A stretch of 64,000 nt of DNA, from the NCBI GenBank assembly GCA_903908065.1, contig CAIVQO010000081.1:18954-82953 (forward strand). The letters are read 5' to 3'. Origin of the DNA: an uncultured beta proteobacterium (lineage in GTDB: Bacteria > Pseudomonadota > Gammaproteobacteria > Burkholderiales > Rhodocyclaceae). Of the stretch, positions 1 through 64,000 are shown one piece after another. The translations under genes were made by a program, and so were the position numbers. How positions within the stretch are numbered: the first letter of the stretch is position 1; every line of letters starts with the position of its first letter. The notes below the pieces were generated by a model. That model was not told the origin of the DNA. It did no database searches and saw only the letters and a program-made list of their open reading frames with translations.

Positions 1-602
1 CCGGTGGCGCGCATGGCGTAGCGGATACCGGCGATCAGGTCAGCCGCATGCTCGACCATCACGCGGTGGTCGCAGGTGAGATAGGGCTCGCATTCGCAAC
101 CGTTCACCACCAGCGTATGCACCTTGGCCTGCTTGGGCACGGAAAGCTTGGCATGGGTCGGAAAGGCAGCGCCACCGAGGCCGACCATGCCGGTATCCCA
201 GATCGCCTGCAGGATGTCCTGGCCGCTGGCCTGCGACAGATCGCGCGGCCGCCCCCAGAGATCTTCCTGCGTCGCCCCCGGATGGGCACGTATGACGATC
301 GATTCGATCCAGGTGCCGCGCATGCCGGGACGCAAACCGATGAACTCGACCACGCCCGACAGCGGGGCATGGTGCGGCACGGACAGCCATTCGTCGCTGC
401 GGGCGATGGGTTGGCCACGCACCACCTCCTGACCGACGCGCACGATGGGTCTCGGCGTCTTGCCGATGTGTTGCGACAGGGGCACTGTCACGCGGTCAGG
501 AAACGGCAGGCGGCGGATCTTGCGATCGGCCGTCAGCTTGCAGCTTGGCGGATGCACGCCGCGCTGGAAAGCTTCGCCACGAAAGTAGGAAACGAGCTTC
601 AT
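1..602 (-). CDS. rnfC: RnfC-like electron-transport subunit, N-terminal part (gene runs off the left edge)
   Basis: Absent from the ORF track because there is no stop in the window. My minus-strand translation from ATG 602-600 gives MKLVSYFRGEAFQRGVHPPSCKLTADRKIRRLPFP...IWDTGMVGLGGAAFPTHAKL...LVVNGCECEPYLTCDHRVM. This shows the RnfC N-terminal GxHPP start, the GLGGAxFPT motif and the NGxECEPYLT motif. Third codon positions look GC-rich by eye. It starts 5 nt after the stop of the upstream CDS. Confidence 0.8.
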   Translation of the reverse strand, partial: MKLVSYFRGEAFQRGVHPPSCKLTADRKIRRLPFPDRVTVPLSQHIGKTPRPIVRVGQEVVRGQPIARSDEWLSVPHHAPLSGVVEFIGLRPGMRGTWIESIVIRAHPGATQEDLWGRPRDLSQASGQDILQAIWDTGMVGLGGAAFPTHAKLSVPKQAKVHTLVVNGCECEPYLTCDHRVMVEHAADLIAGIRYAMRAT

Positions 603-607
603 CGCGA

Positions 608-3600
608 TCAGTTAAATTTGGCCGCCCTCGCTATCAGCTTTTCGACGCCCGGTTCGTTCATGTTCCAGGGCGAGCCGGGATGGATGCAGCCGGCCGTGCA
701 TTTCTCGGCGGCCTTGACGATGTCGGCGAATTTGGAGCCCTTCGGATTCACCACCACGGCCAGCTTCTGCTCGTTGTAGGCGAAGGTCTTGGGCGCCAGC
801 GTGGTGCACTCGTCGCAGGCCGTGCACTCGGGCGATTCGACCCAGACCGGCTCGTAGTCGCCGCCGCCGGCAGCAGGAATCGCCGTATCGCCAGCGCCGA
901 CTTTAGCTTCGGCCACGGCCGACTGCGCTACCGCGCCGCCCTGCCCCAACGCCGCGCTGATCTTCGCCAGCATTTCCTCCCGGACCCGGCTCTCGACCTG
1001 CTCGACATCGGCGGCATCCGCACCAGCACGCACCAGGCCGCGCAACTGACGCCAGAAGCTCAGGCGCTCTTCGGCCGACTTGATCAGTTCCTTGGTCACC
1101 AGCAGGCGCATCAGACGCTGCTTCTTGTCAACCGCCCAGATGTAGGGGAACTTGCCTTCGCGCTCGTCCTGGTCGAGTTCAAGGAACTCGGCCACCGGCA
1201 GCATGTTCTCGTTCCAGGTTTCGGGCGGCGCCTTGCGGAAATGCTTGAGGAAGCGTGCTTCGGTCGCCGCGAAATCAGCGAAGGTCATCGGCAGTTCCAT
1301 GGTCTGCGGCGCGCCGGCCTCGTCGATGTACTTGAGGGTATACATCGGCCAGTCGGTATCGGGCGAGGGATTGCCATCCAGGCTGACGCACTCGGCAAAG
1401 GTCGTGCCGGCATCCGGGTCAAAACGGAACAGCGGGTAGGCGCGGCCTTCCACGGCCAGCTTGCTCTGGTCCACGCTGCGGTCGTCGCCCACGCCATGCT
1501 CGGGCGGGCAGACTGCATAGATGTTGAACAGTGCCGGGCGGCGGCTGTTGATGCCGTCGATGTAGCTCTCGATCAGGTGATTGACGTGGGCGATGGTGCC
1601 CGACATCACGTAGGAGGTGCGGTGCGCCATGCCGATCAGGCTGATCTCCTTGCGCACTTCCTGCTTGCCGCGCTGGGCCTCGCCCCAGGGCGCCATGTCC
1701 GACACCTGGCTGATGAAGCCCGAGGTGCAGGCCTGGCCGCCGGTATTCGAATACACCTGGGTATCGACCACCAGGATCTTGATCGGCATGCCAGACATCA
1801 GGGCGCGCGACAGGTTCTGGAAGCCGATGTCATACATTGCGCCGTCGCCGCCCATCGACACCACCGGCGGGCAAAGCTGCCATTCGTCGGCAGAGAACTG
1901 CTGCCAGTGGAAGCGGCGGAAGAAGTCGTCGTCGCGGTCCGGCAGGTAGTCGCCGGCGAGTTCCTTCTCCGCCATGCGCACGGCCCTGAAGCCGTCCGCC
2001 ATCTTCGCCATGTGGCCTTCAAAGATGCCCATCGCCACCGAGGGCGAATCCTGGAACAGGTGCGAGGTCCAGGGGAAGGGATAGGGGTGGAACGGATAGG
2101 TCGAGCCCCAGACCGAGGTGCAGCCGGTGGAATTGACGATGCCCATCTCGGCACGGCCGCGTTTGCTCGGGCCCTCGACGTAACGCCACTTGAGGTCCTT
2201 CAGCTTCTCCAGCAACTGGGCGGTGTTCTTAACCCAGGCCGGGTCGAGCAGTTGCGAGGGCTTGTCGGCGTTGAGCTTGGTCGCCAGGTTGGACAGGGTC
2301 AGGTCGTGCTTGCCGGTGGAATCCACCGCGCGCACCACCGCGCTGGTGTCGGTGAGGTCCACCGCCGAGGCCAGCTTGACGCGCATGTGCTGTTCCAGGC
2401 GCTGGATCAGGTCGTCGATTTTTTCGACGAATGCGGCGACACGCGGCTGCATCAGCGCGGTGACGGTAGAGGTGAACAAGTGGATTGCGGTCTTTTCGCC
2501 ACAGCCCAGGCAGGCGCCGTCGCCGCAGTTCATCGAGCCGTAGTTGCGCTTGTCCAGCAGCAGGGTTTCCAAGGCACCAATCTTCTCGTCCAGGCTGTCG
2601 ATCCGGCTGTAGTCCTTGGGCGTGGTGGGCAGTTCCAGCCAGGTGGCCCAGTCGCGGCGCAGGCGCTCGACGGAGTCCTCGGTCTGCGTCACCATCTTCA
2701 GCGCGTTGTCCTCGCAGACCGTGACGCACAGGGCGCAGCCCTTGCAGGTGTAGGGATTGACGGTGATCGAGAACAGGCCGCCGCTGCCCTTCTGCTTTTT
2801 CTCGCGATTCGACCAGTAGGGCTTGGTCGCCGCAAACTGGAAGCCGCCGAGATGGATCTGCAATTGCGTGAATTCGGCGGCCAGCCCGGAGCGTTCGGCT
2901 TCGGGCGTGTCGGCCAGCACCTCATCCATGGCGCGATCGATCAGCGGCCGCACGAAGCCCCCTTCGTTGTCGACCAGGGCGCGTAGCTTTTTCTCGATGG
3001 CACGCGATGCCCGACGCAGGTAGCGCGTCGGCGTGCCGCCCGTCTCGATGCGGTTGATCGCGGTGTTGAGCACATCACCGACGGAACTGACCAGACCGGG
3101 GATCGCAGAATCCGGACATTCGACATAGCAATTGCCACAGGCCGTGCAGTTTTCGGCGATCCACTCCGGATGCTCGAAGCGGATGCCGGTCATGTCGCGG
3201 AACACGCCGGTAGCCGCCGGCACCAGCGACGCGCCGATGAAGGGATCGACCAGGTTGTCGTTGCCCTTGCCGGTCAGGTAGAAGTTGCCGGTCTGCTCCC
3301 AGAAGCGGTGGATGTCGCCCACCTTGCCCTGCTGCGCGCCGCCCGGCGCCGGCAGTTGGCGCAACATCACGGGCAGGCCGACGTCTTTTTTCACCGACTG
3401 CTTGCGCGTGACGCCGACTTCCTTTTCGGTGATCTCGGTCAGTTCGGTAAAGCCGCGCCGTACCACGCGCAGGTTGTCCTGCACCACGCGGGCGCCCTTG
3501 CCACCGAACTTGGACTGCAATTGGGCCTCGATCGCCGTGAACAGCGCATCCTCGGTGAGGCCGGCGTTCTGCATGGTCGGGCTGGCGGCGAAGAAAGCTC

Positions 3601-5572
3601 CCTGGAAGGCGATGCCCTGCATACGCAACTGCAGTTCGGCGGCACCGGCTTCCTCGCGCGCGATCTGGAAGGCATCGAGGTAGAAAACGCGGATTTCGTT
3701 GTCGACGATGAACTTCTGCGCCCAGAGCGGGAAGCTGGCCCAGGTCTCGGCGCCAAGGTTAGACTGGATGATGAAGAAGCCGCCCTTCTTCAGGCCGGAC
3801 AGCGGATTGCTGTGGCCGAACACCGCCGGGTCGGGCGAGAGCACGACATCGACATAGACGTATTCGCAGTTGATGCGGATCGGCTCGGGCGCGGCCGACA
3901 GGTAGTAGGTGGTCGGCTGCCCCTTCTTTTCCGAGCCGTATTTCGGGTTGGCCTTGATGTCCCAGCCGAGCAGCTCGAACAGGGTCATCGCCAGGTTCTT
4001 GCCGGTGGTGATCGCGCCCCAGCCGCCCACCGAGTGCATGCGCACGGTGATCGCGCCCTTGGGCAGGAGATTCGGGTTTTCCGAACCGCGCACTCCGAGC
4101 GCGCGGATATGCGGGTACTTGTCGGCAAGGTCCTGCTGATGTACCTCGTCCTTGGGATTCAGCGGATTACGCGCGAAGTCGATCGACAGGTAGAAAAACT
4201 TGCGTTGGCTGCCTTCGGGCAGCATGTTCTCCACCGCACCGATGAGCGCCTCCGGTTGCAGGTCGCGGCTGCCCAGGCCATAGCATCCCGAATAGAGGCG
4301 CGGCATGTCGGTCGCGGCATAGGTGGCGTAACCGGCATAGGGCGCATCCTTTTGCCCCTGCGCCACCGCCATGCCGTTCTCGACGCATTTCATCAGGGTA
4401 GCGCGCACTTCGCGCATCAGCGGCAGGTCCTCGGCCAGCGGCTGGTCGGTGCGCTCCAGCACCACGACTCCCTTCTTGCCGCGCAGCGCACGGCCCAGCA
4501 GGTCACCCGGGAAGGGACGGAACATGGTCAGATTCACCACGCCGACCTTGAGCTTGCGCGTCTCGCGCAGGTAGTCAGCCACCGCTTCGGCCTGCACGAT
4601 CATGCTGCCCATGCCGAGGATGATGTAATCGGCATCCTCGGTCTTGAAGCCCGACACGCGCTGGTAGCCACGCCCGGTCAGCCCTGCGTACTCTTCCATG
4701 CAGGCATCGGCAAGCGGCTCGACGTGATCGAAGAAGTAGGGACGCTGGCCCGCCGTGGCCTGCATGTAGGCATCCTGGTTCTGTACCGATCCGGACAACA
4801 GCGGCAGGTCCACGTCCCAGATGGCCGGCACCCGGCGACGCTTGGGGCCGTAGAGCATCTGCTGCGCCGGGGTCGGCGAATCGATCATGTCGTCGGGGCG
4901 GCCCAGGTACTCGGCCACCAGTTCGCGTTCCGGCAGCACGCAGGATTCGATCAGGTGGCTGGTGAGGAAGCCGTCCTGACCGACGATGGCCGGCGTCAGC
5001 GACAGCTCGGCAATCTTGCGCCCGATCAGGTTGAGGTCGGCCGCCTCGGTGGCGTTCTTCGCCATCATCTGGATGAAGCCGGTGTCATCGACGCAGTGGT
5101 AATCGTCGTGGCCGGCATGAACGTTCAGCGAGGCCTTGGTGATGGCTCGACAGCCCATGTTGAGCACGTAGGGCAAGCGTTTTCCGACCGCCGCGTAGAG
5201 CGACTCGTGCATGAAGGCGACGCCCTGCGCCGAAGAGAAGTTGCTGGCGCGCAGGCCGGTCATCGCCATGCCGGCGGTGACGCCGGCCGCTGCATGCTCG
5301 GATTCGGGCTCGATGAAGATCAGCGGCTTGTCGGAGATGTTGAGGTGGCCCTTGGCCACTTCCTCCGCCCAGTATTCGCCCATCTGGGTCGAGGGCGTGA
5401 TCGGATAGGCGCCGGCGGCGTCGGACGACTCCCGCTCGACATGAATCACGGCCGTATTGCCATCGACCGCATCGCGCGTACCCGGATACTTCACTTTGCG
5501 CGTTTCCACCCCGGCGCCGGTTTGCGGCAGCAGGCCGTTGGAAAACATCTTCTTGATGATCGAGAATGTCAT
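608..5572 (-). CDS. Very long PFOR-family 2-oxoacid:ferredoxin oxidoreductase with fused C-terminal ferredoxin-like domain (1654 aa)
   Basis: ORF 608..5701. Start moved to ATG 5572 (MTFSIIKKMF) because the upstream codons overlap the preceding CDS. PFOR hallmarks occur in order: GAYPITPSTQMGEYWAE; HSVGGWGAITTGKNLA; two Fe-S motifs CTACGNCYVECP and CKGCALCVTVCE; and a TPP site GGDGAMYDIGFQNL...VYSNTGGQ. An extra tail then ends in CTACDEC...CTAGCIHP. Confidence 0.9.
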   Translation of the reverse strand: MTFSIIKKMFSNGLLPQTGAGVETRKVKYPGTRDAVDGNTAVIHVERESSDAAGAYPITPSTQMGEYWAEEVAKGHLNISDKPLIFIEPESEHAAAGVTAGMAMTGLRASNFSSAQGVAFMHESLYAAVGKRLPYVLNMGCRAITKASLNVHAGHDDYHCVDDTGFIQMMAKNATEAADLNLIGRKIAELSLTPAIVGQDGFLTSHLIESCVLPERELVAEYLGRPDDMIDSPTPAQQMLYGPKRRRVPAIWDVDLPLLSGSVQNQDAYMQATAGQRPYFFDHVEPLADACMEEYAGLTGRGYQRVSGFKTEDADYIILGMGSMIVQAEAVADYLRETRKLKVGVVNLTMFRPFPGDLLGRALRGKKGVVVLERTDQPLAEDLPLMREVRATLMKCVENGMAVAQGQKDAPYAGYATYAATDMPRLYSGCYGLGSRDLQPEALIGAVENMLPEGSQRKFFYLSIDFARNPLNPKDEVHQQDLADKYPHIRALGVRGSENPNLLPKGAITVRMHSVGGWGAITTGKNLAMTLFELLGWDIKANPKYGSEKKGQPTTYYLSAAPEPIRINCEYVYVDVVLSPDPAVFGHSNPLSGLKKGGFFIIQSNLGAETWASFPLWAQKFIVDNEIRVFYLDAFQIAREEAGAAELQLRMQGIAFQGAFFAASPTMQNAGLTEDALFTAIEAQLQSKFGGKGARVVQDNLRVVRRGFTELTEITEKEVGVTRKQSVKKDVGLPVMLRQLPAPGGAQQGKVGDIHRFWEQTGNFYLTGKGNDNLVDPFIGASLVPAATGVFRDMTGIRFEHPEWIAENCTACGNCYVECPDSAIPGLVSSVGDVLNTAINRIETGGTPTRYLRRASRAIEKKLRALVDNEGGFVRPLIDRAMDEVLADTPEAERSGLAAEFTQLQIHLGGFQFAATKPYWSNREKKQKGSGGLFSITVNPYTCKGCALCVTVCEDNALKMVTQTEDSVERLRRDWATWLELPTTPKDYSRIDSLDEKIGALETLLLDKRNYGSMNCGDGACLGCGEKTAIHLFTSTVTALMQPRVAAFVEKIDDLIQRLEQHMRVKLASAVDLTDTSAVVRAVDSTGKHDLTLSNLATKLNADKPSQLLDPAWVKNTAQLLEKLKDLKWRYVEGPSKRGRAEMGIVNSTGCTSVWGSTYPFHPYPFPWTSHLFQDSPSVAMGIFEGHMAKMADGFRAVRMAEKELAGDYLPDRDDDFFRRFHWQQFSADEWQLCPPVVSMGGDGAMYDIGFQNLSRALMSGMPIKILVVDTQVYSNTGGQACTSGFISQVSDMAPWGEAQRGKQEVRKEISLIGMAHRTSYVMSGTIAHVNHLIESYIDGINSRRPALFNIYAVCPPEHGVGDDRSVDQSKLAVEGRAYPLFRFDPDAGTTFAECVSLDGNPSPDTDWPMYTLKYIDEAGAPQTMELPMTFADFAATEARFLKHFRKAPPETWNENMLPVAEFLELDQDEREGKFPYIWAVDKKQRLMRLLVTKELIKSAEERLSFWRQLRGLVRAGADAADVEQVESRVREEMLAKISAALGQGGAVAQSAVAEAKVGAGDTAIPAAGGGDYEPVWVESPECTACDECTTLAPKTFAYNEQKLAVVVNPKGSKFADIVKAAEKCTAGCIHPGSPWNMNEPGVEKLIARAAKFN

Positions 5573-5595
5573 GGCAGCTTCCTTGGATTTCGTAT

Positions 5596-6474
5596 TCAGG
5601 TGTGCAAGGGCAACGGTTCGTTGCGCAGGATCTTCTTCGCCGCCGCACCTTTCACGCTGCGGTCGGGGGACTCGAACCAGACAATGGCGCCGGTCGGACA
5701 ACGTTCAATGGGCTCGCGGGTGGCCTGGTCGTTCCAGTCGTAATTGACCACGGCGAGGTTGTTGGCCAGTTGCATCAGCTTCAGCGGCGCATCGGCCACG
5801 CACTTGCCGCAGGCGGTGCAGGCCACCTCGCAGGAAGCCTCGGCGGTGTCGCCATCCGCCTGGTTCTTGCAGGCCACCCAAAGGCGATGATTGACCGATT
5901 CGAGGCTGAACAGGCCCTTGGGGCAGACCTCGACGCAATCATTGCAGGCAGTGCATTTTTCGCTGTCCACCACCGGCAGGCCGTGCATGTCCATGTGGAT
6001 CGCATCGAAGCTGCAGACTGTGGCGCAGTCGGCAAGTCCCAGGCAGCCCCACGCGCATTCCTTGCCGCCGCCGGAGACCACGGCGGCCGCGCGGCAGGTC
6101 TTGAGCCCTTCGTAGCGCGCGCGCAAAAACGCAACGTGGCGGCCTCCGCCGCAGGCCAAACGTGCGACCTGTTTTTCGACGGTGCCGGCGGCTACGCCCA
6201 GCAGGTCGGCAATGCCTTGGCGCTGCTGCGGCGAACTGACCGTACATTTCGCCGGCACCACGTCGCCGCCAACCACCTTCTCGGCGAAATCGCGGCATCC
6301 GGCCTGGCCACAAGCGCCGCAATTTGACTTGGGCAGCAGGTCCTCGACCTGGCCAATGCGCGGGTCCTCGAAGACATAGAGTTTCTTGTTGGCGATGGCC
6401 AGCAGCAGCGCAAGCAGCACGCCCAGCGCTGCCATGAAGCCGCCTGCCACCGCAAGATTCGTCAAGGACTCCAA
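5596..6474 (-). CDS. rnfB: RnfB-like polyferredoxin (N-terminal membrane helix, CGACGxxGC motif, several 4Fe-4S motifs)
   Basis: ORF 5596..6762. Motifs: LPKSNCGACGQAGCRDFAEKV, ECAWGCLGLADCATVCSFDAI, CTACNDCVEVCP and CTACGKCV. I prefer the TTG start at 6474, which is preceded by GGGGGAGAGG and gives (M)ESLTNLAVAGGFMAALGVLLALLLAIANKK, a typical RnfB N-terminus. ATG 6537 is the alternative start. Confidence 0.8.
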   Translation of the reverse strand: MESLTNLAVAGGFMAALGVLLALLLAIANKKLYVFEDPRIGQVEDLLPKSNCGACGQAGCRDFAEKVVGGDVVPAKCTVSSPQQRQGIADLLGVAAGTVEKQVARLACGGGRHVAFLRARYEGLKTCRAAAVVSGGGKECAWGCLGLADCATVCSFDAIHMDMHGLPVVDSEKCTACNDCVEVCPKGLFSLESVNHRLWVACKNQADGDTAEASCEVACTACGKCVADAPLKLMQLANNLAVVNYDWNDQATREPIERCPTGAIVWFESPDRSVKGAAAKKILRNEPLPLHT

Positions 6475-6504
6475 ACCACCCTCTCCCCCCCAGCACGCGA
6501 ATTC

Positions 6505-6518
6505 GTTTAGATCTAAAC
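6505..6518. promoter_or_regulatory. Perfect 14-bp palindrome GTTTAGATCTAAAC in an AT-rich island just upstream of the rnfB-like start; candidate operator
   Basis: Read directly from gaattcGTTTAGATCTAAACaaaac. It lies about 30 nt upstream of the TTG start at 6474. The binding factor is unknown. Confidence 0.3.
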
Positions 6519-6822
6519 AAAACCGCAACATGAACATGGTCTTCACTACGGCCCGCTTGGCGGCGCATGCACAAACGCACGCGACCCATCGTGGTCGAGC
6601 GATCCGGGAAACGCCGGCTGCAGCCTTGAGGGCGGACACCGTCGTTTCGATCACGTCGCAGGCGGGGGTTGCTCCCGCCAGCAAGGAGGAACCGGCGCGT
6701 TGGCGCCAGTTCGGGCGTGCGCTCAGGCCATGGTTTCGACGCGAGCGCGTGTGACCGGTCAACTATAAGACCGGCGACCCTTCACACTTGATGGATATTT
6801 TTGATTTCCGTATTCGCCGAGT

Positions 6823-7677
6823 TCATTTGCCGGCCGCGCCCGGGACATGCACCCGCACCCAGTCCAACAATTCAGTCACCACGGCCTCGCGGTCCAGGTC
6901 GTTGAATGTTTCGTGGCGGCTGCCCGGCCACAGGCGGAGGGTCTTGTCGGCCCCGCGCCAGGCCTCGAAAATTTCGCGGCTGCCCGCCGGATCGGTCAGG
7001 CGGTCGCCATCGCCGTGGAACAGATACACGGGCAATTCCAGTCCTGCCGCCGCCACGCGATTGGATTCCATCGCCGCCAGCAGTTCCGCCCCGGTCCGCG
7101 CCGGCGGCGCCTTTAGGCTGACCAGCGGATCATTGACGTAGGCCGCAACCTGCGCCGGATCGCGACTGATCAAGGCCGGATCGAGCTTGGTGCCGCGCAA
7201 ATGCGGCTGCCAGCGCGAGAGCAACGGCGCCAGCGCAATCAAAAGTCGCGGCCCATCGCCGCCAATCTTCAAGGCCGCCGAGGAAAGGATCAGACCGGCC
7301 ATCGGCAGCCGACGCTGCGCCGCCCAGCGCAAGGCGATCGCACCGCCCATGCTGTGCCCCAGGAGGAACAGCGGCCTGCCCGCCGCAAGTTCCCTTGCCC
7401 GCATCCACAGCGTATCGACATCCAGCAGGTAGTCATCGAAGCGTTCGACGTAGGAGCGCTCGCCGGGCGATCGGCCGTGTCCGCGAAGATCCAGCGTGAC
7501 CACGCCGATACCCTGGGCGCAGGCTCGCTCGGCCAGCCAGGCATAGCGTCCGCCGTGTTCGGCAATGCCATGCACCACGACCATGACCGCGCTTGGCTCG
7601 ACCGGCATCCAGGACCGCGACGCCAGATCCAGCCCATCCGCTGTCGCCAGCGCGCAGCTCGTCATTTCGGACGTCAT
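6823..7677 (-). CDS. Alpha/beta hydrolase, lysophospholipase/monoacylglycerol-lipase-like
   Basis: ORF 6823..8094 trimmed to ATG 7677 (MTSEMTSCALATADG). Motifs HGIAEHGGRY and the nucleophile elbow GHSMGG. The start overlaps the upstream stop (ATGA). Confidence 0.85.
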   Translation of the reverse strand: MTSEMTSCALATADGLDLASRSWMPVEPSAVMVVVHGIAEHGGRYAWLAERACAQGIGVVTLDLRGHGRSPGERSYVERFDDYLLDVDTLWMRARELAAGRPLFLLGHSMGGAIALRWAAQRRLPMAGLILSSAALKIGGDGPRLLIALAPLLSRWQPHLRGTKLDPALISRDPAQVAAYVNDPLVSLKAPPARTGAELLAAMESNRVAAAGLELPVYLFHGDGDRLTDPAGSREIFEAWRGADKTLRLWPGSRHETFNDLDREAVVTELLDWVRVHVPGAAGK

Positions 7678-8156
7678 TTGCGCATCGCCCCTTTCGCCAC
7701 TTCGTAACAGGCATCGATGTGTGCATTGCCCAGGTAGATCATCGCCGTCACGCTCAAGGCTGCGGCGGCAGCCTGCCCGGCAAAGGGAACATACTTGAGC
7801 ACCTGTTTCGTCGCCAGTCGTGCAGCCACTTTCTTCATCGCCGCCAGCGCGAGCTTCTTGGTGATGGCGCGCCCGACCAGGTCGGCGCCCACCTTTTTCA
7901 ATGCGGCGTACACCAGAACCCGGTGATGCGTGTCGAGCGCGTCGATCTGCTCCGGGGTCAAGCCGAACTTGCGATTGATCGCCGGGATCAATTCCATCAG
8001 GATGGCCACGTCGCCGGCAAAATCGACCCCGGGCAAGGGTACCAGGGCAAGGCCGCCCGAGGTCGCGGCGCGGCGTCGGACCAGACCGTGACAAGCCTTG
8101 CGCACGCGATCGAGTTCCTCAACCGTGGCCGGCAGCAACTCGGGCGTGCGGCTCAC
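7674..8156 (-). CDS. Hypothetical protein resembling the DUF697/EcsC-type domain
   Basis: ORF 7674..8204. LVPLPGVDFAGDVAILMELIPAINRKFG resembles the DUF697 core. GTG 8156 overlaps the upstream TGA as GTGA and is my preferred start; ATG 8204 is the alternative. Confidence 0.65.
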   Translation of the reverse strand: MSRTPELLPATVEELDRVRKACHGLVRRRAATSGGLALVPLPGVDFAGDVAILMELIPAINRKFGLTPEQIDALDTHHRVLVYAALKKVGADLVGRAITKKLALAAMKKVAARLATKQVLKYVPFAGQAAAAALSVTAMIYLGNAHIDACYEVAKGAMRK

Positions 8157-8551
8157 GGCCTGCGTTTGGCATAGCGCGGATGGCCATCGCCGATCTCCCA
8201 CCACGGCGCCTTCGAATCGGTGAAGATGTGGAAGATGTCGGTGCAGATAAAAGGCGTATCCACAGTACCCAGGCGCAGCCGCAACACATTGGGGACGTCG
8301 TCCTTGGCACTGTAGATCGGGCTACCGCAGGTTTTGCAGAAGGCGCGCACCTTGTCCGGCGAGGAGCGGTATTCGTGGATCAGTTCGGCACCCGAGAGAA
8401 AGTGGAAACGGTCTTTCGCCACCGGTGCCACCGCAGCAAAGGCCGAGCCTTGTGCCTTGCGGCATTGCGAACAATGGCAGACCGAGATGTGTTCTATCGC
8501 GCCATCGTAGCGATAGCGGATCCCGCCACACAGGCAACCGCCTTCGATCAT
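8153..8551 (-). CDS. GFA-family (glutathione-dependent formaldehyde-activating / CENP-V-like) Zn-Cys protein
   Basis: ORF 8153..8683 trimmed to ATG 8551 (MIEGGCLCGGIRYRY). Motifs CLCGG, CHCSQCRK and CKTCGS. The start overlaps the upstream stop (ATGA). Confidence 0.85.
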   Translation of the reverse strand: MIEGGCLCGGIRYRYDGAIEHISVCHCSQCRKAQGSAFAAVAPVAKDRFHFLSGAELIHEYRSSPDKVRAFCKTCGSPIYSAKDDVPNVLRLRLGTVDTPFICTDIFHIFTDSKAPWWEIGDGHPRYAKRRP

Positions 8552-9084
8552 GCCGCATCCCTTTCCGCAACTGCTTTCAAGGCGACCAACCCCTGCTCGA
8601 ACTGCGCGCCAACCATCTTGTCCATGTTGAAAAACAGGCCCATGGCTTTTGAAAGAAAGTTGTTCGGTCCGTACATGGCCCAAGTGAACTCGATGTCGGG
8701 CCCATTTTCGACCAGCACATACTCAGCCATGTTGTGCGCCACGAAGGGCTTGAGGAAATCCAGCTTGATCAGAACCCGCTCGGGTGCCACCGTCTCGACG
8801 ATTTCCATGCGTCCGTGGCCAACTTTGTTGTTGCCCTGCCATTCGTAACAGGCACCGACGCCACTGGCCGCGCCGGAGTGTGTCTTGCGCATTGCTGGAT
8901 CGAGCGGCGCCCAGGGCGACCAGGCATCGAAGTTGTGCAGGTCGCTGACGTAGGCAAAGAGCTTTTCGCGCCGAGCGGCAATCCGTATCGAGCGCTGGAT
9001 CCGGAAATTCGCCGGTCGCGTGGCGACGTAGAACAGCAGCGCCGCCAGCGACAGGAATACGACGATGAGCACCAGTTTCAGCAT
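8548..9084 (-). CDS. SRPBCC-superfamily (START/polyketide-cyclase-like) protein with N-terminal membrane anchor
   Basis: ORF 8548..9141 trimmed to ATG 9084 (MLKLVLIVVFLSLAALLFYV), which is preceded by GAGGAGGG. The body (FRIQRSIRIAA...FDAWSPW...YEWQGNNKVGHGRMEI) looks SRPBCC-like. Confidence 0.8.
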   Translation of the reverse strand: MLKLVLIVVFLSLAALLFYVATRPANFRIQRSIRIAARREKLFAYVSDLHNFDAWSPWAPLDPAMRKTHSGAASGVGACYEWQGNNKVGHGRMEIVETVAPERVLIKLDFLKPFVAHNMAEYVLVENGPDIEFTWAMYGPNNFLSKAMGLFFNMDKMVGAQFEQGLVALKAVAERDAA

Positions 9085-9206
9085 GACATCCCTCCTCGGT
9101 CGGAAATCACTGCGGTGGCAGGGGCGGCCCGAAGGCCGCACAGGCGCTGAGCCAGTTCGCCATTGCCGTTACTCCGAACACCTTTTCCCGGACGCCAAGG
9201 TTTGAC

Positions 9207-9833
9207 TCAGCCTGGCCGACGCGCCAACAGCGCCCAGACGCCCGCCCCGGCGAGCAAAGTGCCGCCACCGATATTGAAGCCCCGGCGCGCCCGCGTCGAC
9301 GCCAGGAATCGATGCGCCGCGGCGGCGAAGCGCGCATACAGCGCGGCGTTGACTATCGCCATGGCGACAAAGGTCAGCGCAAGTATCCACATCTGCGGCG
9401 CCACGGCAGCGTCCGGAATAATGAACTGCGGCAGGAAGGCAACGAAGAACACGATGCCCTTGGGATTGAGCGCCGTCACCAGCCAGGTGTTGGCAAACAA
9501 CCGCCACAAGGAATCCGGCACTGCCGGTGACACCATGTCGGAAGGGCCGATGCCGGCACGCAACATGCGCCAGCCAAGCCAGACTAGGTACAGGCCGCCG
9601 ACCGTCTTGACCAAGGTAAACCACCACGCCGACGCCGCCAGCAGCGCCCCGAGGCCCAGCAGCGAGAGCGCCAGCGCCGTCGAGTCGCCGAGCGCCACAC
9701 CGGCCACCAGCGCCAGATTCGCCCGCCGGCCGTGGGCCAGCGAATAGCCGATTACCGTGAGGATGGTCGGCCCCGGGATCACCAGCAGCACTGCCACCGT
9801 CACGACATACGCCAACCAGAGTTCAAGGGACAT
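9207..9833 (-). CDS. LysE/RhtB-family amino-acid efflux protein
   Basis: ORF 9207..9968 trimmed to ATG 9833 (MSLELWLAYVVTVAVLLVIPGPTILTVIGYSLAHG). NPKGIVFF motif and a multi-helix profile. Confidence 0.85.
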   Translation of the reverse strand: MSLELWLAYVVTVAVLLVIPGPTILTVIGYSLAHGRRANLALVAGVALGDSTALALSLLGLGALLAASAWWFTLVKTVGGLYLVWLGWRMLRAGIGPSDMVSPAVPDSLWRLFANTWLVTALNPKGIVFFVAFLPQFIIPDAAVAPQMWILALTFVAMAIVNAALYARFAAAAHRFLASTRARRGFNIGGGTLLAGAGVWALLARRPG

Positions 9834-9931
9834 CGCGCACCGCCTGTTGAGGAATTCTCCGTACGAAAATCGCCGTACCTCCGGCGCCGACTTTCTCGAT
9901 ACCGCTACACATCGCATCGCGGCCGCCCATT

Positions 9932-10129
9932 CTACGGCCACGCCCGGCCAGACCCCGGCTGCACCCAAAGCCCCAACAGATAACCATGGAAGCTGGCAAA
10001 AGCGCCGCCCAGCCGGGCGCTCTCGACCCAGCTTCGGCCATCGTAGAACACCGGTCCTGCCACCATGCGCAATCCCTGCGCCGCCAGGATGGTGACGAAT
10101 AGCGGACGCACCGGCTTGAGGTCTTCCAT
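9932..10129 (-). CDS. Small hypothetical ORF (65 aa) or gene remnant
   Basis: Part of ORF 9932..10240, taken from the first ATG beyond the cupin stop (MEDLKPVRPLFVTILAAQGLRMVAG). Codon usage is acceptable, but there is no recognisable motif and no clear SD. Confidence 0.3.
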   Translation of the reverse strand: MEDLKPVRPLFVTILAAQGLRMVAGPVFYDGRSWVESARLGGAFASFHGYLLGLWVQPGSGRAWP

Positions 10130-10169
10130 GGAATAGTCAAAGTGGAAAACGACGGTGCCCCGATCGACC

Positions 10170-10538
10170 TCAGCCGCCGATACGATTGGGAAACGATACC
10201 TCGAGCACCACGCAGCCAATGTCGCTCCGGAATGGCCCATGCACCTCGCCAGGGGGCCGGCTGGCGTAATGTCCCGCCTCCAGCCACAGATCGAAAGCCG
10301 TGTCGTACAGGCGCCCGCTGACGATGAACACCTCCTCCGGATAGGCGTGCGATTTGCCGCCGAACGCCGAGGTATCCGCCTCCGGCAAGAAGCGCGTCAG
10401 TCGCGTGTATTCGCCTGTCCTTGAATCGATGCTCAGCGTCAGTTCCTCGACCATGCCTTCGAGACCCTTGACCCAGGTCCAGCGGCCCTGACTCGAGGAA
10501 ATCAGGGCATTCCAGTAAGTGGTGGTCGTTTTTGGCAT
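10170..10538 (-). CDS. Cupin-domain protein (ChrR-like cupin)
   Basis: ORF 10170..10886 trimmed to ATG 10538 (MPKTTTTYWNALISSSQGRWTWVKG). The segment HAYPEEVFIVSGRLYD...GHYASRPPGEVHGPF is cupin-like. Confidence 0.75.
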   Translation of the reverse strand: MPKTTTTYWNALISSSQGRWTWVKGLEGMVEELTLSIDSRTGEYTRLTRFLPEADTSAFGGKSHAYPEEVFIVSGRLYDTAFDLWLEAGHYASRPPGEVHGPFRSDIGCVVLEVSFPNRIGG

Positions 10539-10629
10539 GCAATCATGATAACCCGTGCATCGCGGCGCCTGCGCAACGCCCTCTCGACCCTGGCTGATAG
10601 ACTTGCCCCACAGCACAACGGAGCATGAA

Positions 10630-11616
10630 ATGAAGTACATCGAACACGGCAAAGGCGGAGACCCTTCCTGCATGATCCTGGCCGAAGGCCCGACACCCAG
10701 CCCCGGACCGGGCCAAATCCTGATCGAGGTCGTCTGCGCCGGCGTCAATCGGCCGGATTGCCTGCAACGTTCAGGAAAATATCCGCCTCCACCGGATGCC
10801 TCGCCCGTCCTCGGCCTCGAAGTCGCCGGGCGCGTCAAAGCCGTCGGCGACGGCGTGACGGAATGGAAAGTCGGCGCCGGCATCACGGCGCTGACACCGG
10901 GTGGCGGCTATGCCGAGTATTGCGTGGCGGCGGCAAGCCATGCGTTGCCGATTCCCGATGGCATGGACTACGCTACGGCGGCGGCACTGCCCGAAACCTG
11001 GTTCACCGTCTGGGCCAACCTGGTGGACCTCGGTCGACTAAAGCCGGGCGAGCGCCTGCTGGTGCATGGCGGCTCCAGCGGCATCGGCCTGGTCGCCATC
11101 CAGCTTGCCAAGCACCTGGGCGTCGAGTGCTTCGTGACCGTCGGCAGCGACGAAAAAGCCGCCTTTTGCCGCGAAGCCGGCGCAGCGCACGCCATCAACT
11201 ACCGCAGCCACGATTTTGGCGACGAGGTGAAGCGCCTCACCGGCGGCGCCGGCGTCGATGTCGTGCTCGACATGGTCGGTGCGCCCTACCTGCAACGCAA
11301 CCTGGCCAGCCTGCGCCGCGACGGGCGGCTTGTGTATGTGGCCTTCCTCGAGGGCAGCAAGGGCGAGGCCGACCTGATGCCGGTGATGATCAAGCGCTTG
11401 ACCATTACCGGTTCGACCATGCGCCCGCGCACCCTGGCCGAAAAAGCCGCGATCCGCGATGCGCTGGCGGCAAACATCTGGCCCGCGCTGTCACGCGGCG
11501 AGTTGCTGCCGCACCTGTACGCACGCTTCCCGCTGGCGCAGGTGACGGAGGCACATCGGCTGATGGAATCGAGCAAACATATCGGCAAGATCGTCCTGGA
11601 GGTCGCACCATCATGA
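10630..11616 (+). CDS. NAD(P)H:quinone oxidoreductase, medium-chain dehydrogenase/zeta-crystallin (PIG3) family
   Basis: ORF 10555..11616 trimmed to ATG 10630 (MKYIEHGKGG) with a GGAG upstream. Motifs GVNRPDCLQRSGKYPPPP, LGLEVAG and VHGGSSGIG. Confidence 0.9.
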   Translation: MKYIEHGKGGDPSCMILAEGPTPSPGPGQILIEVVCAGVNRPDCLQRSGKYPPPPDASPVLGLEVAGRVKAVGDGVTEWKVGAGITALTPGGGYAEYCVAAASHALPIPDGMDYATAAALPETWFTVWANLVDLGRLKPGERLLVHGGSSGIGLVAIQLAKHLGVECFVTVGSDEKAAFCREAGAAHAINYRSHDFGDEVKRLTGGAGVDVVLDMVGAPYLQRNLASLRRDGRLVYVAFLEGSKGEADLMPVMIKRLTITGSTMRPRTLAEKAAIRDALAANIWPALSRGELLPHLYARFPLAQVTEAHRLMESSKHIGKIVLEVAPS

Positions 11617-12275
11617 ACACACTGACTATCGACGTGGTTTCGGACGTGGTCTGTCCCTGGTGCTTTATCGGCAAACGCCATCTCGACAAGGCGCTGACGC
11701 AGTGGCGCACGGAGCACCCGGACAGCACGGTCACGGTGATCTGGCGCCCCTTCTTCCTCAACCCGGACACACCGGACGCCGGCGAACCTTACCGCCCCTT
11801 CCTGGAGAAGAAGTTCGGCGGGCCGCAAGGCCTCACCGAGATTTGGCAACGGGTACGCGAGGCGGGCAAACCGGCCGGCATCGACTTCGCCTTCGAGAAG
11901 ATCGAGCTGCGCGCCAACACGCTGGCGGCGCATCGGCTGATCCACTGGGCACAGCAGGCCGACACCGGCAAGGCGACGGCGCTGGTCGAGGCCCTGTTCG
12001 CCGCACAGTTCCTCGAGGGCAGGCACGTCGGCGACCGCGCCATCCTGGCTGAAATTGCCGGCGCCTGCGGTTTCGATGTGACGGCGGTGAAGGCCTACAT
12101 CGAGAGCGACGAGGATGCCGAGAACATCAAATACGACGCGGAAGAATCGCGCCGCATGGGCATCAACGGAGTACCGTTCTTCGTCTTCAACCAGAGGCTG
12201 GCGGCATCCGGCGCGCAATCGCCGGATGCCCTGTTGCAGGCCATGCGCGAAGCCAGCGCGCCGGCGACTATTTGA
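11613..12275 (+). CDS. DsbA/FrnE-family thiol oxidoreductase (2-hydroxychromene-2-carboxylate-isomerase-like)
   Basis: C-terminal part of ORF 10758..12275, starting at ATG 11613 (MNTLTIDVVSDVVCPWCFIGKRHL). CPWC active site. ATGA overlap with the upstream stop. Confidence 0.9.
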   Translation: MNTLTIDVVSDVVCPWCFIGKRHLDKALTQWRTEHPDSTVTVIWRPFFLNPDTPDAGEPYRPFLEKKFGGPQGLTEIWQRVREAGKPAGIDFAFEKIELRANTLAAHRLIHWAQQADTGKATALVEALFAAQFLEGRHVGDRAILAEIAGACGFDVTAVKAYIESDEDAENIKYDAEESRRMGINGVPFFVFNQRLAASGAQSPDALLQAMREASAPATI

Positions 12276-12876
12276 TCAGGCCTTCCTCGCGCAGGGCCTG
12301 CAGCACGGCAGGCCGCGCGCCCACGCGCTTGAGGTAGGCGGCGAGCAAGGGGCGTCCTTCATTCACGTCGACGCCCACCAGGCGCCCCCAGCCGAGCACG
12401 GTAAACAGATACGCATCGGCGACCGTGAAATCGCCCAGCAGGTAGTCGCGACCGGCAAGTGTCCCTTCCACGACATCGAGGCGGCGGCCGATCAGACCGC
12501 GCACCACCGTTTTCCACTCTTCCGGCGCCGCCGGATTGAACAGCGGGCTGAAGGATTTGTGTATTTCGGTGGAAATGAAGTTGAGCTTCTCCTGCAAGCG
12601 GACCCGCTCGAAACTGCCGGGTGGCGGTGCCAGCTTTTTCTCCGGCACCTGATCAGCCAGGTACTGGACGATGGCTGGTCCCTCGGTCAGCACTTCACCA
12701 TTGTCCAACACCAGCGCGGGAACATAACCTGCAGCATTGACCGCGAAGAAATCGGCTCCGGTTTCGGTCTTCTTGGCCTTCAGGTCGACTTTCTCGATGC
12801 TGTAGGCGAGGCCGGCTTCAGCCAGTACGATGTGGGGCGAAAGCGAGCAGGCGCCGGGGCTGTAATAGAGCTTCAT
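12268..12876 (-). CDS. gstA: Glutathione S-transferase, beta class
   Basis: ORF 12268..12876. MKLYYSPGACSLSPHIVLAEAGL...YFAVN-type...GYVPALVLDNGEVLTEGPAIVQYLAD aligns by eye with E. coli GstA. Confidence 0.9.
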   Translation of the reverse strand: MKLYYSPGACSLSPHIVLAEAGLAYSIEKVDLKAKKTETGADFFAVNAAGYVPALVLDNGEVLTEGPAIVQYLADQVPEKKLAPPPGSFERVRLQEKLNFISTEIHKSFSPLFNPAAPEEWKTVVRGLIGRRLDVVEGTLAGRDYLLGDFTVADAYLFTVLGWGRLVGVDVNEGRPLLAAYLKRVGARPAVLQALREEGLIK

Positions 12877-12921
12877 GCTGGAGTACTCCTGTTGTTGTGG
12901 TGATGCGACGGAAAACCGGAA

Positions 12922-13602
12922 TCAGCCGCGACGGCCCTGACCCACTGCCTTCTGCTCGACCGCAAACACCGCGGCCTCGACGCGCGAGCTGAGGTTGAGC
13001 TTGGCCAGGATGTGCTTCACATGCAGCTTGACCGTGTCATGGCTGATGTCGAGCACTCGTGCGATGGCCTTGTTGGACAGGCCTTGCGACAGGTGCTGGA
13101 GAATCTCCCGTTCGCGCGCGGTCAGCAGTTTGAGCGTGTCGGCCTTGCTCGCCGCAGGGTTCCCGCCCTGCAGCAGATTCACCAGCTTCAGCGTCATCGC
13201 CGGCGCCACCACCGTCTCGCCCCGCACGGCGCGCTGCACGGCATCAACCACGTCCTCGGGCTCCATGTCCTTCAGCAGGTAGCCCTTGGCGCCGGCCTGC
13301 ATCGCCGCCGCGAGGTCTTCCTCGGCATCGCTCACCGTGAGCACCAGCACCGGTCCGTGCCAGCCGCCGGCCACCAATTGCCGCAACAGGGCCAGCCCGC
13401 CGTGGGGCGGCATGTTGAGATCGGTGATGATCACATCGGGCTTGGCCTCGGGCAGGATGCGAAGCGCATCGTCGCCGTTGCCGGCGATTGCCGCGACCTT
13501 GATCGTGCCGCGCTGCTCGAGCAATTCGGCGAGGCCCTTGCGGAACAGTGTGTGGTCGTCGACCAGCATGACGCGGATCGGGGTATCGACTGACTGGTTC
13601 AT
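12922..13602 (-). CDS. NarL/FixJ-family response regulator (REC + LuxR-type HTH)
   Basis: ORF 12922..13602. IRVMLVDDHTLFRKGL, PDVIITDLNMP, and a C-terminal LTAREREILQHLSQGLSNKAIA. Confidence 0.95.
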   Translation of the reverse strand: MNQSVDTPIRVMLVDDHTLFRKGLAELLEQRGTIKVAAIAGNGDDALRILPEAKPDVIITDLNMPPHGGLALLRQLVAGGWHGPVLVLTVSDAEEDLAAAMQAGAKGYLLKDMEPEDVVDAVQRAVRGETVVAPAMTLKLVNLLQGGNPAASKADTLKLLTAREREILQHLSQGLSNKAIARVLDISHDTVKLHVKHILAKLNLSSRVEAAVFAVEQKAVGQGRRG

Positions 13603-14831
13603 CCCGAGACTCCCCCGCCGGGCGGGAAGGAAAGGCGGACGCGGAAACCGCCCTGCGGCAGGTTGACCACTTCCAGCCGGCCGCCGATCTTCTGCGCCCG
13701 CTCGCGCATGATCGTCAGGCCAAAGTGGTCACGCAAGCCAGGGTGTTCCTCGAAGCCGCCGACACGGTTGGCGATGGCGAAAAAGCCCTGTCCACCCTTG
13801 CCATTGTCCTCGACGGTCGCAACGTAATAATCGCCGGCGGCCTCGAGGGTCATGTGGGCTTCGGTGGCGCCGGAATGGCGCGCGACATTGGCCAACGCCT
13901 CCTGCAGGATATGGAACACCTGGCTCTCCTTCTCGGGTTCCAATCGGAGGTCGGTCAGCCGGTTTTCGTAGTGCAGGACAATCCCGGTACGCTCGCGGAA
14001 GCCAACGGCCAGGCCCTGCAGCGAATGATGCAGGCCCATCGGATCCATGCGGCTGCGAAACTGCACCAGCAGTTCGCGCAGGTGGCCGTAGGCGTCATCC
14101 AGCGCCTGGCTGACGTCGCCCGCATACTTGGCGCTTTTTTCCAGCGACTGGTCGGCAATCGCATTGTTGAGCATGGCCATGCGCATCTTCATGTAGGCCA
14201 GGGTCTGCGCCAGCGAGTCGTGGATCTCGGCGGCCATCATCTGTCGCTCGCTGGTGAGCACGATGCGCAGGTTTTCGCGCTTGAGGCGCGCGTTCTCAAG
14301 GGCCAGGCCAAGATGTTCGCCGATCGAACGGAACAGCAGCGCAACCTCTTCGGGCAACTCGAAGGCCTGCGGCAGGTATAGGTTGTAGGTGCCCAGCAGG
14401 CGGCCGGCATTCTGCAGCGGAACCACCACCATGGCCTGGCAGCCGGTGCCGAAATAGTCGCTGTGGGTGCGCTCGGCGCAGCCGGCCAGATCGATCTCAA
14501 AACAGGGCCTGTTCTGCCCTATGGCGACGCCGCACTGGCCGCAGTCGCGCGAAACCAGGCGCTCGAATTTGACCACTTGCGCCGGCAGGCCGCGCGACGC
14601 AACCATGCGCAAATGCTGGCCGTCGCTGGTCAGCACGCGCACCACGCCGGCATCGGCCTTGGCCAGGCGGATCATGGTGCCAAGGAAACGCCCCAGCAGT
14701 TCGTCGAGGTCGTCCTCGTCGGCCAGGTTGCTGGAGATCTCGGACAGGACGTGAAGCGCTTCCAGCGTGTGGCCGCCGGACGGATCGAGGTCGAGGTGCT
14801 CGAGCGACGCGATGGGATCGGGTGGGGTCAT
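13599..14831 (-). CDS. Soluble GAF-domain sensor histidine kinase (HisKA_3/NarX-type)
   Basis: ORF 13599..14873. ATG 14831 overlaps the nudF stop (ATGA). H-box AAEIHDSLAQTLAYMKM; ATPase part FHILQEALANVARHS...VEDNGKG...GLTIMRERA. No TM segment is evident. The stop overlaps the RR start. Confidence 0.9.
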   Translation of the reverse strand: MTPPDPIASLEHLDLDPSGGHTLEALHVLSEISSNLADEDDLDELLGRFLGTMIRLAKADAGVVRVLTSDGQHLRMVASRGLPAQVVKFERLVSRDCGQCGVAIGQNRPCFEIDLAGCAERTHSDYFGTGCQAMVVVPLQNAGRLLGTYNLYLPQAFELPEEVALLFRSIGEHLGLALENARLKRENLRIVLTSERQMMAAEIHDSLAQTLAYMKMRMAMLNNAIADQSLEKSAKYAGDVSQALDDAYGHLRELLVQFRSRMDPMGLHHSLQGLAVGFRERTGIVLHYENRLTDLRLEPEKESQVFHILQEALANVARHSGATEAHMTLEAAGDYYVATVEDNGKGGQGFFAIANRVGGFEEHPGLRDHFGLTIMRERAQKIGGRLEVVNLPQGGFRVRLSFPPGGGVSG

Positions 14832-15391
14832 TCGGGCATCGGCCAGGCGCCGGAATGGATCTTGTCGGCCCACATCAGGGCCGAAATGGTCTTGCCGTCG
14901 GTGATCTCGCCATCCTGCACGGCCAGCAGCGCATCGGCCACACTCATTTCGATGACATCGAGATGCTCGCCATGGTCGCGCTGGTGGCCGACGTAGATCA
15001 GACCCTGAGCCCAGAAGATTTCGATGCGCTCATCGGCATAGCCGATGCAGGGATGCATGGTGGCCAGGTGACGCCAGAGCTTTGCGGTGTGTCCGGTTTC
15101 TTCGCGCAGTTCGCGCTTTGCGGTGTCAAGGGGATGTTCGCCCGGATCGATCTTCCCGGCGGGAAGCTCGGTAAATATGCGCCGCAGGGGGTAACGAAAC
15201 TGGCGCTCGAACAGCAAATTGCCGTTATCGAGCACGGCGATGATGACGACCGCGCCCGGGTGCGCTATCCATTCGCGTACCGTCTGGTGCCCATCGTGCA
15301 GCATTACCTGGTCGCGGCGCACCTTGAGCAGTACGCCGTCATAGACCGGCTCGCTGCCGAGCGTGTGTTCGATCAGTTGGGAATCATCCAT
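14828..15391 (-). CDS. nudF: NUDIX hydrolase, ADP-ribose pyrophosphatase-like
   Basis: ORF 14828..15391. Nudix box GKIDPGEHPLDTAKRELREETG. Confidence 0.9.
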   Translation of the reverse strand: MDDSQLIEHTLGSEPVYDGVLLKVRRDQVMLHDGHQTVREWIAHPGAVVIIAVLDNGNLLFERQFRYPLRRIFTELPAGKIDPGEHPLDTAKRELREETGHTAKLWRHLATMHPCIGYADERIEIFWAQGLIYVGHQRDHGEHLDVIEMSVADALLAVQDGEITDGKTISALMWADKIHSGAWPMPE

Positions 15392-15476
15392 GGAGATATC
15401 ATGGCTTTAATTGATACTTGAACTATTGTTATCGACATCCATCTTATATCAGCAACTATTGATAAAGGAGACTCTG
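15392..15476. promoter_or_regulatory. AT-rich divergent promoter region with three ATTG(A/T)TA copies
   Basis: Markedly AT-rich relative to its surroundings. ATTGATA at 15410-16, ATTGTTA at 15425-31 and ATTGATA at 15458-64. The longer repeat AACTATTG(T/A)TA occurs at 15421 and 15454, 33 bp apart. Confidence 0.4.
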
Positions 15477-15932
15477 ATGTCCGGCCTGATTCCTGGTCTT
15501 GGCGGCGATGGGGTGGTCACCATCAATCGCGTACTCTTGCGCGAAGGATATACCATCGACGACCTTGAAGAGCGTGTCGCCGTGCTGTGCGAAAACGTGA
15601 AGACCTACCACTCCGACACCGGCTTCCTCGGTGGCATGGTGGTACTCAACAGTGGGCAGGTTTCGAACGAGGGAAGTACCCTCGGACAGGCGGTGGCCAG
15701 CCCCCTGCTGAACCGTGAGGCCTTGATCATCACGTTTTGGGAAAGCTTCGTGCAACACGAGGAGTCGCATCGCAGCGACAGCTTCCAGCCGCTGTTTCGC
15801 CAGGTGCTGGAACTGTGCGAAAACGGAAACGAAGAGATCGCCTACCGCATGCTTTGGTCAGGCAAGGCGTATTCGCCGGAAGAAGCGCGCGAAGCACGGG
15901 CCGCGAAGGAGCGCTACGTCAAGACTGCGTAG
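15477..15932 (+). CDS. Hypothetical protein, possibly ABM/Dabb-fold
   Basis: ORF 15411..15932 trimmed to ATG 15477, preceded by AAAGGAG. ITFWESFVQHEESHRSDSF resembles ABM-monooxygenase-fold proteins; this is a weak call. Confidence 0.7.
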   Translation: MSGLIPGLGGDGVVTINRVLLREGYTIDDLEERVAVLCENVKTYHSDTGFLGGMVVLNSGQVSNEGSTLGQAVASPLLNREALIITFWESFVQHEESHRSDSFQPLFRQVLELCENGNEEIAYRMLWSGKAYSPEEAREARAAKERYVKTA

Positions 15933-15979
15933 CGAACCTTCAATTCGGAATCCGGTGTGGACTGGGAATCCCGGAGGGC

Positions 15980-17461
15980 TCAGACCGAGCGCAACAGCGC
16001 GGTCGTACAGAGCATCATCACTTCGTTGGGGAACAGGCCCAGTCCGGCTACGGCAATGCCGTTAAGCGAGAACAGGACGCGAACATCCAGGCCGGCAGTG
16101 ATCGGAGCGGAATCAACCGGGGCATCGAAGTACATCAGCTTGACCACGCGCAGGTAATAGAACGCACCGATCAGCGAGAACATCACGGCAATCACCGCCA
16201 CCGCGACATAGCCCGCCTTGATCGCAGCGAGCAGCACGGCGAACTTGGCGAAGAAGCCGATGAAGAACGGGATGCCAGCCATCGAGAACATCATGATCAG
16301 CATCATTGCAGCGAACCAGGGGCTGCGCTTGTTGAGACCCTTGAAGTCCTCGAGGTTTTCAGCTTCGTAGCCCGCGCGCGAAAGCAGCAGGATGGCACCG
16401 AAGGCGCCCAGCGACATCAGGACGTAGGCCACCGTGTAATACAGCGCGGAACTGTAGGCGTTGGTCGCGGTAAAGGGGTCAATCTTTCCGGCGACCATGC
16501 CCGACATCAGGCCCAGCACCATGTAGCCCATGTGGGAAATCGCAGAGTAGGCCAGCATGCGCTTAAGATTGGTCTGTGCGATCGCCGCAAGGTTGCCCAA
16601 GCCGATCGACAGGACGGCCAGCACCAGCAACATTTTCTGCCAATCGGCGGCGAGTCCGAGCAGTCCGTACACCAGCAAACGCAGCGCCATGGCAAATGCC
16701 GCCAGCTTGGGTGCGGAACCGATGAACATGGTGATCGCGGTCGGCGCGCCATGATAGACATCAGGGATCCACATGTGGAAGGGCACCAGGCCCAGCTTGA
16801 AGGCGACGCCGGCGACGATGAACACCAAGCCGAACACCAACACCGTCTTCTCTGTCTGGCCCTGATACAGGGCTTGCGCAATTCCGCCCAATTCGAGGCT
16901 GCCGGTGGCACCATACACCATGGACATGCCATAGAGCAGGAGACCGGACGCGAGGGCTCCGAGCACGAAATACTTCATCGCCGCTTCGGTGCTGCGGGTG
17001 GAATCGCGATCGATGGCCACCAGACCGTAAAGCGACAGCGACATCAGCTCAAGGCCAAGGTACATAGTGATGAAGTTGGCCGCCGAGATCATGATCATCA
17101 TGCCCATCGTGGCGTAGATCACCAGCAGGTAGAACTCCCCTTTGTCCAGACCACGATCGGCAAGATACTGGCGGCTATAGACCAGCATCATCAGGACCGC
17201 AAAATAGGTCATCAGCTTGAGGAAGTCGGCAAGCATGTCGTCGATGAACATGCCGCTGAAGGTCAGCACGGGCTGCGCGTCCGAGGTCACCAGCGTGATC
17301 AGGGCAGCACCCAGCAGCGAAACGCCGGTCAGCATCGCCGCCATCCAGCGGTGGGTGGCGCCGAAGAACAGGTCCACAAACAATACCAGGAAGGACATCA
17401 GCAGGAGGAAGATCTCCGGTGCCGCCGGGTACAGATCGGGCATCACGAAATTGTTCAGCAT
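15980..17461 (-). CDS. nuoN: NADH-quinone oxidoreductase subunit N
   Basis: ORF 15980..17461. Polytopic antiporter-like sequence, last gene of the nuo operon. Confidence 0.97.
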
Positions 17462-17498
17462 CGCTTCTCTCGTGTCTTTCTTGTCGTGTGCCTTGGTA

Positions 17499-18974
17499 TC
17501 AAAGCTTGCTCACAGCAACGTGCTTGAGCAGGTTATCCACCGAGGCGTGCATCACTTCGGTGAAGGGGAAGGGATACAGGCCCATGCCCAGGACGCAGAG
17601 CGCCAACAAGGCCAGGAACAGGAATTCGCGACCGCTGATGTCCTGCATTTCGGCCACGTGATGGTTGCCGACCGGACCATAAACCACGCGCTTGATCATC
17701 CACAGCGTGTAGGCTGCCCCAAGAATCAGCGTCGTTGCGGCGAGGAAGCCCAGCCAGAAATTGGCCTTGATGGCACCCAGGATGACCATGAACTCGCCCA
17801 CGAAACCGGACGTGGCCGGCAAGCCGGAATTGGCCATGGCGAAGAAGACAAACAGGGCGGCGAACTTCGGCATGGTGTGCACCACGCCACCGTAGTCGGC
17901 GATCTGGCGCGAATGGACACGGTCGTACATGACGCCAACGCAGAGGAACATCGCGCCGGAAACGAAGCCGTGGGAAATCATCTGCACCAGGGCGCCTTCA
18001 ATGCCTAGCTGGTTGAAGATGAAGAAACCGAGTGTGACGAAACCCATGTGGGAGATCGACGAATAGGCGATCAGCTTCTTCATGTCGGTCTGCACCAGGG
18101 CGACGAAGCCGATATAGACCACGGCGATCAGCGACAGGGTGATCATGAAGTTGGCCATGTAGTGGGCGGCGTCGGGCACGATCGGCAGCGAGAACCGGAC
18201 GAAGCCGTAGGCGCCGAGCTTCAGGGCGATCGCCGCCAGGACCACCGAACCACCGGTGGGGGCCTCGACGTGGGCGTCGGGCAACCAGGTGTGCACCGGC
18301 CACATCGGAACCTTGACCGCGAAAGACACCAGGAAGGCGATGAAGATCAGGATCTGCGGCTTCATGCCGATCTGCAACTGTTGCCAGTCGAGGATGTTGA
18401 AGCTGCCACGTGACTCGAGGAAGAGCCAGAGCAGTGCAACCAGCATCAACAGCGAGCCGAGCAGCGTATAGAGGAAGAACTTGATTGCGGCATAGACACG
18501 GTTGGGACCGCCCCAGACACCAATGATGATGTACATCGGGATCAGGGATGCCTCGAAGAAGACGTAGAACAGGACGCCGTCCAGCGCGCTGAAAATGCCA
18601 TTCATGAGGCCCGACATGACGAGGAAGGCACCCATGTACTGGGCCTGCTTTTCCTCGATCACTTCCCAGCCGGCCAGCACCACCATCACGGTAATGAAGG
18701 CATTGAGGAGGATGAAGGGCATCGAAATGCCGTCCACCCCGAGGAAGTACTGCACGTTGAAGCGGGGAATCCAGGGTGCTTGCTCGACAAACTGCATACC
18801 GGCGATCTTGGGATCGAAACCGGTATAAAGTGGGATCGTTACCAAGAAGCCGGCAACGGCCACGGCCAATGCCAGCCAGCGAACCAGGCAACGACGATCG
18901 GAGCCGGCCCAGAACACCGGCAATGCCCCCAGGATGGGGACCCAGATTGCAAGACTCAGGAGTTGCTGGTTCAT
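17499..18974 (-). CDS. nuoM: NADH-quinone oxidoreductase subunit M
   Basis: ORF 17499..18974. Antiporter-like subunit ([18 protein letters not shown]), in operon order. Confidence 0.97.
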
Positions 18975-19010
18975 CTGTTTATCATTCCATCGGGCCGCAG
19001 CGGATGTGCG

Positions 19011-21050
19011 TCAGGCCCTCCAAAGCGACAGGAAGGCAACCACGCCGAAGAGCATGGCCAAGGCGTAACGATAGATGCGGCCGGACTGGATCATTCCGGT
19101 CAGTCCGGCAAACCAGCCAACCGCACCGGCCGAACCGTTGACCATGACGCCGTCGATCAGCACCTGATCGCCCGCCTTCCACAAACCACGCCCGACACCG
19201 CGCGCACCACCGGCGAAGAACCAGTCATTGAAGCGGTCGAGGCCGTACTTTTCTTCGAGAATCATGGCCGGGAAGGCAAGCTTCTGCTTGATCACGGCCG
19301 GCAAATCAGGCCGCACGATGTACAGGTACCAGGCCGTGGCCGCACCGGAAATCGCCAGCCAGAACGGCAGGGTCATGACGCCATGCGACATCATGCCGAA
19401 GATGCCGTGGAACTCATGTGCCATGGTCGCCATTGCCTTGTGCGTGTCGGCAATGCTGATGGCGCTGCCAAACCAGTTACCGTACAGCACGGTGCCAATC
19501 AGCCAGCCCGAGGCGATCGCCGGAATCGACAGCAGGATCAAGGGCACGGTGACAACCTTGGGCGACTCATGCGGCTCGACCGGTCCGTGGTGGCCATGGT
19601 CGTCATGAGCATCGTGGTGGGCGTCATGGCCGTGGCCATGGTCGCCATGATGTTCGGCGGCATGACGGAAGCGCTCGTCACCGTGGAAGGTAAAGAAAAT
19701 CAGGCGGAAGGAATACAGGCCACCGACGAACACCGCCGCCAGGGCGCAGAAATAGGCGAACCCGGCAAAGGGCACGTTGGCCAGATGCACTGCCTCGATG
19801 ATCGAATCCTTGGAGAAGAAGCCGGCAAAAGGCGGCAGGCCGGCATTGGCGATGGCGCCGATCAGCATGGTGAAATAGGTAATCGGCATGTACTTGCGCA
19901 AGCCGCCCATCTTGCGCATGTCCTGCTCATGATGCATGGCGATGATCACCGAGCCGGCGCCAAGGAAGAGCACCGCCTTGAAGAAGGCGTGGGTCATCAG
20001 GTGGAAGATCGCCACTGAGTAAGCCGAGGCACCCAGTGCCATGGTCATGTAACCAAGCTGGGACAGCGTCGAGTAGGCCACCACGCGTTTGACGTCGGTC
20101 TGCACGATCGCGATCAGCGCCATGAACAGGGTGGTGATCGCACCGACCAGAATCACGAGGGATAGCGCAGTGTCGGAGAGTTCGAACAGGGGCGACATGC
20201 GGGACACCATGAAGATGCCCGCCGTAACCATCGTTGCGGCATGGATCAGGGCGGAGATCGGGGTCGGGCCCTCCATCGAGTCGGGCAGCCAGACATGCAG
20301 CGGGAACTGCGCCGACTTGCCCATGGCGCCAATGAACAGGCAAATGCAGACGGCGGTGATCAGCGGCCAGCCGGTGACGGCCTCGGTCATGGTCGCCAGC
20401 TCCTTGGCCTTGCCGAATACGGTGACGTAGTCGAGGCTGCCGGCATACGCGGCGATAAGGCCAATACCCAGCAGGAAGCCGAAGTCGCCGACACGATTCA
20501 CGAGGAACGCCTTGAGGTTGGCGTAGATGGCGGTCTCGCGTACCGACCAGAAGCCGATCAGCAGGTAGGAGACAAGGCCCACGGCCTCCCAGCCGAAAAA
20601 CAGTTGCACGAAGTTGTTGCTCATCACGAGCATCAGCATCGAGAAGGTGAAGAGCGAGATGTAACTGAAAAAGCGCTGGTAGCTGTTGGTGCCAGCCTTG
20701 CTGCCTTCCGGCCAGTTGTCCTCGTCGTGGGCCATGTAGCCGATGGTGTAGATGTGAACCATCAGGGAGACAAAGGTGACGACCAGCATCATCAGGACGG
20801 TTAGCTGGTCGATCATGAAGCCCACTTCGAGCTTGAGACCGCCCGATTCCATCCACTGGTAAACGGTGCCGTTGAAGGTATGGCCGGCCTGCACATCCTG
20901 AAAGATGATCACAGACAGAATGAAGGAAATTGCCACACCGAGCGAGGTGACGGTATGCGCCCCGGCACGGCCGAGCACATTGGCGAAGAGTCCGGCCAGG
21001 ATGGAGCCGACCAGCGGAGCCAGGGGAACGAGTAGATAGATGGTCTTCAT
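19011..21050 (-). CDS. nuoL: NADH-quinone oxidoreductase subunit L
   Basis: ORF 19011..21050, 679 aa. Motifs [18 protein letters not shown] and [24 protein letters not shown]. Confidence 0.97.
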
Positions 21051-21063
21051 GCCCTTATGCCCC

Positions 21064-21369
21064 TTAGCCCTTCAGGCTGTCGAGGTCTTCGACATCGATC
21101 GATGACAAGTTACGGAACAGCACGACCAGGATAGCCAGGCCGATGCCTGATTCGGCAGCCGCCACGACCAGGATGAAGAAGACGAAGAGTTGGCCGGACA
21201 GGTCGTTCAGGTAATGCGAGAAGGCAACGAAATTGAGGTTTACCGCAAGGAGCATCAATTCGATGGCCATCAGCAGGACGATCAGGTTCTTCCGGTTGAG
21301 GAAGATGCCAATCACGCTGATGACGAACAGGATCGCCGCCAGGATCAGGTAATGCGAGAGCGGGATCAT
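21064..21369 (-). CDS. nuoK: NADH-quinone oxidoreductase subunit K
   Basis: ORF 21064..21369, 101 aa, three helices, in operon order. Confidence 0.97.
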
Positions 21370-21998
21370 GCCTTGTCTCCTTCCTTGGCGGATGCCGGCA
21401 ACTCGACCTCGGGTGCCATCTTGACGAGGCGCATGCGATCCTTCGCCTTGACCGCGATCTGGTCTGAAGAGTGCATCGCCTTGTTGTCCTTGCGCTTGCG
21501 CAAGGTCAGCATGACGGCAACGATGATGGCCACCAGCAGAATCACCGAAGCAATTTCAAAGGGGTAGGCAAAATCGGTGAAGAGAACTCGTGCCAGTTCC
21601 TTGGTGTTGCTGTAGTTGGCCGGCAGATTCTGCGGCGGCAGATTGGCCAGGCCAAAGTAACGACCCGACAGCACCACGGCCATTTCGGCGGCAAGCAGTC
21701 CGCCCACCAGAATGCCCAAGGGGAGGTTGCTCCAGAAACCGGCACGCACCCGTTCGATATTGATGTCCAGCATCATCACGACAAACAGGAAGAGCACCAT
21801 GACGGCGCCGACATAAACCATGACCAAGGCCAGCGAAAGGAATTCGGCCTGCAACAGCATCCACAAGCCGGCGACGTTGAAGAAGGCAAGAACCAGGAAC
21901 AGTACGGCATGCACAGGGTTGCGGGCGGTGATCACGCGCAAGGCGGCCAGGACCGTGATGGTCGAGAAGAGATAAAAAAGTATGGTCTTGAATTCCAT
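21366..21998 (-). CDS. nuoJ: NADH-quinone oxidoreductase subunit J
   Basis: ORF 21366..21998. The stop overlaps the nuoK start. Confidence 0.95.
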
Positions 21999-22015
21999 GG
22001 CCGGTTTAGCGTGGC

Positions 22016-22501
22016 TTAGCGGTAAGGCGCATCCTGCGCGCGGTCAGCGGCAATCTGGGCTTCGTTCTTGTCACCCACGGCCAGCAGCATCTGCTTGGTG
22101 TAATACAGATCACCGCGCGCCTCGCCGTGGTACTCAAAAATGCGGGTTTGCACGATGGCGTCGACCGGACAGGCCTCCTCGCAGAAGCCGCAGAAGATGC
22201 ATTTGGTCAGATCGATGTCGTAGCGCGTGGTACGGCGACTGCCATCGGCGCGCTCGGCGGATTCGATGGTGATCGCCATCGCCGGACACACCGCCTCGCA
22301 CAGCTTGCAGGCAATGCAGCGTTCCTCCCCGTTGGGGTAGCGGCGCAGCGCATGCAGGCCACGGAAACGATTGCTTTGTGGCGTCTTCTCTTCAGGATAC
22401 TGGACGGTGATCTTGCGCGCGAACATGTAGCGCCCGGTCACGGCCATGCCCTTGAAAAGTTCCTTGAGGAACAGGCTGCCGATGAAGTCTTTTGCACCCA
22501 T
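22016..22501 (-). CDS. nuoI: NADH-quinone oxidoreductase subunit I (2x 4Fe-4S)
   Basis: ORF 22016..22603 trimmed to ATG 22501 ([18 protein letters not shown]). Motifs [12 protein letters not shown] and [12 protein letters not shown]. Confidence 0.95.
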
Positions 22502-22518
22502 GGTGGTCTCTCCTCGCC

Positions 22519-23592
22519 TTACTTCCAGATCGACAGCGGCGACATCATCCAGACGCCGACAACGAGGATCCAGACCAGCGTCAGCGGCACGAAGACCTTC
22601 CAACCCAGACGCATCAACTGATCGTAGCGGTAGCGCGGGAAGGTGGCGCGTATCCAGAGGAAGAAGAACAGGATCGCGGACATCTTGGCCGCCATCCAGT
22701 GGAAACCGTCCGGAATGAAGGCCACGGGGGAAAGCCAGCCACCGAGGAAGAAGATCGAGGTCATCGCCGAGATCAGGATCATGTTGGCGTATTCGGCAAG
22801 GAAGAACATCGCGAACGCCATGCCCGAATATTCGACCATGTGACCGGCGACAATTTCCGACTCGCCTTCGACCACGTCAAACGGCGCACGGTTTGTTTCC
22901 GCAACACCCGAGATCAAGTACACCCCGAACATCGGCAGCAGCGGCAGCCAGTTCCACGACATAAAATCGAGGCCGTAGCTCGCAAAGCGCCCCTTGCTCT
23001 GCGCCATGACGATTTCGCTCAGGTTCAGGCTATTGGAGACCATCAGCACGCAAATCAATCCCAGGCCCATCGAAACTTCATACGAAATCATCTGGGCGGA
23101 AGCGCGCATGGCACCGAACATCGGGTATTTCGAGTTCGACGCCCAGCCGGCAATGATGATGCCGTACACACCGACGGAACTTACCGCCAGCAGGTAAAGC
23201 ACGCCGGCATCGATGTTCGCCAGGACCCACCCGGGGGAAAACGGGATTACCGCCCAGGCAGCGAGCGCAGGTGCAATGGCCATGATCGGACCGACCACGA
23301 ACAGCTTCTTGTCCGCCGCCGCCGGGAACAAGACTTCCTTAAGGAACAGCTTGAGACCGTCGGCAATCGGTTGCAGCAAGCCCCAAGGACCAACCCGGTT
23401 GGGGCCGATGCGTACCTGCATCCAGCCGATGACCTTCCGTTCCACGAACGTCAGGTAGGCGACCGACAGCAACAGGGGCGCCATGATCAGGACAATCTGC
23501 GCCAAGGTCCAAACCAGCGGCCAAACGGGCTTGACCGTCGGCCAGGCGGTGCCCAGCGCGCCTTGCAGGAAGGAGACGACCATCGCTTCCAT
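22519..23592 (-). CDS. nuoH: NADH-quinone oxidoreductase subunit H
   Basis: ORF 22519..23706 trimmed to ATG 23592 (MEAMVVSF...), which overlaps the nuoG TGA by 1 nt. Motif [25 protein letters not shown]. Confidence 0.95.
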
Positions 23593-25925
23593 CACGCCTT
23601 CTCCACGGTGAGGTTGGCGAACATTGCGCCCAGGCCGATGGTATCGGCATGCGCCACCGCGATGCGCACCACGTTGTCGGGCAATCCATTGTCGAGGCTG
23701 GCGCACAAGCGGATCGCCGTGTCGCCAGCGCCGACTTTTACCGCATCGCCAGCCGCCAAGCCCGATTTCGCCAGTGTCGCGGCATTCATGCGCGCCGACG
23801 GAGCCGCAGAATCCGCAGCCTGTTGCAGCGCCGGCGAGCGGCGTACCAGCGGGTCGGCGAAATGGATCGGCACATCGGCGACGCGCTCGAGCTTTCCGGA
23901 TCCGTCGCCAATCGAAAGCGCAACGCCCTCGATACCATTGCTCATACCGGCCGCGAACTCGCGCTTGCCACCCAGGGCTTCATTGCGCACGTCTTCAGAA
24001 CTGTTGTAGTCGAAGCCGGACAGTTCCAGCAAATTGCCCAGCACCCGCAGAACCTTCCATGCCGGACGCGTTTCGCCCAGGGGCTTTGCGGCGGCATAGA
24101 AACTTTGCACACGGCCTTCGGTATTGACGAAGGTGCCGGACGTTTCGGTAAAGGGGGCACTGGGCAGCAGCACGGCCGCGTAATCCAGCATGGCCGGCGT
24201 CTTGAACGGTGTCAGCACCACGGTAACTGCTGCTTTGGCCAAAGCGGCGAGCGCCTGGGCGCCATTGGCGGCATCGAGTTCCGGTTCCGTTCCAACCACG
24301 ACATAGGCCTGCAGCGGCGTCTTGATCATGGCGGCTGCGTTGAGGCCACCATTGCCGGGTACCGCCTTGGCCACATAGCCACCGACACTGTTGGCGGCCT
24401 CGCCGAGGAAACCCGACCGGCCACCCAAGGTGGTGGCGATCAGGCGGCCCAGCGCATGCAGTGTGGCAGCCTGTGGATGCTGCTGCGCGAAGTTGCCAAG
24501 CAATACGGCGGAATTGCTGCCGGAGACGAGGCTATCCGCAATGGCCTGGGCATCCGGCGTAACCGCTACGGCAGAGAGGTCCGACGGCACGGCGGCGCCC
24601 TTGGCGGCACACACCGCCTTCGCCACCTGCGCCAGCAGTGCCGGCAACTGCGAAGGTGCGGCAATCGCGCGTGCGGTGACATTGATCAGCAAGTCGTCAT
24701 TCGCACTGTGCAAGATGCTGACTTGTGTGCCTTTCTTGGCCGATTGGCGTAGGCGCTGCGCAATCAACGGATGATCCTTGCGCAGGAAGGAGCCGACCAC
24801 CAGCACGCGGTCGAGCGCACTGACATCGGCAAGCTTCATACCCAGCGAGGGTATGCCAGCACGCTTTCCGTCAGCAGAGAAATCGCTGTGCCGCAGGCGG
24901 AAATCGACGTTTTCGCTACCCAGGCCGCGCAGCAACTTTTGCGCCAGGAAGAGCTCTTCCAGCGTTGCGTGAGGGCTCAGCAGCCCGCCGATCGCGGCCC
25001 CACCGTGATTCTTGGCGACATCGCGCAGGGCATGGGCGGCATAGTCGAGCGCGACATTCCAGTCGACCTCTTTCCACTCTCCGCCCTGCTTCACCATCGG
25101 CTTGGTCAGCCGATCGGCCGAGTTCAGGCCCTGGTAGGAGAAACGCTCCTTGTCGGAAATCCAGCACTCGTTGATCGCCTCGTTCTCCAGCGGCAACACG
25201 CGCATCACCTTGTCATGCTTGGTCTGCACAATCAGGTTGCTGCCGAGGGCATCATGCGGACTCACCGACTTGCGCCGCGAAAGCTCCCAGGTACGGGCCG
25301 AAAAACGGAACGGCTTGGAGGTCAGCGCGCCGACCGGGCACAGATCGATGATGTTGCCGGACAACTCGGTATTCACCGTTTTGCCGATGAAGGGCATGAC
25401 CTCGGCGCGTTCGCCTCGATAGGACTGGCCGAGTTCCATGAATCCGGCGATTTCGGCGGTGAAGCGGACGCAACGCGTACAGTTGATACAGCGGGTCATG
25501 TCGGTCGACACCAGCGGACCGAGATCCTTGTCGGGAACGACGCGCTTTTCTTCCTCGTACTTCGATGCGGAATCCCCGTAACCGACGGCAAGATCCTGCA
25601 ACTGGCATTCGCCGCCCTGGTCGCAGATCGGGCAGTCCAGCGGATGGTTGATCAGCAGGAATTCCATCACCGCTTTCTGCGCCTTGACCGCCAGCTCGGA
25701 ATGGGTGAACACCTTCATGCCGTTGGTGACGATGGTGGCACAGGCCGGCATCGGCTTCGGCGCCTTTTCCACCTGCACCAGGCACATGCGGCAGTTGGCC
25801 GCGATGGACAGTTTCTTGTGGTAACAGAAATGCGGAATGTAGGTGCCCAGTTTGTGGGCTGCCTCGATGACGGTGCTGCCATCCTCGACCTGTAAGGTCT
25901 TGCCGTCGATCTCGATCTCGACCAT
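23592..25925 (-). CDS. nuoG: NADH-quinone oxidoreductase subunit G
   Basis: ORF 23592..26078 trimmed to ATG 25925 ([23 protein letters not shown]), with a TAATG overlap with nuoF. Motifs [19 protein letters not shown] and [10 protein letters not shown]. Confidence 0.95.
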
Positions 25926-27256
25926 TACACCGCCCCTGCCTTGAAAAAGCCGCTGCCCATCCGTTGGGTTTCCGGATCGACCAGACACTTCTTGTTCTCG
26001 ATGTGGTACTCGAACTCGCTCTTGAAATGCTTGATGAAGCTGCGCACCGGGAAAGCGGCCGCGTCGGCAAGCGCACAAATGGTCTTGCCCATCATGTTGT
26101 CGGTAACCCGATTCAGCAGATCGAGGTCTTCCGGACGCCCCTCACCGTGCTCGATGCGATGCACGACACGGTAAAGCCAGCCGCTGCCTTCGCGACAGGG
26201 CGTGCATTGACCGCAGGACTCTTCATAGTAGAAGTAGGACAGGCGCTCCAGCGCTTTGACCATGCAAACGGTTTCGTCCATCACGATGACCGCACCGGAG
26301 CCAAGCATCGAGCCGGCCTTGGCAATCGAGTCGTAATCCATGGTGCATTCCATCATGATCTCGGCCGGCAAGACCGGGGCCGACGATCCGCCCGGGATCA
26401 CTGCCTTGAGCTTGCGCCCGCCGCGCATGCCGCCCGCCATTTCCAGCAGCTTCGAAAACGGCGTGCCCATCGGCACCTCGAAGTTGCCCGGACGATTGAC
26501 GTGGCCGGAGACGGAAAATAGCTTGGTGCCACCGTTGTTGGGTTTGCCGAGGTTCAGGTAGGCCTCGCCGCCCATGCCGAGGATGAAGGGAATCGCAGCG
26601 AAGGTTTCGGTGTTGTTGATCGTGGTCGGCTTGCCATAAAGGCCGAAGTTCGCCGGAAAGGGCGGCTTGTAGCGCGGCTGCCCCTTCTTGCCCTCGATGG
26701 ATTCGAGCAGGCCCGTTTCCTCGCCGCAAATGTAGGCGCCCCAGCCGTGGTGGGCAAAGAGGTCGAAACTGAATTCGGAACCGAGAACGTTGTTGCCAAG
26801 GTAGCCAGCGGCCCGTGCTTGGTCGAGTGCTTCCTCGAAGCGCTGGTAGGTTTCGAAGATTTCGCCGTGGATGTAGTTGTAGCCGGCCTTGGCGCCCACC
26901 GCGTAACCGGCGATGATCATGCCCTCGATCACGGCATGCGGATCGAAACGCATCAGGTCACGATCCTTGAATGTGCCCGGCTCGCCCTCGTCGGTGTTGC
27001 AAACGACGTATTTCACCGGGGCAGCCTTGGGCATGAAACTCCACTTGAGGCCGGTCGGGAAGCCCGCGCCGCCGCGGCCGCGCAGCACGGACTTCTTGAC
27101 CTCAGCGATCAGGTCATCCTGCGTCATCTTGCTTTCGAGCACGCGACGCAGTTGCCTGTAGCCGCCGCGCGCCTCGTATTCCTTGATTCCCCAGCCGGCG
27201 TCGCCCTTGGCCCAGCCAGTGGTCAGCAGCGGATTGATGGTGTCGATCAGGGCCAT
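25925..27256 (-). CDS. nuoF: NADH-quinone oxidoreductase subunit F
   Basis: ORF 25925..27256. Motifs [13 protein letters not shown] and [12 protein letters not shown]. Confidence 0.97.
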
Positions 27257-27257
27257 C

Positions 27258-27749
27258 TTATTTGCACTCCGCCAGCAGCTTGTCGATCTGCTCGGGCAGC
27301 ATGAAGCTGCACATGCGCTTGTTGTTCACCAGCATCACCGGAGCATCGCCGCAGGCGCCCATGCATTCACCCTCCTTGAGCGTGAATTTGCCGTCGGCCG
27401 TGGTCTCGTTGAAGTCGATGCCGAGCTTGGTCTTGACATACTCGGCCGCATGCACGCCACCCGACAACGCGCAAGGCAAGTTGGTGCAGACCGTGATCTT
27501 GTACTTGCCGACCGGCTGCAAGTCGTACATGTTGTAGAAGCTTGCCACCTCGTAGGCTGCCATTGGCGCCATGCCGAGATACTCCGCAACAGCGGCTATG
27601 GTTTCCTTCGGCAGCCAGCCCTTTTCGTCCTGGGCAATCACCAGCGCCGCCATCACCGCCGACTGCTTCTGCTCGGCTGGGTATTTGGCTACTTCGCGGT
27701 CAATCCTGCGCAGCGCCTCGGGACTCAATTGTGCGTTGTCGTTATTCAT
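27258..27749 (-). CDS. nuoE: NADH-quinone oxidoreductase subunit E
   Basis: ORF 27258..28118 trimmed to ATG 27749 ([13 protein letters not shown]). Motifs [10 protein letters not shown] and [11 protein letters not shown]. Confidence 0.95.
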
Positions 27750-27757
27750 TCGACGGT

Positions 27758-29011
27758 CTATCTGTCTACGTCGCCAAGAACCAAATCGATGGTGCCGATC
27801 ACGGCGGTGGCATCGGCCAACATGTGCCCACGGCACATTTCGTCGGTCGCGGCCAGATGCGGAATTCCCGCCGTGTGCAGCTTGATGCGGTAGGGCTTGT
27901 TGGCACCGTCCGAAACGGCCCAAACTGCCATCTCGCCCTTTGGGTGCTCGATCGCTGCATACACTTCGCCTGGAGGAACGTGCATGCCCTCGGTGAACAG
28001 CTTGAAGTGATGGATCAGCTCTTCCATGCTGCCCTTCATCTTTTCGCGGCGGGGTGGCGCCACCTTGTGGTCGTCGCTGATCACGGGACCGGGATTCTTG
28101 CGCAGCCAATCGATACACTGCTTGATGATGCGATTCGATTGCGCCATTTCTTCCATGCGCACCAGGTAGCGATCATAGGTATCGCCATTCACGCCCACCG
28201 GGATATCGAAATCAAGGCGGTCATACACCTCGTAGGGCTGCTTCTTGCGCAGATCCCATTCGATGCCCGAACCACGCAACATGGCGCCGCTGAAGCCAAG
28301 TTGCAGGGCACGTTCGGGGCTGATGACGCCGATGCCGACAGTGCGCTGCTTCCAGATCCGGTTGTCGGTCAAGAGCGTGTGGTATTCCTCGAGCAGGATC
28401 GGGAAGCGATTGGTGAAATCTTCCAGGAAATCGAGCAGCGTACCGTTGCGCGCCTCGTTCAGTTCCTTCACCGTCTGCGCGTTCTTGAAGCGGTTCTCCT
28501 GATACTTCGGCATCTGGTCCGGCAGATCACGGTACACACCGCCGGGCCGATAGTAGGCCTGATGCATGCGAATGCCGCAGGTGGCTTCGAACACGTCGAA
28601 CAAGTCCTCGCGCTCGCGGAAGGTGTACAGCACCATGGTCATGGCGCCGATATCGAGTGCATGGGTGCCGATGTTCAGCAGGTGGTTCTTGATCCGCGCA
28701 ATCTCGTCGTACATGACGCGGATGTACTGGGCGCGGATCGGCACTTCGACGCCAAGCAGCCGCTCAACCGCGAGGCAATAGGCGTGCTCGCTGGGCAGCA
28801 TTGAGGTGTAATCGAGGCGATCCAGGTAAGGCAGGGTTTGCAGCCAGGTGCGGGTCTCGGCAAGCTTTTCCGTGCCGCGATGCAGAAGTCCGATATGCGG
28901 GTCGGCCCGGACGATGACTTCGCCATCGAGTTCCAGCACCAGGCGCAGTACGCCGTGTGCCGCCGGATGTTGCGGACCGAAGTTGAGGGTGTAATTCCTG
29001 ACGTCAGCCAC
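27758..29011 (-). CDS. nuoD: NADH-quinone oxidoreductase subunit D
   Basis: ORF 27758..29038. I prefer GTG 29011, which gives 417 aa with an 8-nt overlap with the nuoC stop. Motif [19 protein letters not shown]. Confidence 0.95.
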
Positions 29012-29603
29012 GACCGCCCTTTCCGTAGTTTTCCTCACGCACGATGCGCGGCGTCACTTCGCGCGGCTCGATGGTCACGGGCTGATAAATCACGCGCTGC
29101 TGCTCCGGGTCATAGCGCATTTCGACATAGCCCGAGATCGGGAAGTCCTTGCGGAAGGGATGACCGACGAATCCGTAGTCGGTCAGGATGCGCCGCAGGT
29201 CGGGGTGACCTTCGAAATGGATTCCGAACAGGTCGAAGGCTTCACGTTCGTACCAGTTGGCAACGTTCCAGATATCGACCACCGATTCAAGCACCGGGAA
29301 TTCATCGTCGGTCGCAAACGCCTTGACCTGCAAACGCCAGTTGTGGGCCAGCGACAACAACTGGCTGACCGCCGCATAGCGCAAGCCCTGATACCCGGTG
29401 AAATCCGAATAGTCGATTCCGGAAAGGTCCATCAGTTGTTCGAAGCTGAAGGCCGGGTCATCACGCAACTGGCGCATCACTTCGAGATAGCTGGCCGCCG
29501 GAACAACCACGGTAACCTCACCGTGATTGATCGACGGTTCGCCGATGCGATCACCGAAGCTTTCCTTGAGTTGCCGGCAAAGCCGTTCCAGTTTGGCGCT
29601 CAT
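29004..29603 (-). CDS. nuoC: NADH-quinone oxidoreductase subunit C
   Basis: ORF 29004..29603, in operon order. Motif [19 protein letters not shown]. Confidence 0.97.
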
Positions 29604-29613
29604 GTCGGTCGAT

Positions 29614-30090
29614 TCAACGTGCGATGGTGGAGGTGCGACGAATCTTGCCCTGCAACTGGATCAGGCCATACAGCAGGGCCTCCGCCGTCGGAGGGCAACC
29701 CGGCACATAGACATCGACCGGGACGATGCGGTCACAACCACGCACCACGGAATAGGAATAGTGGTAGTAGCCGCCACCGTTGGCGCAGGAACCCATCGAG
29801 AGCACCCAGCGCGGCTCGGCCATCTGGTCATACACCTTGCGCAGGGCCGGGGCCATCTTGTTGGTCAGGGTGCCGGCGACGATCATCACGTCGGACTGGC
29901 GCGGACTCGGACGGAACACGATGCCGAAGCGATCGAGGTCGTAGCGCGAACAACCGGCATGGATCATCTCGATGGCGCAGCACGCCAGGCCAAACGTCAT
30001 CGGCCACATCGAACCGGTACGCGTCCAGTTGATGATCTTGTCCAGCGAAGTGGTAACGAAACCTTCCTGGAGAACGCCTTCGATACTCAT
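29614..30090 (-). CDS. nuoB: NADH-quinone oxidoreductase subunit B
   Basis: ORF 29614..30201 trimmed to ATG 30090 ([14 protein letters not shown]). Motifs GLACCAIEM and GCPP. Confidence 0.95.
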
Positions 30091-30112
30091 GCGCAGATAT
30101 CCCTTGTCCCGT

Positions 30113-30487
30113 TCATTCCCAGTCCAGCGCACCCTTGGCCCACGCATACACGTAGCCGACCACCAGGATGCCGATGAACACGAACATTTCGACGAAGCCA
30201 AACATCCGCACCGAATCGGTGGCTACGATCTCCTTGAAGATCGCAGCCCACGGGAAAAGGAACGCGATTTCGAGATCGAACAGGATGAACAGGATGGCGA
30301 TCAGGTAATAACGCACATCGAACTTCATGCGCGCATCTTCGAAGGGAACAAAGCCGCATTCGAAGGCGGAGAGTTTTTCGCTGTCGGGTCGGTTGGGGGC
30401 AACAAGCCATCCGAGCAAAATCGGTACGCAGCCGAAGCCGAGGCCAACCAGGATGAAAACGAGGACGGGGAAGTAGTTATCCAGCAT
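30113..30487 (-). CDS. nuoA: NADH-quinone oxidoreductase subunit A
   Basis: ORF 30113..30487. Motifs KLSAFECGF and [16 protein letters not shown]. Confidence 0.97.
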
Positions 30488-30595
30488 TTTTGTGGCGCGG
30501 CTACATGATCACTCGTTGTTGTTACCGGCCACCCGCAATGCGCTGCAAGAAAACCGATGCCAGACTGCTTTGGTACTTCTGCCCTGCTCAAAAAC

Positions 30596-30680
30596 TGGTG
30601 CCGACGGCGAGACTCGAACTCGCACAGCTTTCGCCACTACCCCCTCAAGATAGCGTGTCTACCAATTTCACCACGTCGGC
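30596..30680 (-). tRNA. tRNA-Leu, anticodon GAG, long variable arm, encoded CCA
   Basis: The reverse complement folds by eye as GCCGACG TG GTG AAATTGGTAGA CAC G CTATC TTGAGGG GGTAG TGGCGAAAGCTGT GCGAG TTCGAGT CTCGC CGTCGGC ACCA. The anticodon loop is TTGAGGG. Confidence 0.93.
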
Positions 30681-30707
30681 TTTTTTGCTACTGCACGAGC
30701 GGCTCGC

Positions 30708-30713
30708 ATTATA
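30708..30713 (-). promoter_or_regulatory. Candidate -10 hexamer TATAAT for the tRNA-Leu promoter
   Basis: The minus strand reads cagaTATAATgcgagccgc, about 28 nt upstream of the tRNA 5' end, followed by a GC-rich discriminator. The -35 element is poor. Confidence 0.35.
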
Positions 30714-30777
30714 TCTGATGGCATCGATTGATTCATGCGCCGCAGCAAAAAAATCTATGGCCCTTGAAGCCTGAAGT

Positions 30778-31131
30778 TTATTTCGGAATGTCCTTCGCCT
30801 TCGAATCGGGAGCGGCCGGAGCTGCCGGCGGCAATGCCGGGGCAGAGCTGGGCGCCGGGACCGAATCCATCACGCTGGTTGCGCGGGTCGGACGCGAATT
30901 CGATACGTACGACAGCCCGAGGCTGGTCAGAAAAAACACTGCCGCAAGCACTGCCGTAGCACGGGACAGGAAATTCGCCGAACCGGTGGCGCCAAACAGG
31001 CTGCCCGACGCACCGCTGCCAAAGGCCGCCCCCATGTCCGCACCCTTGCCGTGCTGTAACAGCACGAGGCCGACGACGCCGACGCCGGCAAGAATATGTA
31101 CGACCAGAATGACGCTATGCAGGATTTCCAT
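30778..31131 (-). CDS. secG: Preprotein translocase subunit SecG
   Basis: ORF 30778..31131. LLQHGKGADMGAAFGSGASGSLFGATGSANFLSR is the SecG signature. Confidence 0.95.
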   Translation of the reverse strand: MEILHSVILVVHILAGVGVVGLVLLQHGKGADMGAAFGSGASGSLFGATGSANFLSRATAVLAAVFFLTSLGLSYVSNSRPTRATSVMDSVPAPSSAPALPPAAPAAPDSKAKDIPK

Positions 31132-31153
31132 GAAGTCCTCTTGAAGTAAATGC

Positions 31154-31897
31154 TCAGGCGGCAGCGTGTATGGCGAGGAAATCCTCGGCCACCAGCGAGG
31201 CGCCGCCGATCAGGCCGCCATCGATGTCGGCCTGGCCAAAAAGTTCCTTTGCATTGCCGGGTTTGACGCTGCCACCGTAAAGAATCTGCAGTCCCGCAGC
31301 AATATCGGCACTGTCTGAAGCAAAGCGTGCGCGGATCAAGGCATGAACCTCTTGCGCCTGTGCTGGCGTTGCGGTTCGACCGGTGCCGATCGCCCAGACC
31401 GGTTCGTAGGCCACCACGGCGCGCGAAAAAGACGCGACTCCGGAACCCGCCAGGACGGCATCAAGCTGGCGCGTCACGACGGCTCCGGTGATGCCGGCCT
31501 CGCGTTCCGCCAGCGTCTCGCCCACGCACAACACGGGAATCAGCCCAACCTTGAGGGCCGCCGCAAATTTTGCCGCAACCACGGCATCGGTGTCGCCATA
31601 GAACGAGCGACGCTCGGAATGTCCCACGAGCACATATCGGCAGCCGAAATCGGCAAGCATGGCACCACTGACTTCACCCGTGTAGGCCCCTTGCCCATGC
31701 TCGGAAACATCTTGCGCGCCCCAGGCTACCTTGCTGCCATCGAGCACGGCACGTGCCTGGGCCAGATAGGGATATGGCACGCAGACGGCAATTTCCGCCT
31801 GCCCTTGGGCTCCCTCACGCACGGCCTGCAGCAGGCCCAGATTGCCGGCCAGGCTGCCGTGCATTTTCCAGTTACCGGCGACAAGTTTGGTACGCAT
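31154..31897 (-). CDS. tpiA: Triosephosphate isomerase
   Basis: ORF 31154..32005 trimmed to ATG 31897 (MRTKLVAGNWKMHG). Motifs VGHSERR, AYEPVWAIGTG and GGASL. Confidence 0.95.
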   Translation of the reverse strand: MRTKLVAGNWKMHGSLAGNLGLLQAVREGAQGQAEIAVCVPYPYLAQARAVLDGSKVAWGAQDVSEHGQGAYTGEVSGAMLADFGCRYVLVGHSERRSFYGDTDAVVAAKFAAALKVGLIPVLCVGETLAEREAGITGAVVTRQLDAVLAGSGVASFSRAVVAYEPVWAIGTGRTATPAQAQEVHALIRARFASDSADIAAGLQILYGGSVKPGNAKELFGQADIDGGLIGGASLVAEDFLAIHAAA

Positions 31898-32013
31898 GAT
31901 ATTCGTCTGGCTCGATCGAAAGCCCGCGATTATAGCCATTGCACTGCCTGAACGCCACACTGCGGGACGGCTTGGCCAGATCCAAGCGTCGGAATGGGCC
32001 GCCATCGTCCCGC

Positions 32014-32027
32014 TTGATGCAGATCAA
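32014..32027 (+). promoter_or_regulatory. FNR/CRP-family binding site, perfect FNR consensus TTGAT-N4-ATCAA
   Basis: TTGATgcagATCAA read directly. A candidate -10 hexamer GATACT sits at 32049-32054, 21 nt after the box, which is class II spacing. The frdA ATG is at 32094. Confidence 0.75.
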
Positions 32028-32093
32028 CAAGCGTGCGGGGAAAGAGCCGATACTCCGCGAATATTAGCGATTGCTACAACTCGGAACCCTCCC

Positions 32094-33851
32094 ATGGAAA
32101 CTGTAAGCACTGATGTCGTGATCGTGGGCGCAGGAGGCGCAGGCTTGCGTGCCGCAATCGCCCTCGCGGAAACCGCTCCGACGCTGCGCATTGCCCTGAT
32201 CTCCAAGGTCTATCCCATGCGCAGCCACACCTGCGCGGCAGAAGGAGGGGCCGCCGGCGTGATCAAGCCCGACGACAGCTTCGACTTTCACTTCCACGAC
32301 ACCGTTGGCGGCGGCGATTGGCTTTCCGATCAGGATTGCGTCGAGTATTTCATCCACGAAGCCCCCAAAGAACTGCTGCAACTTGAGCACTGGGGCTGCC
32401 CCTGGAACCGGGAAGCGGATGGTTCGGTCGCCGTACGTCCCTTCGGCGGCATGAAGAAGCAGCGCACCTGGTTTGCCGCCGATAAATCCGGCTTCCACAT
32501 CCTGCACACCTTGTTCCAGACCTCATTGCAGTTTCCCTCCATTACCCGCTTCGACGAATATTTCGGGCTCGACCTGTTGATGCATGACGGCCGCTGCCGT
32601 GGCATCACCGCGATGGAAATGCGTAGCGGCGAATTGCGTCAGTTCCACGCCAAGGCGGTGATCATCGCCGGGGGTGGCGCCGGGCGGATGTTCCCTTTCT
32701 CCACCAACGGCGCGATCAAGACGGGCGATGGCATAGCCATGGCCTACCGCGCCGGTGCACCGCTCAAGGACATGGAGTTTGTCCAGTACCATCCGACCGG
32801 CCTGCCCAACACCGGCAGCCTGCTGACTGAGGCCTGTCGCGGCGAGGGCGGCATCCTCACCAACAAGCATGGCCGCCGCTACCTGCAGGATTACGGCATG
32901 GGGCCGGAAACACCGGTCGGCAAACCCCAGCTCAAGACCATGGAGCTCGGCCCGCGCGACCGGCTCAGCCAGGCCTACTGGCATGAATTGCAGAAGGGCA
33001 ACACCGTCAGCACCCAGTGGGGTGAATGTGTTTTGCTCGACATGCGCCACCTCGGCGCGAAGAAAATCCGCGAGCGCCTGCCGCTGGTACATGAACTGGC
33101 CGAAAGCTATCTCGGCGTCGACATCATCAAGGACCCGGTGCCGATCCGCCCGGTGGTGCATTACATGATGGGGGGCATTTCGACCAATACCGCCGCCGCA
33201 ACGCCACTCCCGGGCCTATTCGCCGCCGGCGAATGTGCCTGCGTCAGCCTCAACGGTGCCAACCGGCTGGGGTCCAACTCGCTCGTCGAATTGCTGGTGT
33301 TCGGCCGCCGCGCCGCACTTTCGGCCATCGACTACCTGCAGACTGTCCCGGCCTTGGATGCTTCGTCACTGAACGCGGCGGCCGACACCACGCGTCAGCG
33401 CATCGAGGCGCTCTACAACCGGAACGATGGCGTCGAATCGATGTCCGGACTGCGTCGCGAAATGATGGACACGATGGAGAAGAACGTGGGCATCTATCGC
33501 AACGAAGCCGGCTTGCAGGAAGGAGTGAACAAGATTCACGAACTGCGTGCGCGCTACACCCGGGTCAAACTTACCGATCGCAGCCGCGTGTTCAACACCG
33601 ACCTGTTCCAGATCCTCGAACTTGGGTCAATGCTTGACTGTGCCGAGGCGGTTACGGTGGGTGCGCTGGCTCGGCGCGAATCGCGCGGCGCCCACCAGCG
33701 CCTGGATTATGTGGACCGTGATGACACGAATTTCCTGCGCCACACCATGGTTCATCGCCAGGGTGCCGACCTGCCGCGTGTCGACTACCTAGATGTTGTC
33801 ATCACACGTTCGCCGCCGGGCGTGCGCGACTATTCGGGAGACCACAAATGA
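32094..33851 (+). CDS. frdA: Fumarate reductase flavoprotein subunit
   Basis: ORF 31842..33851 trimmed to ATG 32094 (METVSTDVVIVGAGGAGLRAAIA). Motifs RSHTCAAEGG, YHPTG and HGANRLGSNSL. Followed by frdBCD. Confidence 0.93.
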   Translation: METVSTDVVIVGAGGAGLRAAIALAETAPTLRIALISKVYPMRSHTCAAEGGAAGVIKPDDSFDFHFHDTVGGGDWLSDQDCVEYFIHEAPKELLQLEHWGCPWNREADGSVAVRPFGGMKKQRTWFAADKSGFHILHTLFQTSLQFPSITRFDEYFGLDLLMHDGRCRGITAMEMRSGELRQFHAKAVIIAGGGAGRMFPFSTNGAIKTGDGIAMAYRAGAPLKDMEFVQYHPTGLPNTGSLLTEACRGEGGILTNKHGRRYLQDYGMGPETPVGKPQLKTMELGPRDRLSQAYWHELQKGNTVSTQWGECVLLDMRHLGAKKIRERLPLVHELAESYLGVDIIKDPVPIRPVVHYMMGGISTNTAAATPLPGLFAAGECACVSLNGANRLGSNSLVELLVFGRRAALSAIDYLQTVPALDASSLNAAADTTRQRIEALYNRNDGVESMSGLRREMMDTMEKNVGIYRNEAGLQEGVNKIHELRARYTRVKLTDRSRVFNTDLFQILELGSMLDCAEAVTVGALARRESRGAHQRLDYVDRDDTNFLRHTMVHRQGADLPRVDYLDVVITRSPPGVRDYSGDHK

Positions 33852-34591
33852 AGGAACGACTGGTCCAGCTCGATGTCCTGCGCTACAACCCGGACACTGA
33901 CACCGAGGCGCACTTCCAGCGTTATGAAGTCATGTGCCAGGAGGAATGGGTGGTGCTCGATGCGCTGAACAAGGTCAAGGAAAGCATCGACCCGACGCTG
34001 AACTACCGCTGGTCCTGCCACATGGCGGTCTGCGGCAGTTGCGGCATGATGATCAACGGCGAACCGAAGCTGTCCTGCCACACGTTCCTGCGCGACTACC
34101 CCGGGGTGATCCGCGTCGAACCGCTGACCCACTTCCCGGTCGAGCGCGACCTCGTCACCGCGCCCGACGACTTCATGGAAAAGCTGAAGCGCGTCAAACC
34201 CTACGTCATTGCCAAGCAGAAAAAGCCGATCGAGGAAGGCGAATACAAACAGACGCCGGCGCAGCTGATGAAGTTTCGCCAGTACTCGATGTGCATCAAC
34301 TGCATGCTGTGCTATGCCGCCTGCCCGGAATACGGACTGACACCCCATTTCGTTGGCCCCGCCGCCCTGACACTGGCCCACCGCTACAACCTGGATTCGC
34401 GCGACGAGGGGCGCAAGGAACGCATGGAAGTGGTGGCAACCAAGGAAGGTGTTTGGGAGTGCACCTTCGTCGGCGCCTGCTCCGAAGTCTGCCCGGCCCA
34501 GGTCGACCCGGCCAGTGCCCTGCAGCAACTTAAGATCGTCGGCTCGATCGACTGGATCGTCGAGCATCTGTTGCCCGGAGGTAAGCCATGA
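33848..34591 (+). CDS. frdB: Fumarate reductase iron-sulfur subunit
   Basis: ORF 33848..34591. Motifs WSCHMAVCGSCGMMING, CINCMLCYAACP and CTFVGACSEVCP. ATGA overlap with frdA. Confidence 0.95.
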   Translation: MKERLVQLDVLRYNPDTDTEAHFQRYEVMCQEEWVVLDALNKVKESIDPTLNYRWSCHMAVCGSCGMMINGEPKLSCHTFLRDYPGVIRVEPLTHFPVERDLVTAPDDFMEKLKRVKPYVIAKQKKPIEEGEYKQTPAQLMKFRQYSMCINCMLCYAACPEYGLTPHFVGPAALTLAHRYNLDSRDEGRKERMEVVATKEGVWECTFVGACSEVCPAQVDPASALQQLKIVGSIDWIVEHLLPGGKP

Positions 34592-34980
34592 GCCGCCGCC
34601 CACTGATCCGCGAGGTTCCGCCCGCGAGCTGGTTTTTCCGCCATCCGCGCTACTTGCGCTACATGGCGCGCGAGGTGACCAGTGTTTTCGTCGGTGCCTA
34701 TTGCGTACTTTTGGTAATCGCTATGCAGCGCCTTGCGGCCGGACCGATCGCCTGGCAGGAGTTTCTTGTGGCGTTGCGCAGCCCCGTCTCGATCATCTTT
34801 CACCTGCTGGCCATGGCGGCGGCTTTCTATCATGCCGGCACCTGGTTCAATGCCACGCAGAAAGCCATGCCGCTCCAGATCGGCGAGAACTTCGTCCCGG
34901 GTTCCTACATATCGGGCGCCCACTATCTGGTCTGGGCCGTGCTATCGCTGGTGGTGCTGTTTTTCGCGGGAGTGTTCTGA
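34588..34980 (+). CDS. frdC: Fumarate reductase membrane anchor subunit C
   Basis: ORF 34588..34980, 130 aa. Aligns by eye with E. coli FrdC (FYRFYMLREGT vs RYLRYMAREVT; HTKTWF vs HAGTWF). Confidence 0.9.
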   Translation: MSRRPLIREVPPASWFFRHPRYLRYMAREVTSVFVGAYCVLLVIAMQRLAAGPIAWQEFLVALRSPVSIIFHLLAMAAAFYHAGTWFNATQKAMPLQIGENFVPGSYISGAHYLVWAVLSLVVLFFAGVF

Positions 34981-34982
34981 CC

Positions 34983-35324
34983 ATGGCCAAGTCCCATAAG
35001 CCGGTCGTCTGGTTTCCCTTTGCCGCCGGCGGCACCGTTATTGCGTTCTGCATGCCCGTGATCGTCGTCCTCGGCTTTCTGGCCGCGCTCGGTCACGTGC
35101 CATCCGGACTGAGCTATGAGTCACTGCATGCCTTCGCTGCCCACGGGCTAGGCAGGCTGGTGCTGCTGGGCGTCATCGCCTTGTCGCTATGGAGCTCGGC
35201 CCACCGCTTGCGCTGTACCTGCTACGATTTCGGCCTGCGCGCGGACACGCTGATTGCCACGATGCTGTATGTCGCGGCGATCGTCGGCAGCGCAGCGACG
35301 GCGATGTTCCTTTTCCGGATCTAG
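34983..35324 (+). CDS. frdD: Fumarate reductase membrane anchor subunit D
   Basis: Tail of ORF 34449..35324 from ATG 34983 (MAKSHKPVVWFPFAAGGTVIAF...LSYESLHAFA). Same pattern as E. coli FrdD (PVFWGLFGAGG...LSYERVLAFA). Confidence 0.88.
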   Translation: MAKSHKPVVWFPFAAGGTVIAFCMPVIVVLGFLAALGHVPSGLSYESLHAFAAHGLGRLVLLGVIALSLWSSAHRLRCTCYDFGLRADTLIATMLYVAAIVGSAATAMFLFRI

Positions 35325-35356
35325 CCCGCACACAAACAACAAAGTACAGGGAAAAC

Positions 35357-36112
35357 ATGGCACCACCCCCACCGGCCTCGCGCGAAGCCGTCCGCGAAGC
35401 GCGCCTTGGCGATGTCTGGAGCAACGAGCTGAATGACGTTTTCGCCGATGTCGCACCGTATTACGACCGCGCCAATAACATTGCCGCGCTCGGGCAGTTC
35501 GGCAATTTCCTGCGCCGGTTCATGCAACTCGTCGAATTGCGACCGCACCAGAAGGTGCTCGACGTCTGCGCCGGCACCAACGCGGTTGGCATTGCCCTGC
35601 TGAAGCGCGAACCGACCCTGGAAATCCATGCCATCGATCGCAGCGCGGCTATGCAGACCGTGGGACAGCAACGCGCAGCGGAACTGGGATTCCAGATCAA
35701 GAGCAATATCGGCGACGTGCATGCCCTACCCTTTCCCGACAATCACTTTGACGTGGTGACCCTGCAGTTCGCCTCGCGTCATCTGCGGGTGCGCGAGGTG
35801 TTCGCGGAAATCCGCCGGGTATTGAAACCCGGCGGCCGCTTCCATCATTCGGACATGTTGCGGCCGCGCAATCCGATCGTGAAGCGTCTGTATTACAGCT
35901 ATCTGCGCGGCTGCCTCGGCATCACCGGCCTGATCGTCGGCAGCGGACCCGCGGCCGTCCAGGCCAAGCAATACTTCATGGACGCGCTGGAGCTTTTCTA
36001 TACGGCCGAGGATTTGTCGATCCTGCTACGTGAGCTTGGCTTTGTCGATGTTCGCGTCGACACCGTGTTCCACGGCATGATCGGATTCCACCGCGCTACC
36101 AAGGCGGGCTGA
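35357..36112 (+). CDS. UbiE/MenG-like class I SAM-dependent methyltransferase-fold protein with atypical motif I; RquA (rhodoquinone) candidate
   Basis: ORF 35189..36112 trimmed to ATG 35357 (MAPPPPASREAV). YYDRANNIAALG resembles the UbiE N-terminus. Motif I reads VLDVCAGTNAVG rather than GxGxG. Also LPFPDNHFDVVTLQFASRHL and VLKPGGRF. It lies 32 nt after frdD. Confidence 0.85.
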   Translation: MAPPPPASREAVREARLGDVWSNELNDVFADVAPYYDRANNIAALGQFGNFLRRFMQLVELRPHQKVLDVCAGTNAVGIALLKREPTLEIHAIDRSAAMQTVGQQRAAELGFQIKSNIGDVHALPFPDNHFDVVTLQFASRHLRVREVFAEIRRVLKPGGRFHHSDMLRPRNPIVKRLYYSYLRGCLGITGLIVGSGPAAVQAKQYFMDALELFYTAEDLSILLRELGFVDVRVDTVFHGMIGFHRATKAG

Positions 36113-36129
36113 GGATCCCGGCAATCGCG

Positions 36130-36813
36130 GTGCTTCCGGAGGCGCACAGACTCGCACGACTCGACGGCCGGGTGCAGCGGCTGTACAGCCGGCGCACCCT
36201 CGCCGCGCTGCGGGCCGCACTGCCGATGCGCCTCGCGCTGCCCCACCTGGAGCCCGTGCTGGTGCTCAATGTCGCCAAGGAAGTCGAGAAGGACACGGCG
36301 GTAATCCTCGATGCCGGAAACCCGATGCGCGCCGGCATCGAGCAGGAACAGCGCCTTTCCGATCTGTTGCAGGCAACGCGGGACATCGACCGTCGCTTCC
36401 TCGACCAGGTGGGCCGTTTTCCGGTGGAAATCGTCGTCCGCTACGACGAGATCATCCCGTTTCGCACCCGCCGCATACGTCTCATGCATGAGGCCGCGCA
36501 AAAAATCCTTGGCGGCGGGAGCAATGCCGCCAGCCTGCGCGACGCATTGCGTGCCGCATATTCGCGGGAAGAGTTCGCCCGCCTGCAGCACGAACTGTTT
36601 CACCTGTACGCCGAGGAAGTTCGCTCCTTGAGCCGTTCAGTGCGCCTGCCCAGGGCGCTTGTGCCGCTGCGCGAAATGATCGCCCGCGAGTTGCTTGACG
36701 TCATGCTGCGCGTCGCTTGGCCCCTGGCGCAGGACATCGCTGCGCTGGCCCATCGCCCCGCCGCGCGGGGGGCCACGGTGGCGAACCAAGCGGGCGCTGC
36801 AAGCGCCGATTGA
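36130..36813 (+). CDS. Hypothetical protein (227 aa), no family recognised
   Basis: ORF 36130..36813 (GTG start; ATG 36226 is the alternative). Third codon positions look GC-rich by eye and composition is normal. The competing minus-strand ORF 35998..36603 overlaps the methyltransferase 3' end and looks like a shadow. Confidence 0.55.
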   Translation: MLPEAHRLARLDGRVQRLYSRRTLAALRAALPMRLALPHLEPVLVLNVAKEVEKDTAVILDAGNPMRAGIEQEQRLSDLLQATRDIDRRFLDQVGRFPVEIVVRYDEIIPFRTRRIRLMHEAAQKILGGGSNAASLRDALRAAYSREEFARLQHELFHLYAEEVRSLSRSVRLPRALVPLREMIARELLDVMLRVAWPLAQDIAALAHRPAARGATVANQAGAASAD

Positions 36814-36899
36814 CGGCGGCGCCACTCCACCGACATACTTGCAACAGGGCAGTTGAAGCCTCAAGCTTCGCCCTGCTCCACTTGATCCGGGAGAGACGC

Positions 36900-37769
36900 A
36901 TGAACCCTTGTCCTGAATCCCCGCCGCAAGCGGTCAGCCGCAGTCGCGCATGGGGTGCCGGCCTGTTGCTTGCCCTGACGGTCGGTGCCGCAAGCGCTGC
37001 CGAACAAAAGCTGCCGATCTTCGACGCCCATATCCATTACAGCCACGATGCCTGGGAGAGCACGCCGCCCAAGGCGGCGATCGCCATCCTGCGCAAAGCC
37101 GGATTGAAGCGCGCCATGGTCTCCAGCTCCAGCGACGACGGCACACAAAAGCTCTATGCCGAGGCGCCCGACCTCGTGGTGCCCTCGTTGCGCCCGTATC
37201 GCAAGCGCGGCGAAATTTCGAGCTGGGTGCGCGATGAAACCGTGATCGGGCATGTCGAGGAGCGCCTGAAGAAATACCGTTATGCCGCGATTGGCGAATT
37301 TCACGTGTATGGGGCCGATGCCGACCTGCCGGTGATGCGACGCATGACGCAACTCGCCAAACAGTACAAATTATGGCTGCACCTGCATGGTGACAGCGAT
37401 GCCATCGAGCGCGTTATAAGGCAGGATCCGGAGGCGCGCATCCTCTGGGCCCACTCCGGCTTCGACCGTCCGGAGGCGGTGCGCGCCATGCTCAGGAAAC
37501 ATCCTCGCCTGTATGCCGACCTGGCCTTCCGCAATGACCATGCATCGGGCGGCAAGGCCGACCCGGCGTGGCGTGAGGCCTTCCTAGAGTTTCCCGATCG
37601 CTTCCTGGTCGGCACCGACACCTTCACGCCGGAACGCTGGTACTACATCGTCGAGCATGCCGACTGGTCGCGCGGCTGGCTGGCCGACCTGCCACGCGAC
37701 GTTGCCGAAAAAATCGGCTGGCGCAACGGCGAGACGCTTTTCGCCTCGATGATGACGGGCAGGCAATGA
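36900..37769 (+). CDS. Exported amidohydrolase-fold (TIM-barrel metal hydrolase) protein
   Basis: ORF 36717..37769 trimmed to ATG 36900. Signal-like segment WGAGLLLALTVGAASAAEQ, then PIFDAHIHY, GEFHVYG and WLHLH metal-ligand-like motifs. Confidence 0.8.
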   Translation: MNPCPESPPQAVSRSRAWGAGLLLALTVGAASAAEQKLPIFDAHIHYSHDAWESTPPKAAIAILRKAGLKRAMVSSSSDDGTQKLYAEAPDLVVPSLRPYRKRGEISSWVRDETVIGHVEERLKKYRYAAIGEFHVYGADADLPVMRRMTQLAKQYKLWLHLHGDSDAIERVIRQDPEARILWAHSGFDRPEAVRAMLRKHPRLYADLAFRNDHASGGKADPAWREAFLEFPDRFLVGTDTFTPERWYYIVEHADWSRGWLADLPRDVAEKIGWRNGETLFASMMTGRQ

Positions 37770-38221
37770 AAAGTCGGCGCTCGCGATACGGCGTTTTGCG
37801 ACGCTGGATCCCGCTGTTTCTGCTTGGCACGGTCAGTACGATCGCACTGGCCGCCTGCCCGCCCAACGAGGCCGACGGCAGCCTGCTGACGAGCGGCAAG
37901 CTGCAACTCGCCTGGCGCCCGCTGCTCCAGGGCGATACTCCGGTCGCAACGACCGCCATTCCCATGGCACGGCACTTCGCGCTGGCTGTGCAGCTTTGCG
38001 AAGGGCGCATGGCGTCCCAGGCCAGCCTGAAACGCATCGATGCCACCATGCCGGAGCACAGGCACGGCATGAACTACCAGCCCCGTATCAGCCCCCTGGG
38101 CGACGGCCGCTTCCGCGTCGAAGGCCTGATGTTCCACATGAGCGGACGCTGGCAGATCGAGTTTGAAGTGCAAAATGGCAATGACGTGTCACGCCTTCTG
38201 CATGACGTTCAGATTCGATAG
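37766..38221 (+). CDS. Lipoprotein with YtkA/FixH-like His/Met motif
   Basis: ORF 37766..38221. Lipobox TIALAAC. Motifs ATMPEHRHGMNY and HMSGRWQIEFEV. ATGA overlap with the upstream gene. Confidence 0.8.
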   Translation: MKSRRSRYGVLRRWIPLFLLGTVSTIALAACPPNEADGSLLTSGKLQLAWRPLLQGDTPVATTAIPMARHFALAVQLCEGRMASQASLKRIDATMPEHRHGMNYQPRISPLGDGRFRVEGLMFHMSGRWQIEFEVQNGNDVSRLLHDVQIR

Positions 38222-39482
38222 CTCCCGGATTTCACACCTGGCCTGCGTCTTCCTGCTGGCCTGCACCTGGGGGGCACAGGCGGGGGAAGCCGATTTCTCC
38301 GCCGAGGAGATCGCGCGCATCGCCAGCCATGGTCCCTGGCCCATGCCGTCGATGCGGGACCCCGGCAATCGCGTCTCCGGCAACCCGGCCGCCATCCGTC
38401 TGGGCTATCGCCTGTTTCACGATCCAGGCCTGGCCGCCAACCGGAAGATTTCCTGTGCAACGTGCCACCAGCCGGAACGCGGCTTCCAGGACGGGCTCGC
38501 CACCGCTCGCGGCTTGCAGCACGGGATCCGCAACACTCCGGGGCTCTGGAACGTCGGCCAGCAGCGCTGGTTCGGCTGGGATGGCGGACACGACAACCTG
38601 TGGTCAGCCAGCTTGCGGCCCATCCTTGATCCGGCCGAAATGGGCGGAGATGCGAAACGAACCGCCAGCCTGCTGCGCGGCCAGTCCGAACTGGATTGCC
38701 TGTATCGGCACGCCTTTGGCAAGGCACCCGACGCCGGCGACGACGCACTTCTGGCGAATGTAGCCAAGGCCATCGCCGCATGGCAGGAAACGCTGGTCTC
38801 GCCCGCCACCCGCTTCGACGCGCTGCGCGAGGCGCTACTGCGTGGCGATGGCGCAGCCGTCGCGAACCATGCGCCCGCACTACGGCGCGGGCTGCGCCTG
38901 TTTCTCGGACGCGGGCAATGCGCCACCTGCCACGCCGGTCCGCTCTTCAGCAATGGCGAGTTCGGCGATATCGGCGTGCCCTTCTTTGTCAAACCCGAGG
39001 GCGTCGACCCGGGTCGCCAGGGCGGCATCAAACGCGTGCTGGCCAACCCCTACAACCTGCTCGGCCGCCACAACGACGATGCGACCCGGAACAACGCCAC
39101 GGCGACCCGTCATCTGCGGCCCGAACATCGCAACTTCGGGGAATTCAAGGTACCCAGCCTGCGCAACCTCAAATACACGGCGCCCTACATGCATAACGGC
39201 AGCCTCGCCACGCTGCGCGATGTGGTGCACCACTACTCGCAAATCGATGAAGACCGCCTGCATAGCGACGGCGAACGCATCCTCAAGCCCTTGCACCTGA
39301 CCGAATCCGAAATCGACGACCTGGTGAGCTTTCTCGAAGCCCTGTCACCCGAAACGCCGATGGTAATCCCAGGCCCGCCGGCACGGATTGATTCCTGCCG
39401 TGGCTTTGCCCGTCGCTCCCAGGGCAAAGCCGATGCTCACGCTGCGAGCGTCACTTCACACGTCAGCCGAAACGACCGGTGA
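38202..39482 (+). CDS. Di-heme cytochrome c peroxidase / MauG-family protein
   Basis: ORF 38163..39482. I prefer ATG 38202 ([27 protein letters not shown], signal-like). Two CxxCH motifs (CATCHQ, CATCHA) and [21 protein letters not shown]. Confidence 0.88.
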
Positions 39483-40266
39483 TGTAGTCCTCGGTGGCCT
39501 TCTTGGTCGGCTTGATGAAAATCTGGTCGGTAACGCCGAACTCGACCATTTCACCCAGGTACATGTAGGCGGTGAAGTCCGAAATCCGCGCCGCCTGCTG
39601 CATGTTGTGGGTGACGATCAGGATGGTCACCTTTTCCTTGAGTTCGGTCACCAGTTCCTCGATGCTCGCGGTGGCGATCGGATCGAGCGCCGAGGTCGGC
39701 TCGTCGAAGAGGATGATTTCAGGGTCGGAGGCCAGCGCACGGGCGATGCAAAGCCGCTGCTGCTGGCCGCCGGACAGGTTGGCTCCGAGTTCGTTGAGGC
39801 GGTTGCTGACCTCGTTCCACAAGGCGGCGCCCTTGAGCGCCGCTTCGACGCGATCGTCGAGCTCGTTCTTGTTGCGCATGCCGCGCACGCGCAGGCTGTA
39901 GGCCACGTTCTCGTAGATCGACTTGGGAAACGGGTTTGGCTTCTGGAACACCATGCTGATGCGCATGCGAACCTCGATCGGGTCAACGTCGGGCGACAAC
40001 AGGTTGGTGTTGTCCGGTTGCAGCACGATGCCGCCACCCGCGTATTTGTTGCCCGGATACAGGTCGTGCATGCGATTGAAACAGCGCAGCAGGGTTGATT
40101 TTCCGCAACCGGAGGGGCCGATCAGGGCGGTGACCTTGCGGTCATAGACCGGCATGGTCACCCGCTTGAGGGCATGGAAGCTGCCGTAATAAAAATCGAG
40201 ATCGCGTACGTCCGCCTTCAGCAGGGCGCCTTCGACGCCTGCCTCCAGCCCGGTCTGTATCTGCAT
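39463..40266 (-). CDS. pstB: Phosphate ABC transporter ATP-binding protein
   Basis: ORF 39463..40452 trimmed to ATG 40266 ([10 protein letters not shown]). Motifs [35 protein letters not shown], and a C-terminal [10 protein letters not shown]. Confidence 0.95.
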
Positions 40267-40271
40267 GGGGG

Positions 40272-41198
40272 TCACCACTTGATGTTTTTGCGCAGACGAT
40301 AGCGCACGTAAATTGCCAGGCCATTCATGGCCAGGGTCATGAAGACCAGCACAAACCCGGCCGCCGCCGCATTGATGGTGAAGGCGGCTTCCGGGCGCGA
40401 GGTCCAGTTGAACATCTGGATCGGCATCACCGTGAAGGGGGCAAAGATCCACTCGAACAGCCCGGCCGGCGGATCGCCGGCAAACGGCGCGGGCGGAAGG
40501 AAGGCAATGAAAGTCAGTGCGCCAATGGTGATGATGGGCGCGGTCTCGCCAATGGCTCGCGCCATGCCGATGATCACGCCCGTGAGGATGCCGGCGCTTG
40601 AATACGGCAGGATGTGGTCGCTGACCGTCTGCCAGGTGGTGGCGCCGCAGGCGTATGAGCCTTCGTGGATCGATTGCGGGATGGCGCGGATGGCCTCGCG
40701 CGTGGCAACGATGATCACCGGCAGAATCAAGAGCGCCAGCGTCAGGCCGGCAGAGAGGATGCTCTGACCGAAGCCGAAGTAATACACGAACAGTCCCAGC
40801 GCCAGCAAACCATAAACAATGGACGGGATGCCAGCCAGGTTGCTGATGTTGATTTCGATGATATCGGTGATCCAGTTCTTCGGCGCGTACTCTTCAAGGT
40901 AGACGCCAGCCGCCACGCCGAGCGGCACGGCCGCGAGGGCAGTCAGCAACATCACCAGGATGGTGCCAACCCAGGCCGAAAGGATCCCGGCATTGGCCGC
41001 CTTGCGCGACGGGAAGGAGGTGAAGAAGTTGTAGTCGAGGCGCGGCACGCCCTGGATCGCCATGTCGACGAACAGTACGGTAAAGGTCAGCACACCGACC
41101 ATCAGCGAGAGGATGCCGAGCAGGGCAAACAGCATGTCCCAGCGCTTGGCGCGAGTGATGATGGCGCGAATGGTAGCGAGATCGGCGGCTTGGAGCAT
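40272..41198 (-). CDS. pstA: Phosphate ABC transporter permease PstA
   Basis: ORF 40272..41198, in operon position. Permease EAA-type loop [12 protein letters not shown]. Confidence 0.92.
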
Positions 41199-41199
41199 A

Positions 41200-42153
41200 T
41201 CAGTACACCTCGCGGAATCGCTTGCGCAGCCAGTAGCCTAGGAGGTTGAAGGCCAATGTCATCAGCAACAGGGTCAGGCCGGCTGCAAAAATGGTCTGGT
41301 AACCGATCGAACCGTGCGGCAGGTCACCCAGCGCCACCTGCACGATGTAGGACGTGATGGTCGCCCCCGGCTCGGTCGGGTTGAAAGTCAGGTTGGGCTG
41401 CATGCCTGCTGCCACGGCAAGGATCATGGTCTCGCCCACCGCACGCGAGATGCCGAGGATGTAGGCAGACGCGATACCGGACGTCGCGGCCGGGGTCACT
41501 ACCCACAGGGCCGTTTGCAAGCGCGTGGCGCCCATCGCGTAGGAGCCCTCGCGCAGCGCCATCGGCACCGCGCGCATCGCATCCTCTGACAGAGAGGCGA
41601 CATAGGGAATGATCATGATCCCCATTACCAGTCCGGCCGACAGCAGGTTGAACCCGGGCAGGTCGGGGTAGATCGATTGCAGGATCGGGGTCAGGAATGT
41701 CAGGGCGAAATACCCATAGACGATGGTCGGCACGCCGCCCAGCAGTTCGAGGAAGGGCTTGGCGATTTCGCGCACCTTGAACCCGGCGAACTCCGAAAGG
41801 TAGAGCGCAATAATGGTGCCGAGAGGAATGGCCACCAGCAGCGCTACCCCGGAGCTGGTGATGGTTCCCGAAAGCAGCACCATGATGCCGTAGTGGGCGT
41901 CGTCGAACAGCGGCGTCCATTGCGTATCGAACAGGAAATCCGACAGTGGAACATGCTCAAAAAAGACCCAGGACTCCTTGACCAGGACCCAGACGATGGC
42001 GACCGTAACGAACACCGAAAACGCGGCGGCACAAAAGAGCAGGAACTCGATAATGCGTTCCTTGACGTGACGCGAAGCCTTCTTGCTCAGGCGATCGCTG
42101 ACTCCCTTGCCAATGGGCAGGGAGCCGGATGGCGCGGACGCGTTTGCACTCAT
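41200..42153 (-). CDS. pstC: Phosphate ABC transporter permease PstC
   Basis: ORF 41200..42153. Motif GISRAVGETMIL, in operon position. Confidence 0.92.
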   Translation of the reverse strand: MSANASAPSGSLPIGKGVSDRLSKKASRHVKERIIEFLLFCAAAFSVFVTVAIVWVLVKESWVFFEHVPLSDFLFDTQWTPLFDDAHYGIMVLLSGTITSSGVALLVAIPLGTIIALYLSEFAGFKVREIAKPFLELLGGVPTIVYGYFALTFLTPILQSIYPDLPGFNLLSAGLVMGIMIIPYVASLSEDAMRAVPMALREGSYAMGATRLQTALWVVTPAATSGIASAYILGISRAVGETMILAVAAGMQPNLTFNPTEPGATITSYIVQVALGDLPHGSIGYQTIFAAGLTLLLMTLAFNLLGYWLRKRFREVY

Positions 42154-42258
42154 TGCGGAGTTCCGGAAACGTTTGCTTGAATCGGTTTCATTGCGAACGA
42201 CGGCATTGCCTCGGCGGGCGCCACCGGCGATCCGGCGGCTGCCCAGCCTAGGAAAAAG

Positions 42259-43245
42259 TTACTCCTTCGGATTGCGCTTCAGCAGATCGGACACCTTGAC
42301 ACCAACTTCAGCCTCGCCGCCGAAGGCGGTACCGGTCTTCTTCTTGCTGAAGTTGTCCATCGCGTGCTTGTAATCGGCATCTGCCAGCGGCACGTACTTG
42401 ACTTCCTTGGCCAGCTTGCCGCCCTGCTTCAGGTAGAACTCGACGAACTCCCTGACCTCCGGCTTATCCATCGACCTGGCGCTGACATAGATGAAGATCG
42501 GGCGCGCCAGCGGCTCGTACTCGCCCGCCATCACGGCTTCGATCGACGGCGTCACCGCCTTGCCCTTGGGATTTACGATGGGCACGGCTTTCAGCTTGCC
42601 CTTGTTTTCGTCGTAATAGGCGAAGCCGAAGAAGCCCAGCGCATTGTTGTCGCGCGACACGCCTTGCACCAGCACGTTGTCGTCTTCCGATGCAGTGAAA
42701 TCGCCACGGCTGGACTTGGACTTGCCATTCACGGCTTCGGTGAAATAGTCGAAGGTGCCCGAATCGGCGCCGGGCCCGAACAGCTTCAAGGGCGCATCGG
42801 GCCAGGCGGGGTTGACCTGGTTCCACCGGGTAATTTTGCCCTGTGCTCCCGGCTCCCACATCTTCTTGAGTTCGGCAGTCGTCAATTGGCTGATAAAGTT
42901 GTTCTTCGGATTGACCACCACGGTCAGCGCATCGAAGGCGATCGGTAGCTCAACGTACTTGATGCCGGCTTTGGCGCAGTCGTCCATTTCCTTCTTCAGG
43001 ATCGGACGCGAGGCGTCGGAGATGTCGGTCTCACCGCGGCAGAACTTCTTGAAGCCGCCGCCCGTGCCGGAAATGCCCACGGTCACCTTGACCGCGTTCT
43101 TCTTCATTTTCTGGAATTCCTCGGCAACGGCCTCGGTCACGGGATACACGGTCGAGGACCCGTCGATCTTAACCAGGGCTTGGGAAAAGGCAGAAGCGGA
43201 CAGGAAAACGCCGGCGACGGCAGCTGCGATTTGCAGTGATTTCAT
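42259..43245 (-). CDS. pstS: Phosphate ABC transporter substrate-binding protein, PstS family
   Basis: ORF 42259..43296 trimmed to ATG 43245 ([21 protein letters not shown], signal peptide). Motifs DGSSTVYP and [12 protein letters not shown]. Confidence 0.9.
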
Positions 43246-43279
43246 TGGAACTCCTTTTTGCGTTGCAATAAACCCAGCC

Positions 43280-43306
43280 GGCAGTCTAGGCAGCAATTGT
43301 TACAGT
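43280..43306 (-). promoter_or_regulatory. Candidate Pho box (tandem CTGTAAC-like repeats) in the pstS/olsA divergent region
   Basis: The minus strand reads aCTGTAACaattgCTGCCTAgaCTGCCGG, with repeats at about 10-12 bp periodicity resembling the PhoB half-site CTGTCAT. A further CTGTTAC lies at 43367-43373. Confidence 0.3.
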
Positions 43307-43393
43307 CCCGTGAAACTTGGTCGCCCCGAGACGGCTGCCTGCAAATTCCTTGGATTCATCGGCCGGTAACAGTCGTCCACTAGCCTTTCGCCG

Positions 43394-44197
43394 ATGCGCA
43401 GCCTGCTCCACCTGTCGATGTATTTCCGCCTCGCCCTGATTGGCCTGCACCTGCTGTGGGGTGCGACCCAGGTGGGAATCTGTTTCCCGTTTCTCGCGTC
43501 TGCCGTTCGCGACCGGCTCAAGCGCTACTGGTCACGGCAATTGCTCGCCCTGCTCGGAATCTCGCTGGAGGCAGAACACGCAGCCCTCGATCGAATCGGC
43601 AGGGGGCTGGTGGTCGCCAACCATGTTTCTTTCGTCGACATTTTCGCCATCAATGCAGCCTTGCCTTCGGGCTTCGTGGCCAAGGACGATGTCGCCACCT
43701 GGCCCCTGATTGGTTGGCTGGCGCGGCGCAACGGTACGGTATTCATTACGCGTGGCAAGCGCAGATCGGCGCAGCGGACGCAGCAGGAAATCAGCGCCTC
43801 GCTGTCCATCGGGCGACGGCTGACAATTTTTCCCGAAGGTACGACCAGCGCCGGGGACCGGGTGCTGCCCTTCCATGGTGCCCTGTTCCAGGCCGCCATC
43901 GACGCCGGGGCACCGATCCATGCGCTTGCCATCGAGTACCTCGATCATTTCGGCAACGTTTCGGCGGCAGCCGCCTATATCGACGATGTAAGCCTCCTCG
44001 ATTGCCTGCGCCAGATCCTCGGCAGCCAGGGGCTGAGAGTGCGGCTGAGGCTGGCGGCAAGCTTTGCACCGCCCCATGCCGACCGACGCCATGTCGCCCA
44101 TGCCGCCCACCAGGCGGTTGCCGGCACCCTGCGTCAACGGCCGGTGGCCTCACCCTCCCTGCAACCTGTTCGTAATGCGGCGGCAATCAGCCCGTAA
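43394..44197 (+). CDS. olsA: Lysophospholipid (PlsC-family) acyltransferase, OlsA-like
   Basis: ORF 43394..44197. Motifs NHVSFVD (HX4D) and FPEGTTS. Paired with an OlsB-like gene. Confidence 0.8.
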   Translation: MRSLLHLSMYFRLALIGLHLLWGATQVGICFPFLASAVRDRLKRYWSRQLLALLGISLEAEHAALDRIGRGLVVANHVSFVDIFAINAALPSGFVAKDDVATWPLIGWLARRNGTVFITRGKRRSAQRTQQEISASLSIGRRLTIFPEGTTSAGDRVLPFHGALFQAAIDAGAPIHALAIEYLDHFGNVSAAAAYIDDVSLLDCLRQILGSQGLRVRLRLAASFAPPHADRRHVAHAAHQAVAGTLRQRPVASPSLQPVRNAAAISP

Positions 44198-44248
44198 CGC
44201 CCGGCCGCAACAATGCTGGCGAACCCAAGAGAGAAAAAGGAGAACGCC

Positions 44249-45076
44249 ATGCACAGCAACCACCTGAACACCCGCGAAGCACTAGCTCCGGCGCTGGCGC
44301 CGCGCCACAGTTACCGCGTTTCGCTCGCCCACTGCGAGGAAGAGGTTCTTGAAGCCCAGCGCCTGCGATACAAGGTCTTCGTCGAGGAACTTGGCGCCCA
44401 TATTCAGACGCGCCTGGCCAACCATGACATCGATCACTACGACCGCTTCTGCGACCACTTGATCGTGCGCGAAAGCGAATCCGGGCGCATCGTCGGCACC
44501 TATCGCATCCTGTCGCCTGCAGCCGCCCGTCGCGTCGGCAACTACTACTCGGAAAACGAATTCCACATCAACCGCCTGCAACACCTGCGTCCGCGCATGG
44601 TGGAAGTCGGCCGCTCCTGCATCCATCCCGACCACCGCAGCGGTGCCGTGATCACGCTGCTGTGGGCGGGCCTGGCCGACTACATGGTCAGCAACAACTA
44701 TGACAGCCTGATTGGCTGTGCATCAATCGGCATGGGCGACGGCGGCCACAACGCCGCCAACCTGTTCCTCCAGTTCGGCCGGGAGCACATGGCGCCCGCC
44801 GAGTACCACGTGTTTCCCCAGCACCGGCTTCCTTTCGAGCGCCTGGCCAACACCCAACCTGTCCTGGTGCCGCCTCTGATCAAAGGCTATCTGCGCGTCG
44901 GTGCCTGGATCTGCGGCGAACCGGCCTGGGACCCGGATTTCAATACCGCCGACCTGCTGTTGCTGCTGCCGATGTCGCGCATGAACAAGCGCTATATGCG
45001 CCATTTCATGAAGGGTTTGGACGCAAGCGTGGCAGCCGGGGAAATACCCTCAGGAGCCATCCTTGCGCGGCAGTAA
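44249..45076 (+). CDS. olsB: GNAT-fold N-acyltransferase, ornithine-lipid OlsB-like
   Basis: ORF 44213..45076. I prefer ATG 44249 because of AAGGAGA 7 nt upstream. Motifs EAQRLRYKVFVEELGA, GRIVGTYRIL and VEVGRSCIHPDHR. Confidence 0.75.
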   Translation: MHSNHLNTREALAPALAPRHSYRVSLAHCEEEVLEAQRLRYKVFVEELGAHIQTRLANHDIDHYDRFCDHLIVRESESGRIVGTYRILSPAAARRVGNYYSENEFHINRLQHLRPRMVEVGRSCIHPDHRSGAVITLLWAGLADYMVSNNYDSLIGCASIGMGDGGHNAANLFLQFGREHMAPAEYHVFPQHRLPFERLANTQPVLVPPLIKGYLRVGAWICGEPAWDPDFNTADLLLLLPMSRMNKRYMRHFMKGLDASVAAGEIPSGAILARQ

Positions 45077-45139
45077 GGCCCATACGTCCTCGACAGCAGG
45101 TAGAGCGTCAACGTGGGGCGAACAGCCCACGCGCGCCGG

Positions 45140-46495
45140 TCAGGGCTCGAAGGCCTTTCTTACAGCTTGGGCGATGGCTTCCGCCTGGGCACTGACCAGC
45201 GACGCTTCTCGCCCTTCCACCATCACCCGCAACAGCGGCTCGGTGCCCGACGGTCGCAGCAGGGTACGCCCGCTGCCATCCAGCACCGCCTCGGCCGCCG
45301 TCACCGCCGCCTGAATTGACGCATCGGCCTTCCAGTCGAAACCGGCGGGCATGCGCACATTGATCAGGCGCTGCGGATACAGTTCGAGATCGGCACAGGC
45401 CTGGGCCAGGGTTTCGTTCGCCGACTGCAATGCGGCCAGCACCTGCAAGGCCGCAATGATGCCGTCGCCGGTGGAATGCCGATCGAGGCAGATGATGTGT
45501 CCAGAATTCTCGCCGCCGAATTGCCAGCCCTTGTCCTGCATCATCTCCAGCACATAGCGATCGCCGACCTTGGCCCGGCCCAGCGCAATGCCCAGCCGGC
45601 CCAATGCGTGCTCGAACCCCAGATTGCTCATCAGGGTGCCCACCACGCCGGGCAGGGCTTGCACGCGTGCACGCTGGCGGGCGATGACGTAGAGCAGTTG
45701 GTCGCCGTCGTAGCTGCGTCCTGCCGCATCAACCATTACAAGGCGGTCGCCATCGCCATCGAGCGCGATGCCGCAATCGGCGCGCGTCTCGATCACCTTG
45801 CGCCGCAACGCCTCGGGGGCGGTGGCGCCGACTTCCTGATTGATGTTGAGTCCGTTCGGCGTATCGCCAACGCCGACTATTTCCGCGCCAAGTTCGTGGA
45901 AGACGTTCGGCGCAACGTGATAGGCCGCGCCGTGGGCACTATCCACCACGATTTTCAGGCCGCGCAGGTCCAGGTCATTGGGGAAGGTGCTTTTGCAGAA
46001 TTCGATGTAACGCCCGGCGGCGTCGTCGATCCGGCGCGCCTTGCCGAGCTTGGCCGACTCCATGCAGACCATGGGCTGATCGAGCCGTGCCTCGATTTCG
46101 AGCTCCACGGCATCCGGCAGCTTGGTGCCCTGGGCGGAAAAGAATTTGATCCCGTTGTCGTCGAACGGATTATGCGAAGCCGATATGACGACGCCGGCCT
46201 GCAGGCGCAGCGCGCGCGTGAGGTAGGCCACCGCCGGTGTCGGCATCGGGCCGCACAGCATGACGTCGACCCCGGCGGCGGCAAAGCCCGCCTCCAGCGA
46301 AGCCTCCAGCATATAGCCCGAAATTCGTGTGTCCTTGCCGATCAGAACCGCCGGCCGCTCGCCCGCCGGCATCTTGTCGCGCGCCACCAGCGTGGCGCCG
46401 GCCGCATAGCCCAGGCGCATGATGAAATCGGGGGTGATCGGCGCGACGCCGACCCGGCCGCGCACACCATCGGTGCCAAAATACTTGCGAGACAT
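45140..46495 (-). CDS. glmM: Phosphoglucosamine mutase
   Basis: ORF 45140..46495. Motifs [34 protein letters not shown] and GENSGH. Confidence 0.97.
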
Positions 46496-47325
46496 CAGAA
46501 CTCCTCCACAGCTTGCACTACGGCCAGCGCATCGCGCGTCGCCGCCACGTCATGCACACGCAGGATGCGCGCGCCGCGCAATACTGCCAGCATATGCGCG
46601 GCAATGCCAGCGGGTAAGCGCTCCGGCGCGGCCCGCCCGGTAATCAGGCCGAGCATGGACTTGCGCGACATGCCCACCAGCAAGGGCAGGCCGGGCACGA
46701 CCAGTTCGTCAAGGCGGCGCAAGAGTTCGAGGTTGTGTTCCAGGCTCTTGCCGAAGCCAAATCCGGGGTCGACCGCGATGCGGTCCAAGGCAATGCCGGC
46801 GGCCTCCGCCGCCGCCACCCGTTCGCCGAGAAACGTGGCGACCTCGGCAACGACATCGCCGTAGCGCGGATCGCTCTGCATGGTCGCGGGCTCGCCCTGC
46901 ATGTGCATCAGGCATACCCCGGCCCGTGTCGCCGCCACGGCATCGAGGGCCCCCGGCGCGCGCAGTGCATTGATGTCGTTGATCATGTCCGCCCCGGCAG
47001 CCAGCACGGCACGCATCACCTCAGGCTTTACGGTGTCGACGGATACCGGCACGCCACAATCGCGCAGAGCATCTACGACCGGCAGCAGCCGCTCGGCTTC
47101 GTCGCGGGCCGTAACGGGATGGGCGCCCGGACGCGAAGACTCGGCGCCGATGTCGACGATGTGAGCGCCTTCATCGATCAGCCGATGGGCCTGTGCGATC
47201 GCCGTGGCGGCATCGCCGTGCAGGCCATCGCCGGAAAAGGAATCGTCGGAGAGATTGACGATGCCCATGATCAGCGGACGCGCCGCATTCAGCACATGGC
47301 GGCCGCAATGAAAGTTCTGGTCCAT
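46495..47325 (-). CDS. folP: Dihydropteroate synthase
   Basis: ORF 46495..47343 (TTG). ATG 47325 gives E. coli-like spacing to [16 protein letters not shown]. Motifs [10 protein letters not shown] and DPGFGFGK. Confidence 0.93.
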
Positions 47326-47384
47326 AAAAAAATCAGCCGCCAAAACCTTGCTGTCTTGGCGGCCGCGACTGGGTCGATTCGAGG

Positions 47385-49265
47385 TCAGGCGGGAGCGGGC
47401 GCGGTCGGCTCCGGACCGGGTGCATTGTCACCCCGCGATGTGGGCGACGAACCGGAGGCCTTGGGCGGGCGCGGTGGCAGCCCGGCCATGATGTCGTTGA
47501 TCTGGTCGGCGTCGATGGTTTCCATTTCCAGCAGCGCGGCGGTCATGGCCTCAACCTTGTCGCGATTCTCTTCCAGCAGGCGACGCGCCAGCGCGTATTG
47601 CTCGTCGAGGATGCGACGGATCTCGCCATCGACCTTCTGCATCGTAGCTTCGGAAACGTTCTTGTGCGTCGTCACCGAACGGCCGAGGAAGATTTCGCCC
47701 TCCTCCTCGCCATAGACCATCGGCCCCATGGAGTCGGACATGCCCCACTGCGTCACCATCCGCCGCGCCAGGTCGGTGGCACGCTGGAAGTCGTTCGAGG
47801 CGCCCGTCGTCATCTGCTTCATGAACAGTTCCTCGGCAATACGGCCGCCGAACAGCACGGTGATGGTATTCAACAGGCGATCGCGATCCTGGCTATAGCG
47901 ATCCTCAGTTGGCAATTGCATGGTCAGGCCCAGGGCGCGGCCGCGCGGAATGATGGTGACCTTGTGCACCGGATCGGTCTTCGGTAGCAGCTTGGCCACC
48001 ACCGCGTGGCCGGACTCGTGGTAAGCCGTGTTCTTGCGTTCTTCCTCAGGCATGACCATAGAACGGCGCTCGGCGCCCATCATGATCTTGTCCTTGGCGC
48101 GCTCGAAGTCTTCCATATCCACCAGGCGCTTGTTGCCGCGCGCGGCGAACAGCGCGGCCTCATTGACCAGGTTGGCCAGGTCGGCGCCAGAAAAGCCGGG
48201 GCAACCGCGCGCCAGAATCGAGGCGTCGATGTCCGGTGCCACCGGCACCTTGCGCATATGCACCTTGAGGATCTGCTCGCGGCCGCGAATGTCGGGCAAC
48301 GGCACCACCACCTGGCGGTCGAAGCGGCCGGGGCGCAGCAGCGCCGGATCGAGCACGTCGGGGCGGTTGGTGGCAGCGATCACGATGACACCGGCCGAGC
48401 CCTCGAACCCGTCCATCTCGACCAGCATCTGGTTCAGCGTCTGTTCGCGCTCGTCGTTGCCGCCGCCGAGGCCGGCACCGCGCTGGCGGCCGACGGCGTC
48501 GAGTTCGTCGATAAAGATGATGCAGGGTGCGGCCTTCTTGGCCTGGTCGAACATGTCGCGCACGCGCGCGGCACCGACGCCGACGAACATCTCGACGAAA
48601 TCGGAGCCGGAAATCGAGAAGAAGGGCACTTTGGCCTCGCCGGCAATCGCCTTGGCCAGCAGCGTCTTGCCGGTGCCGGGCGAGCCGACCAGCAGCACGC
48701 CGCGCGGGATGCGGCCGCCGAGCTTCTGGAACTTGGACGGGTCGCGCAGGAAGTCCACCATCTCGGTGACTTCCTCCTTGGCCTCGTCGCAACCGGCGAC
48801 GTCGGCGAAGGTGATGTTGTTCGACGACTCATCCATCATGCGCGCGCGGCTCTTGCCGAAGGAAAAGGCGCCGCCCTTGCCGCCACCCTGCATCTGGCGC
48901 ATGAAGAAGATCCAGACACCGATCAGGAGCAGCATCGGGAACCAGGAGACAAAGATGCTGGTGAGGAAGGACTGCTCCTCCTCGGGCTTAGCGATCACCT
49001 TGACGTTGTTCTTCAGCAGGTCGGAGACCATCCACAGGTCCGGCGGCGCGTACGTGGTGATGCGCTTGCCGTCGGTGGTGGTAGCTTCGAGCGTGCGACC
49101 CTGGATCACCACCTTGGTGATACGTCCCTGCTTCACCTCTTCGAGGAACTGGGAGTATTCCAGCGAGCCCAGAGTGGCCTGGCGCGTGTTGAACTGGTTG
49201 AAAACGGTCATCAGGACGATGCCGATCACCAGCCAGATCGCCATATTTTTGAACATGTTATTCAA
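47385..49265 (-). CDS. ftsH: ATP-dependent zinc metalloprotease FtsH
   Basis: ORF 47385..49265 (TTG start with GAGAGG 7 nt upstream; ATG 49256 is the alternative). Motifs GPPGTGKT-type [24 protein letters not shown] and HESGHA. Confidence 0.97.
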
Positions 49266-49354
49266 AGCGGAGCCTCTCTTTCCCTGGGTCGGGAGTCAAC
49301 ATCAAAACATTGTAGTGCCGTTCGCCACACCCTGCAAACCGGGCATTCCTCGGC

Positions 49355-49996
49355 TCACGGGCGTTTAGCCTGCGCCAGCAGATAAATCTCGGCGCTGCGG
49401 TCGCGCGATGCAGCGGGTTTCCTCAGTTGCAACTTGCCGAACATTTCCTGCATTGCCTTGCGCAATTCCATGAATCCTTCGCCCTGAAATACCTTGACCA
49501 GCAATCCGCCGCCGGGTTTCAGGTGCTCGCGACAAAAATCCAGCGTCAGCTCTGCCAGCAGCATCACCCGCGCCTGATCGACGGAGGCGATACCCGACAT
49601 ATTGGGGGCCATGTCCGACAAAACAAGGTCGACCTGGCGCCCGTCGAGGGCTTCGACCAGTTGCTGCAAGACGAGATCCTCGCGAAAGTCGCCCTGGATG
49701 AAATGCACGCCGTGGAGCGCCTCCATGGGCAGGATATCGAGTGCAATCACCTTTCCGCCCGGGGCAACCCGCCGTGCCGCAACCTGCGACCAACTGCCGG
49801 GGGCGGAGCCGAGATCCACCACGGTCATTCCCTGGCGCAGCAAGTGATCCTGGTCGTCGATCTCGGACAGCTTGAAGGCCGCGCGTGAGCGCAAACCGCC
49901 CGCCTTCGCCCGCTGAACGTAGGAATCGTTGATGTGTTCGTGGATCCACGCCTTGTTGGTCTTGTTCTTCTTGTTGCTCGCGACCTTGCCGCTCAC
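49355..49996 (-). CDS. rlmE: 23S rRNA (uridine2552-2'-O)-methyltransferase RlmE/FtsJ
   Basis: ORF 49355..50059 trimmed to GTG 49996 ([43 protein letters not shown]), which parallels the E. coli RlmE N-terminus. Motifs [13 protein letters not shown] and VLSDMAPN. Confidence 0.9.
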
Positions 49997-50010
49997 GCTA
50001 GAATCCCGCC

Positions 50011-50391
50011 ATGATTGAAATTTCCCCCGTCGAGCGCCGTGCCCTGCGCGCTGCCGCACACCATCTCAAGCCCGTCGTTTCGATCAGCCAGAAAGGGCTT
50101 ACCGCGACCGTGTTGGCCGAGATCGATCGTTCGCTCAAGGCCCATGAACTGATCAAGCTGCGACTTTACGGCATCGAGCGCGAGGACCGTGAGGCCCTGA
50201 GCAGCGAAATCTGCACCACACTCGGCTGCGTCGATGTTCAGCATATCGGCAACCTGCTGGTGCTCTGGCGCCCTGCCCCAGAACCGGTAGCCGGCCAGGA
50301 GTCGGCGCCAGCCCGACGGCGGTCGACAGCCAAACCGGCCAACAAGAAACAGGCTGCCGCGCGCAACGAAGCCCGTAACCGCAAGGCCTGA
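50011..50391 (+). CDS. yhbY: YhbY-family (CRS1/CRM domain) RNA-binding protein with basic C-terminal tail
   Basis: ORF 50011..50391. Motifs [20 protein letters not shown] and ELIKLRL. Divergent from rlmE, as in E. coli. Confidence 0.9.
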
Positions 50392-50392
50392 T

Positions 50393-50854
50393 TCAACGAC
50401 CCCTGCCGCGTTCCTGCCGCACCACGAGGGCGACGCCAAGCAAGGATTGAAGCAGGTAGAGCACGCTCGAAACGCCGTGCCAGGTGGCGAAACGATCGCG
50501 CAAGGCCGATTCCATGACCTGTCTTGGCAGTGCATCGGCCTTGAGCTGGGCCAGGACAGGCTGGATGCCGAAATGGCCGGCCAGCGTAAGCAGCAGCATG
50601 GTCAGGACGATCCAGAACACGCCGACCTTGATCGCGCGCCAGCCCTTGGTCGCCAGCAAATACATCAGCAGGTAGGCGCCGCAGGCCATGCCGACCCAGG
50701 CCACTGCAGTAAACATGGCGCCAGCGAGATTTCCCGCCAGGGTGCGGTCCGACAATTGGGCGAACAGGATGGGAGCCGCCAGGTAGCCGATGGCGAGCAT
50801 GCCGCCGACCCATGCCGTGATGCTCAGGCTGTAGAGCGCGCCCCAGAAGCGCAT
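50393..50854 (-). CDS. DUF4149-like integral membrane protein
   Basis: ORF 50393..50854. Four predicted helices. The start overlaps the greA stop. Confidence 0.8.
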   Translation of the reverse strand: MRFWGALYSLSITAWVGGMLAIGYLAAPILFAQLSDRTLAGNLAGAMFTAVAWVGMACGAYLLMYLLATKGWRAIKVGVFWIVLTMLLLTLAGHFGIQPVLAQLKADALPRQVMESALRDRFATWHGVSSVLYLLQSLLGVALVVRQERGRGR

Positions 50855-51326
50855 CAGACGTACTTGACGTCGAGAATCTCGTATTCGCGCTTGCCGCCGG
50901 GCGTCTGGACTTCAGCGACGTCGCCGGCGAATTTGCCGATCAGGGCGCGAGCCACCGGCGAATTGAGCGATATCTTGGAAGCCTTGATGTCAGCCTCGTC
51001 ATCGCCGACGATCTGGTAGCTGACAGTGTCGCCACTGTCCATGTCTTCCAGTTCCACCGTGGCACCGAACACCACCCGACCGTCGGCGTCGAGCGAGGCG
51101 GGGTCGATGATCTGCGCATTGCCGAGCTTGCCCTCGATTTCCTTGATGCGGCCTTCGAGGAAGCCCTGACGCTCCTTGGCGGCGTCGTATTCGGCGTTTT
51201 CCGACAGGTCGCCATGCGACCGGGCCTCGGCGATGGCGGCAATCACGGCCGGTCGATCGACGCTCTTCAGGCGCTGCAGTTCCTGGCGCAGCAGGTCGGC
51301 GCCACGCACCGTGATCGGAAACTTGC

Positions 51327-51330
<4 letters not shown>
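50854..51330 (-). CDS. greA: Transcription elongation factor GreA
   Basis: ORF 50854..51399 trimmed to ATG 51330 ([18 protein letters not shown]). Motif [21 protein letters not shown] overlap with carB. Confidence 0.95.
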
Positions 51331-54557
<3,227 letters not shown>

Positions 54558-54559
54558 TT

Positions 54560-55690
54560 TTATTTGCGCTCCATCGAGTGGATGAAGCGGTCGAACAGGT
54601 AGGCGACGTCATGCGGTCCGGGACTGGCCTCCGGGTGGCCCTGGAAGCAGAACGCCGGGCGATCCGTGAAGGCGAGTCCCTGCAGGCTGCCGTCGAACAG
54701 CGAGACGTGGGTGACTTTGACGTTGGCCGGCAGGCTCGCCGGATCGGCGGCAAAGCCATGGTTCTGGCTGGTGATCAGCACCTGACCGGTTTCAAGATCC
54801 TTCACCGGATGGTTGGCGCCATGGTGGCCGAACTTCATCTTCATGGTCTTGCCGCCAGCGGCCAGCGCCATCAACTGATGGCCGAGGCAGATGCCGAAGG
54901 TCGGCAGTTTCTTTTCCAGGAAGACCCGGATCGCCGCGATCGCGTAATCGCAGGGCTCGGGATCCCCCGGCCCGTTGGACAGGAAGACGCCATCCGGATT
55001 CAAGGCCAGCACCTCAGCGGCGGGGGTCTTGGCCGGCACCACGGTCAGCCTGCAACCGCGCGACGCGAGCATGCGCAGGATGTTGCGCTTGACGCCGAAA
55101 TCATAGGCTACGACGTGGAAGCGCAGTTTTTCCGGCGTAACGTAGCCGCTGCCGAGTTTCCATTCGCCCTCGGTCCAGGCATAAGGCTTATCGACCGTAA
55201 CCACCTGGGCGAGGTCCATGCCGGCAAGGCCGGGGAAGGCACGCGCCTGGGCTACGGCGGCATCGGCATCGATGTTTTCGCCCGCCATCAGGCAACCGGC
55301 CTGTGCGCCTTTTTCGCGCAGCGTACGGGTCAGCTTGCGGGTGTCGATGTCGGCCAGGCCAAGCACGTTCTCGGCACGCAGGTAGGCATCCAGTGTTTGG
55401 TCGCTGCGGAAATTCGACGCCAGCAGGGGCAGGTCGCGGATTACCAATCCGGCGGCATGAATGCGGCCGGCTTCACAATCCTCGCGATTGATGCCGTAGT
55501 TGCCGATGTGCGGGTAGGTCAGGGTGACGATCTGCCGGGAATACGAAGGATCGGTGAGGATTTCCTGGTAGCCGGTCATGGCCGTATTGAACACGACCTC
55601 GCCGACGCTGCTGCCAGTGGCTCCTATCCCCTTGCCTCTAAACACCGTTCCGTCGGCCAGGGCAAGAAGGGCGGGCGGAAAGTGAGGCAC
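54560..55690 (-). CDS. carA: Carbamoyl-phosphate synthase small (glutaminase) subunit
   Basis: ORF 54560..55714 (GTG). I prefer GTG 55690 because GGGAG lies 7 nt upstream. Motifs [21 protein letters not shown] and GICLGHQ. Confidence 0.95.
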
Positions 55691-55770
55691 GATGAGGCTC
55701 CCGGTACAAGTCACGACGTCGATCGGAACCGGACGCAGCTTGTTTCACAGGGCGTTCGGCAAACTTTCCA

Positions 55771-55799
55771 ATTATACCTGCGGGGCCCCGATCATGCAA
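55771..55799 (-). promoter_or_regulatory. Near-consensus sigma70 promoter TTGCAT-N17-TATAAT upstream of carAB
   Basis: The minus strand reads TTGCATgatcggggccccgcaggTATAAT. The spacer is exactly 17 nt and contains the palindrome GGGGCCCC. Confidence 0.6.
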
Positions 55800-55831
55800 T
55801 GCGAGGGCGCGGTTGAAATGCCCTGACGGCC

Positions 55832-57066
<1,235 letters not shown>

Positions 57067-57209
57067 GGGAATTACCGGCCTCGCTCAGATGGGCGGCAGG
57101 CGTGTTTCTACGCCCTGCCGACTCCCGGTGGCAGAATCCCAACCGGGCTGCGAAAACTATATCATAGCCGGCCGTTCGACCCTCGCCGTTTCGGTCCCCA
57201 ACCCGCGTC

Positions 57210-57656
57210 ATGACCCATCCCGACGACCTCAAGAGCATCGGCCTCAAAGCCACCTACCCCAGGCTGAAGATTCTCGACCTGTTCCACAAGCTCCAGGAAG
57301 AGGGCGCATCCCGCCATGTCACGGCCGAGGACGTGTATCGCCATCTGCTGGCCGACGGCCTGGACATCGGACTGGCCACGGTCTATCGCGTACTGACCCA
57401 GTTCGAACAGGCCGGCTTACTGCAGCGCCACCATTTCGAGTCCGGCAAATCGATATTCGAGCTCAACGAGGGAACCCACCACGACCATCTCGTCTGCCTC
57501 GATTGCGGACGCGTCGAGGAGTTTTTCGACGCTGAAATCGAAAAGCGGCAACAGAAAATCGCCGAGCAGCATGGTTTCGCCGTACGCGAGCATGCCTTGT
57601 ACCTCTACGTCGAGTGCAAGAAACCCAACTGCCCGCATCGCAAGCAGCCAAGCTGA
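57210..57656 (+). CDS. fur: Ferric uptake regulator family protein
   Basis: ORF 57210..57656. Motifs [40 protein letters not shown] and CxxC. Confidence 0.95.
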
Positions 57657-57712
57657 CGCCCAACCCGGGGCCGACCGATCCGCCCCGATCAACCATTCCT
57701 TAACGCATTGCC

Positions 57713-58285
57713 ATGGAAGCCTTTTTGACTTCGACCACGCTGGTCGCCATCGCCGAGATAGGCGACAAAACCCAGTTGCTCTCCTTCGTGCTGGCGGCGC
57801 AACTGCGCAAGCCACTGGCGATCATTGCCGGGATCTTCGTTGCCACGGTACTCAACCACGCCCTGGCCGGCTCGGTAGGCGTCTGGCTTGCGCAATTGAT
57901 TTCGCCGCACTGGCTGCCCTGGATTACCGGCGTCGTGTTCATCGCCTTCGGACTCTGGGCCCTGCATCCGGATTCGCTCGACGAGCAACCCAGGATTCAC
58001 CCCGCCGGCGCCTTCGTCACCACCACGATTGCCTTCTTCATTGCCGAGATGGGCGACAAGACCCAGTTCGCCACGGTCGCGCTGGGCGCGCAGTATGCAG
58101 GCGCCCTCGTCGCAGTGGTGATGGGAACGACCATCGGCATGATGCTGGCCAACGTGCCGGCGGTGCTGATCGGGGAAAAGCTGGCACAGCGCCTGCCGCT
58201 GAAATACATCCGCTGGCTTGCCGCCCTTGTCTTCATCGCCACCGGCGTAGCGGCGATGTGGGGGGCGCCAGCGCTTTCGGGCTAG
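57713..58285 (+). CDS. UPF0016/GDT1(TMEM165)-family cation (Mn2+/Ca2+) transporter
   Basis: ORF 57713..58285. Two E-x-G-D-K-T motifs (AEIGDKTQLL, AEMGDKTQFA) in a duplicated three-helix layout. Confidence 0.88.
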   Translation: MEAFLTSTTLVAIAEIGDKTQLLSFVLAAQLRKPLAIIAGIFVATVLNHALAGSVGVWLAQLISPHWLPWITGVVFIAFGLWALHPDSLDEQPRIHPAGAFVTTTIAFFIAEMGDKTQFATVALGAQYAGALVAVVMGTTIGMMLANVPAVLIGEKLAQRLPLKYIRWLAALVFIATGVAAMWGAPALSG

Positions 58286-59934
58286 GCGCGCCCCAGCATT
58301 TCCGCCGCATGGCGGCGCGTGGTATCGGTGATTTTTTCACCGCCCAGCATGCGTGCGATTTCGCCGATGCGGGCCTCGGCATCCAGCACAAGCACGGCCG
58401 AGGTAGTCTTGCCGTCGTGCGTGTGCTTGGCAATCGACCACTGCCAGTCGGCTTGCGCGGCCACCTGCGGCAGATGGGTGACGCACAGAACCTGCCGACT
58501 CTTGCCCAACTCGCGCAGCATGCGGCCGACGATTTCGGCGACGCGGCCGCCGATGCCGACATCGACTTCATCGAAGATCAGCGTGCCGGCGGTATTGGCC
58601 TGGCTGGCGATTACCTGCAGACCCAGGCCGATGCGCGACAACTCGCCGCCCGAAGCCACCTTGGCCAGCGGCCGCAACTCCTGCCCGGCATTCGCGGCCA
58701 CCAAGAACTCGATGCTCTGATCGCCCCCGGCGGAGCCTTCGGGAAGGGGCGTCAGCGCGATCTCGAAGCGCCCGCCCGCCATGGCCAGTTCCTGCATGCC
58801 GCCGGTGACCGCCGCCGAGAGCGCCTTGGCCGCCTTGCTGCGCAAGGCCGTGAGCTTTTTTGCCTGTCCGCGATAACAGGTCTCGGACGCCCGCTCCCGC
58901 TCGGCCAGCGCCTCCGGGTCGGCGCGCAGGACAAGCTCGGCCAGGCGCGCCTGCAGGCCTTCCCTCAGCGCGGGAAGTTCCTCGGGAGTGACACGATGCT
59001 TGCGCGCCATTTGCGTCACGGCGTCGATGCGGGCATCGAGTTCGGCCAGGCGCTGGGGATCGAGATCGAGCCGATCCTGGTAGCGCCGTAGCGCCAGCGC
59101 CGACTCTTCGAACTGGATCAAGGCGCTTTCGTAAAGCTGCGCCGCCTCGCTCAGCGAATCATCACAGGAGACCAGTTCCGTCAGGCGCGCGCCAGCATGT
59201 TGCAGGGCCGGCAAGGCGGCGGTCTCGCCCTCGTCGAGCGCCGCCAGGGCCTCGCCGACGGCCTGCAGCAAGGCATTGGCATTGCCCAGGCGACGCTGCT
59301 CCTGTTCGGTTTCGCGCCAGCCGTCGAGGTCGAAAGCCAGCGCCTCCAATTCCTTGACCTGCCACTCGAGCAGTTCGCGCTCGCGAGCGCTGGCCTCGAC
59401 ATCCTTTTGCGCAACCAGTCGCGCTTCCCGGGCGATCCGCCAGGCGGACCAAGCCGCCGCCACCGCCTTCGCCTCGCTCTGCGCACCCGCGTGGGCATCG
59501 AGAAGATCGCGCTGGGCATCGCTGCGCAGCAGCGAGTGGTGGGCGTTCTGGCCATGGATATCGGCCAGGAAATCGGCGGCCTCGCGCAATTGGCCCAGCG
59601 TTGCGGCCGTACCGTTGATGTACGCCCGCGAACGGCCACCGGCATCGATCACCCGCCGCAGCAGGCAGGCGTCGGTTTCGAAATCGCCGGCCCGCAGCCA
59701 GGCTTCCAGCGGACCTCCCGTCGCCACCTCGAACTCGGCCGCAATCTCCGCCCGTTCGGCCCCGGCGCGGACCACGCTGGCATCGGCGCGCTCCCCCAGG
59801 GCCAGCGAGAGAGCATCCACCAGGATCGACTTGCCGGCACCTGTCTCGCCGGTCAGGGCGCCAAAGCCCGCATCGAACTCAAGTTCCAGGCGATCGACGA
59901 TGACGAAGTCGCGGATGGTCAGTCGCAGCAGCAT
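58282..59934 (-). CDS. recN: DNA repair protein RecN
   Basis: ORF 58282..59934. Motifs LTGETGAGKSI and a C-terminal SGGELSRI...FDEVDVGIGG. Confidence 0.96.
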   Translation of the reverse strand: MLLRLTIRDFVIVDRLELEFDAGFGALTGETGAGKSILVDALSLALGERADASVVRAGAERAEIAAEFEVATGGPLEAWLRAGDFETDACLLRRVIDAGGRSRAYINGTAATLGQLREAADFLADIHGQNAHHSLLRSDAQRDLLDAHAGAQSEAKAVAAAWSAWRIAREARLVAQKDVEASARERELLEWQVKELEALAFDLDGWRETEQEQRRLGNANALLQAVGEALAALDEGETAALPALQHAGARLTELVSCDDSLSEAAQLYESALIQFEESALALRRYQDRLDLDPQRLAELDARIDAVTQMARKHRVTPEELPALREGLQARLAELVLRADPEALAERERASETCYRGQAKKLTALRSKAAKALSAAVTGGMQELAMAGGRFEIALTPLPEGSAGGDQSIEFLVAANAGQELRPLAKVASGGELSRIGLGLQVIASQANTAGTLIFDEVDVGIGGRVAEIVGRMLRELGKSRQVLCVTHLPQVAAQADWQWSIAKHTHDGKTTSAVLVLDAEARIGEIARMLGGEKITDTTRRHAAEMLGRA

Positions 59935-59937
59935 ACC

Positions 59938-60816
59938 CTAGTGCCTCGGCGTCGAACTCCAGTGCAGCTTCTCGCGCAGCATGGCGAAATAGCTGTAGCC
60001 CGGCGGATGCAGCAGGGTGATGCTGTGGCGCGAACGCGCAAGGCGCAGCACGTCGCCGTCGCGGGCATCGAAGCGGCCCTGTCCGTCGAAATGCACCCGG
60101 GCGTCGTGCGGTGCCAGGAGTCCCACCTCGATCCGGCTGCTGTCGCTGACCGTGATGGGCCTGTTCGACAGTGCGTGCGGACACAAGGGCACGATGGCGA
60201 TGCCCGCCACGCTGGGATGTAGGATCGGTCCATTGGCCGACAGCGCGTAGGCCGTCGAGCCGGTCGGCGTCGATACGATCATGCCATCGGCGCGCAGGAT
60301 GTGGATCAGTTCGCCGTCGACCTTGACTTCGAGTTCGATCATGCGGCCGGTTTCACCTTTGTTGACCACCACGTCGTTGAGCGCCAGCGTCGTGAATTCG
60401 ACCCGGCCCTCGCGCAACACTTCGGCGTCGAGCAGGAAACGTTGCTCGCGCTGGAATCGCCCTTCCAGCAACTCGGTGATGCTGCCTATCATTGCATCCA
60501 GCGCAATGTCGGTCATGAACCCGAGACGGCCCTGGTTGACGCCCACCAGCGGAACATCGAAACAAGCCAGGTTCCGTGCCGCATTGAGCATGGTGCCATC
60601 GCCGCCCAGCACGATCGCCAGTTCGGCGCGCTCGCCGATCAGTTCATAACTGGCAACCGCATAGCCGTTGCTGCCGACCGCGGCGGCGGTCGCTTCCTCG
60701 ATCAATACCTCGATGCCACGTCCGTGGAGGAAAGCGGCCAGCGCCAGCAGGGATTCGGCGATCTCCGGGCTGCGGTATTTGCCTATCAGGGCAATGCTGC
60801 GAAATGCGCTGTTCAT
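59938..60816 (-). CDS. nadK: NAD kinase
   Basis: ORF 59938..61740 trimmed to ATG 60816 ([14 protein letters not shown]). Motifs [14 protein letters not shown] and [16 protein letters not shown]. The upstream 300+ codons are antisense to hrcA. Confidence 0.93.
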
Positions 60817-60948
60817 GGATCGATTTAACCATACCGCGACCGGGCGAATGGAACGGCCGCGGCAGATTTTTTTGCACTCCGGCGGTCTGGAAACCGCCCC
60901 GCCAGCCACCATCTGCCACCTCTCGGCTGAAATGAATACAATCGGGCC

Positions 60949-61968
60949 ATGCTCGACCACCGTGCGCAAACCCTGCTCAAGACCCTGATCGAACGCTACA
61001 TTGCCGAAGGTCAGCCGGTCGGTTCGCGCACGCTGTCGAAATACTCCGGCCTCGAACTCTCGCCGGCGACGATCCGCAACGTGATGTCCGACCTTGAGGA
61101 AATGGGCTTCATCGCCAGCCCGCACACGTCGGCCGGACGCGTGCCGACGCCGCTGGGGTATCGCCTGTTCGTCGATTCGCTGCTGACCGTGAAGCCGTTG
61201 CGCAGCAACGAACTTTCCGAGATCAAGGAAGCGATCCACCCCGACCAGCCGCAACTGGTGATCAGCCATGCTTCGCAATTGCTGTCGCAGCTCACCGCCT
61301 TCGCCGGCATCGTCGTCGCGCCGCGCCGCCAGCAGCCGCGCATCCGCCAGATCGAATTTCTCGGCCTGTCCGACAAGCGCGTGCTGCTGATCATCGTCAC
61401 CACCGACGGCGACGTGCAGAACCGCATCCTTTTTACCCAGCGCAGCTACAGCCCTTCCGAGCTCACCGAGGCAGCCAACTACCTCAACCAGAACTGCCTC
61501 GGCCTCGATTTCGACCAGGTGCGCACGCGCCTCGTCGAGGAATTGCGCCAGTTGCGCGTCGATATGTCGGAACTGATGACGGCTGCGCTCGAGGCCGGCA
61601 ACCAGGCCGTGGCCGACACCTCGACGCAATACGTGATCAGCGGCGAGAAGAACCTGCTCGGCGTCGAAGACCTGTCGTCCAACATGACCCGCCTGCGCCG
61701 CCTGTTCGACCTTTTCGAGCAGCGCACTGGACTCGCGCAACTGCTCGAGCTTTCCAGCCGGGCCGAGGGCGTGCAGGTTTTCATCGGCGGCGAGTCAGGC
61801 ATCGCTCCGCTCGACGAATGCAGCGTCGTTGCCGCGCCCTATGAAGTCGACGGCCAGATCGTCGGCACCATCGGCGTCATCGGCCCGACGCGCATGGCCT
61901 ACGAGCGCGTGATCCCGATCGTCGACATCACCGCCAAACTGCTTACCTCCGCGCTTTCCGCTCCCTGA
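60949..61968 (+). CDS. hrcA: Heat-inducible transcription repressor HrcA
   Basis: ORF 60949..61968. [31 protein letters not shown]...[28 protein letters not shown]. Confidence 0.96.
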
Positions 61969-63053
61969 TGCCCCGCTACGCCCCCGAACCTGCGCCCAAA
62001 CATGGCGCCTTCCGCCGCACGGCTGTGCTACTGGTCAATCTCGGCACGCCCGAGGCGCCCACCCGATCCGCGCTGCGCAGGTATCTCGGCGAATTCCTCT
62101 GGGACCCGCGCATCGTCGAGATCCCGCGCCCCATCTGGTGGCTGATCCTGAACCTGTTCGTGCTAAACCTCCGTCCGGCGAAATCGGCCGCCAAATACGC
62201 CAAGATCTGGCTGCCCGAAGGATCGCCGCTGAAAGTCCATACCGAACGCCAGGCCACGCTGCTCAAGGGCTGGCTGGGAGAAGCAGGCAAGCCAGAGGTT
62301 GCCGTGGCCTGGGCCATGCGCTACGGCCAGCCCTCCATCGCCAGCATGCTCGACCGGCTCAAGGCCGAGGGTGCCGAACGCGTGCTGGTGGTGCCGGCCT
62401 ACCCGCAGTACGCCGCCAGCTCCTCGGGCAGCGTGATGGACGACGTCGCCGACTGGATCAAGCGCACGCGCAATCCGCTGGAAGTCCGTTTCGTCAAGCA
62501 CTTCCACGACGACCCCGGCTACATCGCCAGCGTCGCCGCCACGGTCAGGGAATACTGGGCCGAGCACGGCCGGCCTGACACGCTGCTGATGAGCTTCCAC
62601 GGCCTGCCGCGCCGCTCGCTCGACTTGGGCGATCCCTACTACTGCGAGTGCCAGAAGACCGGCCGGCTGATCGCCGAAAACCTGGGGCTCGCCAAGGACC
62701 AGTACCAGATCACCTTCCAGTCGCGCTTTGGCAAGGCCGAATGGCTGAAACCCTACACCCAGGCCACCCTGGAAGCACTGGGGCACGCGAAGACGAAGCG
62801 GGTCGACGTGATCTGCCCCGGCTTCGTCGCCGATTGCCTGGAAACCCTCGAAGAAATCGCCATGGACTGCAAGGGCGATTTCCTGTCGTCAGGCGGCGGC
62901 GAGTACCACTACATTGCGGCGGTCAATGAACGTCCGGATTGGATCGCCGCACTGGGCTCACTGGTGAGCAGCCACCTCGGCGGCTGGCCGCTGACGGCGA
63001 GCCGCGATGCGCAGGCCCCGGAACGCGCCAAGGCGCTCGGTGCACCTTCTTGA
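61968..63053 (+). CDS. hemH: Ferrochelatase
   Basis: ORF 61968..63053. Motifs [31 protein letters not shown] and ETLEEI. The start overlaps the hrcA stop (TGATG). Confidence 0.95.
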
Positions 63054-63074
63054 AATAGCCAGGTGCCAGCCTTA

Positions 63075-63092
63075 TATCAGTGAAATCTGATA
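63075..63092. promoter_or_regulatory. Inverted repeat TATCAG-N6-CTGATA immediately upstream of trxC; candidate operator
   Basis: Read directly from ttaTATCAGtgaaatCTGATActggagcccgccATG. The arms are a perfect 6-bp inverted repeat. Confidence 0.3.
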
Positions 63093-63104
63093 CTGGAGCC
63101 CGCC

Positions 63105-63539
63105 ATGGCCGAATCCACGATCGTCGTCTGCCCCCACTGTAATGCCGCCAATCGCCTGCCCGTGGATCGCCTGGGCGACGGCGGTACTTGCGGCAAGTGC
63201 AAGTCGGCCCTGTTCGGCGCTGAGCCGGTGGAGCTCGATGCCGCGGGGTTCGAAGCTCAGATTGGCCGTTCCGGTGTTCCTGTCCTGGTCGATTTCTGGG
63301 CACCCTGGTGCGGCCCTTGCCGTTCGATGGCGCCCGCCTATGCACAGGCCGCGCGCCAGCTCGAACCGGCCTTCCGGGTGGCCAAGCTGAACACCGAGGA
63401 CGAACAGCAGATCGCCGCCCGCTTCGGCATTCGCTCGATTCCCACCCTGGCCCTGTTCAAGGATGGCCGCGAGATCGCCCGCCAAGCCGGCGCAATGGAT
63501 ACGGCGAACATATTGCGCTGGGTGCGCAGCCACGCCTGA
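63105..63539 (+). CDS. trxC: Thioredoxin 2 (N-terminal Zn-finger plus WCGPC thioredoxin domain)
   Basis: ORF 63105..63539. Motifs CPHCNAANR...CGKCKS and FWAPWCGPC. Confidence 0.93.
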   Translation: MAESTIVVCPHCNAANRLPVDRLGDGGTCGKCKSALFGAEPVELDAAGFEAQIGRSGVPVLVDFWAPWCGPCRSMAPAYAQAARQLEPAFRVAKLNTEDEQQIAARFGIRSIPTLALFKDGREIARQAGAMDTANILRWVRSHA

Positions 63540-63558
63540 ATTTTTCTTCGCTTCGGGA

Positions 63559-63586
63559 CTTGAACCCCTGGAAATCGCCCTCATCT
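63559..63586 (+). promoter_or_regulatory. Sigma32 (RpoH)-type heat-shock promoter upstream of grpE
   Basis: CTTGAA-N14-CCTCATCT compared with the consensus CTTGAA-N13-17-CCCCATnT. It ends 28 nt before the grpE ATG. Confidence 0.55.
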
Positions 63587-63614
63587 GCGGCGGGTTTCTT
63601 GAGGAGCCCGAACC

Positions 63615-64000
63615 ATGCAGGAAAGCAACGACACCCAGAAGCCCGAAGCACTGCCGGAGGCCGCCGGAGCAGAAAACGCCGTACCGCCAGCGCCGACTGC
63701 TGAGCAAACCGCCGCCGAGGTGATGCCCAGCCTCGAAGATCTGCTCAAGGCCGCCGAACTCAAGGCCGCCGAGCACCACGATGCCTGGCTGCGTGCCAAG
63801 GCCGAAACCGAGAACGTGCGCCGTCGCGCCCAGGAGGACATTGCCAAAGCCGGCAAGTACGCGGTCGAGAAGTTTGCCGGCGAGTTGCTGGCAGTGAAGG
63901 ACAGCCTGGAAGCGGCCTTGGCCAACGAAAACCAGAGCGCCGAGAACCTCAAGGCCGGCGTCGAGCTGACCCTGCGCCAACTAGTGGCCGCCTTCGAGAA
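63615..64000 (+). CDS. grpE: Nucleotide exchange factor GrpE, 5' part (runs off the right edge)
   Basis: Absent from the ORF track because there is no stop in the window. My translation from ATG 63615 (GAGGAG 8 nt upstream) gives [21 protein letters not shown]...[49 protein letters not shown], the GrpE signature region. Confidence 0.88.

What the first reader, a model, noticed from the sequence alone, without database searches (positions are those of the whole stretch)
1..6474. rnfB-like polyferredoxin, giant PFOR-ferredoxin fusion and rnfC-like gene in one tight operon
Seen in sequence: three minus-strand genes are packed with 23-nt and 5-nt gaps.
- An RnfB-like protein with one membrane helix, a CGACGxxGC motif and several 4Fe-4S motifs. 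This is the polyferredoxin architecture I associate with anaerobe RnfB rather than the short proteobacterial form.
- A 1654-aa PFOR-family enzyme.
- An RnfC-like gene with the GxHPP start and the NGCECEPYLT motif.

Established knowledge: proteobacterial rnf operons normally read rnfABCDGE(H), with no oxidoreductase between B and C. No rnfA precedes rnfB here; a hydrolase operon lies upstream instead.

Inference: this is a hard-wired module that couples 2-oxoacid oxidation, or reverse pyruvate synthesis, through ferredoxin domains to an Rnf-type ion-translocating complex. That would differ from the usual arrangement with a free-standing nifJ/ydbK.
Basis: partly seen in the sequence, partly recalled or inferred. 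Interest (0 to 1): 0.7.

Follow-up and report, generated by a model that had tools for sequence, protein, structure and literature searches.

The report
Pyruvate oxidoreductase built into Rnf operon
A gene for a very large pyruvate:ferredoxin-type oxidoreductase with its own tethered ferredoxin sits between rnfB and rnfC of a complete Rnf ion-pump operon; this layout is real and conserved in hundreds of bacterial species, was noted in one 2014 genome paper, and has no biochemical test that I could find.

Summary
On the minus strand lie rnfB (5596-6474, 292 aa), a 1654-aa PFOR-family gene (608-5572) and the 5' part of rnfC (1-602). The gaps are 23 nt and 5 nt.

The PFOR keeps every catalytic signature I checked. 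It also carries about 450 extra residues: helical insertions and a C-terminal single-cluster ferredoxin domain on a disordered linker. RnfB is the anaerobe-type polyferredoxin.

In 80 related genome loci from beta-, gamma- and alphaproteobacteria:
- rnfB is directly upstream in 73 of 75 testable loci.
- rnfC is directly downstream in 66 of 66.
- rnfCDGEA follows in order in 57 of 57.

The order also holds in relatives at 25-35% identity (Calditrichota, Gemmatimonadota and unnamed metagenome contigs). There the PFOR-like protein has often lost its TPP-binding and proximal-cluster residues but kept its two-cluster ferredoxin domain.

A dedicated PFOR-Rnf module (2-oxoacid, ferredoxin domains, Rnf, NAD(H), ion gradient) is therefore well supported genetically. 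A physical complex is untested.

The gene order is common, and Dmytrenko et al. 2014 had already noted it. I found no biochemical study. Filed as a new member of a known kind; interest is moderate.

The parts
1..602 (-). 5' part (200 codons) of rnfC. The gene runs off the left edge of the window.
   Evidence: RnfC_N and Complex1_51K. TIGR01945 rnfC scores 179.7 bits for the fragment. The full-length 456-aa homologue in L048 scores 467.7 against a cutoff of 245.95. On the contig with the identical PFOR it is followed by rnfD, G, E and A.
608..5572 (-). Long-form PFOR-family 2-oxoacid:ferredoxin oxidoreductase, 1654 aa, catalytically intact by sequence.
   Evidence: All signature residues are present: YPITPS, ESEH, CRA, CLGCGE, GC(T)S, GGDG and YSNTGGQ.
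4736..5422 (-). PFOR domain I (POR_N, residues 51-279).
   Evidence: PF01855, 5.6e-44.
4385..4633 (-). PFOR domain II (PFOR_II, residues 314-396).
   Evidence: PF17147, 2.4e-14.
3449..4027 (-). PFOR domain III (POR, residues 516-708).
   Evidence: PF01558, 5.7e-27.
2678..3187 (-). Ferredoxin domain V (residues 796-965): two CxxCxxCxxxCP motifs split by a helical insertion of about 110 residues.
   Evidence: Cys 809, 812, 815, 819 and 943, 946, 949, 953 are invariant in alignment A1 and are kept in 66 of 70 family representatives. The insertion is modelled as a confident helical bundle.
1388..2530 (-). TPP-binding domain VI (residues 1015-1395), with the proximal-cluster Cys and a helical insertion of about 110 residues.
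   Evidence: TPP_enzyme_C; motifs; the best Foldseek match is M. thermoacetica PFOR.
953..1390 (-). Family-specific C-terminal extension (residues 1395-1540).
   Evidence: No counterpart in the solved PFORs (alignment). Modelled with high confidence.
863..961 (-). Ala/Gly-rich flexible linker (residues 1538-1570).
   Evidence: Sequence. pLDDT is about 30 over fragment residues 759-791.
611..862 (-). Tethered C-terminal single-cluster ferredoxin domain (Fer4_13, residues 1571-1654).
   Evidence: PF13370, 4.3e-07. Cys 1583, 1586, 1589 and 1625 are conserved in the part of the family that has this domain. pLDDT is 81-91.
5596..6474 (-). rnfB, 292 aa from a TTG start: N-terminal membrane helix, FeS domain and four further [4Fe-4S] Cys sets (anaerobe-type polyferredoxin).
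   Evidence: It aligns over its full length to A. woodii RnfB (9eri_B, 3.2e-49) and C. tetanomorphum RnfB (7zc6_B). The start codon is supported by N-terminal conservation.
6475..6822 (.). 348-nt upstream intergenic region, the presumed promoter and 5' UTR of the operon. It contains the perfect palindrome GTTTAGATCTAAAC at 6505-6518.
   Evidence: No sigma-70 consensus match was found. The palindrome is conserved only in the closest relatives.

Best explanation
This is the promoter-proximal part of a seven-gene operon, rnfB-por-rnfC-rnfD-rnfG-rnfE-rnfA, in a Sulfuritalea-like member of the Rhodocyclales. It encodes an Rnf-type ion-translocating ferredoxin:NAD+ oxidoreductase together with its own dedicated 2-oxoacid (most likely pyruvate):ferredoxin oxidoreductase.

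Proposed electron path (inferred):
1. TPP.
2. The proximal [4Fe-4S] cluster.
3. The two clusters of PFOR domain V.
4. The C-terminal ferredoxin domain, swinging on its flexible linker.
5. The RnfB polyferredoxin.
6. The Rnf membrane core.
7. The RnfC flavin, and finally NAD+.

Net reaction: pyruvate + CoA + NAD+ gives acetyl-CoA + CO2 + NADH, plus exported H+ or Na+. This amounts to an oxygen-independent, energy-conserving substitute for pyruvate dehydrogenase.

The chain is reversible. With NADH and ion-motive force it could drive pyruvate synthesis from acetyl-CoA and CO2.

Shown:
- gene identities;
- completeness of the operon;
- an intact catalytic signature;
- the tethered ferredoxin domain;
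- deep conservation of the gene order.

Inferred:
- the substrate;
- the direction of electron flow;
- direct electron hand-over to RnfB;
- ion coupling.
For: Operon completeness:
- The contig with the identical PFOR reads rnfB, PFOR, rnfC, rnfD, rnfG, rnfE, rnfA.
- In the nearest genome locus, L048, RnfC, D, E and A pass their TIGR subfamily cutoffs. RnfB passes TIGR01944 in the window itself.

Synteny in 80 genome loci (66-93% PFOR identity; Rhodocyclales, Rhodoferax, Hydrogenophilales, Thiobacillus, Gallionella/Sideroxydans, Sedimenticola, Thiothrix, Ectothiorhodospiraceae):
- rnfB is directly upstream in 73 of 75 (72 by script, plus L026 by inspection).
- rnfC is directly downstream in 66 of 66.
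- rnfCDGEA follows in order in 57 of 57.

Deeper conservation:
- The same order appears in all five intact distant loci examined (L081-L085), often with overlapping stop and start codons.

The enzyme:
- All TPP, substrate and cluster residues are kept in the window protein. GGDG, SNTGGQ and C.GCGE are present in all 74 testable relatives, and YPITPS in 73 of 74.
- The fold matches PFOR.
- The ferredoxin domain sits behind a disordered linker.

RnfB:
- It is of the multi-cluster anaerobe type that accepts ferredoxin.

Pseudoenzyme pattern in degenerate relatives:
- Conservation is lost in the TPP region (ratio 0.41) and in domain III (0.55).
- It is retained in the ferredoxin domain and in the family-specific insertions (0.9-1.18).
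- This argues that the protein has a role tied to Rnf beyond soluble catalysis.

Thermodynamics (established knowledge): the couple acetyl-CoA+CO2/pyruvate lies near -500 mV and NAD+/NADH at -320 mV, which leaves about 35 kJ/mol for ion pumping.
Against: - No experiment was found on this module (10 literature searches).
- Solved Rnf structures show no bound PFOR.
- The PFOR-to-rnfC spacing reaches 600-800 nt in some Sedimenticola loci, so tight translational coupling is not universal.
- Exceptions exist: L077 has the PFOR without rnf, and in L042 (Rhodoblastus) rnfB lies downstream.
- The protein fails the NCBIfam pyruvate:ferredoxin oxidoreductase equivalog cutoff (376.6 vs 911.35), so pyruvate specificity is not established.
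- rnfD to rnfA lie outside the window. I know them only from a contig for which no DNA could be fetched, and from relatives.
Confidence: 0.72

Rival explanations
1. Co-regulation only. The PFOR is an ordinary soluble enzyme that reduces a free ferredoxin or flavodoxin pool. It sits in the rnf operon merely so that both are expressed under the same (anoxic) conditions. There is no dedicated electron hand-over and no complex.
For: - PFORs are known as soluble dimers, and the best structural match is a soluble PFOR.
- Variable and sometimes long PFOR-to-rnfC gaps.
- A plant-type FNR-like gene follows rnfA in a subset of loci, which suggests that a diffusible ferredoxin pool is also served.
Against: - The position between rnfB and rnfC is kept across phyla, rather than at an operon end.
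- The ferredoxin domain is fused to the enzyme.
- Catalytically dead but full-length PFOR-like proteins are retained in the same slot. This is hard to explain if the only link were co-expression of an enzyme.
Confidence: 0.2
2. A reverse-mode module for nitrogen fixation or CO2 fixation. Rnf uses NADH and ion-motive force to reduce ferredoxin. The PFOR acts mainly as a pyruvate synthase, or, like NifJ, as a second source of low-potential electrons for nitrogenase.
For: - Many host taxa are diazotrophic or lithoautotrophic, for example Gallionellaceae, Sideroxydans, Thiobacillus, Sedimenticola and Rhodocyclus.
- Rnf is classically linked to nitrogenase (PMC10734462; PMC5178258).
- PFOR chemistry is reversible (established knowledge).
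Against: - No nif genes appear among the neighbours listed for the identical contig or for L081-L087.
- None appears among the roughly 30 window genes I annotated.
- Gallionellaceae without nifDHK still carry Rnf (PMC10734462).
- The module also occurs in Calditrichota, Gemmatimonadota and Leptospiraceae.
- Direction cannot be read from sequence.
Confidence: 0.3
3. The RnfC-like gene is a stand-alone PduS/NuoF-type protein, and the cluster is not an Rnf operon at all.
For: Within the window, only the first 200 codons of rnfC are visible.
Against: - rnfD, G, E and A follow on the contig that encodes the identical PFOR.
- They also follow in 57 of 57 related loci with enough flank.
Confidence: 0.01

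Closest known systems
rnf2 operon (rnfB-PFOR-rnfCDGEA) of the Solemya velum gill symbiont (Dmytrenko et al. 2014, PMC4287430)
   Same: The description matches: an rnfBCDGEA-type operon with pyruvate:ferredoxin oxidoreductase genes between rnfB and rnfC. The authors drew the same inference, that pyruvate is an electron donor for that Rnf complex.
   Different: A different host (a gammaproteobacterial symbiont versus a Sulfuritalea-like betaproteobacterium). That paper gives one sentence, with no protein anatomy, distribution or experiment. I could not fetch that genome to confirm that its PFOR belongs to the same long family (inferred).
Rnf complexes of Acetobacterium woodii and Clostridium tetanomorphum (PDB 9eri, 7zc6)
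   Same: - Six-subunit ferredoxin:NAD+ oxidoreductase.
- RnfB aligns over its full length with the multi-cluster polyferredoxin subunits (3e-49).
- RnfC, D, E and A meet the subfamily cutoffs in L048.
   Different: - Those operons read rnfCDGEAB and have no oxidoreductase gene inside.
- Their ferredoxin is a free protein.
- No partner enzyme is seen in the structures.
Homodimeric PFOR (NifJ/YdbK type; D. africanus 1b0p, M. thermoacetica 6cin)
   Same: - Domains I, II, III, V and VI, in the same order.
- All TPP, substrate and three-cluster residues.
- The fold match.
   Different: - About 450 residues longer: insertions between domains I/II and II/III, inside the ferredoxin domain and inside domain VI, a roughly 140-residue C-terminal extension, and a tethered fourth-cluster ferredoxin domain.
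- Only 376.6 bits against the TIGR02176 cutoff of 911.35.
- Encoded inside an rnf operon rather than standing alone.
Chlorobi/Bacteroidetes-type rnfBCDGEA operon (Reyes-Prieto et al. 2014, PMC4014512)
   Same: rnfB comes first and rnfA last. This differs from the proteobacterial rnfABCDGE order.
   Different: As described there, the operon has no gene between rnfB and rnfC. Caldithrix abyssi rnfBCDGEA is six consecutive genes (PMC5317091).
Pyruvate:NADP+ oxidoreductase (PNO) of Euglena and Cryptosporidium (from my own knowledge, not tested here)
   Same: The concept is the same: a PFOR hard-wired to its downstream electron acceptor, so that pyruvate oxidation ends in a pyridine nucleotide.
   Different: PNO is a single polypeptide fused to a flavoprotein reductase. 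It is soluble and has no ion translocation. Here the link is a tethered ferredoxin plus a separate membrane pump.

Membership tests
Rnf complex (RnfABCDGE-type ferredoxin:NAD+ oxidoreductase) | Genes for all six subunits (B, C, D, G, E, A) encoded together | tested here: met
   The contig with the identical PFOR carries genes with FeS/Fer4, RnfC_N+Complex1_51K, NQR2_RnfD_RnfE, FMN_bind and two Rnf-Nqr families, in that order. Only B and part of C lie inside the window.
Rnf complex (RnfABCDGE-type ferredoxin:NAD+ oxidoreductase) | RnfB reaches the curated rnfB subfamily score | tested here: met
   TIGR01944 scores 74.8 against a cutoff of 68.7. It aligns over its full length to solved RnfB chains.
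Rnf complex (RnfABCDGE-type ferredoxin:NAD+ oxidoreductase) | RnfC, RnfD, RnfE and RnfA reach the curated subfamily scores | tested here: met
   Tested on the nearest genome locus, L048 (93% PFOR identity): C 467.7 vs 245.95, D 271.1 vs 207.05, E 223.9 vs 213.4, A 243.8 vs 229.3. The window's own RnfC fragment is truncated and scores 179.7.
Rnf complex (RnfABCDGE-type ferredoxin:NAD+ oxidoreductase) | RnfG reaches the curated subfamily score | tested here: inconclusive
   The L048 RnfG scores 87.2 against a cutoff of 102. An FMN_bind domain is present.
Rnf complex (RnfABCDGE-type ferredoxin:NAD+ oxidoreductase) | Ferredoxin:NAD+ oxidoreductase activity coupled to Na+ or H+ translocation | not testable with these tools
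   This needs membrane biochemistry.
Pyruvate:ferredoxin (flavodoxin) oxidoreductase, NifJ/YdbK equivalog (TIGR02176) | Whole-protein score at or above the curated equivalog cutoff | tested here: not met
   376.6 bits against a cutoff of 911.35, matched in three stretches. I therefore file it as PFOR-family, not as a NifJ equivalog.
2-oxoacid:ferredoxin oxidoreductase (OFOR) superfamily, catalytically competent member | TPP-binding GDG...N motif, the TPP-activating Glu, the substrate Thr and Arg, four Cys of the proximal cluster, and eight Cys of the ferredoxin domain | tested here: met
   T59, P60, E91, R142, C1021, C1024, E1026, C1151, G1242-D-G1244, N1276, G1278, Q1280, C1282, and C809-C819 / C943-C953 are all present.
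2-oxoacid:ferredoxin oxidoreductase (OFOR) superfamily, catalytically competent member | Domain IV (EKR) recognisable | tested here: inconclusive
   No PF10371 hit at E<=0.01. Residues 769-834 do align to the corresponding region of M. thermoacetica PFOR.
2-oxoacid:ferredoxin oxidoreductase (OFOR) superfamily, catalytically competent member | Pyruvate as the substrate | not testable with these tools
   The best profile matches are pyruvate enzymes, and the residues that bind the substrate carboxylate and keto group are kept. Specificity needs an assay.
rnfB-PFOR-rnfCDGEA operon type (as noted for the S. velum symbiont rnf2) | A long PFOR gene located between rnfB and rnfC, with rnfDGEA downstream | tested here: met
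Canonical proteobacterial rnfABCDGE(H)/rsx operon | rnfA comes first, rnfB and rnfC are adjacent, and RnfB/RsxB is short (about 190 aa) | tested here: not met
   - rnfB is first and rnfA last.
- RsxB equivalog models score 79 and 32 bits against cutoffs of 203 and 281.
- Only the N-terminus aligns to A. vinelandii RnfB.
Na+-NQR (nqrABCDEF) | An NqrF subunit in place of RnfB; NqrA lacks the NADH/FMN site | tested here: not met
   - RnfB is present.
- RnfC carries Complex1_51K.
- All nqr models score far below their cutoffs.
- The FNR-like gene after rnfA is a separate plant-type FNR homologue.

The most novel reading that the evidence does not exclude
The long PFOR(-like) protein is not just co-expressed. 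It is a stably bound seventh subunit that defines a distinct subclass of Rnf complexes.

In the window's clade, the assembly would be a membrane-bound, ion-pumping pyruvate:NAD+ oxidoreductase. The tethered ferredoxin domain and the family-specific helical insertions would dock onto RnfB or RnfC.

In Calditrichota, Latescibacterota, Krumholzibacteria and related lineages, the same subunit has become a pseudoenzyme. There it would serve only as an iron-sulfur adaptor between Rnf and adjacent KorAB-type oxidoreductases.
Probability: 0.35. Interest if true: 0.8.

Novelty: new member of a known kind. Interest (0 to 1): 0.5.

Why it matters
Rnf is usually pictured as exchanging electrons with a free ferredoxin pool. 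This operon type points instead to a dedicated input enzyme. It would turn pyruvate oxidation into NADH plus ion-motive force without oxygen, or run in reverse to make pyruvate.

The module occurs in many environmentally important iron-, sulfur- and hydrogen-oxidising and phototrophic Proteobacteria. In some of these, the role of Rnf is explicitly called unknown: Gallionellaceae (PMC10734462) and Allochromatium (PMC3368242). For lithoautotrophs that must otherwise make NADH by costly reverse electron flow, such a module could matter for their energy budget.

In other phyla, catalytically dead PFOR-like proteins are retained in the same operon slot. This suggests an unrecognised accessory subunit of Rnf and gives a concrete target for co-purification and cryo-EM.

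Tried and rejected
- **Leftward extension.** The exact-protein look-up found the identical PFOR on a 28-kb contig, but no DNA could be fetched. I used its gene table and the nearest genome locus, L048, instead.
- **Representative search.** I used the C-terminal 875 aa.
- **Regulatory motifs upstream of rnfB.**
  - No sigma-70 consensus match in 1-8200.
  - Scans of 75 upstream regions for an FNR box, a sigma-54 promoter and the local palindrome gave no consistent signal.
  - The palindrome is shared only with the closest relatives.
  - A TTGTTCCAyrTCAA-like motif recurs in some Sulfuritalea-like loci but not in the window.
  - I draw no regulatory conclusion.
- **Literature (all 10 searches used).**
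  - I found no biochemical or structural study of a PFOR-Rnf unit.
  - The Accumulibacter PFOR is a different, three-gene enzyme (PMC5148189).
  - The D. toluolica-type Rnf with a large RnfB is unrelated (PMC5109826).
  - Caldithrix abyssi rnfBCDGEA has no inserted gene.
  - The T. maritima 'supercomplex' is Rnf with ATP synthase.
- **KorAB adjacency.** It occurs in the distant loci L081-L086 but in none of L001-L080. It is therefore not part of the window's module.
- **NqrF analogy.** I considered it for the FNR-like gene after rnfA and rejected it. That gene is a plant-type FNR homologue, separated from rnfA by about 200 nt and present only in a subset of loci.

Full report
**1. Observation**

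The minus strand of window 1-6474 carries three tightly packed genes.

- **rnfB, 5596-6474.** It encodes a protein with an N-terminal hydrophobic helix and the PF04060 FeS domain (CGACGQAGC...C). Sixteen further cysteines follow, arranged as four [4Fe-4S]-type sets. It passes the NCBIfam rnfB subfamily cutoff (74.8 vs 68.7). It aligns over its full length to the solved RnfB subunits of Acetobacterium woodii (9eri_B, 3.2e-49) and Clostridium tetanomorphum (7zc6_B). Only its N-terminus aligns to the short Azotobacter RnfB.
- **rnfB start codon.** The 13 residues upstream of the ATG used in a public gene call (279 aa) are conserved as protein in most of the 20 related loci inspected. In many of them the conserved stretch begins with Met at that position.
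- **PFOR-family gene, 608-5572 (1654 aa).** It starts 23 nt downstream of rnfB.
- **rnfC, 602 downward.** It starts 5 nt after the PFOR stop, with ...GVHPP... and NGCECEPYLT, and carries RnfC_N and Complex1_51K. It runs off the window edge.
- **Upstream of rnfB.** There is a 348-nt intergenic region. Beyond it lie one alpha/beta hydrolase and a 176-aa ORF without Pfam hits.

**2. Is it a real Rnf operon?**

Yes. The identical PFOR sequence occurs on a 28-kb public contig. Its gene table reads: hydrolase | rnfB, PFOR, rnfC (456 aa), rnfD, rnfG (FMN_bind), rnfE, rnfA | FNR-family gene.

In the nearest genome locus (L048, a Sulfuritalea sp. MAG, 93% PFOR identity), RnfC, D, E and A exceed their TIGR subfamily cutoffs. 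RnfG falls slightly short (87 vs 102).

**3. Anatomy of the PFOR**

Pfam finds POR_N, PFOR_II, POR, two Fer4 motifs, TPP_enzyme_C and a C-terminal Fer4_13. Against solved PFORs the match is significant but broken into six pieces by insertions (6cin, 2e-80). The protein does not reach the NifJ-type equivalog cutoff (376.6 vs 911.35).

All residues that define a working enzyme are present:
- the YPITPS Thr, the ESEH Glu and the CRA Arg;
- the C-x2-C-G-E and GC(T)S cysteines of the proximal cluster;
- the GGDG...YSNTGGQ TPP/Mg site;
- both CxxCxxCxxxCP motifs.

An AlphaFold2 model of residues 780-1654 (44-sequence alignment, mean pLDDT 81, pTM 0.83) shows:
- confident helical insertions inside the ferredoxin domain and, with lower confidence in part, inside domain VI;
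- a folded C-terminal extension;
- a disordered Ala/Gly-rich segment (residues 1538-1570, pLDDT about 30);
- a well-folded small ferredoxin domain after that segment.

Foldseek returns Moorella PFOR as the best match (1e-17). 'Giant PFOR-ferredoxin fusion' is an accurate description, and the ferredoxin looks tethered rather than rigidly packed.

**4. Distribution and synteny**

The organism is a Sulfuritalea-like member of the Rhodocyclales. I examined the best 80 (66-93% identity).

They include Sulfuritalea, Sulfurisoma, Rhodocyclus tenuis, Methyloversatilis, Dechloromonas, Rhodoferax, Hydrogenophilales, Thiobacillus, Gallionella, Sideroxydans, Sedimenticola, Thiothrix, Ca. Venteria, Ectothiorhodospiraceae and the alphaproteobacterium Rhodoblastus.

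| Feature | Loci with the feature / testable loci |
|---|---|
| rnfB directly upstream | 72/75 by script; 73/75 after inspecting L026 |
| rnfC directly downstream | 66/66 |
| rnfCDGEA in order | 57/57 |
| Catalytic motifs intact | 74/74 (YPITPS in 73/74) |

There are two exceptions: Rhodoblastus (L042) has rnfB downstream, and L077 has the PFOR without rnf.

**5. Deeper relatives**

An exhaustive profile-free search with the C-terminal 875 aa found 1420 clusters (at 50% identity) with E<1e-30. Many are full-length proteins of 1500-1700 aa at only 25-50% identity.

Gene context was recovered for seven of them.
- Five show rnfB, PFOR-like, rnfCDGEA, often with overlapping stop and start codons (L081-L085).
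- One, from Latescibacterota, has a truncated rnfC (L086).
- One, from Methylococcaceae, is interrupted by IS1 (L087).

Source labels place family members in Calditrichota, Cloacimonetes, Krumholzibacteria, Latescibacterota, Rhodothermales, Gemmatimonadota, Leptospiraceae and Propionibacteriaceae.

Of the 70 full-length representatives, only about six keep the full catalytic signature. The window protein also keeps it. In contrast, 66 of the 70 keep all eight ferredoxin-domain cysteines.

In the 56 clearly degenerate representatives, conservation relative to intact members behaves as follows:
- it collapses in the TPP region (ratio 0.41);
- it falls in domain III (0.55) and domain I (0.72);
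- it is unchanged in the ferredoxin domain, domain IV and the family-specific insertions (0.9-1.18).

In the distant loci, the Rnf subunits remain 38-68% identical to the window type, while the PFOR-like protein is only 28-33% identical. These loci carry an adjacent two-subunit KorAB-type oxidoreductase and further paralogues of the PFOR C-terminal half. None of L001-L080 does.

The window protein thus belongs to the catalytically intact clade of a family whose common denominator is residence in an rnf operon plus a two-cluster ferredoxin domain.

**6. Mechanism**

*Shown:* a complete Rnf gene set, an intact OFOR active-site signature, a fourth tethered cluster domain, a multi-cluster RnfB, and deep conservation of the B-POR-C order.

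*Established knowledge:* PFOR passes electrons from TPP through three [4Fe-4S] clusters to ferredoxin. RnfB is the ferredoxin-side entry of Rnf and RnfC is the NAD(H) side. The potential gap between pyruvate/acetyl-CoA+CO2 (about -500 mV) and NAD+/NADH (-320 mV) can drive ion export.

*Inferred:*
- The tethered ferredoxin domain shuttles electrons from the distal PFOR cluster to RnfB. The module would then act as an energy-conserving pyruvate:NAD+ oxidoreductase under anoxic or microoxic conditions, and reversibly as an NADH- and gradient-driven pyruvate synthase.
- I lean slightly towards oxidation as the main direction. These CBB-type autotrophs and facultative anaerobes must convert pyruvate to acetyl-CoA without oxygen-dependent constraints, and they would profit from NADH that otherwise requires reverse electron flow. 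Sequence cannot decide this.
- The retention of dead PFOR-like proteins in the same slot elsewhere is my strongest argument that the protein associates with Rnf rather than merely being co-expressed. I put stable physical association at about 0.35-0.4.

**7. Comparison with what is known**

The proteobacterial textbook operon is rnfABCDGE(H). The rnfBCDGEA order is described for Chlorobi/Bacteroidetes (PMC4014512).

Other genome papers on carrier taxa mention Rnf without noticing the arrangement, and some call its role unknown:
- Gallionellaceae, PMC10734462;
- Allochromatium, PMC3368242;
- Dechloromonas, PMC2907700.

A 2025 review of Rnf/Nqr does not mention PFOR and gave no passage describing a partner enzyme inside an rnf operon (PMC12174285). 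I found no biochemical, genetic or structural study. Public annotations call the intact proteins '2-oxoacid:acceptor oxidoreductase family protein' and the degenerate ones 'hypothetical' or '4Fe-4S binding protein'.

**8. Verdict**

The window's operon is a new member of a known, uncharacterised operon type. This makes a bound accessory subunit a testable hypothesis.

Interest is 0.5.

Noticed in passing
L081:8001-12944, L082:8001-12785, L083:8001-12623, L084:8001-12734 (also P0122, P0128, P0151 and others): Full-length (1500-1650 aa) PFOR-like proteins sit between rnfB and rnfC but have lost the TPP-binding GDG/YSNTGGQ motifs, YPITPS and, in many of them, the proximal-cluster Cys. They keep both ferredoxin-domain Cys motifs. 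These are apparent pseudoenzymes retained inside intact rnf operons, annotated publicly as 'hypothetical' or '4Fe-4S binding protein'.
   Followed up: partly
L083:4618-7155, L084:2750-7132, L086:4446-7049; L026:921-5612: Additional large paralogues of the C-terminal half of the long PFOR (or, in L026, of nearly the whole protein). In the L083, L084 and L086 loci they lie next to korAB-like genes just upstream of rnfB. L026 carries a second long PFOR-like gene about 4 kb upstream of rnfB.
   Followed up: partly
Left of the window; L048:19801-20658 (285 aa), about 200 nt after rnfA: A plant-type ferredoxin-NADP+ reductase-like gene (PetH model, 125 bits, below cutoff) follows rnfA. This occurs on the contig with the identical PFOR and in a subset of loci (Sulfuritalea, Sulfurisoma, Rhodoferax, Rhodoblastus, Sedimenticola, Thiothrix). 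It suggests a parallel ferredoxin-to-NADPH outlet.
   Followed up: partly
window 6505-6518: A perfect 14-bp palindrome, GTTTAGATCTAAAC, lies 31-44 nt upstream of the rnfB TTG start. It is conserved with 1-3 changes only in the closest relatives (L038, L048, L004). It may be an operator; no regulator is assigned.
   Followed up: partly
window 6435-6474: The public gene call for rnfB (279 aa, ATG at 6435) looks 13 codons too short. The TTG at 6474, preceded by a GGAGAGGG Shine-Dalgarno-like run, matches the conserved N-terminus of homologues and completes the membrane helix.
   Followed up: yes
L087:13053-13810; L086:12580-13102: The operon has decayed in some lineages. In a Methylococcaceae contig, IS1 transposase genes directly follow the degenerate PFOR-like gene. 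In a complete Latescibacterota genome, rnfC is truncated to 174 aa and rnfDGEA are absent.
   Followed up: no
Upstream of rnfB in L004, L005, L013, L015, L020, L027 and L073 (about -130 to -175 nt): A recurrent FNR/Dnr-like motif, TTGTTCCAyrTCAA, is found upstream of rnfB in several Sulfuritalea-like loci. It is not found in the window's own upstream region.
   Followed up: no
window 7674-8204 (-): A 176-aa ORF with coding-like GC3 (0.77) and no Pfam hit. Its stop overlaps the start of the alpha/beta hydrolase gene (6823-7677) by 4 nt, so the two are probably co-transcribed.
   Followed up: no
window about 15980-30487 (-); also 31842-33851, 47385-49265, 51327-55714, 58282-63053: The rest of the window looks like ordinary chromosome:
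- a nuo (complex I) operon (NuoG-like at 23592-26078, antiporter-like subunit at 15980-17461);
- a succinate dehydrogenase/fumarate reductase flavoprotein;
- FtsH;
- a carbamoyl-phosphate synthase large subunit (51327-54557) with an adjacent 384-aa ORF (54560-55714) that I did not annotate;
- RecN-like, NAD kinase and ferrochelatase genes.

No nif genes were seen among the genes I annotated.
   Followed up: partly

Follow-up and report, generated by a model that had tools for sequence, protein, structure and literature searches.

On sequence criteria, the gene that follows the fumarate reductase operon frdABCD in the stretch of DNA analysed here (64,000 nucleotides, hereafter the window) is not rquA. 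The identity with RquA put forward as a candidate in the initial annotation is refuted by the curated RquA model, by motif I, by the catalytic residues and by the phylogenetic tree. The gene, designated here ubiE2, encodes a representative of a separate clade within the UbiE/Coq5 family, and its location beside frd in relatives having neither RquA nor menaquinone hints at an anaerobic quinone route that is as yet undescribed.

The interest of such a route stems from the requirements of the enzyme encoded next to it. Fumarate reductases of the E. coli type depend on a quinol whose potential is below that of ubiquinol, and to our knowledge RquA, with rhodoquinone as its product, is the sole solution found in Proteobacteria relying on ubiquinone only; RquA converts ubiquinone to rhodoquinone using SAM as amino donor and Mn2+. 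FrdABCD devoid of both RquA and the menaquinone pathway, with ubiE2 in the place of RquA, is encountered in Sulfuritalea, Sulfurisoma and Georgfuchsia, and the same gene content is found in many metagenome-assembled genomes from groundwater, lakes and wastewater and in a second family of the order. New in the present analysis are the counts showing how the clade complements RquA and MenD, the finding that its gene takes the positions of rquA, the comparison that sets it apart from RquA residue by residue, and the partner gene ORF227.

The frd locus and its putative expression signals

The open reading frame occupying positions 35357-36112 of the plus strand was confirmed as a stop-free sequence coding for a UbiE-family protein of 251 aa, and its ATG (35357) is separated by 32 nt from the stop codon of frdD (35322-35324) on the same strand, exactly as initially annotated; the gap contains a Shine-Dalgarno-like GGGAA stretch. 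Pfam matches also bear out the assignment of the genes located 5′ of ubiE2, all on the plus strand, to frdABCD: frdA for the flavoprotein (32094-33851, ATG at 32094; PF00890, 362 bits, and PF02910, 149 bits), frdB for the iron-sulfur subunit (33848-34591; PF13085 and Fer4 families), frdC for a membrane anchor of the E. coli type (34588-34980; PF02300, 116.9 bits) and frdD for the other membrane anchor (34983-35324; PF02313, 84.5 bits), whose ATG at 34983 lies 2 nt past the frdC stop. On the other side, ubiE2 is followed in the same orientation by ORF227 (36130-36813, plus strand), which encodes a conserved helical protein travelling with ubiE2. Homologues of ubiE2 amount to 4294 in the database at E≤0.001 and to 537 in species-representative genomes, and the order frdABCD-ubiE2-ORF227 recurs in about 40 Sulfuritalea-like loci, the loci viewed being those of the best 80 of the 537 relatives, nearly all of them Sulfuritalea-like. 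Those relatives that bear names put the source organism within Sulfuritalea or beside it (Rhodocyclales). This multiplicity of relatives together with conserved synteny qualifies ubiE2 as a real gene rather than a chance reading frame, the products of which carry in NCBI merely the label “class I SAM-dependent methyltransferase”.

An FNR-type box TTGATgcagATCAA, listed without strand, is situated at 32014-32027, 67 nt ahead of the start of frdA, and represents the sole perfect match in the window, where 0.05 would be expected by chance. FNR-like boxes were also revealed about 96 nt 5′ of ubiE2 in four genomes in which this gene heads the frd operon, while the second ubiE2 paralogue of the genome under study has no upstream FNR box at one mismatch or fewer. 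No terminator-like site was detected at the junctions between frdD, ubiE2 and ORF227. Transcription of ubiE2 probably proceeds from an FNR-dependent promoter that it shares with frdABCD and ORF227, in which case UbiE2 would be produced under anoxia. A sigma-70-like promoter match is found at 36810-36839, directly 3′ of ORF227; beyond it sits a trio of genes for an amidohydrolase, a lipoprotein and a di-haem peroxidase, and this location of the match suggests that the trio forms a separate transcription unit. On the other side of the frd operon, and oriented away from it, lies tpiA-secG-nuo (complex I) at positions 27758-31897 of the minus strand.

Affinity of UbiE2 to UbiE/Coq5 and its separation from RquA

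A search with the RquA model NF038261 (cut-off 175 bits) over this genome, which is 99.6% complete, did not list the ubiE2 gene at E≤0.01, and the top score, only 44.4 bits, belongs to the canonical UbiE. True RquA proteins, which 47 of the 151 family genomes encode, reach 268-309 bits with this model, the whole range for sister genomes being 268-315 bits. In phmmer comparisons UbiE2 scores 21 bits against true RquA and 86 bits against the UbiE of its own genome. Motif I of UbiE2, VLDVCAGTNAVG, has been read correctly in the initial annotation, though its deviance from the canonical form is retained only in part: the substitution of Gly by Asn at position 9 is indeed specific to the clade, but Cys at position 5 of the motif and Ala or Thr at position 6 are common in ordinary UbiE/MenG representatives. 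The hallmark of RquA in this motif, which PMC7813818 gives with reference to Lonjers 2012 and Stairs 2018, consists of the replacements of Asp by Gln at position 3 and of Gly by Val at position 7. RquA proteins of the family studied here follow it, reading VLQ[IVA]ACVYG with Gln and Val in 12/12, whereas UbiE2 has D69 and G73, that is Asp and Gly, at these positions.

The maximum-likelihood tree, built from 61 sequences including 12 rows of RquA and 26 of UbiE2, resolves RquA and UbiE2 as separate clades (SH-aLRT 99 each) divided by a long branch. Thus the phylogeny that was to place the protein with either RquA or UbiE leaves it outside RquA, yet also apart from the canonical UbiE of the genome, which groups with generic UbiE/MenG representatives. 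In agreement with the absence of RquA, Sulfuritalea hydrogenivorans was scored UbiE=3 and RquA=0 by Chobert et al. (PMC11707229, Table S1). What UbiE2 does share with RquA is the status of a class I SAM-fold relative of UbiE, the positions beside frdABCD in related genomes and the occurrence in ubiquinone-only Betaproteobacteria without menaquinone.

Membership of UbiE2 in the UbiE/COQ5 family follows from its match to PF01209, which attains 114.8 bits (gathering score 20.1) and extends over residues 22-249, corresponding to profile positions 6-233 of 233. At the same time the protein falls short of every curated UbiE/MenG/MpqE cut-off of NCBIfam, scoring 128.7 bits with TIGR01934 (cut-off 158.35), 88.8 bits with NF001240 (cut-off 378) and 110.6 bits with the MpqE model NF052510 (cut-off 335), while the canonical UbiE of the same genome, to which it is about 29% identical, obtains 431.7 bits against the cut-off of 378. 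A set of 1.84 billion representative proteins contains no more than 36 that match UbiE2 at E≤1e-30, and the boundary of the family is marked by a sharp fall in score, from about 190 bits down to about 115. Sequence-profile search with the UbiE2 clade brought yeast Coq5 (4obw) as the best PDB match (67.8 bits), and the structure search with the AF2 model (pLDDT 86.2) also gave 4obw chains as the best ones (E 9e-18, TM 0.76-0.81, rmsd 2.7-3.1 Å), with the aromatic C-methyltransferases NovO and CouO ranking next.

The residues compared were assigned their roles according to PMC6056717 and PMC9814641, the first of which proposes Tyr78 and Arg201 of Coq5 as catalytic. Their counterparts in UbiE2 are Y36 and R141. 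Tyr is kept in 26/26 UbiE2 and 21/21 UbiE-like sequences and is not conserved in RquA; Arg is likewise kept in 26/26 and 21/21, and its place in RquA is taken by His (12/12). The SAM-binding Asp residues D69, D94 and D120 are all retained in UbiE2 and in UbiE-like proteins (D120 in 16/21), while RquA keeps D94 and D120 and has Gln instead of D69. The UbiE-specific N-terminal lid motif YD..N....G is invariant in UbiE2, as are four residues specific to the clade: N75 (Gly in most UbiE), Q137, H142 (Asn in UbiE) and H164. With the catalytic and SAM-binding residues kept and clade-specific ones added, UbiE2 gives, as far as can be read from its sequence, the impression of a functional C-methyltransferase whose substrate pocket has been remodelled. 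It therefore resembles UbiE, MenG and Coq5 in fold, lid motif, acidic SAM-binding residues, proposed catalytic Tyr and Arg and length of about 250 aa, and differs from them in its scores below the cut-offs, in forming its own clade with the invariant N75, Q137, H142 and H164 and in being an extra copy placed by anaerobic respiratory operons instead of with ubiJ/ubiB. A precedent for the role proposed below is provided by MpqE, the methyl-plastoquinone methyltransferase of Nitrospirota, which is also a UbiE-family enzyme recruited for a non-canonical benzoquinone; UbiE2, far under the cut-off of NF052510, is no member of this group and differs from it in taxa and gene context. The literature search yielded no study characterising the UbiE2 clade and no quinone analysis or enzyme assay for any of its members, and nothing specific was retrieved on frd-linked UbiE paralogues, on the quinones of Sulfuritalea and Georgfuchsia or on Accumulibacter.

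Distribution of UbiE2 and its genomic contexts

The co-occurrence of UbiE2 with fumarate reductase was assessed in 39 genomes, comprising the 28 FrdC-positive ones out of 151 of the family and 11 FrdC genomes outside the family taken from the order sample. RquA only is encoded by 21 of them (15 in the family and 6 in the order sample), UbiE2 only by 13 (9 and 4), both by 2 (2 and 0), MenD with neither of the two by 2 (2 and 0), and none of the three by 1 (0 and 1). The distribution of UbiE2 is thus complementary to that of RquA: 13 of the 16 Frd genomes without RquA possess UbiE2, 2 have MenD and 1 has none, although related genomes are not independent, and fewer evolutionary events underlie these figures than their size suggests. 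Two genomes with RquA and UbiE2 together mean that the pair is not strictly alternative, and in one genome frd is flanked by rquA and a UbiE2 homologue. The sole exception is a complete FrdC-positive genome of the same order, in which the queries used detected no RquA, UbiE2 or MenD. One genome (G020) carries UbiE2 plus MenD, and FrdC is missing from 6 of the 17 UbiE2 genomes in the family sample; both observations weigh against the reading preferred below.

Where ubiE2 and frd coexist they are mostly neighbours (12/15 genomes, the remaining three having both genes non-adjacent), and in the order sample ubiE2 is next to frd in 4/4 UbiE2 genomes. Three arrangements are encountered, namely frdABCD-ubiE2, ubiE2(-orf227)-frdABCD and divergent, the second of them, ubiE2(-ORF227)-frdABCD, in four other genera. 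The true rquA of sister genera occupies the same positions beside frdABCD as ubiE2 does, the vicinity of rquA and frdABCD as such being already known in general (PMC5953543).

In the genome under study neither RquA nor MqnA was found, and no MenD above the cut-off; UbiA, UbiG, candidate UbiU/V and a separate SdhCD are present. A divergent MenA-like prenyltransferase is encoded in this genome without a menaquinone pathway, on contig C34 (L018, 1008-1967), scoring 125.8 bits against the cut-off of 264. It was considered as a partner of UbiE2 in a salvage of DHNA to menaquinone and rejected: the gene occurs in 65/151 family genomes without tracking UbiE2, and was not found in G008, G018, G020 and G029.

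Besides one canonical UbiE, this genome encodes two UbiE2-type proteins. The second, of 257 aa and about 73% identical to the first, is encoded on the minus strand of contig C60 (L003, 1486-2259), where it is flanked by the 3′ end of a spoT/relA-like gene and by a NUDIX gene. In related genomes the paralogue of this type is followed by genes for a cytochrome c and a fusion of multihaem and cytochrome b parts of about 670 aa; the fusion resembles an inner-membrane quinol dehydrogenase. A complete genome of the same genus has a UbiE2 copy after a molybdopterin oxidoreductase operon (L163, 14032-18957), the order there being molybdopterin oxidoreductase, 4Fe-4S subunit, NarJ/TorD-type chaperone, UbiE2, cytochrome c and multihaem proteins. 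Sulfurisoma sediminicola has ubiE2, together with the accompanying reading frame, inserted between secG and nuoA, so that the tpiA-secG-nuoA junction seems to be a recurrent site for the module. These further contexts of UbiE2 are likewise anaerobic and quinone-dependent; those of four distant clade members are uninformative.

Possible role of UbiE2 in anaerobic quinone supply

Comparative genomics suggests that the task of ubiE2 is to furnish the neighbouring, FNR-controlled FrdABCD with a quinone that it can use. The initial annotation assumed the supply of rhodoquinone, and one half of this assumption is upheld: the site of rquA and the Frd genomes devoid of RquA and MenD speak for the provision of a quinone. 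Rhodoquinone itself is an unlikely product because, as the alignment indicates, the catalytic residues of a methyltransferase are retained. The reading we favour, with middling confidence, is that UbiE2, an enzyme with the UbiE/Coq5 fold, methylates carbon in a SAM-dependent reaction and thereby tailors a quinone for an anaerobic respiratory chain. Its substrate would be a prenylated quinol, most plausibly one of the ubiquinone-pathway intermediates, and its product a quinone presumably usable, in terms of redox potential, by FrdABCD of the E. coli type and, in other genomes, by multihaem quinol dehydrogenases and complex I; thereby it would fill the role played in related bacteria by RquA with rhodoquinone or by menaquinone. 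The main gap of the proposal lies in the chemistry: by general chemical reasoning, simply methylating a benzoquinol at carbon should not lower its potential down to that of rhodoquinone or menaquinone, and so what would enable Frd to work is left unexplained. It also counts against the proposal that Frd of Georgfuchsia may act as succinate dehydrogenase (PMC9290046).

A bolder version of the same idea, which we put forward tentatively and consider rather doubtful, is that UbiE2, perhaps with ORF227, constitutes a third quinone route independent of RquA and menaquinone, used by ubiquinone-type Betaproteobacteria for fumarate reduction and for other anaerobic quinol-dependent enzymes, its product being a novel isoprenoid quinone, which would be a benzoquinone with another methylation pattern or else a derivative of low potential obtained by new SAM chemistry. 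If UbiE2 does make a distinct quinone, the short list of respiratory quinones grows by one, predictions of anaerobic metabolism from genomes would change for abundant environmental Betaproteobacteria, in which current pipelines count a redundant UbiE, and UbiE2 would join RquA as a second UbiE-type enzyme put to use in fitting the ubiquinone pathway to anoxia.

Among the competing explanations, the one deserving most attention, although improbable in our estimation, regards UbiE2 as an anaerobic isozyme of UbiE converting DDMQH2 to DMQH2 in the O2-independent UbiT/U/V pathway, with no new quinone formed. E. coli manages both pathways with a single UbiE, which makes a dedicated isozyme less expected. 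Identity of the catalytic residues with those of UbiE/Coq5, linkage of ubiE2 expression to FNR through the predicted boxes and candidate UbiU/V in the genome are all compatible with this explanation, and Chobert et al. (PMC11707229) count UbiE2 as UbiE. Against it are the low identity to the UbiE of the same genome (29%), a pocket that differs (His for the N202 equivalent, Q137, H164) and scores under every curated UbiE/MenG cut-off; moreover, it leaves the complementarity with RquA and MenD and the adjacency to frd unaccounted for. Even a mere isozyme would make a useful correction of annotation, the gene being not RquA.

It is still less probable that UbiE2 performs a non-methyl SAM reaction evolved independently of RquA, yielding rhodoquinone or another low-potential quinone with an amino or other substituent. 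A low-potential product is just what FrdABCD needs, and the occupation of RquA's genomic niche, largely to the exclusion of RquA, the clade-specific Gly-to-Asn replacement in the SAM loop and the invariant pair His142 and His164, as potential metal ligands, fit such chemistry. It has no experimental hint, however, and UbiE2, unlike RquA, keeps the full catalytic kit of UbiE/Coq5. Equally slight is the chance that the substrate of UbiE2 is a non-quinone small molecule or a protein and that its association with frd and with further respiratory genes reflects common anaerobic control only. Several clade members in uninformative contexts and the UbiE2 genomes of the family without FrdC (6/17) would be easier to understand in that case, but the invariance of the UbiE-specific lid motif and of the catalytic Arg, Coq5, NovO and CouO as the nearest structures and the linkage to quinone-dependent enzymes recurring across differing arrangements argue for a quinone substrate. 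Finally, that ubiE2 is rquA or its divergent form, making rhodoquinone by the known amino-transfer reaction, is hardly credible: its presence at the site of rquA in sister genera, the shared superfamily with the class I SAM fold and the lack of any other known low-potential-quinone route in this genome are outweighed by the missing NF038261 match, the phmmer scores, Asp/Gly in place of Gln/Val, the retained Tyr and Arg, the separate clade and the zero score for RquA in S. hydrogenivorans.

A candidate partner of UbiE2, which may contribute to the quinone tailoring of the favoured reading, is encoded by ORF227. The product of 227 aa is all-helical and is modelled by AF2 as a seven-helix bundle (pLDDT 88.9). 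The Pfam search returned no match, Foldseek comparison of the model with PDB gave nothing at E≤0.001, and the wide VIA-align search found its best Z of 6.1 among helical bundles, inside the noise range stated for the tool. Homologues of ORF227 were detected in UbiE2 carriers only, in 10/151 family genomes. Nine of the ten lie directly 3′ of ubiE2, and the remaining one, in a complete genome of the same genus, comes directly after frdD with no ubiE2 between them.
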